A DNA stretch of 32,000 nt, from contig NC_007517.1 in assembly GCF_000012925.1 (NCBI RefSeq), positions 2,400,001 to 2,432,000 on the forward strand. Reading direction: 5' to 3'. The notes under the pieces were generated by a model. It made no database searches, had not been told where the DNA came from, and saw only the letters and a list, made by a program, of their open reading frames with translations. Source of the DNA: Geobacter metallireducens GS-15. GTDB lineage: Bacteria > Desulfobacterota > Desulfuromonadia > Geobacterales > Geobacteraceae. Made by a program: the position numbers and the translations under genes. Positions 1 through 32,000 of this stretch are shown one piece after another (within the stretch, counting starts at the first letter, position 1; the number at the start of each line of letters is the position of its first letter).

Positions 1-158
1 CTTCCCCAACTGGGCTCGGCATTGGGGGGGGCCATCAGAAACTTCCGAAAAGGGACGGAAGAGCCGACGGTTGTAAATCGCCAGAACAAAGAAAATCATG
101 AAACCGCCGAAAGACACGAAAAAATCTAACATAATGCTTTATTTTTCACTATTTCCCG

Positions 159-187
159 TTGACATGACCTCCCCTTGCGGTTATCTT
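159..187 (+). promoter_or_regulatory. sigma-70-type promoter of the marR-like gene
   Basis: -35 TTGACA at 159-164, a 17-nt spacer, then -10 TATCTT at 182-187. It lies 23 nt upstream of the ATG at 210 and overlaps the 15-nt operator-like element at 182-196. Confidence 0.5.
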
Positions 188-196
188 GTATGCAAG
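182..196. promoter_or_regulatory. candidate MarR operator, copy 1 (TATCTTGTATGCAAG)
   Basis: Exact reverse complement of the 15-mer at 649-663. It overlaps the -10 hexamer of the marR-like promoter. Confidence 0.5.
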
Positions 197-209
197 AGGA
201 TTTATTGAG

Positions 210-623
210 ATGATTTCATATCGGGACCACATAGTATTCTTGATCGCCAAGGCCCATCAACGGGCCCAGGGAGCCCTTAAGGGACACCTTCTCCCCTTTG
301 GTCTCACCCCCATGCAGTGCCTTTTTCTGGAGGCCCTCATGGAGGAGGATGGGCTTTCGGTGGGAGAGATCGGCCGGCGCATAGCCCTGGATACCGCCAC
401 CCTTGCGGGAATTCTCGACCGCATGGTCACGGCCGGCTGGGTCAGGCGCGAGACCGACTCCCAGGACGCCCGGGTGGCGCGGGTCTATCTGACGGAGAAG
501 GCAGCGGCGGCCATTCCGGAGCTGTCAGCAAGCATTGAACGAACAAACGATGAGCTCATGCGGAACTTTTCCCTTGAGGAAAAACTTCTGATGAAACGGT
601 TCCTTCGGGATTTCCGGGAATAA
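210..623 (+). CDS. MarR family transcriptional regulator
   Basis: ORF 186..623. I prefer the ATG at 210, preceded by AGAGGA at 195-200, over the TTG at 186. The protein shows a MarR winged-HTH pattern (LTPMQCLFLEALMEEDGLSVGEIGRRIALDTATLAGILDRMVTAGWVRR ... DARVARVYLTEKA). Confidence 0.85.
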   Translation: MISYRDHIVFLIAKAHQRAQGALKGHLLPFGLTPMQCLFLEALMEEDGLSVGEIGRRIALDTATLAGILDRMVTAGWVRRETDSQDARVARVYLTEKAAAAIPELSASIERTNDELMRNFSLEEKLLMKRFLRDFRE

Positions 624-648
624 GAATGATTTTCTTTTAACCTAACAC

Positions 649-663
649 CTTGCATACAAGATA
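649..663. promoter_or_regulatory. candidate MarR operator, copy 2 (CTTGCATACAAGATA)
   Basis: Exact inverted copy of 182-196. It sits 44 nt upstream of the hydroxylase FAD-subunit start (707), in the 83-nt gap after marR. Confidence 0.5.
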
Positions 664-706
664 TCCGCATAGGGCAAGGACCATCATCAATGTGAGGAGA
701 TACACC

Positions 707-1576
707 ATGTACATGCCCGATTTTGAGTACCATACTCCGGAGACTCTGACCGAGGCCTGCGCGCTCCTGGACGAACTGGGAGAACAGGCCACGGTCCTGG
801 CCGGGGGAACCGATGTCCTCCACAAGATGAAGGTGGGTAAACTGGCGCCGGGGCATCTGGTATCGCTCAAAAACCTGGACGACCTTCGCACCATCAGCCA
901 CGAGCCGGGGCGCGGCATCGTCATGGGAGCCCTGACCAGCCACAATGCCATCTACACCTCGCGTCTGCTCCAGAAACGCTACCTGTCCCTCCCCATGGCG
1001 GCCCACACCATGGCCTCCAACCAGATCTGCAACATGGGAACCGTGGGCGGTAACATCGTCAACGGCGTCCCTTCCGCCGACCTCCCTCCGATCCTCATTG
1101 CCCTCAACGCCTCGATACGGCTGGTTTCCAGCAAAGGGGAGCGAACCATGCCCCTGGAAGACTTCTTCCATGGCTCGGCCGAGACGGTGATCGCTCCGGG
1201 CGAGTTGCTGGCCGACATCACCATCCCGGACCAGCCGACCACCGGGAGCACCTACATGAAATTCGGCCTGCGCCGCTCCGGTGCTCTAGCGGTTGTTGGG
1301 GTAGCGGTGTCGGTTACGGTGAAAGGTGACATCCTGGAAGACGTCCGGATCGTTCTCGCTTCGGCGGCGCCAACGGTAATGCGCGCTCGGAAGGCAGAGG
1401 ACCGGCTGAGGGGGAAAAAGATCAGCGACGAATTGCTGGCCGAAGCCGGGGAGGAGGCAGCGGCGGAAAGCCGTCCCCGGGACAGCATCCGGGGTTCCGC
1501 CGAATATCGCCGGAACTTGGTCGGAGTGCTCACCAAACGGGCGCTGCGCAAAGCAATCGACGAAGGCCACTCGTAA
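707..1576 (+). CDS. molybdenum hydroxylase (xanthine dehydrogenase/CO dehydrogenase family) FAD-binding medium subunit
   Basis: ORF 650..1576. The ATG at 707 lies 7 nt after GAGGAG (694-699). CoxM/XdhB-like features: F.YH.P.TL.EA..LL N-terminus, LAGGTDV, GTVGGNI. About 289 aa with only two Cys, so there is no extra Fe-S binding loop. Confidence 0.85.
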   Translation: MYMPDFEYHTPETLTEACALLDELGEQATVLAGGTDVLHKMKVGKLAPGHLVSLKNLDDLRTISHEPGRGIVMGALTSHNAIYTSRLLQKRYLSLPMAAHTMASNQICNMGTVGGNIVNGVPSADLPPILIALNASIRLVSSKGERTMPLEDFFHGSAETVIAPGELLADITIPDQPTTGSTYMKFGLRRSGALAVVGVAVSVTVKGDILEDVRIVLASAAPTVMRARKAEDRLRGKKISDELLAEAGEEAAAESRPRDSIRGSAEYRRNLVGVLTKRALRKAIDEGHS

Positions 1577-1588
1577 GGAGGTAAATAT

Positions 1589-2104
1589 ATGTTGCAGTCA
1601 ATAACCGACAAAGACGGAGTGAAGCGTTACCTGATCACCCTGAAGGTGAATGGGGATGCGAAGACCGTGCTGGTAAAGGGAAACGCCATCCTGACCAATG
1701 TGCTGCGCGACCACCTGGACCTGACCGGCACCAAGAAGGGGTGCGAGCTGGGGGACTGCGGTTCGTGCACCGTTCTGCTGGACGGCAAACCGGTGGATTC
1801 GTGCCTGATGCTGGCCGTTGAGGCAGACGGCCGGGAGATCACCACCATCGAAGGGGTTGCCGCCAACGGGGCACTGGACGCCATTCAGGAGTCCATGATC
1901 AACCACGCCGCCGTGCAGTGCGGCTACTGCACCCCTGGCATGGTCCTCTCCGCCAAGGCACTTCTGACCCGCAACCCGCATCCCACGGAACCGGAGGTTC
2001 GGGAGGCCATTGCCGGCAATCTCTGCCGCTGCACCGGCTACGTTCATATCGTCGAGGCCGTTCTGGCCGCATCCCAAGGGCGAACTGCGCCGGCCGAGCA
2101 TTAA
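1589..2104 (+). CDS. molybdenum hydroxylase [2Fe-2S]-binding small subunit
   Basis: Both cluster motifs are visible: CELGDCGSCTVLLDGKPVDSC (plant-type) and CGYCTPG...CRCTGY. AGGAGG lies upstream of the ATG. Confidence 0.9.
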   Translation: MLQSITDKDGVKRYLITLKVNGDAKTVLVKGNAILTNVLRDHLDLTGTKKGCELGDCGSCTVLLDGKPVDSCLMLAVEADGREITTIEGVAANGALDAIQESMINHAAVQCGYCTPGMVLSAKALLTRNPHPTEPEVREAIAGNLCRCTGYVHIVEAVLAASQGRTAPAEH

Positions 2105-2116
2105 GGAGAACAACAG

Positions 2117-4423
2117 ATGAGCGACAATCATAAAGTCATCGGCCGCAGCGTTCCCCGCATCGACGGGCCCGAGAAGGTAACCGGCGCGGCAAAGTATACC
2201 GGGGATCTCAAGTTCCCCAACATGCTCTACGGCAAGATCCTCACCAGCCCCCATGCCCACGCCAGGATCATCTCCATCGACACCTCCGAGGCGGAGAAGC
2301 TGCCGGGGGTGAAGGCGGTCATCACCCACAAGGATGTGCCGGAGCTGAAGTATGGCCTGAGCCCGGCCCGGTGGGACGAAAACATCTTCTGCATCGACAA
2401 GGTGCGCTTCGTCGGCGACAAGGTGGCGGCGGTCGCCTGCGTAGACGAGGATACCTGCTACCGGGCCATGAAGCTCATCAAGGTGGAATACGAAGAGCTC
2501 CCCGCAGTGCTCGATTTCCGTCACGCCATGGACGAGGGGCAGCCTCTGGTCCACGAGGAGTACGAGCGGAACATCAACACCGAGATTCACCAGGAGTTCG
2601 GCGACGTGGCAAAGGCCCTGGCAGAGGCCCACCATGTCCGTACCGACGTCTTCGTGGGCCAGCGGACCTATCAGGCCCCCATCGAGCCCCACTCCGCCAT
2701 CTCCATGTGGGAAGGGGAAAAACTCACCATCTATTCCAGCACCCAGTCCCCCCACTACTTCCAGTACTACATCGCCCGGGAGTTCGGCATGCCCATGGGG
2801 GACGTGCGGATCATCAAGCCATACCTGGGGGGAGGTTTCGGCGGCAAGCTGGAGCCCACGGGCCTGGAGTTTGCCGGAGCGGTGCTGGCGAAGCGGACCG
2901 GCCGGCCGGTGCGGACCTTCTACGACCGGGCCGAAATGTTTGCCCACAACCGGGGGCGCCACGCCCAGTACATGGAGATCACCACCGGGGTGGACAAGGA
3001 CGGCAAGATCCTGGCCGCCAAGGCCAACTTCATCATGGACGGCGGCGCCTACACGAGCCTCGGGATCGCCAGCGCCTACTACGCCGGCGCGCTCCTTCCC
3101 ATGACCTACGAATTCGACAACTACCAGTTCGACATGTTCCGGGTCTACACCAACCTCCCCGCCTGCGGCGCCCAGCGGGGCCACGGCGCTCCCCAGCCCA
3201 AGTACGCCTTCGAGAGCCATCTGGACAACGTGGCCGCCGACCTGGGGATCGACCCCATGGACATCCGGATCCGCAATGCCCGCCGTCCCGACACCGTCAC
3301 CCCCAATGACTTCCGGGTCAACTCCTGCATGATGCGGGAGTGCCTGGAACAGGTCCGGCAGATCTCGGACTGGGACGAGAAAAAGAAAAACCTCCCCCAC
3401 GGACGCGGCATCGGCGTCGCCACCGGCAGCTTCGTCACCGGCGCGGGGTACCCCATCTACCGCACCGACCTCCCCCACGCCGCCGCCTTCATCAAGGTGC
3501 ATGAGGACGGCACCGCAGCCACCCTCTACACCGGCTCTGTCGACATCGGCCAGGGATCTGATACCATTCTCTGTCAGATGGCGGCCGAGGCCATGGGGTA
3601 TCGCTACGAGCAGATGAAGATCGTGGCCGCCGACACGGAGATCACACCGCTCGATTTCGGCGCCTACGCCAGCCGCCAGACCTACATGTCAGGGGCGGCC
3701 GTCAAGCAGGCGGGGGAAGAGGTCAAGAAGCAGCTCCTCGACCTGGCGTCGACCATGCTTTCCCTCCCTGCCGACGACCTTGAGTGCGCGGAAGGGGTTA
3801 TTTTCTCCAAGTCGCGGGAAGGGAAGACACTGACGTTCGAGGAAGTGGCACGGAAACACTTCGTCCTCAAGGGCCCGCTCCTGGGACGCGGCGCCTACAC
3901 GCCGCCGAAACTTGGCGGAAGCTTCAAGGGGGCCGCGGTCGGCACGTCGCCCGCCTACAGCTTCGGCGCCCAGGTGGGAGAGGTTTCCATCGACGAGGAA
4001 ACGGGAGAAATCACCGTGGTGGGCATCTGGGACGTCCACGACTGCGGCAAGGTCATCAACCCGCGGCTGCTCCACGGCCAGGTCCACGGCGCCCTCTACA
4101 TGGGGATGGGGGAATCGGTCTGGGAAGAGGTGCTCTTCGACGACAAGGGACGGATCAAGAATGCGGAACTGGCCAATTACCGGCTCCTCACCGCCGTGGA
4201 CATGCCCCCCATCCAGTCGGAGGTGGTGAACAGCTACGAACCGACCGGGCCGTGGGGGGTGAAGGAAGTGGGCGAAGGGGCCACCAACCCTACCCTGGGG
4301 ATGTTCAGCAATGCCATCTTCGACGCCATGGGGGTCAGGGTGAACAGTCTGCCGCTCACCTACGAGAAGGTCTGGCGGGCACTGAAGGAAAAGCGGGAGC
4401 GGGAAGAGACCAAGGCGGCATAA
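2117..4423 (+). CDS. molybdenum hydroxylase molybdopterin-binding large subunit (aldehyde oxidase/xanthine dehydrogenase family)
   Basis: 768 aa. N-terminal GRSVPRIDGPEKVTGAAKYTGD (a/b hammerhead start). Also GAQRGHGAPQ, GSVDIGQGSDT and a C-terminal GVKEVGEGA (catalytic Glu region). AAGGAGA RBS. Confidence 0.9.
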   Translation: MSDNHKVIGRSVPRIDGPEKVTGAAKYTGDLKFPNMLYGKILTSPHAHARIISIDTSEAEKLPGVKAVITHKDVPELKYGLSPARWDENIFCIDKVRFVGDKVAAVACVDEDTCYRAMKLIKVEYEELPAVLDFRHAMDEGQPLVHEEYERNINTEIHQEFGDVAKALAEAHHVRTDVFVGQRTYQAPIEPHSAISMWEGEKLTIYSSTQSPHYFQYYIAREFGMPMGDVRIIKPYLGGGFGGKLEPTGLEFAGAVLAKRTGRPVRTFYDRAEMFAHNRGRHAQYMEITTGVDKDGKILAAKANFIMDGGAYTSLGIASAYYAGALLPMTYEFDNYQFDMFRVYTNLPACGAQRGHGAPQPKYAFESHLDNVAADLGIDPMDIRIRNARRPDTVTPNDFRVNSCMMRECLEQVRQISDWDEKKKNLPHGRGIGVATGSFVTGAGYPIYRTDLPHAAAFIKVHEDGTAATLYTGSVDIGQGSDTILCQMAAEAMGYRYEQMKIVAADTEITPLDFGAYASRQTYMSGAAVKQAGEEVKKQLLDLASTMLSLPADDLECAEGVIFSKSREGKTLTFEEVARKHFVLKGPLLGRGAYTPPKLGGSFKGAAVGTSPAYSFGAQVGEVSIDEETGEITVVGIWDVHDCGKVINPRLLHGQVHGALYMGMGESVWEEVLFDDKGRIKNAELANYRLLTAVDMPPIQSEVVNSYEPTGPWGVKEVGEGATNPTLGMFSNAIFDAMGVRVNSLPLTYEKVWRALKEKREREETKAA

Positions 4424-4444
4424 AAACGGCAGCAGGAGTCAGCC

Positions 4445-5206
4445 ATGTGGGACTGGATCGGAAAACTCGATGAACTGCGACGCAGCAACCAGCTGGCGGT
4501 GCTGGTGACGGTGACGAAGAGCAGCGGCTCCACGCCGCGCAAGCACGGGGCAAAGATGATCGTCCTTCCCGACGGGACCTTCTACGGCACCGTGGGGGGC
4601 GGGACTCCCGAGTACTACGCGCTGGAAGATGCCCGCGCCTGCTTCGAGACCATGCAGAGCACCACGAGCAGCGTCCCCCTCAAGCAGCGGGGAGAGTTCC
4701 CCGCCTGCGGCGGCACCATGGAGTTCTATATGGAAGTGATCAACGACAACCCGGTCCTCCACCTCTTCGGCGCCGGGCATATCGGCCAGTCCCTCTGCCA
4801 GATCCTCGACGGAACCCCCTTCCGCATCCATCTCATCGACGAGCGGGAGGAGTGGATTAACGCCCCCAACCTGCCGGGAAGCGTCATCCGCCACCAGCGC
4901 CACTACAGCGACTTCATCGAAAAAGCCATCTGGTGCGACAAGCGGACCTTCGTCGCCATCCAGACCTTCAGCGGCACCCTGGATCAGCAGGTTCTGGAAG
5001 AGGTGCTGCCGAACCCCACCCGCTACGTGGGGATGATCGGCAGCAAAGCCAAGTGGGCAAAGGTCCGGAGCAACCTGGAGGAAAAGGGGCTGGACCTCTC
5101 CGCGGTCCGGTGCCCCATCGGTCACGACAACGGCGGCAACTCGCCCCGGGAAATCGCCATCAGCATCGCCAGCCAGCTTCTTTCCACCTACTACGGGCGG
5201 GAGTGA
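4445..5206 (+). CDS. xdhC: XdhC/CoxI family molybdenum-cofactor insertion accessory protein
   Basis: N-terminal XdhC_CoxI pattern (LAVLVTVTKSSGSTPRKHGAKMIV..DG...GTVGGG). Rossmann-like C-domain (LHLFGAGHIGQSL). Positioned directly after the large subunit. Confidence 0.85.
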   Translation: MWDWIGKLDELRRSNQLAVLVTVTKSSGSTPRKHGAKMIVLPDGTFYGTVGGGTPEYYALEDARACFETMQSTTSSVPLKQRGEFPACGGTMEFYMEVINDNPVLHLFGAGHIGQSLCQILDGTPFRIHLIDEREEWINAPNLPGSVIRHQRHYSDFIEKAIWCDKRTFVAIQTFSGTLDQQVLEEVLPNPTRYVGMIGSKAKWAKVRSNLEEKGLDLSAVRCPIGHDNGGNSPREIAISIASQLLSTYYGRE

Positions 5207-5212
5207 ACCACC

Positions 5213-6019
5213 ATGAAACGGTTGACGGAACGCGTCATCATCATGAAGGGAGCGGGAGAAATGGCTACCGGTGTGGCTTGCCGGCTCCATCGGTCAGGGT
5301 TCCGGCGTATCCTCATGCTGGAAGCCCCTTCCCCTCTCGCGGTCAGACGGGGGGTTTCCTTCTGCGAAGCCATCCATAACGGCAGGAAATCGGTGGAGGG
5401 GATAGAGGCAGTCAGGATCGAAAACGGATCCGCCCTGGCCGATGCCTGGGGAAAGGGGGAAATTCCCCTGCTGGCCGACCCGCAAGGGGATGCCGTGCGC
5501 CGCATGGAACCCGACATCCTCATCGATGCAACGATAGCCAAGCGGAATCTCGGCATTGCCATCACCGACGCGCCGCTCGTGATCGCCCTGGGTCCCGGCT
5601 TCTTTGCCGGCAGGGACTGCCATCTGGTGATTGAAACCAACCGGGGCCACAATCTGGGGCGGCTTATCGCCTGTGGCGAGGCGGAGCCCAACACCGGCAT
5701 CCCCGGCAACATCGGCGGTTATACCAGGGAGCGGGTTCTCCGCGCGCCGGCCGACGGCCACTTCACGACCGAAAAGGTGATCGGCGACCAGGTCAGCAAG
5801 GGGGATGTGGTCGGCATCGTCGGCACCAACACGGTTACGGCTTCCATCGACGGCATCCTGCGGGGGCTGATACGGCCCGGCACCCATGTCACGACCGGCC
5901 TCAAGATCGGCGATATCGATCCCCGTGGGGATACGGCCTATTGCCATACCATTTCGGAGAAGGCCCGCGCCCTTGGCGGGTCGGTGCTGGAAGCGATACT
6001 TACCGTCTACAACCAGTGA
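5213..6019 (+). CDS. yqeB: selenium-dependent molybdenum hydroxylase system protein, YqeB/EF2563 family
   Basis: About 268 aa. The N-terminal IIMKGAGEMATGVACRLHRSGFR..LMLE....AVRR.VSF.EA...G...VEG matches my memory of the EF2563/YqeB C-terminal family. It is followed directly by yqeC. Family assignment is by eye only. Confidence 0.7.
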   Translation: MKRLTERVIIMKGAGEMATGVACRLHRSGFRRILMLEAPSPLAVRRGVSFCEAIHNGRKSVEGIEAVRIENGSALADAWGKGEIPLLADPQGDAVRRMEPDILIDATIAKRNLGIAITDAPLVIALGPGFFAGRDCHLVIETNRGHNLGRLIACGEAEPNTGIPGNIGGYTRERVLRAPADGHFTTEKVIGDQVSKGDVVGIVGTNTVTASIDGILRGLIRPGTHVTTGLKIGDIDPRGDTAYCHTISEKARALGGSVLEAILTVYNQ

Positions 6020-6029
6020 GCCATGGACC

Positions 6030-6812
6030 ATGGAAAATTTCGCCGAAATAGTGGGTATCGGACCTGCGGGAGTGATAAGCATCACCGGCGGAGGCGGCAA
6101 AACGAGCCTCATGTTCCACCTTGCCAGACAACTGGCCTACTCCGGCAAAAGGGTTCTGACAACGACCACCACCAAGATCCTCGCCCCTTCGGTCGAGGAG
6201 TCAAGGACGCTCCTCATCTCCCAGGACCCGCAGGTCATCCTCCGCCATGCCAAAGCCCATCCCGGCCCCGGCGTGCATGTTTCGGCGGCAGCCGGCCATA
6301 TCCCCCATACCGAAAAACTGCAGGGATTTCCCCGTGAAGCGATCCGCACCTTCGAGGATTCGGGAGAGTTCGACTGGGTCGTCGTGGAAGCCGACGGCGC
6401 GGCCCGGAAGCCGCTGAAGGCACCGGCAGCCCATGAGCCGGTCATCCCCGGCAACAGCACCATTGTCGTCGCCCTGGCCGGGCTTGAGGTGCTTGGCAGG
6501 CCCCTGGGGGAGGAGATGGTCTTCCGGTCGGAACTGGCGGGGGAACTGATGCAGATCCCCCAGGGCGAAACCATAACCGTGCCGGCCCTGGCGCGCCTTC
6601 TGGCGCACCCTTCAGGGGGCTTCAAAGGGGCTCCGCCCCAAGCGCGCCGCTTCATCTTCCTCAACAAGGCGGATACGCCCGAACTGCAGGAAAAGGGAGG
6701 GGAAGTCGCGCTCCAGCTCAAGGAGATCGCGCCTTCCGTTGCCGAAGCGGTCATCGTGGGGCAACTGCGGCAGGAGATCACCCTGCACCGGGTCTATCCG
6801 AGGGGAGAGTAA
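6030..6812 (+). CDS. yqeC: selenium cofactor biosynthesis accessory protein YqeC
   Basis: ORF 5886..6812, whose 5' part overlaps yqeB. The ATG at 6030 gives MENFAEIVGIGPAGVISITGGGGKTSLMFHLA, the P-loop-like GGGGKT start typical of YqeC. A later VVVEADGA motif is also present. Confidence 0.75.
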   Translation: MENFAEIVGIGPAGVISITGGGGKTSLMFHLARQLAYSGKRVLTTTTTKILAPSVEESRTLLISQDPQVILRHAKAHPGPGVHVSAAAGHIPHTEKLQGFPREAIRTFEDSGEFDWVVVEADGAARKPLKAPAAHEPVIPGNSTIVVALAGLEVLGRPLGEEMVFRSELAGELMQIPQGETITVPALARLLAHPSGGFKGAPPQARRFIFLNKADTPELQEKGGEVALQLKEIAPSVAEAVIVGQLRQEITLHRVYPRGE

Positions 6813-7420
6813 TGGAGGCCCGTCCCAGGGTTGCCGGGATTGTCCTCGCCGCCGGCAAGAGCACCCGCATGGGGCGGCCAAAGCAGCTCCTCCCCTTCCG
6901 GGGCCGGACCGTTCTGGAATGTGTCGTCGACAATGCCCTTGCCTCACGCCTCCACCGCGTTGTCGTGGTGCTCGGCCACGAGGCGGAGGCCGTCATGCCG
7001 CTTCTTGGGCACCGGTGCGTCACAACCGTCGTAAACCCCTTGTACGGTGAGGGTCAGAGCTCGTCGCTGAAGGCGGGCCTGGGGGCGATGACCGAAGAGA
7101 CCGATGCCGCCCTCTTTCTCCTGGGCGACCAACCCCTCGTCACCGCCGACACCATCAACCTTCTCATCGCCGCCTTCGCCGACTTCCCCTCCCCCATCGT
7201 CATCCCCACCTTTGAAGGCCACAGGGGAAATCCGGTCCTCTTCAGCCGGGAGACCTTCCCCCGCATCGAGGCGTTGAGCGGAGATCGCGGCGCCAGGGGG
7301 CTCTTCCGGGAGTATGGCGATGATATCCGCAGCATCGACGTGCGAACCCCGGCTATCCTCTTCGATCTGGATACGGAGGAGGATTACCTCCGCCTGTTGC
7401 GGGAATTCCCCGCGGTGTAA
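6812..7420 (+). CDS. mocA: MobA/MocA-like molybdenum cofactor nucleotidyltransferase (probable cytidylyltransferase)
   Basis: AGIVLAAGKSTRMGRPKQLLPF, followed by LLGDQPLV, is typical of MocA/YgfJ. The ATG overlaps the yqeC TAA by 1 nt (TAATG). Confidence 0.85.
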   Translation: MEARPRVAGIVLAAGKSTRMGRPKQLLPFRGRTVLECVVDNALASRLHRVVVVLGHEAEAVMPLLGHRCVTTVVNPLYGEGQSSSLKAGLGAMTEETDAALFLLGDQPLVTADTINLLIAAFADFPSPIVIPTFEGHRGNPVLFSRETFPRIEALSGDRGARGLFREYGDDIRSIDVRTPAILFDLDTEEDYLRLLREFPAV

Positions 7421-7475
7421 GCCCAACTCCCCGCTCATTGCCGCCGAACCCTCTTAAGCACCCCGGCCACACTTG

Positions 7476-8540
7476 TCAGTCACGACAAAAACCAGCACCG
7501 CCATTGACAGCTCGCACCCCCCTGACACTGCGGTAGCGGTTGATCCCTTCTCCATCGAGCCTCGCCTCCAGCCTGCCGCGGCACGCCAGATAGCGCACGT
7601 GGGAAAGGCATTCCCCCAGCGCCAGCTGCAGATCAAAGTCCCCCAATGAGAAGGAGTAGAGCACCTTCACCAGCTCATAAGCGGACAGTTCACTGCCGGC
7701 ACAGGCATCCACTATCACCTGGGACCGGCGCCGGTGATGACCCCGTAACTCCGCGACCCTTTTCCTCGCCCCGCGGAAGGGGAGCCCGTGCCCCGGGAGC
7801 ACAAGGACGTCGTCGGGGATTGTCGCGAGACGGTCGAGAGATGCAAGCCAATGGCTGAGGGGGTCGTCCTCCGGATTCATGACGCTGACCGAGACGTTGG
7901 TGGAGATGCTCGGCAGGAGTTGGTCCCCGGAGATGAGAATTTTACGCACCTTCGAAAGCAGCAGTGCATGCTCGGGGGAATGTCCCCGGCCGACAATGAC
8001 CTGCCACTCCTCGTCCAGCGGCAGGTGGCTGCGATCCTGCAAACGGACGAAGGAGAGAGGCATGGGGGATATCTCGCGGGCAAAGTCGAACATCACCAGC
8101 GTCTGGGGCAACAGTTCCTGCGGGAAGCCTGCCCGTTGGAAAAATTCGACATGCTGCCACGGCACCTCTTGGGGAAGGTCCGGCCACCCCAGCAGGGTGT
8201 AATACTCCTCGTAGGTCATGAAGAGGGGAACCCGCCAGCGCTCCGTCAGGTAGCCGGCCAGCCCCAGGTGATCCACGTGGTAATGGGTGCAGTACACCCC
8301 CACCACCTTTTCACCGGCAAGGGGCCCGGAAAATACCTCCTCCCATATTCTCCGCGCCTCGGGCGAATCGAGCCCCGTGTCCACAATGAGCCACCCTCCC
8401 GCAACCCGCACCAGGTAGATATTCACGTGGTCAGGGGCGTAGGTCACCGGCATGCGCAGCCATCTGACATCAGGGCCAATCTCCACCAGCTCGCCATCCG
8501 AGTGGGGAGGAGAATACGGAAAGGTCATGGATAGCATCAT
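7476..8540 (-). CDS. MBL-fold metallo-hydrolase with C-terminal helical/winged-helix-like extension
   Basis: HxHxDH motif (THYHVDHLG). Downstream H (GRGHSPEH) and D/H (LISGD, LPGHG) ligands. Its start overlaps the upstream gene stop in an ATGA junction at 8537-8540. Confidence 0.8.
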   Translation of the reverse strand: MMLSMTFPYSPPHSDGELVEIGPDVRWLRMPVTYAPDHVNIYLVRVAGGWLIVDTGLDSPEARRIWEEVFSGPLAGEKVVGVYCTHYHVDHLGLAGYLTERWRVPLFMTYEEYYTLLGWPDLPQEVPWQHVEFFQRAGFPQELLPQTLVMFDFAREISPMPLSFVRLQDRSHLPLDEEWQVIVGRGHSPEHALLLSKVRKILISGDQLLPSISTNVSVSVMNPEDDPLSHWLASLDRLATIPDDVLVLPGHGLPFRGARKRVAELRGHHRRRSQVIVDACAGSELSAYELVKVLYSFSLGDFDLQLALGECLSHVRYLACRGRLEARLDGEGINRYRSVRGVRAVNGGAGFCRD

Positions 8541-10390
8541 TTGAATCGGTACTCCATTCGGTAGGTATCGGTCTCGTCGGAATAGGTCAGAGAATGCCCC
8601 AACCGCCGGTGATAGGCAAGCATCGCCTCGTTGGTCGGCAGGATCTCCGCATAGAAGCCGTCGATCCCCTGGCCGGCGGCGTGGCGCTCCAACTGGCGGA
8701 GGAGGTGATGAGCCAGGCCCAGGCGGCGATACTCCTCATGGACCACCACCGCCGTTTCAGCCATATTGGTGAGGGGGTCGACGGCATAGCGCGCCACCGC
8801 CACGATGGACTCGGCATCATCCTCCTGCCGGAACACCGCCAGCGCCATGCGACTGCTGTAGTCCACGCAGACCTGTTTCGCCGCCTCACGATGGGCCAGT
8901 TGCAGTTTCGGCCCGAAATAGCGATTGTAAATGGTCTCGGGATTATGGCTGTAGAAGAACTCCTGGAGCAAACGCTCATCGGTGGCCTTGAGGGGTCGGA
9001 CCAGCATCATGGTCCCGCCGAACGCCCTTCTCTCTTCAAAATCCTTCGGGTAGCGATTGAGCGCCTGCTGCCATACCTGCTCATCTTCATAGACGTAATG
9101 CTTCTGCTTGACGAACTCCAGCAACTCCCGCCGGTAATCGGGGTGGGCAATGGAGATCAGGGCCAGGGCCCGCTCGCGGATGGTTTTCCCGTGGAGATAG
9201 GCGATACCGTACTCGGACACCACGTAGTGGGCGTCGCCGCGACTGGTGACAACGCCGGCGCCGTCGTCGATCCGGTGGACGATGCGGCTGATCCCCCCGC
9301 CTTTTGCGGTGCTGCGGATGGCGATGATCGGTTTACCTCCCCGGCTCATGGCCGCACCGCGGGCGAAATCCACCTGGCCGCCGATGCCGCTGTAGAAGGT
9401 ATAGCCGATGCTGTCGGCGCAGATCTGCCCGGTCAGGTCCACCTGCAGGGCCGAATTGATGGCCACCACCCGGTCGTTGGCGCAGATCACCCGGGGATCG
9501 TTGACGAAATCCGAGGGATGGAATTCAACCCCCACGTTGCCGTCAACGAAATCGTAAAGCGCGCGGGTGCCGATGACAAAGCTGGTGACCGTCTTGCCGG
9601 GATGAACGCTCTTCAGGCGGTTGGTAATGTTTCCCTCCTCGATAAGGGGGATCAGGGCGTCGCTGAACATCTCGGTGTGGATGCCGAGATCCCGCTTGTC
9701 GGCGATGAACCGGAGGACCGTGCTGGGAATGGTGCCGATCCCCATCTGGAGGCAGCTGCCGTTTTCCACCAGCCGCGAGATGTGGTAGCCGATCTGCAGC
9801 TCCACCTCATCCGGTTCCTTGGCAGCGGATTCAAGGATCGGGTAGTCCGTTTCCACCAGGCAATCGAAGCGGCTCAGGTGAATGTGGGTGTCGCCGCAGG
9901 TGCGCGGCATGCGGGGGTTCACCTCGGCAATCACCAGCCGGGCCCGGTCCAGCGCCGCCCGCTGGATATCCACATTGACCCCGAGGCTGCAGTAACCGTG
10001 GCTGTCAGGGGGGGACACCTGCAACAGCGCCGCATGATTCCCCCTCCGGCCGCGGCGGATCAGGGCCGGGATCTCGCTCAGGAAGATCGGCGTGTAGTCC
10101 GCCCGCCCGTCGCAGACCGCCTGGCGGATATCCTCGCTGATGAAGAACGAGTTGTGGCGAAGATGACCGGTATTCCGCTCGGTAATGTAATCGGCAGAAC
10201 CGAAGGCGAGTAGCTGGATCAGCTCGATGTCATGGAGCCTGCCGGCGTTTCGGTTCAGGGCGGCCACCAGCTGCAACGGCGCGGCGCAGCCCGACCCGAC
10301 AAACACGCGCCAACCGGATTGAATCCGTGCCACCGCCTCATCAGCCGTTGTCAGCTTCTGTCTGTACAGCTCAACAAGTTGGTTGTTCAT
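8537..10390 (-). CDS. acetyl-CoA hydrolase/transferase family domain fused to a C-terminal GNAT N-acetyltransferase domain
   Basis: 617 aa. The first ~430 aa resemble 4-hydroxybutyrate CoA-transferase/acetyl-CoA hydrolase (GSGCAAP, GIHTEMFSD, FYSGIGGQVDF). The last ~160 aa have the GNAT acetyl-CoA-binding pattern (VVVHEEYRRLGLAHHLLRQLERHAAGQGI). Confidence 0.8.
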   Translation of the reverse strand: MNNQLVELYRQKLTTADEAVARIQSGWRVFVGSGCAAPLQLVAALNRNAGRLHDIELIQLLAFGSADYITERNTGHLRHNSFFISEDIRQAVCDGRADYTPIFLSEIPALIRRGRRGNHAALLQVSPPDSHGYCSLGVNVDIQRAALDRARLVIAEVNPRMPRTCGDTHIHLSRFDCLVETDYPILESAAKEPDEVELQIGYHISRLVENGSCLQMGIGTIPSTVLRFIADKRDLGIHTEMFSDALIPLIEEGNITNRLKSVHPGKTVTSFVIGTRALYDFVDGNVGVEFHPSDFVNDPRVICANDRVVAINSALQVDLTGQICADSIGYTFYSGIGGQVDFARGAAMSRGGKPIIAIRSTAKGGGISRIVHRIDDGAGVVTSRGDAHYVVSEYGIAYLHGKTIRERALALISIAHPDYRRELLEFVKQKHYVYEDEQVWQQALNRYPKDFEERRAFGGTMMLVRPLKATDERLLQEFFYSHNPETIYNRYFGPKLQLAHREAAKQVCVDYSSRMALAVFRQEDDAESIVAVARYAVDPLTNMAETAVVVHEEYRRLGLAHHLLRQLERHAAGQGIDGFYAEILPTNEAMLAYHRRLGHSLTYSDETDTYRMEYRFK

Positions 10391-10649
10391 CCTCTCCCCG
10401 TTTGAAAACGTCCCTTTCAGTAGTACCGCAACCAGACCACCCCGCCTCGGGACGTGCTGCCGGAACCAATCGGATGCCCGTACACGTTCTCACATTTCAT
10501 CAATTTTTTACATCACTCATCAGAACATTACACCCAATGAGCCAATATCACAAATTACATAACGCCGTTTTTAGTTACAAAACCTATTTTTTGCATATTT
10601 TATCCAATATTTCAGCATGTTGTAAATTTGACGGTTCGTATCATTTCAC

Positions 10650-10666
10650 TTGGTCCAGTATCTGCA
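10650..10666 (+). promoter_or_regulatory. candidate sigma-54 (-24/-12) promoter, TTGGTCCAGTATCTGCA
   Basis: GG at 10652-10653 and GC at 10664-10665 have the canonical 12-nt register of TGGCAC-N5-TTGCW. The -12 element ends 52 nt upstream of the ligase ATG (10719). A sigma-54-dependent activator is encoded 3 kb away. Confidence 0.45.
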
Positions 10667-10667
10667 A

Positions 10668-10681
10668 AACACTGTTTATCA
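10668..10681. promoter_or_regulatory. shared cis-element AACACTGTTTATCA (palindromic core AACA-C-TGTT)
   Basis: The 10-mer AACACTGTTT is identical to 17849-17858. The flanks also match except for one extra T (AACACTGTTTTATCA at 17849-17863). It lies immediately downstream of the candidate -12 element. Confidence 0.45.
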
Positions 10682-10718
10682 AATTAACACCTTAACCACA
10701 AGCTGCCGGAGGTCCACA

Positions 10719-12290
10719 ATGCCCTACAATCTCAACCTGCCCGAAACCTTCAACGCCGCCGATTACTTCATCGACCGCAACATCCGCGAGGGGAGAGGCG
10801 ACAAGCTCGCCGTTCTCTGCGAGGAGCGCTCCCTCACCTACCGGCAGCTGCAGGAAGGGGTCAACCGCTTCGGAAACGCCCTGAAATCCCTGGATGTGCG
10901 CATGGAAGAGCGCGTCGCCCTCCTTCTGCTGGATACGGAGGTCTACCCCCAGGCATTTTTCGGAGCCATCAAGATCGGGGCGGTTCCCATCTGCCTCAAC
11001 ACCATGAACCGTCCCCAGGATTTCCAGTTCTACCTCAACGACAGCCGGGCGCGGGTCCTGGTTGTCGATGCGCTGCTCCTTGACCAGATCGAGCCCATTC
11101 GCCGCAACCTGCAGTTCCTGAAGCATGTCATCGTGGCCAACGGCTCCGCCCCGGCAGGCGATCTGAGCCTGGCGGAACTGTGCGCCCCCCAGCCCACGGA
11201 GCTTGAAACCGCCCCCACCTGCCGCGACGACGCCTGCTTCTGGCTCTACAGCTCCGGCTCCACCGGCTCACCCAAGGGGACGGTCCATCTCCAGCACGAC
11301 ATGGTCTATTCGGCCAAGACCTACGGGGCAAAAGTGCTCGACATCAAGGAAAACGACGTATTTTTCTCGGCCGCGAAACTGTTCTTTGCCTACGGCCTGG
11401 GGAACGGCATCTACTTCCCTTTCTGTGTCGGGGCAACCGCCGTGTACCTGCCGCTGCGGCCGACCCCGGCCAATGTTTATGAAACGGTGCGCCGCCACCG
11501 TCCGACCCTGTTTTTCGGCGTTCCCACCCTCTACGGCCAGATGCTTGAGGAAGAAGGGAGCATGAACGGCGTCAGGCTGTGCGTCTCCGCGGGCGAGGCC
11601 CTGCCGGCAGCCTACATCCACCGCTGGAAAGCACGCTTCCAGCTGGACATTCTCGACGGGATCGGCTCCACCGAGATGGCCCACATCTTCATCTCCAACA
11701 GGCCCGGCGAAATCGTCGCCGGCAGCTCCGGGAGGGTCGTCCCCGGCTACGAGGCCCGCATCGTGGATGAAAACATGCACGATCTCCCGGCCGGCGAGAT
11801 CGGCACGCTCCTGGTCAAGGGTGACAGCGCCACGGCCCTCTACTGGAACAAGCATGAGAAAACCAGGCAGACCATCATGGGGCACTGGATAAATACCGGC
11901 GACAAATATGTCTGCGATGAAAACGGCTATTTCCACTGCGCCGGCCGCTCCGACGACATGCTCAAGGTGGGGGGGATCTGGGTGTCGCCCAACGAGGTTG
12001 AGTCTTGCCTGATCGGACACCCCGCCATCCTGGAGTGTGCCGTCATCGGCGCCCCTGACGAGGACAACCTGATCAAGCCCATGGCCTTCGTGGTCCTCAA
12101 TTCCCAGCATCAGCCATCGCCGGAGATGGAGAACGAGTTGAAGGAGTATGTGAAGACCACCCTGGCGATGTACAAGTACCCGCGCTGGATACGGTTCATC
12201 GATGAACTCCCCAAGACCGCCACCGGCAAGATCAAACGCTTCGAACTGCGCACCATGATCCAGAAGGAAGAGTTGCAGCACGTGGCCTGA
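10719..12290 (+). CDS. bamY: benzoate-CoA ligase family protein (benzoate or hydroxybenzoate:CoA ligase, AMP-forming)
   Basis: ORF 10650..12290. The ATG at 10719 follows GGAGG (10708-10712). The N-terminus MPYNLNLPETFNAADYFIDRNIREGRGDKLAV is characteristic of benzoate-CoA ligases. AMP-binding motifs YSSGSTGSPKG, TGD and PKTATGKIKR are present. The symbol comes from remembered synteny with the G. metallireducens benzoate cluster. Confidence 0.85.
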   Translation: MPYNLNLPETFNAADYFIDRNIREGRGDKLAVLCEERSLTYRQLQEGVNRFGNALKSLDVRMEERVALLLLDTEVYPQAFFGAIKIGAVPICLNTMNRPQDFQFYLNDSRARVLVVDALLLDQIEPIRRNLQFLKHVIVANGSAPAGDLSLAELCAPQPTELETAPTCRDDACFWLYSSGSTGSPKGTVHLQHDMVYSAKTYGAKVLDIKENDVFFSAAKLFFAYGLGNGIYFPFCVGATAVYLPLRPTPANVYETVRRHRPTLFFGVPTLYGQMLEEEGSMNGVRLCVSAGEALPAAYIHRWKARFQLDILDGIGSTEMAHIFISNRPGEIVAGSSGRVVPGYEARIVDENMHDLPAGEIGTLLVKGDSATALYWNKHEKTRQTIMGHWINTGDKYVCDENGYFHCAGRSDDMLKVGGIWVSPNEVESCLIGHPAILECAVIGAPDEDNLIKPMAFVVLNSQHQPSPEMENELKEYVKTTLAMYKYPRWIRFIDELPKTATGKIKRFELRTMIQKEELQHVA

Positions 12291-12348
12291 ATCAGGGGCC
12301 TGATCGTCACGAACACACTCGATGCACTACCTGCCAAGGAGGTACGGG

Positions 12349-13635
12349 ATGGAGAAATACGCAGTCAGAAGAATGTTCAAGGGTCAACTGGCAACAGGTT
12401 TCGCCGCTCTGGCACTGAGTTTCATCGTCGCGGCTTTTCTGTGGCCTGCCTGGTCCCTCACGGTAAAGGCGCTGTACGGAATCCTCGCAGGCCCCGGCCT
12501 CAGCGCCGCGGAACCCAAGGAAGCCGGCCAGCTGATCGGTGCCGTGGCCAGGGGAACCTTCTTCTGGACGGCCATCAACAGCTGGATCTGGCTGACTCTG
12601 GTTATGGGGAATTACGGCAAGACCTCCTTGACCGAAAAACAGCCCTGGGCCGGCATCTACTATACCATCGTGGGGTGGCTGGTGGGGGCGGGAGCCTTTC
12701 TGGCGCTCATCAGCTTCATGGGGATCTGGTGGAAACCGTTCAGCCTGGCGATCATGTTCGTCCCCCGGACCGCCGCCGATGTAGCCATGGCCTTTGAGGC
12801 CTGGGAAGCATCCAACTTCTATGCCCTGGCGGTGATTATCGCCCAGATCCCGCTGGTTTCCCTGCTGCAGAAATGGCCCTTTGCCGGAAAGGCCGAAAAG
12901 CCCGTCGAGAGCTTCGGCGTGATTGCCATGGGGATCGCGGTGACCTTCATCGTCTGGATGGCGATGATCGTTCCGAGCTGGATGAAGCTTTCCCTGGGCG
13001 GAGAGCAGATCGTCGCCCCACCCTTCGGCAACTGGCCGGCATTCGCCGCATTCTGCCAGGCGTACGTTATCTTTGCCATCATGCCGGTGGAAGGGGGAGA
13101 GCTTTACCCCATGAAGCTGTTCACCCGGAAGCAGCCGCTGATGGGGATTATCGGCTTTGCCATCGCGCTTGCCGCCGGCTTTGTCATGCCGCCGATCATA
13201 AAGGGGATCATCGCCCCCCTCAATCTGGTAAGCGGCCCGCCCCTGGATGCGGTGGCGGCATCCCTGGAGCTGTCGGTGATCGTCTTCATGCTGGCCTGGC
13301 ACCACCTGTTCGAGGATTACCCGAGCGCCGCGCTGGTTCCCAATACCGCCGCCAGGGTATGCTGCAGGATAGCGATATGGTCCATCGGCGGCACGGTCTA
13401 TGGGGTCATCTGGCTGAAAACCTTCAAGCTGATCCCCTACGGCGCCAACGACCTCGGCATGGGCGTTCCGCCGCTGGGGATCCTGGCGGGGCAGTTCGCC
13501 CTGCTGATGACCCTCCTCTTCCTGAACACCTTTTTCGATAAATGGCCCCTGGTGCGCAAAGTGCCCCTGAGCGTACCCGAGGACATCCCCCTCCCCGCTG
13601 ACGAGCAGGCAGGGTTTGAAGCCATGGCCAAGTAG
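12349..13635 (+). CDS. polytopic integral membrane protein of unrecognised family (about 10-11 predicted TM helices)
   Basis: ORF 12322..13635. The ATG at 12349 lies 7 nt after AAGGAGG. The protein is Trp/Phe/Gly-rich with long hydrophobic stretches. It starts 58 nt after the ligase stop and is followed by an intrinsic terminator. Confidence 0.75.
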   Translation: MEKYAVRRMFKGQLATGFAALALSFIVAAFLWPAWSLTVKALYGILAGPGLSAAEPKEAGQLIGAVARGTFFWTAINSWIWLTLVMGNYGKTSLTEKQPWAGIYYTIVGWLVGAGAFLALISFMGIWWKPFSLAIMFVPRTAADVAMAFEAWEASNFYALAVIIAQIPLVSLLQKWPFAGKAEKPVESFGVIAMGIAVTFIVWMAMIVPSWMKLSLGGEQIVAPPFGNWPAFAAFCQAYVIFAIMPVEGGELYPMKLFTRKQPLMGIIGFAIALAAGFVMPPIIKGIIAPLNLVSGPPLDAVAASLELSVIVFMLAWHHLFEDYPSAALVPNTAARVCCRIAIWSIGGTVYGVIWLKTFKLIPYGANDLGMGVPPLGILAGQFALLMTLLFLNTFFDKWPLVRKVPLSVPEDIPLPADEQAGFEAMAK

Positions 13636-13658
13636 AAGAATGCATTGCTGTGTCATGG

Positions 13659-13697
13659 AGCCCTCGTATCCTTCCCGGGATAGGGGGCTTTTTTTTG
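13659..13697 (+). terminator. rho-independent terminator after the membrane protein gene
   Basis: Imperfect 12-bp stem (AGCCCTCGTATCC / GGATAGGGGGCT, with one G-U pair and one bulge), a 6-nt loop, then a run of 8 T. It lies between convergent genes. Confidence 0.7.
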
Positions 13698-13712
13698 TGA
13701 AACCGGAACAGG

Positions 13713-15053
13713 CTACGAATCTTCCAGACCATACTCCTTGATGCGGCGGTCGAGGGTCGGCCGGGAAATGCCGAGGATTTCCGCCGCCCTCTTCTTCTCG
13801 TTGTGGGTAAAGGCAAGGACATTCTGGATATGTTCCCGCTCGACCTCATGGAGCGGCCTGAGCACCAGGGGAAAGCTGTCGCTCTCGCTTTCCTCTTCCA
13901 GGTGCAGGGATTCGGGCGACAGCACCGAGCCGTGCGAAAGGAGGACGGCGCGCCGCAGCGTGTTCTCCAGCTCCCGGACGTTGCCCGCCCACGGATGGGC
14001 CAGGATGGCATTCATGGTCTCCTGGGGGATGATATCCACCCGCTTCCCGGTCTCATGGTGAAGCTTTTCCAGCAGGAATTTCACCAGGATGGGAATGTCG
14101 TCCCTGCGTTCCCTGAGGGGAGGGAGATCGATGGAGACCACTTTCAGGCGGTAGTACAGGTCGTGGCGGAAAATGCCGCTGTTGACCAGCGTGAGGAGAT
14201 TCTTGTTGGTGGCGGCCACAATGCGCACATCGGCCTTGATGGTCTCGATTCCCCCTACCCGCTCGAACTCCCGCTCCTGGATAAAGCGGAGCAGTTTCAC
14301 CTGCAACTCGGGACTGATCTCCGATATCTCATCAAGGAACAGGGTCCCCCCCTGGGCCAGCTCGAACTTCCCCGGTTTGGTTCGATACGCCCCGGTGAAC
14401 GCCCCCTTCTCATGGCCGAACAGCTCGCTTTCGAGGACCGTCGGCGAGAGGGCGGAGCAGGCCACGGCGATGAACGGACGGTTGCGGAACTTGCTGTTGA
14501 AATGGATGGCACGGGCAACCATTTCCTTGCCGGTGCCGCTCTCCCCCTGGATCAGGACCGTGGCCCGGAAGTCGGCAATGGCGCCGATGGTTTTGTAAAC
14601 CTCCTTCATGGCCCGGGAGCGGCCCACCATGATGTTCTGCTCAAAGGGGGCATCGATAGAGTCGCGGAAGGCGACGCCGGTCCGGGAAAGGGCACTCATC
14701 TCGAATATCTTGTCGATAATCTGGTCGAGCTGATCGAGATCGAGGGGCTTGCCCAGGTGGTCGATGGCCCCGAGGCGGATTGCCTCGATGGCGGTCTGCA
14801 TGTCGTCGTAGGCGGTGATCATGATAACCGGCAGGGCCGGCTTTCTTTCCTTGATCAGGGTCAGCACCTCGAAACCGTCCATGCCGGTCAGCCGCAGATC
14901 GAGGAGCACCAGGCCCACGTCCCGCGCCAGGGCCAGGTCGACCGCTTCGTTGCCGGTGGCAGCGGTGAGAACCGTATACCCCGTCTCGGCAAGGTGCAGC
15001 TCCAGGGTCCGACGGATGGCTCTGTCGTCATCGGCGACCAGGATTGTTCTCAT
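13713..15053 (-). CDS. bamW: sigma-54-dependent Fis family response regulator (NtrC type)
   Basis: REC domain (ILVADDD ... LLDLRLTGMDG). AAA+ domain with Walker A GESGTGKE, GAFTGA loop and Walker B LFLDEI. C-terminal Fis HTH (AAEILGISRPTLDRRIKEYGL). The symbol is from remembered synteny. Confidence 0.9.
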   Translation of the reverse strand: MRTILVADDDRAIRRTLELHLAETGYTVLTAATGNEAVDLALARDVGLVLLDLRLTGMDGFEVLTLIKERKPALPVIMITAYDDMQTAIEAIRLGAIDHLGKPLDLDQLDQIIDKIFEMSALSRTGVAFRDSIDAPFEQNIMVGRSRAMKEVYKTIGAIADFRATVLIQGESGTGKEMVARAIHFNSKFRNRPFIAVACSALSPTVLESELFGHEKGAFTGAYRTKPGKFELAQGGTLFLDEISEISPELQVKLLRFIQEREFERVGGIETIKADVRIVAATNKNLLTLVNSGIFRHDLYYRLKVVSIDLPPLRERRDDIPILVKFLLEKLHHETGKRVDIIPQETMNAILAHPWAGNVRELENTLRRAVLLSHGSVLSPESLHLEEESESDSFPLVLRPLHEVEREHIQNVLAFTHNEKKRAAEILGISRPTLDRRIKEYGLEDS

Positions 15054-16861
15054 TGCAGGCCATCCCCTTTCTCGGCGGGTCCCCCGAGGGGCAGAGTCAC
15101 GGTGAACGTGGCGCCCCGGCCGGGTTCGCTCTCGACGGATACCGATCCGCCATGGCGAAGGACAATCGTTTGCAGGATAGAGAGCCCCAAGCCGCCTCCG
15201 GACGCCTTGGTGGTGAAAAACGGCTCGAAGAGCTGTTCGAGCTTGTCGGGCGGAATCCCCCCCCCGGTATCGCTGACCCTGAGCAGCGCCATCCCGCTCA
15301 TACTCTGGGCGGTTATGGTGAGCAGCCGGGCATCGGGCGGCGTCCGGTTCATGGCATCGAGGGCATTGAGGACCAGGTTCAGCAGCACCTGATGAATCTG
15401 CTCGGGGTCGCAGACGAGGTTCAGGGGCGAATCGATACGGACTTCGGACCGAACCTGCTCTTCCTCCAGGCGCTGCGCCATGAGCTGCATCAGGCGGTCG
15501 ACAATCCCCTCCAGTTCCGCCGTCTCAAGGCGCAGGGGCCGCGAGCGGGCGAAATCCAGGACATCGTTCAGCAGGCGGTTGAGGCGCTGGATTTCCTCCT
15601 CCACGATGGAAAAGTTCTCCCTGAGCGTGCCAGCCGGAGCGATTTTTTTCCGGATCATCTGCATGTTCATCTGGATGGCCGAGAGGGGGTTGCGGATCTC
15701 ATGGGCCAGCCCCAGGGCCAGGTGCCCCACCGCGGCCACCTTCTTCGCCACCAGCAGCTCGTCGAAGGTGGATTCGAGCCGGGAATGGGCTTCACTGAGG
15801 GCTTTGGTGTGATGGTTGACCTGGCTGGAGAGGATCCGGTTCCAATTCATGAGAACCCCCATCAACAGGGTTGCCCCCGCCAGGACCGTCACCAGCAGAG
15901 TGGTGGCGAAGGCCTCCTGTCGATGCATGAACGTGGACAGGAGTTCGTCCACCTCCCGCTCGGGGGTTGAAATCCCCATTGCCCAGAGGCGGTTCTCGAT
16001 GCGGAACGGGTAGTAGCTCCCCAGCTTCCGCACCGGCTGATCGGGGATCTCGGCATCCAGGTAGTCGTACCAGCCGCTCCCCGGCTTCCCCTCTTCCACA
16101 GAGATGAGAAGGTTATAGAGGCGCGGCCACCGGGGAAGAAACGCCGCGTCGAAGCCGCGCCCCACAAGCCTGCCGCTCGGGGCGACGAGCATGGTCCTGC
16201 TGCTGATGTCGGCAAGCCAGGCGCGGCCATGGGTGCCGACGCGTATGGGAAGGATGTGCTTGTTCGCCAGCTTCTCGAAATCGAGGACACAACTGGCCAC
16301 CCCGAGGAACTCCCCCCGGGGTCCGTAGATCCCCTCGGCCACGATCAGGGCCTTGTACCCCCGGCGCTTTCCCCCCTCCATGCGGGTGAAGGGGGACAGG
16401 TACATCTCCCCGGGCTTCCCCTTTTCCTTGGCCCATTTTATATAGTCCCGCCAGGCATAGTTACGGCCAACGGTGTACGGATCGGCCGGCTCTATGGCGA
16501 CGGCGGTTCCACGGCTGTCAAAGATCACGAGGTCGACAACCGGGGTCGAGGCGAGGGAACCGTAGATCTTTTTCAGACGTTCGCCGACTTCCTCGGCCCT
16601 CCGGCGGGTGACCTCCTTCCCTTCGAAGAGCGTCACCACCAGATCGAGGTTGCGATGGAACGTGGCAAACATCTCCTCCAGGGTGTGGGAGGCCAGTTCG
16701 GCCATGAGGGACTGCTGCCGGTTGTACTGCTCGAAGAAGCGCTCCCGCGCCTCGGCGCGAACGGCGTTGGTGGTGTGCCTGATCCAGAGGAGAGCGCCGA
16801 CGGCCGTGGCGACCACCAGGACCAGAACGAGCAGCAGCTTGAGTTTGCGAAGATGAATCAT
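15050..16861 (-). CDS. bamV: sensor histidine kinase with periplasmic Cache-like sensor domain
   Basis: Two TM segments flank a ~280-aa extracytoplasmic domain. H-box HEIRNPLSAI, N-box LNLVLNALDAM, G1 DTGGGI, G2 GGLGLSI. Its stop overlaps the regulator start (ATGA at 15050-15053). Confidence 0.9.
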   Translation of the reverse strand: MIHLRKLKLLLVLVLVVATAVGALLWIRHTTNAVRAEARERFFEQYNRQQSLMAELASHTLEEMFATFHRNLDLVVTLFEGKEVTRRRAEEVGERLKKIYGSLASTPVVDLVIFDSRGTAVAIEPADPYTVGRNYAWRDYIKWAKEKGKPGEMYLSPFTRMEGGKRRGYKALIVAEGIYGPRGEFLGVASCVLDFEKLANKHILPIRVGTHGRAWLADISSRTMLVAPSGRLVGRGFDAAFLPRWPRLYNLLISVEEGKPGSGWYDYLDAEIPDQPVRKLGSYYPFRIENRLWAMGISTPEREVDELLSTFMHRQEAFATTLLVTVLAGATLLMGVLMNWNRILSSQVNHHTKALSEAHSRLESTFDELLVAKKVAAVGHLALGLAHEIRNPLSAIQMNMQMIRKKIAPAGTLRENFSIVEEEIQRLNRLLNDVLDFARSRPLRLETAELEGIVDRLMQLMAQRLEEEQVRSEVRIDSPLNLVCDPEQIHQVLLNLVLNALDAMNRTPPDARLLTITAQSMSGMALLRVSDTGGGIPPDKLEQLFEPFFTTKASGGGLGLSILQTIVLRHGGSVSVESEPGRGATFTVTLPLGGPAEKGDGLQ

Positions 16862-16877
16862 GGCAGTGTCGCAGTCA

Positions 16878-17738
16878 TTAAAAATTCAGCAGTCTGGCGG
16901 CATTCCCTCCCAGAATCTTTTCTACCCCCTCTGCCGGCAGCGGGAGAGCGCCGATGGCATCCATGTTGCGCTTTATCTGGGATGCCCCCGGCCAGTCGCT
17001 GCCGAAAATGACCTTGTCCGTGTTGCGCGCCAGTTCCGGAAAATAGGTCATCAGCTTCGAGGGTGGAAGCCCTGAAACCTCCATGTAGAGATTGGAATGG
17101 AGCTTCGACAGGAAAAAGGCCCGGTCGTACCAGAATCCCCGCCCCGAATGGGCCATGACCAGGTTCAGTGACGGGAAATCATTGGCCACGTCATCCAGAT
17201 GGATCGGATCGCAGTATTTGATCCGGGTCCCCTTAAAGACCGAGGAGCCGGTGTGGATGAGCACCGGAATCCCCAGCTCCTGGGCAGCCTGGTAGAGGGG
17301 GTAGACCCTCGGGTCATTGAGGTAGTAATGCTGGTAGGAGGGATAGAGCTTGAGGCCGCGGAACCCTTCCGTTTCCACCAGGCGGCGGAGCTCGCCCCCC
17401 AGGTCGGTGGTGAGATGGGGATTGATGCTGCAGAAGGGAATCAGCCTCTTTCTCCCCTTACAGAAGGCCTCCACCTGCTCGTTGGAGCAGATGCCGGTGG
17501 TTATCGGGCACAACTCCGCCAGGACGCAGGCGTAATCGACCCCTTCGGCGGCCAGCAGCTCCTCGAAGGCGCCGGGGTCGCTGTAGCGCTCTATGTACGC
17601 ATCGTATTCCCCGGGGTCGGGCTGGGACTGCTTGATCCACTCCGTCACCCAGGGCTTGTGGTCGGCATACACGCCGAGGTGGACGTGGAAATCGATGCGC
17701 AGCCCCCGCGAACTTCCGTCTCGCATTTCATGAGCCAT
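16878..17738 (-). CDS. amidohydrolase_2 (TIM-barrel metal-dependent hydrolase/decarboxylase) family protein
   Basis: N-terminal IDFHVHLG metal-binding HxH. Later conserved His (VLIHTG, MAHSG) and Asp (FGSDWP). The stop lies 16 nt upstream of the kinase start. Confidence 0.8.
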   Translation of the reverse strand: MAHEMRDGSSRGLRIDFHVHLGVYADHKPWVTEWIKQSQPDPGEYDAYIERYSDPGAFEELLAAEGVDYACVLAELCPITTGICSNEQVEAFCKGRKRLIPFCSINPHLTTDLGGELRRLVETEGFRGLKLYPSYQHYYLNDPRVYPLYQAAQELGIPVLIHTGSSVFKGTRIKYCDPIHLDDVANDFPSLNLVMAHSGRGFWYDRAFFLSKLHSNLYMEVSGLPPSKLMTYFPELARNTDKVIFGSDWPGASQIKRNMDAIGALPLPAEGVEKILGGNAARLLNF

Positions 17739-17788
17739 GGTGTCTTCCTCTCTTCTTCCGGTCTCCTCTCCAGCAGACAGGCAACATG

Positions 17789-17813
17789 CCCCTCCCCCGC
17801 ACAGGGGGAGGGG
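17789..17813 (-). other. perfect 10-bp GC stem-loop (CCCCTCCCCC-GCACA-GGGGGAGGGG)
   Basis: Lies 54 nt after the porin stop and 51 nt before the amidohydrolase start. No U-run follows on the - strand, so it may be a weak terminator or an RNA stability/processing element. Confidence 0.5.
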
Positions 17814-17824
17814 ACTGATTACAA

Positions 17825-17863
17825 CTGTTGCAACAGCTCAAACACTGTAACACTGTTTTATCA
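17825..17863. promoter_or_regulatory. cluster of repeats: 12-bp palindrome CTGTTGCAACAG, then tandem AACACTGT AACACTGT extending to AACACTGTTTTATCA
   Basis: Palindrome at 17825-17836. Perfect tandem 8-mers at 17841-17848 and 17849-17856. The second copy plus its flank matches 10668-10681. Confidence 0.5.
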
Positions 17864-17867
17864 TTTA

Positions 17868-19211
17868 CTAGAAGAAGTAATAGGCGGCGAAGCGCCCGAT
17901 GTTGGCGGTACCGGAGGTCGCCAGGCCCGCCAGGTTGCCGGTGCCGTTGGTGACGTTGCCGTACTGGGTGTTGATGTTCTGGTATTCGACGGCAAACCGG
18001 AGCGCAGCATTCAGATCGTAGGTAACGTTGGCATAGATGGCCGAGTTGGATTTCTCGAAGTTATCGATGCCTCTGTAGCTTGCGTAGTTATAGGCGTTCC
18101 GCCGGGCATAACCGGCCGTAATCCCCAGGTCCTGAGTCGGGTAGAAAATAAGCTGGCTGTATATGCCGTACCCCTTGGCGGGCTTCTTGTCGCCGGCAGC
18201 TCCAACCACGGTTCCCGCCGTAGCGCCAATGGTATACATGTTGGCGGCCATGTAGGCCTGCCCCTCAAAGGAGGCGGTCATGGCGCGGTTTTTACCATCC
18301 TTTGACGGCAGGAGCGGCACGAAGGTATAGAAGCCGTATCCCCAGCTATCCACCGAATCTTTGTTACCGGCAACGTCCTGGTTGCCGTAGAGGCCGAAGA
18401 AGCCCGCTGTCAGCGAATTCATGGACATGCCGTAGTAGCCCGGCGCAACCCCGAGAACCTTGCTGATGAGCATTGCCTGGCCGGCCACGTTGACCTTGGC
18501 CCCCCATGAGTCACCGCTTGCCCCTTGGAGATTGGAATCCTGAACCGGATTCTGCACCCCGAGGACCAGCCGCAGGGCATTCTTGTCATTGAGGTTCAGC
18601 CGATGGGTTACCCTGATCTGGGGCACCCGCGGGTTGTTCGGGGCGCCGGTCATGGCCGCCTGGCCGAAATCGACGGTGGAGGCGGTGGCCGGACCGAAGA
18701 TGTCATAAGCCTGCCCCAGCACCAGTTGGGTATTGGCCCAGTCCAGCGAGGCATTGGCGAGGCGGAGCCGCATGGTGGCGGTCTCGTTGGAAGCGCCGCC
18801 CCCGCCGTAGAAGTCCGTTTCGATGATGGCATTGGTCTTGGCGCCAAGGAAGGTGGGGCCGCCAACCTTCAGCCAGATCCGGGACTGCCGGGCGGTGAAG
18901 ATGGACTGATCCTCCTGGCCGGCGGGGGAACTACTCTTGGGGATGCCCCTCTGAAGCGTGCCCAGGGCGCCGTTGGACCCCAGGTTGACCGAGTTGTACG
19001 CGTAATCGAGCTTGACGTAGCCGCCGATGCTCAGGTTGAATTTGCTGGTGACCGGCGAGGCCATCTTGCCGTAGATGCCGGGGGCCACTTCACAGTTTGG
19101 CTGAAAATCACAGTTGTAGACCGGCGCGACGGTCTGGGGCAACTCTTCGGCCATGGCCGGAGCGGCCAGAAGCAAAGCAGAGATTCCAACCGTAAGTCCC
19201 TTGTTCTTCAT
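17868..19211 (-). CDS. outer-membrane porin (beta-barrel)
   Basis: ORF 17868..19268. The ATG at 19211 follows GGAGGAAAC. Sec signal MKNKGLTVGISALLLAAPAMA. Alternating beta-strand pattern rich in Y/G/N. Terminal aromatic signature ...AAYYFF. Confidence 0.8.
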   Translation of the reverse strand: MKNKGLTVGISALLLAAPAMAEELPQTVAPVYNCDFQPNCEVAPGIYGKMASPVTSKFNLSIGGYVKLDYAYNSVNLGSNGALGTLQRGIPKSSSPAGQEDQSIFTARQSRIWLKVGGPTFLGAKTNAIIETDFYGGGGASNETATMRLRLANASLDWANTQLVLGQAYDIFGPATASTVDFGQAAMTGAPNNPRVPQIRVTHRLNLNDKNALRLVLGVQNPVQDSNLQGASGDSWGAKVNVAGQAMLISKVLGVAPGYYGMSMNSLTAGFFGLYGNQDVAGNKDSVDSWGYGFYTFVPLLPSKDGKNRAMTASFEGQAYMAANMYTIGATAGTVVGAAGDKKPAKGYGIYSQLIFYPTQDLGITAGYARRNAYNYASYRGIDNFEKSNSAIYANVTYDLNAALRFAVEYQNINTQYGNVTNGTGNLAGLATSGTANIGRFAAYYFF

Positions 19212-19307
19212 GTTTCCTCCACAAAAAGAGATGATCTGCAAACCTTCACTTTCCCGTTGCACTCCCATGACACATGCGACTTCTGCGCTTGCTCCCTGCT
19301 CCCCCTT

Positions 19308-20207
19308 TCAGTAATCGCTTCCCACCAGATCGGACGTCCTGGCCCCCTCCCCTTCGCGGACGATCCCGTAGGCGCCGTTGGGACCCACAAAACCGGTGAC
19401 CTCAAGGGTCCCGACCTTGCTTCCCGGGTCAAACCCCAGCCCTTTGATCCCCTTGCCGCCACGGTAGATCCGCAACCGTTGACCGATTACGACGCCGCTT
19501 TCCCTCCCGGCGTTGATGTAGACCTTCTCCCCTTCCACCGCCGCAATGCCGCAGAGCCACGGGATATGCCGCGCAACGCCGCGGACCTTATCGGCAACGG
19601 CATCGAGGGACGCGGCACTCTCTCCTTGGCTTGAGACAGGAACCTCGATCCGGCGCAGGAGGATTCCCCCCATGCCGTCATACATCTCCGCCACGAGGAG
19701 GCTCCCGCCCCCTTCTCCCTTGAGGGAGCCGATGAACACGACTGCATTGAACTCCCGGTTCCGGTTGAGGCTCTGGACGTAGGCACCGCGCTCCTCCACG
19801 GATGCGGGCACGGAAAGGGCTCCCTCCGGCCGCGGCTCGCCGACAAGGGCAAAGCCGGCTCCTCTCAGCTTCTCGCCGAGCCCCGCCGCCAGCTCATTTC
19901 CCCCCGCCTGCACAACGGCGATGCGCAACCGGGGCGAGACCGCTGCTGCAACCTGGGAAGCCGGGGCGGGAGCCCCCTTCCCGACCACCTCCTCGTACCC
20001 CTTTTTCACCAGTTGGCTGCCGCGGGGAATGCCGCTCTCCACGTACCGCCGGGGAACCCACATGGTGGGCGAGGCGTTGGGGGACATGGTGTAGGCCGGG
20101 TTGTCCACCTCAACGTACTCTTCCGACGGTCCGGTGGCGGTCCGGGGACCGGCGCAGGCCGTGACGGTAAGCAGGGCCAACAAGGCTACATACCTGAGAG
20201 TTCCCAT
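19308..20207 (-). CDS. lipoprotein of unknown function
   Basis: ORF 19308..20249. The ATG at 20207 lies 6 nt after AAGGAG. Lipobox LLTVTAC. I recognise no catalytic motifs. Confidence 0.7.
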   Translation of the reverse strand: MGTLRYVALLALLTVTACAGPRTATGPSEEYVEVDNPAYTMSPNASPTMWVPRRYVESGIPRGSQLVKKGYEEVVGKGAPAPASQVAAAVSPRLRIAVVQAGGNELAAGLGEKLRGAGFALVGEPRPEGALSVPASVEERGAYVQSLNRNREFNAVVFIGSLKGEGGGSLLVAEMYDGMGGILLRRIEVPVSSQGESAASLDAVADKVRGVARHIPWLCGIAAVEGEKVYINAGRESGVVIGQRLRIYRGGKGIKGLGFDPGSKVGTLEVTGFVGPNGAYGIVREGEGARTSDLVGSDY

Positions 20208-20330
20208 TCGATGCTCCTTTCTCGATGACAGCTGTTTGCAGCAATTCATAATCCGCCAACTTAAAACCCTGTTCTATTGTTTTTAAAAGATACTAATAAA
20301 CCCATTCACTGTGCTCAGTGGATGGGGATA

Positions 20331-20364
20331 TGAAAAAACCGGGGCAGGCATGGCGTCCTGCCCC
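20331..20364 (-). terminator. rho-independent terminator after the hydratase gene
   Basis: On the - strand: GGGGCAGG-ACGCCATG-CCTGCCCC (8-bp stem), followed by GGTTTTTTCA. Confidence 0.75.
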
Positions 20365-20425
20365 TTGAATCACCAGTAAAAGGAGTTACTACGTGGTACG
20401 TCCTGTTGCGACTCTATACAAGAAC

Positions 20426-21196
20426 TCAGCGGTCTTGCCAGGCGGCGGGCCGCTTGCCGAGGAAAGCGTTCAGCCCTTCCACGGCGTCATGGGTTGCCAT
20501 CAGCTCTTCCAGGTACAGCTTTTCTACTGCGGCTATTTTCGTCTTGGTCCGCTCGAGGACGCCGATGCGCGCCGCGCGCACGGCAAACCGAAGCGAACTG
20601 GCGCTGAGCCCTGCAAGGTGCTCATCGAAGTAGGCAACCGCGGCCTGCTCGGGATCTTCGGCCACCGCAGTGACCAGGCCGATCCGGAAGCCTTCTTCCG
20701 CCGTGATACTGCGCCCCGAGAAGAGGAGATCCTCGGAAGCGGTCTTGCCGATCCTCTCCGGCAGCAGGCAGGAGGCCGCCGGGGCGAAGACGCCGATCTT
20801 GATCTCCGGCTGCCCGAGCATTGCTCCCGGTGCGGCGAAAATCAGGTTACCTGCGGCGACCACTTCAAGGCCACCGCCGAGGCACTGGCCCCGCACCGCA
20901 ACCAGGACCGGCACCGGAGATTCCAGCATCTGAATCACCAGGGCATGCAGGGATTGCAGCATGGCGGCGCAGGATTCGGGCATGTGTTCCTCAACGCTGG
21001 CGCCAAAGCTGAAATGGGGGCCTTCCGCATCGAGCAGCACGGCCCGAAGCTTTGCACTGGGGAGATGCTCCGTTAACGCTGCCTGCAGCGCCGCGATCAT
21101 GGCGGCGTCCACGATGTTCGCCTTGGGACGTGCCAGACGCAGACGGAGCAGCGCGCCGTCTTTTTCAAGCCATACCTTGAGAGGGCTCTCGCTCAT
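20426..21196 (-). CDS. bamR: enoyl-CoA hydratase/isomerase (crotonase) family; cyclohexa-1,5-diene-1-carbonyl-CoA hydratase-like
   Basis: 256-aa crotonase fold (ARPKANIVD, FSFGASVEEH, GQCLGGGLE). Adjacent to a Had-type dehydrogenase, as in known benzoyl-CoA lower-pathway clusters. AGGAGG RBS. Confidence 0.75.
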   Translation of the reverse strand: MSESPLKVWLEKDGALLRLRLARPKANIVDAAMIAALQAALTEHLPSAKLRAVLLDAEGPHFSFGASVEEHMPESCAAMLQSLHALVIQMLESPVPVLVAVRGQCLGGGLEVVAAGNLIFAAPGAMLGQPEIKIGVFAPAASCLLPERIGKTASEDLLFSGRSITAEEGFRIGLVTAVAEDPEQAAVAYFDEHLAGLSASSLRFAVRAARIGVLERTKTKIAAVEKLYLEELMATHDAVEGLNAFLGKRPAAWQDR

Positions 21197-21235
21197 GATT
21201 CTCTTTCCTCCTAAAATCAGGCTGATTATTGTTCA

Positions 21236-21255
21236 GCGGGGCATTGCTGCCCCGC
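21236..21255 (-). other. intercistronic stem-loop GCGGGGCA-TTGC-TGCCCCGC
   Basis: Perfect 8-bp stem in the 79-nt gap between the dehydrogenase and hydratase genes. No U-run follows. Confidence 0.4.
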
Positions 21256-21275
21256 CGGTCATTTTCGGCAACAAA

Positions 21276-22349
21276 TTACTTGCCGGGAACCAGAATGGCC
21301 CGCCGGGTCAGCTTGTGGGCATGGGCTGCTTCAAAGATCTCGTTGATCTTCTCCAGGGGGTGCTTCTCGATGAACGGCGCCAGCGCGATCTTCTTCTCCA
21401 GAACCAGGTCCAGCGCTGCCGGATACAGCTCGGTCAGGCAGCCCCAGTTGCCCAGAGCCCGGGCATGGAAGGCCATGAGGTTGGAGAGGCGCAGTTCGAT
21501 CTTGTCCATGGTGAAGCCTACTACCGACAGGGTGGCGCCGAAGGTCAGGAGACCGAAGGCGGTATCCTGGCCCGGGACAGTCCCGGAGCATTCAAAGATC
21601 TTCCAGCAGGTTTGCGGCAGCCCTTTTTCCTTCACGAAGGTCTGGATCGCTTTCTTCAGATCTTTCCCCTGCACCTGCCGCGAATTGATGGTAAGGCCCG
21701 CGCCATACTTGGCCATGTTGTCCAGCTTGGCCTGGTCCACATCGATGGCGACGACCGTGGCGCCCATGGCGTTGGCGATCTGCACGGCATAGCTCCCTAC
21801 CCCGCCGATGCCGATGACGATGGCCAAGTCCCCTTTCTGAACTTCTGCCTGGACAACGGCCTGGTAGGGAGTGGTGACGGCGTCGGCGACCACGGAGATG
21901 TCCGCCAGTTCAAAGCCTGCCGCAGCGAGTTTCTTTTCATCGACGGGACAGAGTCCCCGGGCGGGCACCTTGATATGGGTGGCAAAGCCCCCCTGGATGT
22001 CGTTGCCCGGCATCTGCTGCGTGCGGCAAATGGTGCCGTGGCCCGAAAGGCAGAGGTCACAGACTCCGCAGGGAATGACCGCGGGAATCAGCACCGCCTT
22101 CCCTTGCCAGGCCTCCGCCCCCTTGCCCGTGGCAACCACCCGGCCGCTGATTTCGTGGCCGAGGGTCAACGGCAGGCCATGGTTGACGCGCACGCCATCG
22201 TAATAGAAGCCCAGGTCGGTATGGCATACCCCGCATCCGGCAACCTCAACCACCACTTCATTGTCAGACGGCGGAGCCGCGTCGAAATCCGCCTTCACCA
22301 TGGGCTCGCCCACGGCAGTCATTGTCCAGCGATGCGGTGCAGTGCTCAT
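21276..22349 (-). CDS. bamQ: zinc-dependent alcohol dehydrogenase family; 6-hydroxycyclohex-1-ene-1-carbonyl-CoA dehydrogenase-like
   Basis: [15 protein letters not shown] catalytic-Zn motif. Structural Zn Cys cluster ([15 protein letters not shown]). Rossmann [11 protein letters not shown]. Adjacent to the dienoyl-CoA hydratase-like gene. Confidence 0.75.
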
Positions 22350-22402
22350 TGATCCTTCCTCCCTATTCCGTTTGTTCTTAAAAAGTGCATGTTAATCGAC
22401 AG

Positions 22403-22427
22403 GTTGCAACATAACCATTTTTGCAAC
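22403..22427. promoter_or_regulatory. GTTGCAAC palindrome plus a second TTGCAAC copy 17 nt downstream, upstream of the dehydrogenase gene
   Basis: GTTGCAAC at 22403-22410 and TTGCAAC at 22421-22427, 54-78 nt upstream of the start at 22349. The same 8-bp palindrome is the core of the element at 17827-17834. Confidence 0.35.
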
Positions 22428-22499
22428 TTGGTACTTTTTTACCTATTTCGAAACAAGCTTACCCACTGCAAACATCTCTTCGCTTAAACCTGCTGCAGT

Positions 22500-22540
22500 G
22501 GCGCTGCTTGCCGCGCCCCCGATCGGGCGGGGCAAGCGCC
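22500..22540 (-). other. long GC-rich imperfect stem-loop just after the etfA stop
   Basis: About 15 bp of pairing with a 3-nt bulge, one mismatch and a 6-nt loop. No U-run follows on the - strand. Confidence 0.4.
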
Positions 22541-22547
22541 ACCCCTG

Positions 22548-23456
22548 CTACTGAAACTTTGCCGTCAATGCCGGCACGAACTGCAGCACATCGGCAACGA
22601 CCAGGACGTCTGCCACCTCGCCGATGGGCGCATCCTTATCCTTGTTGATGGCCACGATGAAATCAGACTTCTTCATCCCGGCGAGGTGCTGGATCGCACC
22701 ACTTATGCCGCACGCCATATAGAGTTTAGGGCTGACCGTCTGCCCCGTGGTCCCCACCTGGTGGCTATGCTCGACCCACCCGGCATCCACCACCGGACGG
22801 CTTGCCCCCAACTCGCCACCCATGGCCTTGGCAAGGGCGGCGATGACCGGCACGTTTTCCTTTTTCCCAACACCCCGGCCAGCGCTGACGATGATCTCGG
22901 CCCGGGTAAGATCCACATCCTTCTTCTCCGCCGGCTCATAGCCGACAAATTCCAGCACCGAAGCGCCATCGGCCTCGATCCTCTCCAGTTGCGGAGTCCC
23001 GGAAGCGGCAGCCGCACTGAAAGCCCCGGCCTGAATGGTAAGAACGGCCTTTCCCGACTTCGGGGTCACGGTGCGCCTGAGCTTGGCATTGCAGACGCCC
23101 ACTTCAAATTTGCCATCGACGATGTCAACGATCTCGGAAATCTGGGCTGCCTTCAGGTTTGCGGCGACGCGGGGCGCAAGGTCCCAGCCGTAGGAGGAAT
23201 GGACGAAGACGACGTAGTCGGGGTTTTCCCGCTCAATCGCCGCCAGGACGATCTTCTTGTGGACATCCGGGTTGTACTCGCCATATTTGCCGGCATCGGC
23301 CAGGTAGACCGTGCCGTTGACCTTGGGAGCCTCAGCCTCGCTCCCGATCAGGACCATCGCTTTCTCGGCCCCCAGCTTCTCGGCAAAGGCAACCAGTTCA
23401 TAGCTTGTTTCGAGGAGCTTTCCTTCACGGTATTCGCATACAAGTAGCGCTTTCAT
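22548..23456 (-). CDS. etfA: electron transfer flavoprotein alpha subunit
   Basis: 302 aa. The C-terminal FAD-binding region SRPVVDAGW......[29 protein letters not shown] is diagnostic. Confidence 0.9.
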
Positions 23457-23465
23457 GCTTACCCC

Positions 23466-24242
23466 CTATCTCACTACTGCCGTTTTTTCTTTGAGGATGC
23501 CGAGGAGCTTGTCTGCCATTTCGTTCAGGTCCCCTTCCAGAACGATGCCGCCCCCTTTCCTGGCCGGGGGATAAACGCTGGCCGTGGCAGCCAGGGCCTC
23601 TTCCTTCAGGACGTCCACCCCCGGAATGGCCGCGATCTCCTTCTTCTTCGCCTTCATGATATTGGGAAGGGTCGGATAGCGAGGAACGTTGAGCCCCAGT
23701 TGGCAGGTGACCAGCGCCGGCGTCTTAAGCTTCACCACCCCCTTAAGGCCCCCTTCGAGCTCCCGCTTGGCGGTGACAACCCCGTCGGCAAAGGAGAAGC
23801 CGACCAAGGTGGTGGCACAGGAGTAGCCGAGTTGCTCGGCAACCGCCACCCCCACCTGGGCCGAGCCCCGGTCCTGGGACTGCATGCCGGTGAAAATCAG
23901 ATCAAAGCCCTTGTCCTTTGCGTAGGTGGCGATGATCGAGGCGATCTGCCAGGGATCCTTGAGGGAGACGGCCGGATCCTGGACATGCACGCCCCGGTCA
24001 CACCCCATGGCGAGAGCCTTTTTGAGTGCCTCCACCACCCTGTCGGGGCCGATCGAGAGCACGGTCACATCGGCGGCATCCCCCAACTGCTCCCTAAGCT
24101 GCACGGCCTGCTCGACGGCATACTCGTCGTACTCATTCATCCTGAAGGCCAGATCTGCTTCGTCATACCAGTTCCCCGAGCTGTTGGCCTTGAACCTCGA
24201 CTCCATGTCCGGAACCTGCTTGATACATACGAGTACTTTCAT
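23466..24242 (-). CDS. etfB: electron transfer flavoprotein beta subunit
   Basis: ORF 23466..24254 begins at a GTG. The ATG at 24242 follows GGAGG and gives MKVLVCIKQVPD, the canonical EtfB start. It ends 9 nt before etfA. Confidence 0.9.
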   Translation of the reverse strand: MKVLVCIKQVPDMESRFKANSSGNWYDEADLAFRMNEYDEYAVEQAVQLREQLGDAADVTVLSIGPDRVVEALKKALAMGCDRGVHVQDPAVSLKDPWQIASIIATYAKDKGFDLIFTGMQSQDRGSAQVGVAVAEQLGYSCATTLVGFSFADGVVTAKRELEGGLKGVVKLKTPALVTCQLGLNVPRYPTLPNIMKAKKKEIAAIPGVDVLKEEALAATASVYPPARKGGGIVLEGDLNEMADKLLGILKEKTAVVR

Positions 24243-24765
24243 AGAAACCTCCACGATCTTTACCCTTGTTCGATAACTTCAGCCCCGTTACTCCAACGCT
24301 ATCCGGTTCAACGGCGTCCCGCGAACCGTCTAATCTCTAATTTGGTATAAAAGTACTATTTTACTTTTTAACTGTCAAGCAAAAATTATTCAGGGTAAAT
24401 CGTTCGCAGAGATACCTCACCCCGGGTTGTCAATCACAGGTCCGGAAAAGCAATCAACAATAAAAACGGGAACTTGTCCCCCACGGGTGATTTTCCGGGG
24501 CGAAGCAAGCTCCCTCATTGATTGGCAGGATGGTTATAATCGGATCGTTTATTTCTATTTTGTCACATTATCCACCACTGGCTCCCGGAAGGGGCGGGGC
24601 TCTCGCGGAGAAGCGATCCCCGCAAAAAACCACCGCCGGCATGAACGGAGGGAAGGCCTCGGGAATAGCGGCTCACGTGCCACGAAGACCGACCAGTGAC
24701 GCTGGATCGCTTCGGAGCGAGAGTTTCGCCCCTTCCGTCGCCATGCGATGGCAAACGAATGATTT

Positions 24766-26313
24766 TTACATCATGCCGATGTCCCACACCCCCATCATCC
24801 CGATATCCTCATGCTCGACGATGTGGCAGTGGAACATGGTCATGCCGTCGTAGTCCTTGACCGGGACGAGGATGGTGGCGCTCCCCATCTTCGGGATGAT
24901 GACCACGTCCTTCCAGGCCGGTATGGTGGTGTAGAGCGAGGCATAGTCGGGATCGCCGCCGGTGACGGAAAGAACCTGGCACGAATTGACATGCTGGTGG
25001 AACGGGTGATCCATGCCGCTCTGGTTGACGATCTCCCAGACCTCGTAGGTGCCGAGGCCGGACGAAATCGTATAGGCGTGGTCCATGTCGGTGTACGAAA
25101 TGCCGTTGATGTACCCTCTCCCCATCATCATGCTGAGAGAGATCTGCCGCCGCGGCAGGAGGGAAAGGTTCATGTTCAGCCGTGCCGCCGCCGGATTCAC
25201 CGCCGTGGGGAGGGTGTCGCCCGCGGATATCCCGCCATAGGCGAGGGTCAGGAGCGTCACCTGCTGCAGGGAGCCGCCCCCCCGGGCGTAGGGGAGCGAC
25301 AGCAGCTTGAAGTTCCCGCCCCCCTGGTCCGCCTTGACCAGGACATCGACCCGCTCTCCCGGCGCCAGGAGGATGGTGGAAAGCTTATAGGGCTTGTCGA
25401 GGAGCCCACCGTCGGTCCCCACGAGCCAGAGGGAGTGCCTGTCGAGGGAAAGCTTCAGGAAGCGGGCATTGCAGGCGTTGACGATCTGCCACCGCTGCAC
25501 CTGCCCCGGCCGGATCGACAGGACCGGGTTCACCTGCCCGTTAACCATGACCAGGTTCCCCTCCTTCCCCCGCATGAAGTCGGAGTTGGAGGTGTACGGC
25601 TCGGGAAGGCCGTTGGCAATGGTGAGGTCCTTGATGAACATCACATGGGTCTCGTAGCCGGAAAGCGGGCTTCCCGCAGCATCGTCAATCACCAGAGGGC
25701 CGGCAAGCCCGCCCCAGTACTGCTCGGCAACGGAGCCGTGCACGTGGGGATGGTAGAAATTGAGGTGCCCTGGCTCTTCCAGGGCGAGATCGTATTCGTA
25801 ATTGAGCTCCGTGCCCGGCGCCGCCGTCATCATCATGTTGTCGCCCATCCCCGAGGGGGTGACGTGAAGACCATGGGTATGGATGTTGGTGATGTTGCGC
25901 ACATGACCGAGGATGTTGCTGGCGGTCGTTTTCGGCAGCATATTGACCATTCGCACCTTGAGCATATCGCCCCGGGCAGCCCGAATGACCGGGCCAGGAT
26001 ACATGCCGTTGTAAGTAAGAAGGGTCACCGCGGTGCCGTTCAGCCGCAGCCGTGCCTCCTTCACCAGAAGCTCGTAGGCCCCGGCGCTATTCTTCGTGGC
26101 ATTGGGAATATCGAAGAACGACGCTCCCGGCGGCGGATCGACAATCGTCGTAGTCGTCCCCCCCATGCCGCCGCCCCCCATGCCACCGCCGCCCATGCCG
26201 CCACTCCCCATCATGGCCCTGACCACGCCGGCGTGGAGAGTGGCGTAAACGCCCGCAACGCCCACCGATGCCGCAGTGATGAATTTCCTGCGGTTCATTC
26301 CTCTTTTTTTCAT
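24766..26313 (-). CDS. Tat-exported three-domain multicopper oxidase (CueO/CopA/laccase-like)
   Basis: ORF 24766..26403. The ATG at 26313 lies 7 nt after AAGGAGA. Twin-arginine signal MNRRKFITAA...VRA. Copper motifs HTHGLH, YHPHVHG, HPFHQHV, HCHIVEHEDIGMMG. Confidence 0.9.
   Translation of the reverse strand: MKKRGMNRRKFITAASVGVAGVYATLHAGVVRAMMGSGGMGGGGMGGGGMGGTTTTIVDPPPGASFFDIPNATKNSAGAYELLVKEARLRLNGTAVTLLTYNGMYPGPVIRAARGDMLKVRMVNMLPKTTASNILGHVRNITNIHTHGLHVTPSGMGDNMMMTAAPGTELNYEYDLALEEPGHLNFYHPHVHGSVAEQYWGGLAGPLVIDDAAGSPLSGYETHVMFIKDLTIANGLPEPYTSNSDFMRGKEGNLVMVNGQVNPVLSIRPGQVQRWQIVNACNARFLKLSLDRHSLWLVGTDGGLLDKPYKLSTILLAPGERVDVLVKADQGGGNFKLLSLPYARGGGSLQQVTLLTLAYGGISAGDTLPTAVNPAAARLNMNLSLLPRRQISLSMMMGRGYINGISYTDMDHAYTISSGLGTYEVWEIVNQSGMDHPFHQHVNSCQVLSVTGGDPDYASLYTTIPAWKDVVIIPKMGSATILVPVKDYDGMTMFHCHIVEHEDIGMMGVWDIGMM
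26158..26214 (-). repeat. in-frame tandem ~15-nt repeats encoding a Met/Gly-rich segment MMGSGGMGGGGMGGGGMGG
   Basis: The + strand reads ...CATGCCGCCGCCCCCCATGCCACCGCCGCCCATGCCGCCACTCCCCATCAT.... The segment lies directly after the predicted Tat signal cleavage site. Confidence 0.7.
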
Positions 26314-26365
26314 GATGAAATCTCCTTTCCCTGGAATTTCCGTTGTTTTCGCGAACACCGTCGAG

Positions 26366-26396
26366 GTAACGAAAACCCGCCCCGAAGGGCGGGTTT
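26366..26396 (-). terminator. rho-independent terminator between the two multicopper oxidase genes
   Basis: On the - strand: AAACCCGCCC-UUCG-GGGCGGGUUU (perfect 10-bp stem with a UUCG tetraloop) running into UUUUCGUU. It lies 34 nt after the stop at 26431. Confidence 0.65.
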
Positions 26397-26430
26397 CGTG
26401 CATCGCGACACAGTACTTGTTCGTCTTGCT

Positions 26431-28557
26431 TTAGGGCTTGACGGGGATATACGGCCGCATCATCTCGTTGTCCTCGTGGTCGAGGATATGGCAATGCCAG
26501 ACGTAACCGGGGCCATCGGTGGCGTCGAAGGAGTAGCCGACGGAACCGCCGATCGGGTTGCCCTGGGGCGAGAAACGCACGGCGATCCGGGTAACCTCTC
26601 CCGGCATCATGACCACCGTATCCTTCCAGCCCTGCTCGTTCGGAGCTGCCGGCACGGGTGAGCCCTGAAGATAGGGGGTGACGAGCAGGTTGCCGCCTAT
26701 CACCTGGTTCTGCCCGCCGATGGAGAGGGTATCCGTGAGGACAGTGGCGTACGGGTTGGGAGGGCCGTCTCCCGGGCCTTTCCCTGCTGCGGTCAAAGCC
26801 GCCATCCAGTCCGACAGGTACTTGTTCGCCTGGTAGGGCTGACGGTTCATGATCTGGAACTGCACGAGGTGGAGGTGGATCGGGTGGGCATCGCCCGTCG
26901 TGTTGATGATCTCCCAGACCTCGGTTGAGCCCAGGGTGGGAAGTTCGGTGAGCCAGTAATCAACCAGCTGCGTGCTTCCGGCAACCGGGGTATTCGTGGT
27001 GCCCATCGTGCTCTCCATGATGCCGCTCCACTTGGTGTTGTTGAGGAGCACCTCCAGCGGCCCGCCTCCCCCTTCTATTTCCCTCAGCACCAGTTGCCGC
27101 CGCGTGGCAACGGTCACACCGGGGGCTGTGGTTCCCTTGGCGGTCGCCAGTTTCACCATGGGTGTTGTCCGGAGGACGCATTTATTGCCGCTCTTCTTGG
27201 AGGCTGCCGGGTCACAGGTTCCGTCAGTGTCGCCGGTGACTGTCGTCCCTACCCTGAACTGCATTATCTGGGCGGTGGTCTGCGGGTCAGCGGCCATGCC
27301 GCTCGGGAAGGGGGCCTTGGCATTGTTCGTGAGAGTAACGGTTTTCCCGGCAAAGGGGGTAAAATCGACGATGACATCGGCCCGCTCACCCGGTGCCAGC
27401 AGCAGGCGGCCAGGATAGACAATAGGGACCGGCGCGTCGAGTAACCCGCCATCGGTGCCGATCTGCCAGATGGGTGCGCTGCGCAGGACCCCATCAATGA
27501 AGGCCAGGTTATAGAAACGGGCGTTGGAGCCGTTGAGGAGACGGAGGCGATAGCGCCTCGGCTCAACGTTCTGATAGGGCCACGATTTCCCGTTCACCAC
27601 GATGACGTCGCCGAAAAATTCGGGAATCCAGAACGGATGAACCGTGGGGTTAGGTGGCGCGCCGTTCAGCCCGGACGGGAAGCCGTCGGGGAAGAGGAGT
27701 TGGCCGGCGGTGTCGAACTGCCGGTCCTGGATGAGGATCTCGGTCTCCTGGTCGCCGGCGGGAAGGCGGATCGGGTTATCCGCTCGGCCGGTATCGCGGT
27801 CGTCCCGAAGGAAGTAGAAGGCTGCCAGGCCGCCATAGACGTTGAGCCGGGTCGTGCCGAGGGCGTGGTCATGGAACCAGAGGGTTGTTGCTTCCTGGCC
27901 GTTCGGGTAGTTGTAGACCGCTCCGTTTGCCGGGGCTGGCGGCGCGCCTGCCGAGGTGTAGGTCCTGTAGGCCGGGCCACGCATCCCGTTCGGCGTGAAC
28001 CACTGCTCCGGTCCGCCGTCGAAGTCCGACTTGTCCTCGCCGCCATGGAGGTGAGCGACCGCCGGCACCGGACCGGTATAGGGGTCGAAACACCCGGCGG
28101 CCATGGGAGTAAACATGCACCTGAGCTTGAACGGATCGGCCCAGTGGATCGTCTGGTCCACCGTCAGATACTTCTGCAGCAGCGGCGGTGTCCCTCCCGG
28201 CCCTGCCAGGTTGTTCACATACGTCGCCGTGGCCGGGCTCCCCTTTGTCGCCTCAACGGTATATCCCGGCCAGAGGGGGCCGTTGCCGTTGATCTTGTAC
28301 CCCCAGACGGTCGTTGGGCCAAAGCCGCCCGACGCCGGGAGGACCTGCTGTTTGAATTCCTCGAAGGAAACCGTGTACCCCGACGTGGCCGGCACCCGTG
28401 ATCCCGCGAAGGTGGGAAGCGGATCCCGATACTTGGGGACATTCTTCCCCGGCAGCGCCGTCTGGGGGACAAGGAAGCTGGCGGAGGCGTTCCCGATGCC
28501 GAGCGCCAGGGTAATGCCGGCTGCAACTGCTCCTCTCCACAATGATCGTCCGTCCAT
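26431..28557 (-). CDS. large multicopper oxidase, CotA/bilirubin-oxidase-like
   Basis: ORF 26431..28671. The ATG at 28557 lies 6 nt after AAGGAG. Sec-type signal ...LALGIGNASA. Copper motifs HLHGGE, WFHDHALGTTRLNVYGGL, HPIHLHLV, WHCHILDHEDNEMM. About 708 aa. Confidence 0.85.
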   Translation of the reverse strand: MDGRSLWRGAVAAGITLALGIGNASASFLVPQTALPGKNVPKYRDPLPTFAGSRVPATSGYTVSFEEFKQQVLPASGGFGPTTVWGYKINGNGPLWPGYTVEATKGSPATATYVNNLAGPGGTPPLLQKYLTVDQTIHWADPFKLRCMFTPMAAGCFDPYTGPVPAVAHLHGGEDKSDFDGGPEQWFTPNGMRGPAYRTYTSAGAPPAPANGAVYNYPNGQEATTLWFHDHALGTTRLNVYGGLAAFYFLRDDRDTGRADNPIRLPAGDQETEILIQDRQFDTAGQLLFPDGFPSGLNGAPPNPTVHPFWIPEFFGDVIVVNGKSWPYQNVEPRRYRLRLLNGSNARFYNLAFIDGVLRSAPIWQIGTDGGLLDAPVPIVYPGRLLLAPGERADVIVDFTPFAGKTVTLTNNAKAPFPSGMAADPQTTAQIMQFRVGTTVTGDTDGTCDPAASKKSGNKCVLRTTPMVKLATAKGTTAPGVTVATRRQLVLREIEGGGGPLEVLLNNTKWSGIMESTMGTTNTPVAGSTQLVDYWLTELPTLGSTEVWEIINTTGDAHPIHLHLVQFQIMNRQPYQANKYLSDWMAALTAAGKGPGDGPPNPYATVLTDTLSIGGQNQVIGGNLLVTPYLQGSPVPAAPNEQGWKDTVVMMPGEVTRIAVRFSPQGNPIGGSVGYSFDATDGPGYVWHCHILDHEDNEMMRPYIPVKP

Positions 28558-28695
28558 GGTTGACTCCTTTTTCGCTGACAGTATGTGCCGCACTTCCATA
28601 AAATCCCCGTCCCTGGGGAGCCGGCAATTTTCTGCCGGTGCCGTCATGGCATTGATCATGGACGGTCTCATCTCGTATTCCGTTGCCGGGGCACC

Positions 28696-30327
28696 CTATT
28701 TGCCCCCGGGACCGTTATGGCAGTCGTAGCATCCCACCATATCCCCCTTGGCATAGACCTTCATCCCCGTACTGGTGGTCCGGAAGCTGCGCGCGGTAAA
28801 CGTTCGGGAGAGCCGGGTCCCGCGGTAGTCCTTGCCGTGGCAGACGGTGCACGCCTGCGAATCAGCCTTGGCCGCACTGCCATGGGTATCCACCCACGCC
28901 GCGCCAACGGTGTGAAGCCCATGGGGTCCGCCGGCAGCGCTCGGGGGGAATCCCTGGGGATGGCAGACGACACATTCCGCAATAGTTCCGGCATACCCCT
29001 GGAGGTTGATGCTCTGCACATTGTCGTTATCCTCCGAAGAGGGATATTCGGCATGGGTGGAACCGTGGCACGCCTCACACTGCATGGTTCCGTGGGTTGC
29101 GCCCACCTTGAAGAGCGCCTGGCCGGTCGAGAAAATGCTGGTCGTTTGCCGGAAGTTTCCGGATACGTCGAAGGCCGAGGTGTCGCGCACATACGTCCCG
29201 TCCGGGGCCTGGTAATGGCAGTACTGGCATTTGGGGAGATCGATCCAGCCGGCACGCCCTGCCCCCCCCACAACGTTCATGGAGCCATGGCAGCTCTGGC
29301 ATTCGAGGGCGGCAGAGCCGTCCGGATTTTTTGCGTTTCCCATGACGCCCCGCAGGCACTGGGTCGTGGAGCCGGGATGGCAGTAATAGCAGCCGGACCG
29401 GTCCATGGTCTGGCCGAGGGGCATCCCGGTAGCATCATCCATGGCTTTGACCGCATGCCACGAATGCATTGAGGTGGTGAGCTGCTTCACCCCCGCGACC
29501 CCTGTCGTTCCCAGGGCATTGGACGGGTGGCACCCCGCGCAGAGGATCGGGGTTCCGGCATCGGAGGTGGCCAGAAGCCCGGCGGGCAAATATCCTTTCT
29601 GTGCCAGGGCAGTTGCATACAGGGGGTTTGCGCCATTCTTGGTGTCATGGAGGAGCAGGATGTTTCGCCGCCAGTCCCTGACAGGATTGGGATCGAAGAC
29701 CCAGTCGGGCGAAGGCTGCGCCATGGGGTCGCCGATGCCGGAGGTGTGGCATTTGCTGCACGCCAGTTCATCGCTGACCGGCAGCACCGTATAGGTCGTG
29801 GCGAGGAGCACTCCGCGGCCGTCCCTGGCCTCAACCTTTACCATCGGGTAATAGTTGGGAGCGCCTGCATCATCATGGGGAAGGATCGGTATCCCGTCAG
29901 CCTTCCAGAATCCGGATGCCGGATCATAGGACATGGGCGCCGGAGCGGTTCCCGGCGTCCGATTGCCGGTCAGTCCGGTGTCCACCGGCAGGGTCACGCC
30001 AAACAGGCCGGACACCCACTGCCAGAAGTTCGTTTTCCCCTTGCTCGTGGAGTTAATGGAACCGCGCGTGTCGGCGGTCGCGGTGTAGGTTACGGTAACG
30101 CCTGCCGTCACCTGCTTGCCGGTTTGACGGTCGATCAACTGTGCATGGAGGTTGTTGTACGGGGGGAGAATCGCGAAGACCGAATAATCGTTGTCTATGC
30201 AATGCATCCCCAGATCGTTCCAGGCGATAAGGGAATATGCTGCCGGGGGATCGCCTGCCCCGTTTCCGCCACACCCCGCGCAGACCATGACCACCAGGAG
30301 AGCGGACAAATGCAGTTTTGTTTTCAT
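28696..30327 (-). CDS. multiheme c-type cytochrome lipoprotein (nine CXXCH motifs)
   Basis: ORF 28696..30456. The ATG at 30327 follows GGAGAG. Signal/lipobox MKTKLHLSALLVVMVCAGC. Heme motifs CSKCH, CAGCH, CYYCH, CQSCH, CQYCH, CEACH, CVVCH, CTVCH, CYDCH. The first ~190 mature residues carry no heme motif. Confidence 0.85.
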   Translation of the reverse strand: MKTKLHLSALLVVMVCAGCGGNGAGDPPAAYSLIAWNDLGMHCIDNDYSVFAILPPYNNLHAQLIDRQTGKQVTAGVTVTYTATADTRGSINSTSKGKTNFWQWVSGLFGVTLPVDTGLTGNRTPGTAPAPMSYDPASGFWKADGIPILPHDDAGAPNYYPMVKVEARDGRGVLLATTYTVLPVSDELACSKCHTSGIGDPMAQPSPDWVFDPNPVRDWRRNILLLHDTKNGANPLYATALAQKGYLPAGLLATSDAGTPILCAGCHPSNALGTTGVAGVKQLTTSMHSWHAVKAMDDATGMPLGQTMDRSGCYYCHPGSTTQCLRGVMGNAKNPDGSAALECQSCHGSMNVVGGAGRAGWIDLPKCQYCHYQAPDGTYVRDTSAFDVSGNFRQTTSIFSTGQALFKVGATHGTMQCEACHGSTHAEYPSSEDNDNVQSINLQGYAGTIAECVVCHPQGFPPSAAGGPHGLHTVGAAWVDTHGSAAKADSQACTVCHGKDYRGTRLSRTFTARSFRTTSTGMKVYAKGDMVGCYDCHNGPGGK

Positions 30328-30647
30328 GGGGTTCTCTCCTGGCAGCGCCTGGCGTGGCAAGATTGTGCTGGTATAGAGTCTATCGATAAATCGGGAATTG
30401 GCCTTGATGTAAATTGCTGAATATTTGTGAAATATTGCTATAGCGGGTTGCATCATTTTTTTGTATCAGCGCAATATTGACTCATTACACATAGTTGAAC
30501 TCGTTTTAATACAACTTTGATTCAGATCCAGATACTAAATTGACATTTCTAGTAAGCAATTATTTTTGTGTAATAAATCTGCAACACAAAGACAGTTGGA
30601 TTGTTTTTGGTATCAAAGAATTTTATGCATAGGATTTAGTTGTGGAT

Positions 30648-31400
30648 TCAACTAAGGCAGGAGCGTCTGAATGCAGATGGGGATATGCCAGTAATGCTCT
30701 TGAACTGTCGGGTGAATTCACTCGGATCATTGAACCCGAGCTTGTAGGCAACGGTCGAGATAGTGAGATCCGCTCTCCGGAGAAGGGTTTCCGCCTTGCT
30801 TATCTTTACCATATTCATGAACCGCATGGGGCTCACGCCGATATACTTTTTGAAGTTGCGGCAGAAGTGGAATTTACTGAGGTGGGCCGCGCGGGCCAGG
30901 TCGTCGAGATATAAGGCGCAGTCGTAATTGCTCTTGATGTGCATGACCGCACGGCCGATCGATTCGGGAAGGTCGTCGGGAAGGTTGATGGGATCGGAAT
31001 AGTGCCGCTTGAGGGGATCTCTGCGCTCCCGCTGCATCCGGCGAAGGGCGAGTATGGTTTCAACCGCATGCTGGAGCACATGCAGATCGACCGGCTTGCG
31101 GAAATACTCCCGGGCTCCTTTTCTGAATGCCTTGAGGACGATCTCCTCGGAGCTGGAATCGGTCAGAAAGATTACCGGCAGATCGTTGCGAAGTGCTTTG
31201 ATTTCTCCAAGGAGGGTTATCCCGCCATCGGCGTCGGTGCCGCTGTCGAGGATGACGATATCCGGATCACTGGGGCCAATTGCCGTGGAAAGCCCCGCCG
31301 CGGATACGAGCCGGATGCCCGCATTGCCGACTGCCAGCAAGTCATACAGATCGGAATGGCTCGGTTCGGCAACAACAACTATGGATTGGGCCAGTGACAT
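30648..31400 (-). CDS. response regulator with AraC-family HTH output domain
   Basis: Receiver domain (VVVAEPS ... DIVILDSG ... VIFLTDSS ... FRKP). C-terminal AraC HTH (AHLSKFHFCRNFKKYIGVSPMRF ... VAYKLGFNDPSEFTRQFK). Confidence 0.85.
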   Translation of the reverse strand: MSLAQSIVVVAEPSHSDLYDLLAVGNAGIRLVSAAGLSTAIGPSDPDIVILDSGTDADGGITLLGEIKALRNDLPVIFLTDSSSEEIVLKAFRKGAREYFRKPVDLHVLQHAVETILALRRMQRERRDPLKRHYSDPINLPDDLPESIGRAVMHIKSNYDCALYLDDLARAAHLSKFHFCRNFKKYIGVSPMRFMNMVKISKAETLLRRADLTISTVAYKLGFNDPSEFTRQFKSITGISPSAFRRSCLS

Positions 31401-31424
31401 CGCCAGACCTTTCCCATGAACCCA

Positions 31425-32000
31425 TCAGATCAACTTGTTCTCGATGACGAAGCGGGTCAGTTCCGCGTTGTTTTTCATGTTCAGCTTGCGCAGGATGTGG
31501 GCCCGGTAGGTACTGACGGTCTTCACGCTCAGGGAAAGCTCGGTGGCGATCTTGCCGACCGTCTTGCCTGAGGCGATCATGCTCATCACCTGATACTCCC
31601 TGTTGGAGAGACTCTGGAGGAGATCCTGCTGGTTATGATCACTGAGACCGGATACCAGAGACTCCGCCAGGGCCGAGCTCACATATTTTTTCCCCATGGA
31701 AATCTTATGCAGGGCATCGAGCAGTTCATTGGAAGCGCTTCCCTTGTTCAGGTAGCCCGCTGCCCCCGATTTATACGCACGGAGCGCGTACTGCTCCTCG
31801 GGGTGCATGCTCATGACGAGGACCGGCAGTTTCGGTTTGATGCTTTTCATCTCCGTCAGGACATCGAGTCCGTTTCTGCCCGGCATGGTGATATCGAGGA
31901 TCACCATGTCGTAATCATTGGCCTGTATCTTGTTCAGCAACTCCTTGCCGTCGACCGCTTCGTCGACAACGCTCATGTCCACCGTGGTGCCAATAACCTG
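31425..32000 (-). CDS. NarL/LuxR family response regulator, N-terminus cut off by the window edge
   Basis: Receiver (DMVILDITMPGRNGLDVL, VLVMSMH, GAAGYLNK) plus LuxR HTH (LSNREYQVMSMIASGKTVGKIATELSLSVKTVSTYRAHILRKL). The reading frame stays open to position 32000. Confidence 0.85.
   Translation of the reverse strand, partial: QVIGTTVDMSVVDEAVDGKELLNKIQANDYDMVILDITMPGRNGLDVLTEMKSIKPKLPVLVMSMHPEEQYALRAYKSGAAGYLNKGSASNELLDALHKISMGKKYVSSALAESLVSGLSDHNQQDLLQSLSNREYQVMSMIASGKTVGKIATELSLSVKTVSTYRAHILRKLNMKNNAELTRFVIENKLI

Follow-up and report, generated by a model that had tools for sequence, protein, structure and literature searches.

The first eight genes in a 32,000-nucleotide window of the Geobacter metallireducens GS-15 chromosome (NC_007517.1, positions 2,400,001 to 2,432,000) raise the question of what a molybdenum enzyme of the xanthine dehydrogenase family, followed by marker genes of selenium-dependent hydroxylases, does beside the benzoyl-CoA pathway. 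[quoted passage not shown] The operon (Gmet_2133-2140) and the name of the enzyme are already known: Gmet_2134-2136 have been published as 4-HBCR, the three structural gene products being called PcmRST, and the selenium marker genes were tabulated in 2008. What is new is the separate obligate-anaerobe clade of the enzyme, the loop-less FAD subunit that is constant in it, the counts of yqeB/yqeC co-localisation and a 15-nt motif.

Organisation of the locus

All eight open reading frames lie where an earlier note on this DNA had placed them (Table 1), and the peptide motifs quoted there are all present. Adding 2,400,000 to the coordinates of five of the genes reproduces exactly the "third selenium utilisation trait" locus tabulated by Zhang et al. 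2008, including the alpha-subunit entry at 2402117-2404423. The gene count from Gmet_2134-2136 to Gmet_2143 (BamY) and the UniProt order from Q39TQ9 to Q39TQ0 are also consistent with the window. From the FAD-subunit gene onward successive genes are 12, 12, 21, 6 and 10 nt apart and the last two overlap by 1 nt, a spacing within the 25 nt given earlier and indicative of a single transcription unit. The eight-gene order as a whole is conserved in Geobacteraceae. The cluster adjoins benzoyl-CoA pathway genes, as had been described, which we identify as benzoate-CoA ligase (TIGR02262, 656 bits), dienoyl-CoA hydratase (dch; TIGR03189, 508 bits), hydroxyacyl-CoA dehydrogenase (had; TIGR03201, 592 bits) and ETF.

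Table 1. Features of the locus, in window coordinates.
Feature	Position	Strand	Evidence
Putative sigma-70-like marR promoter, TTGACA-17 nt-TATCTT	159..187	+	10/12 consensus match
Operator-like site 1, TATCTTGTATGCAAG, core pseudo-palindrome CTTGTA/TGCAAG	182..196	+	exact 15-mer copy
MarR-family regulator (Gmet_2133 by position)	186..623	+	Pfam MarR_2 52.6 bits, MarR 42.9 bits
Operator-like site 2, TATCTTGTATGCAAG inverted, 44 nt upstream of the FAD-subunit ATG	649..663	-	exact copy
FAD subunit (beta, Gmet_2134), 289 aa, loop-less, CutM/XdhB-like	707..1576	+	PF00941, PF03450
2x[2Fe-2S] subunit (gamma, Gmet_2135)	1589..2104	+	PF01799, PF00111
Molybdopterin subunit (alpha, Gmet_2136), 768 aa, HcrA-type	2117..4423	+	TIGR03194, 1RM6_A
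XdhC-family cofactor chaperone, short form, 253 aa (Gmet_2137 by position)	4445..5206	+	PF02625, PF13478
YqeB/EF2563-type protein (pcmV, Gmet_2138)	5213..6019	+	TIGR03309, 397.3 vs cut-off 220
YqeC P-loop protein (pcmW, Gmet_2139)	6030..6812	+	TIGR03172, 190.3 vs 73.05; PF19842, 139.8
MocA/YgfJ molybdenum cofactor cytidylyltransferase (pcmX, Gmet_2140)	6812..7420	+	TIGR03310, 229 vs 186.45; PF12804

The enzyme and its subunits

The alpha subunit scores 1318.6 against the HcrA equivalog model TIGR03194 (cut-off 994.55), probably a partly circular result, since scores of about 1320-1340 are reached by this clade and the Thauera clade alike, as would be expected had the seed alignment included both. 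Its best match in the PDB is HcrA of Thauera (1RM6_A, 570 bits, 39.4% identity), with the next structure at 302 bits, and by these matches it is HcrA-like and without likeness to CoxL. It scores well below the cut-off of the Se-XDH model TIGR03311 (377 bits vs 830.45) and is also distant from the nicotinate dehydrogenase structure (238 bits). Among its 120 best homologues identity lies at 74-91%, and most bear the name 4-HBCR alpha subunit. The gamma subunit is 46-47% identical to those of the Thauera type and does not pass the HcrC equivalog TIGR03193 (184.7 vs 257.8). The enzyme is very probably a 4-HBCR, and the "unknown substrate" of the earlier note gives way to the published assignment and the alpha-subunit matches.

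Growth of G. metallireducens on 4-hydroxybenzoate, p-cresol or phenol proceeds in each case through 4-hydroxybenzoyl-CoA. Activity and induction data are reportedly given by Peters et al. 2007, the primary enzymology paper.

The beta subunit, whose mechanically called reading frame begins at 650, has only two cysteines (residues 18 and 108). A clean 38-column gap in the alignment lies where the Thauera-type beta subunit carries the four cysteines of QDTRC...YC...C...RC, which bears out the earlier description of a protein of about 289 residues without the [4Fe-4S] loop. It does not pass the HcrB equivalog TIGR03195 (108.8 vs 404.55), and in the PDB it matches CutM best, with 179 bits over the full length, against 64 bits for HcrB; this accounts for the annotation of its homologues as "CO dehydrogenase medium subunit". 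The absence of the loop had been read as an argument against 4-HBCR; the HcrA equivalog score of the alpha subunit speaks the other way. Grouping with HcrA and an Fe-S loop had together been set against the earlier reading; the alpha subunit does group with HcrA, and the alignment shows no such loop in the beta subunit. With a CutM/XdhB-type beta subunit lacking the [4Fe-4S] relay, the donor would have to pass its electrons straight to the flavin.

A clade of obligate anaerobes

Judged by its sequence, the enzyme belongs to a separate and highly conserved clade of obligate anaerobes in which the FAD subunit is always loop-less and CutM-like. The alpha clade was the exclusive sister of the Thauera HcrA clade in 0 of 100 neighbour-joining bootstraps, uncharacterised lineages that fail TIGR03194 fall between the two, and no residue signature exclusive to these two clades was found.

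Of the 79 loci of the alpha clade, 42 have yqeB or yqeC no more than 10 kb away; of the 84 Thauera-type loci, none does. Where at least 6 kb was available on both flanks the counts are 25/43 and 0/34 (Fisher p = 7.5e-9, a value that overstates independence since the loci are phylogenetically clustered). The other 37 clade loci, for example in Desulfosporosinus, have neither gene within 10 kb. In several Geobacter relatives the cis set is reduced to XdhC and YqeB, with YqeC and MocA missing; Actinomycetota loci have YqeC and MocA with YqeB not nearby. In Bacillota the same enzyme is followed by a YqeC-MocA-YqeB-XdhC block in a different order, and the recurrence of enzyme and maturation genes in two phyla points to a functional link.

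D. gibsoniae has two tandem enzyme paralogues and some loci also hold a second homologue bearing the loop, so that the superclade clearly holds several specificities. Relatives in D. gibsoniae and Thermincola adjoin UbiD/UbiX phenol-carboxylation genes and aryl-CoA ligases, and in D. anilini the "CO dehydrogenase medium and small subunits" adjoining a 4-HBCR alpha gene are strongly phenol-induced.

Maturation genes and selenium

Within the xdhC-yqeB-yqeC-mocA set named earlier, YqeB, YqeC and MocA pass curated cut-offs, the first two in the model searches that the note had proposed; XdhC passes both Pfam XdhC domains and falls slightly below TIGR02964 (146.4 vs 161.6). It matches PDB 2we7 at 1.5e-18. 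The MocA score agrees with the cytidine dinucleotide cofactor suggested before. YqeB, YqeC and MocA correspond to HP1, HP2 and the COG2068 entry of Zhang et al. 2008, and homologues of YqeB carry the name [quoted passage not shown]. Calling the selenium link to this organism unknown was an overstatement, as the same authors tabulated the locus together with selD, present elsewhere in the genome.

YqeB (TIGR03309) has been reported from selD-positive genomes only. In C. difficile, deletion of yqeB phenocopies deletion of selD on xanthine and urate, and deletion of yqeC has no phenotype. The model of YqeB has a Rossmann-like domain at its N terminus and a BCCP-like barrel at its C terminus, and no selenium-binding feature is recognisable in the protein. 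YqeC is a P-loop protein of generic type whose PDB matches are weak and ParA/ArsA-like. Selenium may be part of the cofactor, and we would give its presence and its absence equal weight.

A candidate MarR operator

The regulator probably starts at ATG 210, preceded by AAGAGGA. Operator-like site 1 overlaps the -10 hexamer just upstream of this ribosome-binding site and start codon. The window holds two exact copies of TATCTTGTATGCAAG against 0.01 expected; Geobacteraceae loci keep the 15-nt motif in the same place, and in most MarR-carrying relatives it precedes the FAD-subunit gene by 39-73 nt. The conserved palindrome at two sites supports the MarR control proposed earlier, and it is a reasonably good prediction that it is the MarR operator.

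Comparison with known systems

Thauera aromatica HcrCAB (PDB 1RM6/1SB3) and R. palustris HbaBCD likewise consist of Mo-MCD, FAD and 2x[2Fe-2S] subunits. In the structure database nothing comes closer to the alpha subunit than HcrA, both pass the same NCBIfam equivalog, and both kinds of locus lie in a benzoyl-CoA pathway context, those of the Thauera type also with XdhC alongside and, in some cases, MocA and a MarR-type gene. However, the Geobacter alpha subunit is 39% identical to that of this type, the beta subunit 24-27% and the gamma subunit about 47%; the 38-residue four-cysteine loop is missing from the Geobacter beta subunit, and the genes run beta-gamma-alpha, where those of the Thauera type run gamma-alpha-beta. 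The short XdhC also differs from the Thauera type, yqeB and yqeC are missing from 84/84 Thauera-type loci, the MarR proteins are not close homologues and the enzymes do not form sister clades.

The selenium-dependent hydroxylases, such as Eubacterium barkeri nicotinate dehydrogenase (PDB 3HRD), clostridial xanthine dehydrogenase, purine hydroxylase and the yqeB-dependent system of C. difficile, are xanthine-oxidase-family enzymes of strict anaerobes and share with the Geobacter locus the YqeB, YqeC and MocA markers and selD in the genome. They oxidatively hydroxylate N-heterocycles, whereas the Geobacter enzyme would reductively dehydroxylate a phenolic thioester. The urolithin C dehydroxylase UcdCFO/Ucdh of Enterocloster is, by its description, also a reductive phenol dehydroxylase of this family from a strict anaerobe, with MCD, XdhC and MocA maturation and an FAD subunit without the [4Fe-4S] loop. 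It is stimulated by NADH, is about 33% identical to 4-HBCR and provides a loop-less precedent for reductive dehydroxylation, though its substrate is a free lactone and that of the Geobacter enzyme presumably a CoA thioester; its publications mention neither selenium nor yqeB. The flavoprotein of CO dehydrogenase, CutM/CoxM, is the closest solved structure to the beta subunit; it works with a CoxL-type [CuSMoO2] subunit, whereas here the partner is HcrA-like.

Alternative explanations

The same 4-HBCR might carry an ordinary sulfido ligand, with YqeB and YqeC acting as general MCD-handling or insertion factors of the lineage. This would suit the lack of a yqeC phenotype in C. difficile, the 37/79 loci with neither gene nearby, the partial sets in Geobacter relatives and Actinomycetota, the generic character of YqeC and the lack of a recognisable selenium-binding feature in YqeB. 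We regard it as rather unlikely, given the reported restriction of YqeB to selD-positive genomes, the shared yqeB and selD phenotype and the Thauera-type operons, which use XdhC with or without MocA and have yqeB/yqeC in 0/84.

The earlier proposal of a selenium-dependent hydroxylase or dehydroxylase acting on another aromatic or heteroaromatic acid or thioester draws on the low alpha identity and the non-sister clades, the different lineage of the loop-less beta subunit, the gene order and the several specificities of the superclade. It seems improbable beside the published genome analyses that name Gmet_2134-2136 as the 4-HBCR genes of the organism, the growth substrates, the HcrA equivalog, the phenol-carboxylation and ligase genes adjoining the clade in unrelated phyla and the phenol induction in D. 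anilini. That the maturation genes are adjacent by chance and serve another molybdenum hydroxylase is very improbable: yqeB and yqeC do not always lie beside their presumed clients in C. difficile and E. coli, but here the spacing indicates one transcription unit, the order is conserved in Geobacteraceae and a reordered block follows the same enzyme in a second phylum.

Proposed mechanism

On the preferred reading of an obligate-anaerobe 4-HBCR with its own maturation module, MarR probably acts as a repressor of its own promoter and of the enzyme genes, working through the two TATCTTGTATGCAAG copies, and would be released by an aromatic acid or CoA thioester. The four downstream genes would then serve cofactor maturation: MocA would make the cytidine dinucleotide form, XdhC would hold and then insert it, and YqeB, perhaps with YqeC, would most likely place a labile selenium ligand on the molybdenum instead of the usual terminal sulfido, with SelD, encoded elsewhere in the genome, as the selenium source. 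The enzyme would be a xanthine-oxidase-family enzyme run in reverse and, in contrast to that of Thauera, would work without a [4Fe-4S] relay, with NAD(P)H or ferredoxin as candidate donors at the flavin. Two electrons would pass from FAD in beta through the two [2Fe-2S] clusters of gamma to the Mo-MCD of alpha, where the para-hydroxyl of 4-hydroxybenzoyl-CoA would be removed to give benzoyl-CoA for the neighbouring Bam pathway.

The operon and its published annotations

The eight genes of the operon (Gmet_2133 to Gmet_2140) are all on the forward strand and co-directional. They encode a MarR-type regulator, the FAD (beta), 2x[2Fe-2S] (gamma) and molybdopterin (alpha) subunits of a xanthine-oxidase-type enzyme and four maturation proteins. 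From the FAD-subunit gene onward the intergenic gaps are 12, 12, 21, 6 and 10 nt and the last two genes overlap by 1 nt, so that the set looks like a single transcription unit. YqeB, YqeC and MocA all score above their curated cut-offs and are encoded in the same operon as the molybdopterin subunit. The set of maturation genes is therefore as the earlier note had claimed; the HMM searches that it proposed for YqeB and YqeC gave clear matches, and the peptide motifs that it quoted are found in the proteins of the window. XdhC falls narrowly below the TIGR02964 cut-off in the HMM search (146.4 against 161.6). The presence of a MocA cytidylyltransferase above the TIGR03310 cut-off implies that the enzyme would use the molybdopterin cytosine dinucleotide (MCD) cofactor. 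Scans of the window with Rfam, including the Moco riboswitch, and for tRNAs gave no matches.

Genes of the operon, with coordinates in the window
Product	Position	Strand	Remarks
MarR	186-623	+	probable start ATG 210, preceded by AAGAGGA
FAD subunit (beta)	707-1576	+	289 aa
2x[2Fe-2S] subunit (gamma)	1589-2104	+	
Molybdopterin subunit (alpha)	2117-4423	+	768 aa
XdhC	4445-5206	+	both Pfam XdhC domains present
YqeB	5213-6019	+	TIGR03309 397.3 bits, cut-off 220
YqeC	6030-6812	+	TIGR03172 190.3 bits, cut-off 73.05
MocA	6812-7420	+	TIGR03310 229 bits, cut-off 186.45

[quoted passage not shown] Table 1 of Zhang, Turanov, Hatfield and Gladyshev (2008; PMC2432076) lists for this species HP1 at 2405213-2406019, HP2 at 2406030-2406812, COG2068 at 2406812-2407420, XdhC at 2404445-2405206 and a Mo-binding subunit at 2402117-2404423. 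For all five genes these are the coordinates in the window plus exactly 2,400,000. The same paper places selD at 3290478-3291509, and the gene is absent from the window itself. The locus was described as the reductase by Butler et al, and pcmV (Gmet_2138), pcmW (Gmet_2139) and pcmX (Gmet_2140) were proposed as possible cofactor-biosynthesis proteins for 4-HBCR (Aklujkar et al, 2009). The Gmet numbering fits the number and order of the genes in the window exactly, and so does the succession of UniProt entries given by Marozava et al (2020). From these correspondences, the enzyme assignment, the selenium-trait markers and the locus were all already in print. The enzyme and selenium-marker annotations stand, however, in two separate bodies of work with no cross-citation on the point, and in the literature searched no paper was found that combines 'selenium-dependent molybdenum' with 'benzoyl-CoA'. 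What is new here is the linking of the two annotations, the clade-level statistics and the operator motif.

The enzyme is very probably a 4-hydroxybenzoyl-CoA reductase

The earlier note had left the substrate of the enzyme unassigned. We replace this with 4-hydroxybenzoyl-CoA, with high though not complete confidence, based on the match to the HcrA equivalog model, the best solved relative, the pathway context and the published annotation. On the HcrA model TIGR03194 alpha scores 1318.6 bits against a cut-off of 994.55, twice the score of the next-best family, and among solved structures Thauera HcrA is the closest to it with 570 bits, the runner-up having 302. Identity to the 120 closest relatives in the databases is 74-91%, and nearly all of those that bear a name are annotated as 4-HBCR alpha subunits. 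The window also contains bamY, encoding a ligase, and dch, had and ETF genes. In other phyla (D. gibsoniae, Thermincola) the same Geobacter-type enzyme, as we call the obligate-anaerobe clade that holds the alpha of the window, adjoins UbiD/UbiX phenol-carboxylation genes and aryl-CoA ligases, a setting seen in 8 loci in a neighbourhood scan. Enzymology by Peters and colleagues from 2007 also reportedly bears on the assignment. Beside a 4-HBCR alpha gene of Desulfatiglans anilini, genes labelled 'CO dehydrogenase medium and small subunits' are reported, with strong induction by phenol; 'CO dehydrogenase medium subunit' is the label that automatic annotation would give to a beta subunit of the type found here.

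Alpha and Thauera HcrA share only 39.4% identity. A neighbour-joining tree of 173 sequences with 100 bootstraps recovers the Geobacter-type clade and the Thauera-type clade (HcrCAB-like 4-HBCR) as monophyletic (100/100 each). On the question of nesting that the earlier note raised, this tree gave a divided answer: alpha does share a 39-leaf superclade with HcrA (69/100), but it is neither nested within the HcrA sequences nor sister to them, exclusive sisterhood of the two clades being recovered in 0/100 bootstraps. Instead the Geobacter-type clade groups with three uncharacterised representatives, P0241-P0243 (85/100). Both clades score about 1320-1340 bits on TIGR03194 (Thauera-type 1341.9) while the lineages intermediate between them score 629-960 and fall under the cut-off. 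Since both clades score like seed members and the intermediates fail, the test is probably partly circular, and we have downgraded it as proof of orthology. As a proxy for a shared substrate we also considered residues exclusive to the two clades; all 18 candidate positions, invariant in both and rare outside, also occur in other members of the superclade, and the proxy was abandoned. Gamma is below the TIGR03193 cut-off (184.7 against 257.8 bits). Given that the orthology evidence from sequence is mixed, the assignment rests mainly on context, physiology and published work on the organism.

The FAD subunit lacks the [4Fe-4S] loop

The earlier note's observation that the FAD subunit has no Cys-rich [4Fe-4S] insertion holds. 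Alignment with four Thauera-type beta subunits (324-327 aa, 24-27% identity) leaves a clean 38-column gap in the beta of the window where the other four have QDTRCVFYNQS.WWR..N.YCLK..G..CHV..K.DRCYAT (n=4 aligned), and none of the four cysteines of this loop is present; the only cysteines in the protein are residues 18 and 108. Among solved structures beta is closest to CutM, the flavoprotein of CO dehydrogenase (179 bits, against 64 bits for HcrB), and it scores far under the cut-off of the HcrB model TIGR03195 (108.8 against 404.55). The gene order also differs, being beta-gamma-alpha in the window and gamma-alpha-beta in the Thauera type.

The same pattern extends across the clades. A gap of 36-38 residues without the loop cysteines is found in 61 of the 67 assessable Geobacter-type loci, and the six apparent exceptions trace to another three-subunit enzyme, of a different kind, within the locus. 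All four loop cysteines are kept in 73/74 Thauera-type beta subunits. The loop is dispensable for reductive dehydroxylation in the xanthine-oxidase-type family, as the Enterocloster urolithin dehydroxylase UcdCFO, which is stimulated by NADH, also lacks it.

Association with the selenium-trait genes

The pattern of yqeB and yqeC was compared between 79 Geobacter-type loci, taken from one genome per species, and 84 Thauera-type loci, four obtained by exact look-up and 80 from metagenomes. At least one of the two genes is within the fetched 10 kb flanks in 42/79 Geobacter-type and 0/84 Thauera-type loci. Where at least 6 kb was available on both flanks the counts are 25/43 and 0/34 (Fisher p = 7.5e-9, a test that treats as independent loci that are phylogenetically non-independent). 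Nearly half of the Geobacter-type loci, for example in Desulfosporosinus, have neither gene in cis. The Geobacteraceae keep the full order from MarR to XdhC-YqeB-YqeC-MocA; in Bacillota the same enzyme is followed by a differently ordered block, IclR-YqeC-MocA-YqeB-XdhC-MoCF, and in Actinomycetota YqeC and MocA are upstream of it. Thauera-type operons have no more than a long XdhC and MocA. That the same enzyme is found with these genes in differing arrangements argues for a functional link between them.

Selenium as the nature of this link depends on evidence from elsewhere. For the selenium-dependent molybdenum hydroxylase trait, as described in Haft & Self (2008) and Zhang et al (2008), selD-positive genomes are the sole reported source of YqeB. 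In C. difficile deletion of yqeB is a phenocopy of the selD deletion on xanthine and urate; deletion of yqeC gave no phenotype. Selenium dependence of the 4-HBCR of the window would seem plausible, with roughly even chances, and would be specific to its clade. The Bam benzoyl-CoA reductase complex, for its part, requires selenocysteine.

Searches of the PDB with the YqeB and YqeC sequences gave no meaningful match. The AlphaFold model of YqeB (pLDDT 73.6) has a Rossmann-like N-terminal domain. Residues 108-169 are the most conserved segment and contain most of the invariant residues (here D, K, N, H, E, T, N, R, G, H), yet have a pLDDT below 50. The C-terminal ~70 residues of the model superpose on biotin-carboxyl-carrier (BCCP) barrels with a TM-score of ~0.8 on the target, in agreement with a comment by the authors of the C. 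difficile study. This predicted barrel is the only informative part of the model and gives no mechanism.

Predicted control by MarR

The MarR protein has a winged-helix domain (PF12802, 52.6 bits; PF01047, 42.9 bits). Upstream of its gene there is a sigma-70-like promoter by consensus match, with TTGACA at 159-164, a 17-nt spacer and TATCTT at 182-187. The 15-mer TATCTTGTATGCAAG, with the core pseudo-palindrome CTTGTA/TGCAAG, is at 182-196 and so begins within the -10 hexamer; a second copy, inverted, is at 649-663, 44 nt upstream of the start of the FAD subunit. Two copies in the window compare with 0.01 expected, and CTTGyAyrCAAG is present at one or both positions in 16/16 relatives that carry the same MarR. 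Since autoregulated MarR repressors usually have their sites arranged in this way, it is reasonable to describe the operon, as the earlier note did, as MarR-controlled, through these predicted operators. The control is lineage-specific: Bacillota relatives have an IclR gene instead, and MarR genes adjoining Thauera-type operons are not close homologues of the one here. A scan for sigma-54 promoters gave 9 matches against 8.8 expected, none of them upstream of the operon, and this signal was discarded.

Neighbouring genes and related loci

Convergent with the operon (7476-10390, minus strand) are genes for an MBL-fold hydrolase and a CoA-transferase of the butyryl-CoA:acetate type with a fused C-terminal GNAT acetyltransferase domain. 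A sigma-54-dependent response regulator and a histidine kinase, which we take to be the BamVW system, are encoded beside the benzoate-CoA ligase gene (13713-16861, minus strand). In proteomics this response regulator ranked with the most abundant proteins assigned to 'p-hydroxybenzoate degradation', and the MBL-fold hydrolase was placed under the same heading (Marozava et al, 2020). Three ORFs on the minus strand at 12307-13656, 17868-19268 and 19308-20249 (449, 466 and 313 aa) have no Pfam or NCBIfam match; they are situated among the ligase, two-component-system and dch/had genes, and a relative of the 449-aa ORF (49-50% identity) adjoins a sigma-54 regulator in two related loci (L006, L008). 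Directly adjoining the aromatic-degradation genes, at 24766-30456 (minus strand), are two multicopper oxidases (545 and 746 aa) and then an MtrC/MtrF-like multihaem cytochrome (586 aa). The G+C content falls to 0.525 in 30001-32000, from ~0.60-0.63 before, and AraC-type and LuxR-type response-regulator genes are found there.

In some loci of obligate anaerobes a second three-subunit xanthine-oxidase-family enzyme is a few kb from the loop-less one (L010, 6994-10960; L017, 6500-10235, minus strand; L022, 7065-8517; L024, 15029-18983). Its FAD subunit has the four-Cys loop and is 37-39% identical to Thauera-type HcrB, and its alpha scores 629-912 on TIGR03194, under the cut-off. The Desulfoscipio gibsoniae locus (L164) has a tandem loop-less paralogue at 18496-22183, with a beta of 295 aa, a gamma and an alpha of 770 aa that is 41% identical to the alpha of the window. 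It lies behind a PadR gene and downstream of the YqeC-MocA-YqeB-XdhC-MoCF block, and may be a reductase of another hydroxybenzoyl-CoA isomer. In several Bacillota a MoxR AAA+ ATPase and a VWA protein are encoded directly upstream of the enzyme (L164, 5236-8234; L043; L070); MoxR and VWA form the CoxD/CoxE pairing of CO-dehydrogenase active-site maturation.

Discussion

The analysis makes two classes explicit, a Thauera type with the loop and without yqeB or yqeC, and a Geobacter type that is loop-less and often has these genes. We tentatively suggest, at slightly under even chances, that 4-HBCR falls into two classes in parallel to the class I and class II benzoyl-CoA reductases, with a selenido-Mo cofactor in the Geobacter class. 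The Thauera class, in facultative anaerobes, would have a sulfido-Mo cofactor and the additional [4Fe-4S] cluster; the Geobacter class, in obligate anaerobes, would have no such cluster and a selenido-Mo cofactor made via YqeB and YqeC.

To our knowledge, no route of biological selenium use is less well understood than the labile ligand of the molybdenum hydroxylases, as regards both how it is made and why some enzymes employ it, and the only genetic evidence that we know of concerns C. difficile and its purine catabolism. Should the suggestion be true, the selenium-dependent molybdenum enzymes would gain their first reductive dehydroxylase with a non-heterocyclic substrate, and the trait would reach beyond the oxidative hydroxylases of N-heterocycles to anaerobic aromatic degradation. 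It would also offer a genetically tractable system for the synthesis of the labile selenium cofactor, with growth on benzoate as an internal control, and selenium might account for how the enzyme works without a [4Fe-4S] relay.

Follow-up and report, generated by a model that had tools for sequence, protein, structure and literature searches.

A family I CoA-transferase fused to a Pat-type acetyltransferase domain is encoded head-to-head with benzoate-CoA ligase in Geobacter metallireducens and may control this enzyme

The gene Gmet_2142 of Geobacter metallireducens GS-15 encodes a family I CoA-transferase joined to a C-terminal GNAT domain, and homology together with gene neighbourhood leads us to propose, with moderate confidence, that its product is a Pat-like protein lysine acyltransferase whose preferred substrate would be the benzoate-CoA ligase BamY. 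Gene neighbours across genomes further suggest that the fusion family represents a not yet described way of switching off acid-activating enzymes. The window analysed, a 32,000-nucleotide stretch of contig NC_007517.1, includes the genes Gmet_2141 (MBL-fold hydrolase), Gmet_2142 (fusion) and Gmet_2143 (bamY), whose coordinates coincide with the published annotation (Butler 2007 supplement). The relevant features are as follows:

8537..10390, minus strand: Gmet_2142, CoA-transferase::GNAT fusion gene, 617 aa (ORF; Pfam and NCBIfam domains; annotation)
9104..10366, minus strand: family I CoA-transferase domain, 4-hydroxybutyrate CoA-transferase type, residues 9-429 (PDB matches)
9671..9673, minus strand: codon of Glu240 (HTEM), predicted catalytic glutamate (alignment with 3gk7)
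9356..9382, minus strand: GGQVDFARG loop, residues 337-345, conserved active-site motif of the CoA-transferase family (conservation)
9014..9103, minus strand: linker, residues 430-459 (AF2 pLDDT <50 at residues 435-443)
8540..9013, minus strand: Pat-type GNAT domain, residues 460-617 (PDB and NCBIfam matches)
8756..8758, minus strand: codon of Glu545 (aligned with chain residue 809 of 9it0)
8711..8728, minus strand: GNAT motif A RRLGLA, residues 555-560, acyl-CoA pyrophosphate-binding loop (conservation)
7476..8540, minus strand: Gmet_2141, MBL-fold hydrolase, 354 aa, with ATGA overlap with the fusion gene; not a conserved partner
8268..8285, minus strand: HYHVDH metal-binding motif of the MBL protein, residues 86-91
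10391..10718, no strand: divergent intergenic region between the fusion gene and bamY, 328 nt
10651..10666, plus strand: sigma-54 -24/-12-like element TGGTCCAGTATCTGCA, 68 nt ahead of the bamY start (sequence match)
10597..10626, minus strand: sigma-70-like promoter match TTTACA-18-TAAAAT directed at the fusion gene (consensus match only)
10719..12290, plus strand: bamY (Gmet_2143), benzoate-CoA ligase, proposed substrate (TIGR02262; annotation)
12210..12230, plus strand: PKTATGK (PX4GK), residues 498-504, proposed acylation site (catalytic Lys504, codon at 12228-12230)

The layout described in the first-pass annotation was confirmed in all its parts. The 617-aa protein matched AcetylCoA_hydro (PF02550; 84 bits, cut-off 24; E 1.9e-23; residues 18-182), AcetylCoA_hyd_C (PF13336; 212 bits, cut-off 23.7; E 5.6e-63; residues 274-425) and GNAT (PF00583; E 1.1e-11; residues 521-598) in Pfam, as expected for a hydrolase/transferase with a C-terminal GNAT. 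On the minus strand (TTCAAATGATGCTA), the fusion stop TGA and the MBL start ATG overlap as ATGA at 8540-8537, and Gmet_2141, which bears the HYHVDH motif, matched Lactamase_B (PF00753; 101.6 bits, E 7e-29). The divergent gene beyond the 328-nt spacer scored 656 bits against the benzoate-CoA ligase family model TIGR02262 (cut-off 375), and its product carries the anticipated PX4GK motif with its lysine near the end. The bamY start is the ATG at 10719, preceded by GGAGG; the ORF listing stretches this frame upstream to a TTG at 10650.

By sequence, the N-terminal half is a 4-hydroxybutyrate-type family I CoA-transferase whose predicted catalytic residues are intact. In the PDB it matched 9vag (E 7.5e-139 over residues 9-426), as well as 3eh7, 2oas and 3gk7. 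Glu240, to which RipA Glu249 is analogous, aligns with Glu238 of Clostridium aminobutyricum AbfT (3gk7), which is reported to be the catalytic glutamate that forms the enzyme-CoA thioester (Macieira 2009). It is invariant in the 94 fusions aligned and in 51 of the 52 rows classed as stand-alone CoA-transferases, a class that includes some truncated fusion ORFs, and residues G337, G338, D341, F342, R344 and G345 of the GGQVDFARG loop are conserved in 93-94 of the 94 fusions. Because the full catalytic set is kept, this half may be an active enzyme and not a passive sensor. The fusion falls below every NCBIfam equivalog cut-off (305 bits with the butyryl-CoA:acetate model, cut-off 675), and neither Pfam nor PDB searches returned CoA_binding, Succ_CoA_lig or ATP-grasp matches in the N-terminal domain. 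The geometry between the two domains is of low confidence in the AF2 model (pTM 0.65).

The C-terminal GNAT is assigned to the Pat clade from its sequence relatives. The best of these in the PDB are 9isq and 9it0 ('Protein acetyltransferase', 877 and 886 aa; E 4e-18), which we take to be enterobacterial Pat/PatZ, followed in order by 4nxy/4u5y, 3f8k and 4ava; named relatives comprise the GNAT of Streptomyces lividans PatA, Sulfolobus Pat and Mycobacterium tuberculosis Pat. The best NCBIfam GNAT model is that of mycobacterial Pat (NF058543, E 1e-11, under its full-length cut-off). The segment MAETAVVV of the fusion aligns with DAEFAVLV of 9it0, placing Glu545, which is Glu in 85 of the 94 fusions, opposite chain residue 809, presumably the proposed catalytic Glu809 of Pat. 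Motif A (Q/R-x-x-G-x-G/A) is conserved in the fusions (Q/R555, G558 in 93/94, G/A560), and Asn587 is likewise present and conserved. Among 1.8 billion representatives searched, relatives of this GNAT were found at the C-terminus of proteins of roughly 600-660 and 780-970 aa, and at the N-terminus of proteins of 859-907 aa.

No characterised CoA-transferase::GNAT protein was found in the searchable literature, which bears out the earlier statement that the architecture has none, and it is absent from the five acetyltransferase types of a 2024 review. With type I/II Pat enzymes (S. enterica Pat, E. coli PatZ/YfiQ, R. palustris Pat, S. lividans PatA), the fusion shares a GNAT of the same clade, including motif A and the Glu opposite residue 809 of 9it0, and a genetic link to PX4GK AMP-forming ligases (Acs, benzoate-CoA ligase). 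However, where Pat has an NDP-forming acyl-CoA-synthetase-like domain of 700-900 aa, described as inactive (2024 review), the fusion has a family I CoA-transferase of about 430 aa that keeps its catalytic residues. Since it contains no NDP-forming acyl-CoA synthetase domain, the fusion is therefore not a type I/II Pat as that review defines these. Type III enzymes (M. tuberculosis Pat/cAMP, M. xanthus Kat/NADP, actinobacterial ACT-GNAT) also combine an N-terminal regulatory module with a C-terminal GNAT, but the N-terminal module of the fusion is a whole enzyme instead of a ligand-binding domain, and M. tuberculosis Pat (4ava) is a weak match (E 0.0017 with the GNAT alone). The N-terminal 430 residues have the fold and active site of the 4-hydroxybutyrate CoA-transferase AbfT/Cat2 and of Bct, from which the fusion differs by its Pat-type GNAT and by not being listed as benzoate-induced. 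As in the B. subtilis acsA-acuABC locus (AcuA GNAT, AcuB CBS, AcuC class-I HDAC-type), the acetyltransferase gene is divergent from that of its putative ligase substrate, and near acs in other phyla the likeness extends to an HDAC-type gene following the fusion or a CBS-domain gene flanking it. AcuA, in contrast, is a single-domain GNAT, and the G. metallireducens fusion has no adjacent deacetylase or CBS gene, an AcuABC-like grouping of writer, eraser and ligase being absent from the window.

The benzoate-CoA ligase BadA is among the R. palustris ligases regulated by lysine acetylation; BamY has already been purified and characterised, and G. metallireducens is genetically tractable. R. palustris acyl-CoA synthetases of anaerobic benzoate catabolism are reported to be under reversible lysine acetylation (Crosby 2010), Pat enzymes render Acs inactive by acetylating its catalytic lysine (2024 review), and the TATGK lysine of Syntrophus aciditrophicus benzoate-CoA ligases, homologous to Lys504, is acetylated in vivo (PMC8942843). 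In the proposed mechanism, the GNAT of the fusion would take an acyl group, probably acetyl, from acyl-CoA and transfer it to Lys504 in the PX4GK motif of BamY; acylated Lys504 would block the adenylation half-reaction, halting ATP-dependent benzoate activation. Reactivation would fall to the HDAC-type or sirtuin deacetylase, each encoded by one gene elsewhere in the genome (C1:1955478 and C1:439555, respectively), away from the window. The CoA-transferase half would stand in for the inactive NDP-forming acyl-CoA-synthetase-like domain of Pat, and probably binds and reacts with acyl-CoA, coupling GNAT output to the acyl-CoA/free acid/CoA state.

Evidence for a link with BamY comes from the Geobacterales. 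Among 201 genomes, 22 contained bamY orthologues and 21 full-length fusion orthologues, both being present in 21; G040 carries bamY but no fusion orthologue, and an incomplete genome (G196) has a fusion fragment beside the start of bamY. The two genes are head-to-head in 20/20 genomes with both on one contig, representing 6 genera, while the outer neighbours vary (bamQ, bamT, bamX or none). In the other Geobacterales loci for which it was measured, the spacer spans 197-549 nt, and 15 of 24 spacers, window counted, contain a TGG-N9-TGCA element 62-95 nt ahead of bamY. A Geobacterales paralogue clade, 44-47% identical, clusters with a different ligase, of 556 aa (LPMTATGK), and an HDAC gene. Thus, the association with ligases across genomes, whose absence had been set beforehand as grounds for abandoning the idea, is present.

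Outside the Geobacterales, the fusion gene of Asgard archaea, Methanomassiliicoccaceae, Planctomycetota and other PVC bacteria has among its neighbours genes for ADP-forming acetyl-CoA synthetase, for class-I HDAC-type deacetylases and for true acetyl-CoA synthetase. Of 65 fusion loci drawn from many phyla, 24 have an AMP-forming ligase gene no more than 10 kb away, as does 1 of 19 stand-alone CoA-transferase loci (Fisher p 0.005, with lineages that are non-independent). Beyond the Geobacterales, most of the ligases are true Acs, which score 919-1002 bits with TIGR02188 (cut-off 725) and end in PKTRSGKIMRR. In 9 loci, a class-I HDAC-type deacetylase gene, with HDAC8, HDAC1/2 and HDLP as nearest solved relatives of its product, follows the fusion by 20-110 bp. 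Fusion, HDAC and acs occur together in loci L025, L027, L029, L037, L055 and L059 of other phyla. Together with the Pat-type GNAT relatives, these bamY, acs and HDAC-type neighbours support the earlier view of the fusion as a Pat analogue tied to AMP-forming ligases.

The same loci also bear on an improbable alternative, in which the fusion would act generally at the acetyl-CoA node as an acyltransferase of proteins or small molecules, without any particular tie to BamY, the adjacency reflecting shared regulation only. Its targets might be many proteins, an ADP-forming synthetase, a CoA-transferase or a metabolite. No ligase lies within 10 kb in 41/65 fusion loci, from many phyla. ADP-forming acetyl-CoA synthetase genes occur in 19 loci, directly upstream of the fusion in most, this enzyme and not Acs being the tightest partner in PVC bacteria, and CBS-domain genes flank others. 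BadL, a GNAT of benzoate clusters, acetylates small molecules and not proteins, and Gmet_2142 is the sole Pat-like GNAT of its genome and so may serve several PX4GK ligases. The loci without a near ligase, the G040 genome and the BadL precedent likewise count against the Pat-like model. However, general activity does not account for a head-to-head arrangement retained in every assessable Geobacterales genome while all other neighbours change, nor for the joint gain and loss of fusion and bamY, and the GNAT is Pat-like, not BadL-like.

We also consider it unlikely that Gmet_2142 is mainly a metabolic CoA-transferase, activating benzoate or acetate independently of ATP from acetyl- or succinyl-CoA with the GNAT as an accessory. 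Such an ATP-independent route was proposed by Aklujkar et al. for the G. bemidjiensis orthologue Gbem_1430; in that organism bamY has an internal TAG, the adjoining fusion is intact and growth on benzoate occurs, and the fusion must therefore be useful beyond BamY control. Proximity to bamY, the 42% identity of the domain to the characterised succinyl-CoA:benzoate CoA-transferase Bct (Gmet_2054), and the near-invariance of Glu240 and the GGQxDFxRG loop, both in fusions and among rows classed stand-alone, are in keeping with catalysis; indeed, the conserved active site suggests a metabolic activity that the Pat-like model does not need. Nevertheless, the domain shares 51-58% identity with 4-hydroxybutyrate-type transferases from other phyla and stands nearer to them than to Bct, and a purely metabolic role leaves unexplained both a Pat-type GNAT with intact catalytic residues in 94/94 fusions and the class-I HDAC genes directly downstream in 9 loci. 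Moreover, whereas bamY and bct were induced 4.2x and 7.3x, respectively, on benzoate versus acetate, Gmet_2142 is missing from the list of genes changed (Butler 2007), as would be expected of a regulator more than of an enzyme of catabolism.

The MBL hydrolase, which the first-pass annotation had included in the module, proved to be a lineage-specific downstream gene, a recent neighbour outside the conserved unit. It is next to the fusion in G. metallireducens and G. grbiciae alone, and orthologues elsewhere pair with a PAS-sigma54 activator, beside genes for a 523-aa CoA-transferase, acetate-permease-like proteins and beta-oxidation. It is thus very unlikely that fusion and MBL protein act jointly, the latter as an aryl-CoA thioesterase relieving CoA depletion: although the ATGA overlap implies co-translation in G. 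metallireducens, with the same layout in G. grbiciae, although the 2-aminobenzoylacetyl-CoA thioesterase PqsE is among the nearest characterised relatives (weakly, E 2e-8, 36 bits) and although depletion of the CoA pool through benzoate activation is a real hazard, suggested for E. coli (PMC10818641), the MBL gene is present in just 2/31 relatives, one of which (G011) lacks both fusion and bamY, no homologue was found in the flanks of 84 other fusion or CoA-transferase loci or in the immediate flanks of other fusion-carrying Geobacterales genomes, and its closest solved relatives (5u8o/5i0p/6ao1, E about 1e-63) have no established function. Recognising that this hydrolase is not a conserved partner of the fusion corrects a tempting over-reading.

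Among bacterial acetylation switches, the best understood is the reversible acetylation of lysine in AMP-forming acyl-CoA synthetases, for which Pat, AcuA and a few sensor-GNAT fusions are the known writers. The Pat-like reading of the CoA-transferase::GNAT family would add a writer with a different and apparently active metabolic enzyme as its N-terminal module. More tentatively, and with less confidence than in BamY as a substrate, the architecture might represent a sixth, very widespread class of prokaryotic lysine acyltransferase, ranging over many bacterial phyla, Asgard archaea and Thermoplasmatota, in which a live CoA-transferase serves as an 'enzyme-as-sensor'. Two forms are possible: covalent Glu240-CoA occupancy, set by the acyl-CoA/free-acid ratio, could gate the GNAT, or the transferase could make the acyl donor in place, so that the ligase would be acylated, perhaps benzoylated, in proportion to its own product. 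If true, such a sensor would keep ATP-dependent ligases from running in a futile cycle with routes that need no ATP or yield it (Bct, ADP-forming synthetase). Members of the family are frequent among anaerobes such as PVC bacteria, Geobacterales, Asgard archaea and relatives of methanogens, groups for which current classifications offer no obvious Acs regulator, and the ATP cost of benzoate activation matters to energy-limited anaerobic aromatic degradation.

The fusion gene Gmet_2142 and bamY, the benzoate-CoA ligase gene, were found to constitute a conserved pair in the Geobacterales. In the window, G000:C1:2400001-2432000 of a 4,011,182-bp genome, the pair and the features around it are arranged as follows.

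2117-4423: 4-hydroxybenzoyl-CoA reductase alpha subunit gene
4445-7420: XdhC, YqeB, YqeC and MocA genes
7476-8540, minus strand: Gmet_2141, MBL-fold hydrolase ('Beta-lactamase-like', 2407476-2408540 in the Butler 2007 supplement)
8537-10390, minus strand: Gmet_2142, 617-aa CoA-transferase::GNAT fusion
10651-10666: sigma-54 -24/-12 element (TGG-N9-TGCA)
10719-12290, plus strand: Gmet_2143, bamY (2410719-2412290 in the Butler 2007 supplement)
12210-12230: PKTATGK of the ligase, with Lys504 as its last residue
12322-13635, plus strand: bamX, 437-aa hydrophobic protein without Pfam or NCBIfam match
24766-30456, minus strand, just past the bam genes: two genes resembling multicopper oxidases and one for a multihaem cytochrome like MtrC/MtrF

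Gene coordinates agreed with the published table for G. metallireducens GS-15 (Butler 2007 supplement), and the features read from the sequence in the first-pass annotation were borne out. Indeed, a domain search of the 617-aa ORF recovered the two acetyl-CoA hydrolase/transferase domains, with a GNAT at the C-terminus, the fusion stop codon overlaps the hydrolase start codon in ATGA, the hydrolase carries HYHVDH, the ligase scored 656 bits against the benzoate-CoA ligase family model and carries the PX4GK motif, and a bamY ATG start at 10719, preceded by GGAGG, leaves the 328-nt spacer. No Rfam match (E up to 1) was found in window positions 7300-10800.

The setting is a known aromatic-degradation island, with 4-hydroxybenzoyl-CoA reductase and molybdenum-cofactor maturation genes on the upstream side, and bamX, the sigma-54 two-component pair bamW and bamV, bamU, dch (bamR), had (bamQ) and ETF genes downstream. 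Maturation of selenium-dependent molybdenum hydroxylases is marked by YqeB and YqeC, whose ORFs as listed overlap by 134 nt, so the YqeC start probably lies further downstream. The bamX gene, induced 6.3-fold on benzoate (Butler 2007), is a possible candidate for a benzoate transporter or membrane partner.

Among 201 evenly drawn genomes of Geobacterales, bamY orthologues (at least 76% identity) were present in 22 and full-length fusion orthologues (at least 74%) in 21, with both genes in 21 and neither in 178. Genome G040 has bamY and, of the fusion, a 46% paralogue only; in the incomplete genome G196 a fusion fragment adjoins the bamY start. The two genes were head-to-head in all 20 genomes carrying them on one contig, across spacers of 197-549 nt. 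The first-pass annotation had asked whether the fusion co-occurs with aryl-CoA ligases in other genomes, and the answer is affirmative: the link between fusion and ligase is real. Outer neighbours vary, with bamQ in one genus and nothing recognisable in others 3' of the fusion (the hydrolase gene being found there, among these genomes, in G. metallireducens only), and a bamT-like gene or bamX 3' of bamY; thus, the conserved unit is the pair and not the island. Adjacency had been seen in G. bemidjiensis (Gbem_1430) by Aklujkar et al., who suggested a CoA-transferase route for benzoate. The Geobacterales spacers compared were those of the window and of loci L105-L125 and L005-L007; 15 of 24, that of the window among them, have the sigma-54 element 62-95 nt before bamY, which fits control by the neighbouring activator bamW.

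The C-terminal half (residues 460-617) is a GNAT whose best solved relatives in a PDB search were Pat enzymes: 9isq/9it0 ('Protein acetyltransferase', E 4e-18), 4nxy (S. lividans PatA GNAT), 3f8k (Sulfolobus Pat) and 4ava (M. tuberculosis Pat). Glu545 aligned with chain residue 809 of 9it0, the proposed catalytic Glu of Pat, and the fusions also conserve motif A (RRLGLA) and Asn587. A GNAT-only query against 1.8 billion representative proteins returned 1100 clusters with E of at most 1e-10, in which the domain was C-terminal in proteins of about 600-660 aa (the CoA-transferase::GNAT architecture) and of about 780-970 aa (fitting type I Pat by length), and N-terminal in proteins of 859-907 aa (fitting type II by length). 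The AF2 prediction, at mean pLDDT 80.5, has each domain folded; pTM was 0.65 and confidence was low in active-site loops 317-338 and 365-384 and in linker 435-443, so that the model leaves the docking and orientation of the domains unfixed.

Residues 9-429 belong to family I of the CoA-transferases, 4-hydroxybutyrate CoA-transferase type (E 7.5e-139 to PDB 9vag). Glu240, within HTEM, aligned with AbfT residue 238 (C. aminobutyricum, 3gk7), which is reported to be the catalytic glutamate (Macieira 2009). The analogous residue described in the literature for RipA is Glu249. In an alignment of 94 fusions and 52 rows classed as stand-alone, the latter including truncated fusion ORFs, Glu240 was invariant in 94/94 fusions and the GGQxDFxRG loop nearly so, indicating that this half is constrained as working enzymes are. 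Whereas the large domain of Pat is described as inactive (2024 review), the N-terminal domain of the fusion is conserved like an active one. The intact transferase site may point to a separate metabolic function of the fusion; that it is mainly a metabolic transferase appears unlikely.

The architecture is very common, with more than 8000 word-sharing candidates, the top 120 of which were all fusions, and NCBI names it 'bifunctional acetyl-CoA hydrolase/transferase family protein/GNAT family N-acetyltransferase'. Full-length fusions were found in Geobacterales, Planctomycetota, Kiritimatiellota, Verrucomicrobiota, Elusimicrobiota, Armatimonadota and Krumholzibacteriota, as well as in Thorarchaeota, Promethearchaeota, Thermoplasmata and Methanomassiliicoccaceae. 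In a tree of the CoA-transferase domain, from which truncated fusion ORFs classed as stand-alone had been taken out, a single change of the fusion label suffices and falls on a branch with weak support, making a single origin possible. Two fusion genes lie only a few kb apart in some Phycisphaerae and Thorarchaeota (L021, at 10001 and 14140; L046; L053).

Genes within 10 kb of 65 fusion loci and of 19 stand-alone CoA-transferase loci
AMP-forming ligase: 24/65 fusion; 1/19 stand-alone
ADP-forming acetyl-CoA synthetase: 19/65 fusion, mostly directly upstream; 1/19 stand-alone
MFS transporter: 17/65 fusion; 0/19 stand-alone
HDAC-family gene: 11/65 fusion, 9 of them 20-110 bp downstream; 0/19 stand-alone
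CBS-domain gene: 5/65 fusion; 0/19 stand-alone

Ligases were enriched near fusions relative to stand-alone loci (Fisher p 0.005, with lineages non-independent). Outside Geobacterales they are mostly genuine Acs (919-1002 bits on TIGR02188, cut-off 725) with the tail PKTRSGKIMRR, the classical Pat target. Layouts differ between lineages (head-to-head, with an MFS gene in between, convergent and adjacent in Methanomassiliicoccaceae, or an operon of ADP-forming synthetase, fusion and HDAC gene with acs a few kb off), which argues for repeated association over one inherited cluster. Geobacterales also have a second clade of fusions (44-47% identity; L153 4566-6389, L154 9323-11173, L155 9432-11270, L156 10731-12566), which lies in a cluster with a sigma-54 regulator, a 556-aa ligase with LPMTATGK, an HDAC gene, a bamT-like gene, a stand-alone CoA-transferase and, judging by sequence motifs, acyl-CoA dehydrogenase-like genes.

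The nearest solved relatives of the HDAC neighbours are class I enzymes (HDAC8, HDAC1/2, HDLP), favouring protein deacetylation; AcuC is of the same type. An identity as acetylpolyamine amidohydrolases, which would imply small-molecule chemistry, is disfavoured on the same grounds. BadL, a GNAT of a benzoate cluster, is known to act on small molecules; that the fusion is a general or small-molecule acyltransferase appears unlikely.

In PVC lineages, including Planctomycetota, an ADP-forming acetyl-CoA synthetase gene of about 700 aa immediately precedes the fusion, about 20-160 bp away and in the same orientation (L025, L027-L030, L032, L035, L037, L038, L043, L044, L049, L050, L054, L055, L059, L061). 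The large domain of Pat belongs to this enzyme family, and the arrangement, apparently co-transcribed, is suggestive of a Pat-like unit split into three parts, or of a control on futile cycling; the ADP-forming enzyme and Acs together would make a futile cycle.

The first-pass annotation had proposed the MBL hydrolase as a partner of the fusion, which the neighbourhoods do not support. Only G. metallireducens and G. grbiciae have the two genes side by side, overlapping by 4 bp in both, and the hydrolase occurred in 2 of 31 relatives, the window's own genome and G011, where it lies beside MocA, 4-hydroxybenzoyl-CoA reductase genes and a sigma-54 regulator in a genome without fusion or bamY. Elsewhere its orthologues are divergent from a sigma-54 activator (L159 9146-10276, L163 9886-10947, L164 10001-11095, L165 10001-11083), which in L163-L165 carries a PAS domain; there the gene beside the hydrolase orthologue encodes a 523-526-aa CoA-transferase, and after it come a transporter (acetate-permease-like SSF+DUF485 or DctP) and genes for beta-oxidation. 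The hydrolase was accordingly rejected as a conserved partner of the fusion. In L163, a metagenomic contig, a fusion and its ligase lie 5 kb from the hydrolase orthologue; that ligase (18549-20109) was called as two ORFs of 309 and 200 aa, through either a frameshift or an assembly error. The nearest solved relatives of the hydrolase have no assigned function and the thioesterase PqsE is a distant match (E 2e-8); a thioesterase role is possible. A full module including this protein, for which the neighbourhoods give no conserved unit, is very unlikely.

On balance, the fusion is somewhat more probably than otherwise a Pat-like switch acting on ligases. The GNAT would acylate BamY Lys504, turning off ATP-dependent benzoate activation, an HDAC-type or sirtuin deacetylase would reverse the modification, and the CoA-transferase half would make the switch responsive to the cell's acyl-CoA/acid/CoA status. 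The G. metallireducens genome has one gene for each deacetylase type (HDAC at C1:1955478, sirtuin at C1:439555), and Gmet_2142 is its only Pat-like GNAT. The homologous TATGK lysine is acetylated in vivo in Syntrophus benzoate-CoA ligases, and the title of Crosby 2010 places acyl-CoA synthetases of R. palustris anaerobic benzoate catabolism under reversible lysine acetylation. Gmet_2142 is absent from the genes changed on benzoate versus acetate, which include bamY and bct (Butler 2007). Against a switch on BamY, most fusion loci have no ligase within 10 kb, and in G. bemidjiensis the fusion is intact beside a bamY orthologue with one in-frame TAG (G063:C1:1649554-1651104), in agreement with the published pseudogene.

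Gmet_2142 was already annotated, and its adjacency to bamY had been remarked in one paper. Searching the literature by domain names, NCBI product name and locus tags returned nothing on the fusion beyond Aklujkar 2010, and no paper calling CoA-transferase::GNAT a protein acetyltransferase or characterising any member; none of the five acetyltransferase types of the 2024 review has a CoA-transferase domain. Within the literature searched, the statement that the architecture lacks a characterised member held. What is new would be a switch of the Pat kind whose partner domain is novel and probably active. In G. metallireducens, which also has Bct (Gmet_2054), an ATP-independent succinyl-CoA:benzoate CoA-transferase, such a switch would plausibly serve to avoid waste or CoA depletion.

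What the first reader, a model, noticed from the sequence alone, without database searches (positions are those of the whole stretch)
24766..30327. Operon coupling a nine-heme lipoprotein cytochrome to two different multicopper oxidases
Seen in the sequence: three same-strand genes. The first is a lipoprotein with nine CXXCH motifs and a ~190-aa heme-free N-terminal domain (AWNDLGMHCIDNDYSVFAILPPYNNLHAQL). The second is a ~708-aa CotA/bilirubin-oxidase-like MCO with a Sec-type signal. After an internal UUCG-loop terminator comes the third, a Tat-exported ~515-aa CueO/CopA-like MCO. All four copper-site motifs are intact in both MCOs. Established knowledge: Geobacter outer-surface multicopper proteins (OmpB/OmpC) are needed for Fe(III) oxide reduction, and MCOs elsewhere oxidise Mn(II), Fe(II), Cu(I) or phenolics using O2. 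Inference: the physical gene linkage suggests a periplasmic or outer-surface electron path between hemes and the copper centres. That could serve O2 detoxification fed by the cytochrome pool, or metal or phenol oxidation. I know of no characterised cytochrome-MCO-MCO module. The two different export routes (Sec and Tat) and the partial terminator suggest differential dosage of the two oxidases.
Basis: partly seen in the sequence, partly recalled or inferred. Interest (0 to 1): 0.7.

Follow-up and report, generated by a model that had tools for sequence, protein, structure and literature searches.

The report
Geobacter cytochrome and copper-oxidase gene cluster
Three neighbouring genes of Geobacter metallireducens (a nine-heme lipoprotein cytochrome and two copper oxidases) are as described, but the pairing is kept only in a small Geobacter subgroup and resembles already-described oxidase-plus-cytochrome clusters, so it is a plausible, unproven heme-to-copper link rather than a new kind of system.

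Summary
On the minus strand lie a 543-aa lipoprotein with nine CXXCH motifs, a 708-aa CotA-like multicopper oxidase (MCO-A) and a Tat-exported 515-aa CueO/Thermus-like oxidase (MCO-B). Each oxidase has all four copper motifs, and a strong conserved hairpin separates them. The window is G. metallireducens GS-15, genes Gmet_2156, 2155 and 2154, annotated but unstudied.

Among 80 genomes carrying the cytochrome family, only 3 have any MCO within 10 kb. Of 80 metagenomic MCO-A loci, none has this cytochrome, and 11 carry a CusA/CzcA-like metal-efflux pump gene beside the oxidase. More distant MCO-B orthologues stand alone.

Within one Geobacter subclade, however, cytochrome-MCO-B is a conserved, tightly spaced pair. 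MCO-A is a later insertion. In Geobacter sp. AOG1 a 7-heme paralogue with the same N-terminal domain replaces the 9-heme cytochrome in place. In G. argillaceus MCO-B has decayed while the cytochrome is intact. An AraC-type response regulator travels with the cytochrome, with MCO-A, or with both.

Best reading: a lineage-specific, co-regulated envelope module in which the cytochrome may feed electrons to the oxidases for O2 or Cu(I) detoxification. Electron transfer is unproven. The cytochrome family itself is widespread and uncharacterised, and is the more novel item.

The parts
28696..30327 (-). Nine-heme lipoprotein cytochrome c (Gmet_2156), 543 aa
   Evidence: ORF and 9 CXXCH motifs. Pfam MtrC/MtrF domain II/IV hit at residues 342-500 and cytochrome c7. 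93% identical to a G. hydrogenophilus protein. Locus tag from the PMC10989804 supplement.
29770..30240 (-). Heme-free N-terminal beta-sandwich domain (residues ~30-186) with near-invariant WNDLGMHC...ILPPYNNLHAQ
   Evidence: Alignments A1/A2. AlphaFold2 model with pLDDT >90 over this domain, all-beta. No Pfam or PDB match. 1213 clusters at 50% identity carry the domain, and 60 of 88 full-length representatives have exactly 9 CXXCH.
28604..28619 (-). Weak terminator-like hairpin (UCCCC-AGGGAC-GGGGA then UUUUAUGG) in the 138-bp cytochrome/MCO-A spacer
   Evidence: Consensus scan and sequence. A similar stem is present in the G. hydrogenophilus spacer.
26431..28557 (-). MCO-A: CotA/bilirubin-oxidase/PhsA-like multicopper oxidase (Gmet_2155), 708 aa, Sec-type signal
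   Evidence: Four copper motifs. Pfam Cu-oxidase_2/_3. NCBIfam PhsA 1e-70, below cutoff. PDB CotA 1e-76. An identical protein lies on a 3,997,420-bp contig.
26366..26396 (-). Intrinsic-terminator-like hairpin with UUCG loop between MCO-A and MCO-B
   Evidence: Free energy -24.9 kcal/mol, z-score -3.5. Stem conserved in G. hydrogenophilus with loop change. The same CCCGCCC-N4-GGGCGGG-UUU motif follows MCO-A in L082 and precedes MCO-B in L167. Single copy in the window.
24766..26313 (-). MCO-B: CueO/Thermus-MCO-like three-domain multicopper oxidase (Gmet_2154), 515 aa
   Evidence: Four copper motifs. Three Pfam Cu-oxidase domains. CueO model 1e-50, below cutoff. PDB 2XU9 2.5e-79.
26158..26313 (-). 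Tat signal (NRRKFITAA) and Met/Gly-rich stretch (MMGSGGMGGGGMGGGGMGG) of MCO-B
   Evidence: Sequence. Both features are conserved in all 10 orthologues compared.
24466..24484 (-). Terminator-like hairpin plus U-run downstream of MCO-B, the likely end of the transcription unit
   Evidence: Consensus scan. Conserved in G. hydrogenophilus.
30648..31400 (-). Response regulator with AraC-type HTH output (Gmet_2157), directly upstream of the cytochrome gene
   Evidence: NCBIfam/Pfam. Orthologues sit next to cyt9 alone (L002), next to cyt9 with MCO(s) (L081, L166), next to cyt7-MCO-A-CCP (L082) and next to MCO-A alone (L084, L128).
31425..32000 (-). NarL/LuxR-type response regulator (Gmet_2158), 5' end cut by the window edge. 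Its PAS/HisKA_3 kinase lies outside the window
   Evidence: NCBIfam. The same HK-RR-RR order occurs in L081, with the RR genes also present in L166, L173 and L006.

Best explanation
This is a lineage-specific, co-regulated envelope redox module of the G. metallireducens subclade.

- The conserved core is [PAS histidine kinase - NarL-type regulator - AraC-type response regulator] - LGMHC-domain multiheme lipoprotein cytochrome - Tat-exported CueO/Thermus-like oxidase (MCO-B).
- In G. metallireducens and G. hydrogenophilus, a CotA-like oxidase (MCO-A) with its own terminator hairpin has been inserted between the two.

Most likely mechanism (inferred, not shown):
- The outer-membrane-anchored nonaheme cytochrome takes electrons from the abundant periplasmic cytochrome pool.
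- It passes them to the type-1 copper of the oxidase(s), which reduce O2 to water. This gives an anaerobe a non-energy-conserving O2 sink in the envelope.
- In the L082 variant a di-heme CCP/MauG-family protein follows MCO-A, so peroxide may be handled too.
- Both oxidases, MCO-B especially, probably also keep the ordinary cuprous-oxidase role of their families.
For: Shown:
- Identical gene order in G. hydrogenophilus.
- cyt9-MCO-B without MCO-A in two further lineages (L166, L173/L174). The gap is 62 bp with no hairpin in L173.
- All cytochrome-linked MCO-Bs form one clade. The AOG1 copy is preceded by a 7-heme paralogue instead. That paralogue is 34-37% identical to cyt9, keeps the WNDLGMHC domain and has one CX4CH motif. 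Its MCO-B is nested beside a cyt9-linked copy, so this is an in-place paralogue swap.
- The same 7-heme paralogue precedes the 81%-identical MCO-A orthologue by 43 bp in L082, where a CCP/MauG gene follows MCO-A.
- AOG1 also has a 43%-identical MCO-A-like gene in the same cluster.
- The AraC-type response regulator accompanies the cytochrome, MCO-A, or both.
[quoted passage not shown] Gmet_2156 is 7.2x higher with M. barkeri (PMC10989804).

From established knowledge (my own, not checked here): bilirubin-oxidase/CotA-type MCOs can oxidise ferrocytochrome c, and bacterial di-heme peroxidases use c-type cytochromes as donors.
Against: - No experiment shows electron transfer between these proteins.
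- Outside the subclade the partners are apart. 77 of 80 cytochrome loci have no MCO within 10 kb. None of 80 MCO-A loci has an LGMHC cytochrome, and only 3 have any ORF with two or more CXXCH within 4 kb.
- MCO-B orthologues at 64-75% identity are solitary.
- Geobacteraceae loci L002 and L006 have cyt9 without an MCO.
- In G. argillaceus MCO-B is frameshifted and lacks domains 1-2 while the cytochrome is intact, so the cytochrome does not need the oxidase.
- Terminator-like hairpins separate all three genes, and their expression changes differ four- to five-fold.
- MCO-A relatives are next to CusA/CzcA-type pumps. That fits plain copper resistance.
- The cytochrome-linked lineages are close relatives (MCO-B at least 85% identical), so much of the 'conservation' may simply be recent common ancestry.
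Confidence: 0.42

Rival explanations
1. The genes are co-located but functionally independent. The two MCOs are ordinary periplasmic copper-homeostasis oxidases (Cu(I) to Cu(II), possibly also Fe(II) or phenolics). The nonaheme cytochrome is an outer-surface or periplasmic electron-transfer protein with its own job. They are neighbours because of shared ancestry in a narrow clade, and perhaps share a stress regulator.
For: - MCO-B has a Tat signal, a Met/Gly-rich stretch and Met-rich C-terminus. Its best models are CueO and the Thermus MCO.
- MCO-A homologues at 61-63% identity (L085, L086, L117) have CusB/CusA-like genes directly downstream. The L085 pump passes the CusA/CzcA family model (TIGR00914, 1040 bits against a cutoff of 701). 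Of the 80 metagenomic loci, 10 have a CusA-like hit (11 counting L085).
- MCO-A and MCO-B types co-occur without a cytochrome in L134, L163 and L123.
- The cytochrome family is almost never next to MCOs elsewhere. It survives MCO-B decay in G. argillaceus.
- Hairpins lie between the genes.
Against: - The in-place replacement of cyt9 by a 35%-identical paralogue upstream of orthologous MCO-B is hard to explain by inheritance alone. So is the same paralogue upstream of orthologous MCO-A in a different arrangement.
- The gap is only 43-62 bp in L082 and L173.
- The AraC-type regulator is shared.
- No CopA/CusF/CopZ-type copper genes are seen in the window around the cluster.
Confidence: 0.38
2. 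The module acts on metals outside the cell, like the proposed mofABC and ompB systems. The MCO(s) oxidise Fe(II) or Mn(II) with traces of O2 at the cell surface. The cytochrome either relays these electrons or respires the freshly made Fe(III)/Mn(III,IV), giving an indirect way to use O2.
For: - In other phyla, cytochrome family members carry Big_2 and other surface-type N-terminal extensions. They sit next to type II secretion genes GspE/F/G in about 8 of 80 loci.
- The family is common in Fe- and S-oxidisers.
- The OmpB homologue Gmet_2163 lies about 6 kb away.
- The AOG1 cluster has the order MCO - FKBP isomerase - unknown - cytochrome, reminiscent of mofA-mofB-mofC.
- JGI names some MCO-A relatives 'manganese oxidase'.
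Against: - MCO-A is only about 31% identical over a part of the local OmpB-like protein, and it lacks that protein's size and extra domains.
- No porin or secretion genes lie in the window cluster.
- The PMC10989804 annotation predicts Gmet_2156 to be periplasmic.
- The proposed cycle is speculative, and no metal-oxidase assay exists for these proteins.
Confidence: 0.12

Closest known systems
mofA-mofB-mofC of Leptothrix discophora and the ompB (GSU1394) cluster of G. sulfurreducens; three tandem MCO genes plus a mofC-like cytochrome in Sideroxydans lithotrophicus ES-1 (as reviewed in PMC5566968)
   Same: One or several multicopper oxidase genes are clustered with a c-type cytochrome gene in a metal-redox bacterium. 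A heme-copper electron link has been proposed for them from gene linkage only. The AOG1 variant even has an FKBP isomerase gene after the MCO, as in mofAB.
   Different: - The cytochrome here is a 9-heme lipoprotein with the LGMHC beta-sandwich domain, not a MofC-type cytochrome with a periplasmic binding domain.
- The MCOs are ordinary-sized CotA-like and CueO-like enzymes, not the >1000-aa OmpB/MofA type.
- No SCO1/SenC chaperone gene is in the cluster.
CueO (E. coli), Thermus thermophilus MCO (2XU9) and Campylobacter McoC (3ZX1): periplasmic cuprous oxidases
   Same: MCO-B has three cupredoxin domains, all four copper motifs, an axial Met, a Tat signal and Met-rich segments. It aligns full-length to 2XU9 at E 2.5e-79.
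   Different: - It scores 173 bits against the CueO equivalog cutoff of 525.
- The Met-rich stretch is N-terminal (MGGGGMGGGG) rather than the CueO helix over the T1 site.
- It is linked to a multiheme cytochrome in this subclade.
CotA laccase (1GSK), bilirubin oxidase and phenoxazinone synthase PhsA
   Same: MCO-A shares the fold and copper motifs. E-values are 1e-76 to CotA and 3e-48 to PhsA. The best NCBIfam model is PhsA.
   Different: - MCO-A is about 190 aa longer than CotA.
- It is far below the PhsA cutoff (238 against 950 bits).
- It has a Sec-type signal where several relatives have Tat signals.
- Relatives are frequently next to CusA/CzcA pumps.
MtrC/OmcA/MtrF outer-surface decaheme lipoprotein cytochromes
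   Same: It is a lipoprotein multiheme cytochrome combining a beta-domain with heme domains. Pfam PF22113 (MtrC/MtrF domains II/IV) matches at 54 bits, above the cutoff of 30. Family members elsewhere are next to type II secretion genes.
   Different: - It has nine hemes and a single N-terminal beta-sandwich, not two barrels and two pentaheme domains.
- There is no PDB sequence match and no Foldseek match at E <= 0.001.
- No MtrAB-type porin-cytochrome genes are adjacent.

Membership tests
Three-domain multicopper oxidase (both MCOs) | Four copper-ligand motifs HXH, HXH, HXXHXH and HCHXXXHXXXXM | tested here: met
   MCO-A has HLH, HDH, HPIHLH and HCHILDHEDNEM. MCO-B has HTH, HPH, HPFHQH and HCHIVEHEDIGM. 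All are invariant in the MCO-A alignment.
Three-domain multicopper oxidase (both MCOs) | Three cupredoxin domains recognised by Pfam (Cu-oxidase_3, Cu-oxidase, Cu-oxidase_2) | tested here: met
   MCO-B matches all three clearly. In MCO-A, Cu-oxidase_2 is clear, Cu-oxidase_3 is exactly at cutoff, and the middle domain is not detected by Pfam but aligns to CotA residues 28-342.
CueO (NCBIfam NF008205 equivalog) | Whole-protein score at or above the curated cutoff of 525 bits | tested here: not met
   MCO-B scores 172.9 bits and MCO-A 126.1 bits. Both are CueO-like, but neither is a CueO equivalog.
PhsA / CotA-type oxidase (NCBIfam NF045554) | Whole-protein score at or above the cutoff of 950 bits | tested here: not met
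   MCO-A scores 238.5 bits. The relationship to CotA is at fold and family level only.
Geobacter OmpB/OmpC outer-surface multicopper proteins | Large (>1000 aa) MCO-domain protein with extra adhesion-type domains, secreted by the OxpG type II system | tested here: not met
   MCO-A is 708 aa. It is 31% identical over 242 residues, and 26% over a second stretch, to the OmpB-like 1196-aa protein of the G. hydrogenophilus locus. The true OmpB homologue is Gmet_2163, a different gene. Secretion could not be tested.
MtrC/OmcA-type outer-surface cytochromes | Ten hemes in two pentaheme domains alternating with two beta-barrel domains | tested here: not met
   There are nine CXXCH motifs and one N-terminal beta-sandwich. 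Only a 159-residue PF22113 match was found. No PDB sequence or fold match was found.
Bacterial lipoprotein | Signal peptide ending in a lipobox [LVI][ASTVI][GAS]C | tested here: inconclusive
   The window has V-C-A-G|C, where position -3 is Cys and so atypical. The aligned cysteine in homologues follows L-A-G, L-A-A or A-S-G. No dedicated predictor was available.
Tat-exported protein (MCO-B) | Twin-arginine motif [ST]RRxF[LI]K followed by a hydrophobic stretch | tested here: met
   NRRKFITAASVGVAGVYA is present, and the motif is conserved in all 10 orthologues.
Intrinsic terminator (26366-26396) | GC-rich stem-loop followed directly by a U-run | tested here: met
   An 8-bp GC-rich stem, a UUCG loop, then UUUCGUU. 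Free energy -24.9 kcal/mol, z-score -3.5. Conserved in G. hydrogenophilus. The U-run is short and interrupted, so efficiency is unknown. The consensus scan did not list it.
Operon (single transcription unit of the three genes) | Same strand, short gaps, no internal terminators or promoters, co-expression | tested here: inconclusive
   The genes share a strand. The gaps are 138 and 117 bp, and each holds a terminator-like hairpin. All three are up together in one comparison but by 12x, 6.6x and 2.6x. In another comparison only the cytochrome and its regulators change. Transcript ends were not available.
mofABC-type MCO/cytochrome cluster | MCO gene followed by an FKBP isomerase gene and a MofC-type cytochrome c gene | tested here: not met
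   No FKBP gene lies within the window cluster, and the cytochrome comes first. The AOG1 relative does have MCO-FKBP-unknown-cytochrome. Homology to MofC was not tested because no MofC sequence was held.

The most novel reading that the evidence does not exclude
LGMHC-domain nonaheme cytochromes form a large, uncharacterised family of secreted or surface electron-transfer proteins. The family occurs in more than 590 species genomes from Geobacter to Thiobacillus, Sulfuricurvum, Nitrospirota, Acidobacteriota and Planctomycetota. In one Geobacter subclade they have been recruited as dedicated electron donors to multicopper oxidases. That would create a soluble heme-to-copper O2 reductase in the envelope of an 'anaerobe', independent of membrane oxidases.
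Probability: 0.22. Interest if true: 0.7.

Novelty: new variant of a known kind. Interest (0 to 1): 0.45.

Why it matters
- **Oxygen tolerance.** If the cytochrome really feeds the oxidases, Geobacter would have a periplasmic O2- and Cu(I)-detoxifying sink wired to its cytochrome pool. That would help explain how these iron reducers tolerate oxic-anoxic interfaces.
- **Unexplained role of multicopper proteins.** It would also give a first tractable model for why multicopper proteins matter in Geobacter electron transfer. That requirement is still unexplained for OmpB/OmpC.
- **An unstudied cytochrome family.** Independently of the oxidases, the nonaheme cytochrome family is very widespread: about 50% identity across phyla, 1213 clusters at 50% identity. 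It is strongly conserved, has a domain with no Pfam, PDB or fold match, and has no studied member.
- **If the rival is right.** The cluster is then an ordinary copper-homeostasis pair next to an unrelated cytochrome.

Tried and rejected
- **Family-wide conserved linkage: rejected.** tblastn of both MCOs against 80 genome loci of the cytochrome family found MCOs in only 3. tblastn of cyt9 and cyt7 against 80 metagenome loci of MCO-A found none.
- **The conserved neighbour of the cytochrome family is a copper sensor: not supported.** The commonest neighbour is an OmpR-type two-component system closest to QseBC/PmrAB, not CusRS/CopRS.
- **Structural identification of the cytochrome: failed.** A PDB profile search gave one insignificant hit. 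Foldseek of a pLDDT-80 model gave nothing at E <= 0.001, only generic beta-sandwiches.
- **MCO-A is an OmpB/OmpC orthologue: rejected**.
- **The CCP/MauG neighbours are MbnH or MauG: undecided.** All NCBIfam scores are far below cutoff.
- **The hairpin is a repeated element: rejected for this window.** It is single-copy here, and Rfam finds nothing in 24000-31000.
- **Literature.** Searches for the locus tags found only one transcriptome paper. Searches for nonaheme or nine-heme cytochromes found nothing on this family.
- **Not possible with the tools.**
  - Measuring Cys43-Cys324 or heme-ligand geometry, because model coordinates are not exposed.

Full report
**What is there**

The region 24766-30327 holds three minus-strand genes.

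- **Cytochrome (28696-30327, 543 aa).**
  - It has a signal peptide ending in a lipobox-like cysteine. A heme-free N-terminal region of about 190 residues carries AWNDLGMHC...ILPPYNNLHAQ, and there are nine CXXCH motifs.
  - Pfam sees only an MtrC/MtrF domain II/IV-like stretch (residues 342-500) and cytochrome c7/c3-type matches. NCBIfam sees nothing.
- **MCO-A (26431-28557, 708 aa).**
  - It has a good ribosome-binding site, a Sec-type signal and all four copper motifs.
  - It is closest to CotA (1GSK, 1e-76), PhsA and bilirubin oxidase.
- **MCO-B (24766-26313, 515 aa).**
  - It has an RRKFITAA Tat motif, a Met/Gly-rich stretch, all four copper motifs and three Pfam cupredoxin domains.
  - It is closest to the Thermus MCO 2XU9 (2.5e-79), Campylobacter McoC and CueO.
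- **Hairpins.**
  - The UUCG-loop hairpin at 26366-26396 is real (-24.9 kcal/mol, z -3.5). It is conserved in G. hydrogenophilus, with a changed loop.
  - A weaker terminator-like hairpin lies between the cytochrome gene and MCO-A.

**Source organism**

Proteins identical to MCO-A and MCO-B sit on a 3,997,420-bp contig. From my own knowledge, that is the size of the G. metallireducens GS-15 chromosome.

The supplement of PMC10989804 lists, in the same order as the window:
- Gmet_2151: bamQ alcohol dehydrogenase
- Gmet_2155: multicopper oxidase
- Gmet_2157: AraC-type regulator
- Gmet_2158: LuxR-family regulator

. The genes are therefore annotated, but I found no study of them. The OmpB homologue is a different gene, Gmet_2163, about 6 kb beyond the window.

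**Is the linkage conserved? The cytochrome's view**

The cytochrome belongs to a very large and strongly conserved family:
- More than 4000 hits were found, at about 50% identity, across Geobacter, Nitrospirota, Thiobacillaceae/Hydrogenophilales, Campylobacterota, Acidobacteriota, Planctomycetota, Thermaceae and Xanthomonadales.
- The N-terminal domain alone finds 1213 clusters at 50% identity. Of 88 full-length representatives, 60 have exactly nine CXXCH motifs.

In the 80 best genome loci, an MCO lies within 10 kb in only three. One of those is a remnant in G. argillaceus. I estimate this to be about chance level; I did not compute it.

The commonest neighbours are instead an OmpR-type two-component system of QseBC/PmrAB type and, in about eight loci, type II secretion genes GspE/F/G.

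**Is the linkage conserved? The oxidases' view**

- **MCO-A.**
  - Of 80 metagenomic loci with MCO-A relatives (41-63% identity), none has an LGMHC cytochrome. Only three have any ORF with two or more CXXCH within 4 kb.
  - Eleven loci, counting L085, carry a CusA-like RND pump gene beside the oxidase. The L085 pump passes the curated CusA/CzcA cutoff. A few loci have an MCO-B-type gene or a CCP/MauG gene nearby.
- **MCO-B.** Orthologues at 64-75% identity stand alone.

Family-wide, the context of the oxidases points to copper or heavy-metal homeostasis, not to cytochromes.

**The Geobacter subclade**

Close relatives tell a different story.

| Locus | Arrangement |
|---|---|
| G. hydrogenophilus (L081) | Kinase - NarL RR - AraC RR - cyt9 - MCO-A - MCO-B, the same order as the window's regulator-to-MCO-B genes |
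| L166, L173/L174 | Regulators - cyt9 - MCO-B with no MCO-A; 62-bp gap and no hairpin in L173 |
| Geobacter sp. AOG1 (L167) | MCO-A-like (43% identical) - FKBP isomerase - unknown - cyt7 - MCO-B (83% identical) |
| L082 | AraC RR (divergent) - cyt7 - MCO-A (81% identical) - CCP/MauG; 43-bp gap between cyt7 and MCO-A |
| L084 | AraC - MCO-A - two CCP/MauG genes, no cytochrome |
| G. argillaceus (L001) | Intact cyt9 followed by an MCO-B wreck (Tat-signal ORF plus a domain-3 ORF in another frame; domains 1-2 lost) |
| L002, L006 | cyt9 with the regulators, no MCO |

The 7-heme cytochrome (cyt7) is 34-37% identical to cyt9. It has the same WNDLGMHC domain and one CX4CH motif.

A distance tree puts all cytochrome-linked MCO-Bs in one clade. 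The cyt7-linked copy is nested next to a cyt9-linked one, and the solitary MCO-Bs fall outside.

The simplest history has four steps:
1. One juxtaposition of an LGMHC cytochrome and MCO-B.
2. Later insertion of MCO-A, with its hairpin, in the G. metallireducens/G. hydrogenophilus line.
3. One in-place swap of cytochrome paralogues.
4. One loss of MCO-B.

**Weighing the evidence**

For functional coupling, or at least a common regulon:
- The paralogue swap.
- The recurrence of both cytochrome types with both oxidase types.
- The very short gaps.
- The AraC-type regulator that follows either partner.
- The CCP/MauG genes in two variants, which fit an oxygen or peroxide theme.
- The transcriptome. 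[quoted passage not shown] Gmet_2156 is 7.2x higher with M. barkeri.

Against:
- The narrow phylogenetic range, with MCO-B at least 85% identical among linked copies.
- The lack of linkage everywhere else.
- The decay of MCO-B beside an intact cytochrome.
- The hairpins between genes.
- The CusA/CzcA context of MCO-A relatives.
- A comparison in which Gmet_2156-2158 change without the MCOs.
- The largest expression change belongs to MCO-B, the gene downstream of the hairpin. That is not what a simple read-through attenuator would give.

I therefore rate a real cytochrome-to-oxidase module at about 0.4. Independent copper oxidases beside an unrelated cytochrome is only slightly less likely. An extracellular metal-oxidation role is a minor third option.

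**Comparison with what is known**

Clusters of MCO genes with c-type cytochrome genes have been described, and a heme-copper link has been proposed for them from linkage alone. Examples are mofABC in Leptothrix, the ompB cluster with a MofC-like cytochrome in G. sulfurreducens, and three tandem MCOs with a mofC-like cytochrome in Sideroxydans (PMC5566968). None has been characterised biochemically.

The present cluster differs in three ways:
- The cytochrome is an LGMHC nonaheme lipoprotein.
- The oxidases are ordinary-sized CotA-like and CueO-like enzymes.
- The regulators are different.

It is a new variant of a known kind.

The cytochrome family itself has no Pfam model for its N-terminal domain, no PDB relative by sequence or fold, and no literature that I could find. 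It is the more novel object.

**Limits**

- No localisation, activity or transcript-end data exist.
- The neighbourhood samples are the best 80 hits of capped searches, and many metagenome contigs are short. Only 43 of 80 had at least 1.5 kb upstream of MCO-A.
- Only two independent 7-heme paralogue loci were available.

Noticed in passing
window 28696-30327; loci L001-L080: The nonaheme cytochrome belongs to a very widespread, strongly conserved and apparently unstudied family. It shows about 50% identity across at least 8 phyla, and its N-terminal domain finds 1213 clusters at 50% identity. All nine CXXCH motifs are invariant, as are WN-LGMHC and a Cys in TQCLR. The family is enriched in sulfur and iron oxidisers such as Thiobacillus, Sulfuricurvum, Sulfurovum, Sulfurimonas and Sideroxydans. 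Betaproteobacterial members carry Big_2-type N-terminal extensions.
   Followed up: partly
L013 9395-14966; also L012, L014, L016, L033, L041-L043: In several Betaproteobacteria and Campylobacterota the cytochrome gene is directly followed by type II secretion genes (GspG pseudopilin, GspF, GspE). This suggests a dedicated secretion route to the cell surface.
   Followed up: partly
L021 7231-9284, L031 6943-9305, L013 7177-9263 and about 45 of 80 loci: An OmpR-type response regulator (closest to QseB/PmrA) lies about 75 bp upstream and divergent, with a QseC/PmrB-like kinase. This is the commonest neighbour of the cytochrome family outside Geobacter. Its signal is unknown.
   Followed up: partly
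L082 4621-5958; L167 6532-7866: A 7-heme paralogue (444-445 aa) has the same WNDLGMHC domain, six CXXCH motifs and one CX4CH motif (CQTGLCH). In both loci where it was found it sits next to a multicopper oxidase.
   Followed up: partly
L001 11635-12440 (G. argillaceus): An MCO-B remnant follows an intact cytochrome gene. It consists of a Tat-signal/N-terminal ORF and a domain-3 ORF in another frame. Domains 1-2 are deleted and the original stop codon is lost.
   Followed up: yes
window 24556-24770: A ~210-bp insertion lies immediately after the MCO-B stop codon. It is absent from G. hydrogenophilus and folds into one long imperfect hairpin (-103.9 kcal/mol, z -5.6). It may be a small mobile or REP-like element.
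   Followed up: partly
window 24255-24420: About 120 bp upstream of etfB, including TTGACAGTTAAAAAGTAAAATAGTACTTTTATACC, are almost perfectly identical between G. metallireducens and G. hydrogenophilus. The flanking intergenic DNA has diverged. This is a likely promoter or regulatory region of the etf/bam genes.
   Followed up: no
L081 632-6356; L167 1060-6229: An OmpB-like 1196-aa FG-GAP/MCO-domain protein and an FKBP-domain protein lie about 6 kb upstream of the cluster in G. hydrogenophilus. The corresponding G. metallireducens gene is Gmet_2163. In Geobacter sp. AOG1 the order MCO - FKBP isomerase - unknown 623-aa protein - cytochrome recalls mofA-mofB-mofC.
   Followed up: partly
L085 4276-11477; L086, L117, L091, L105, L109, L110: MCO-A relatives are repeatedly followed by CusB/CusA-like RND efflux genes. 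The L085 pump passes the CusA/CzcA family cutoff, and in L085 an AraC-type HTH gene precedes the oxidase. This is a copper or heavy-metal resistance context for this CotA-like subfamily.
   Followed up: partly
window 10650-16861: The left part of the window carries an AMP-binding CoA ligase, a sigma-54 response regulator and a Cache-domain histidine kinase. They are consistent with the benzoate (bam) gene region of G. metallireducens and appear unrelated to the finding.
   Followed up: no
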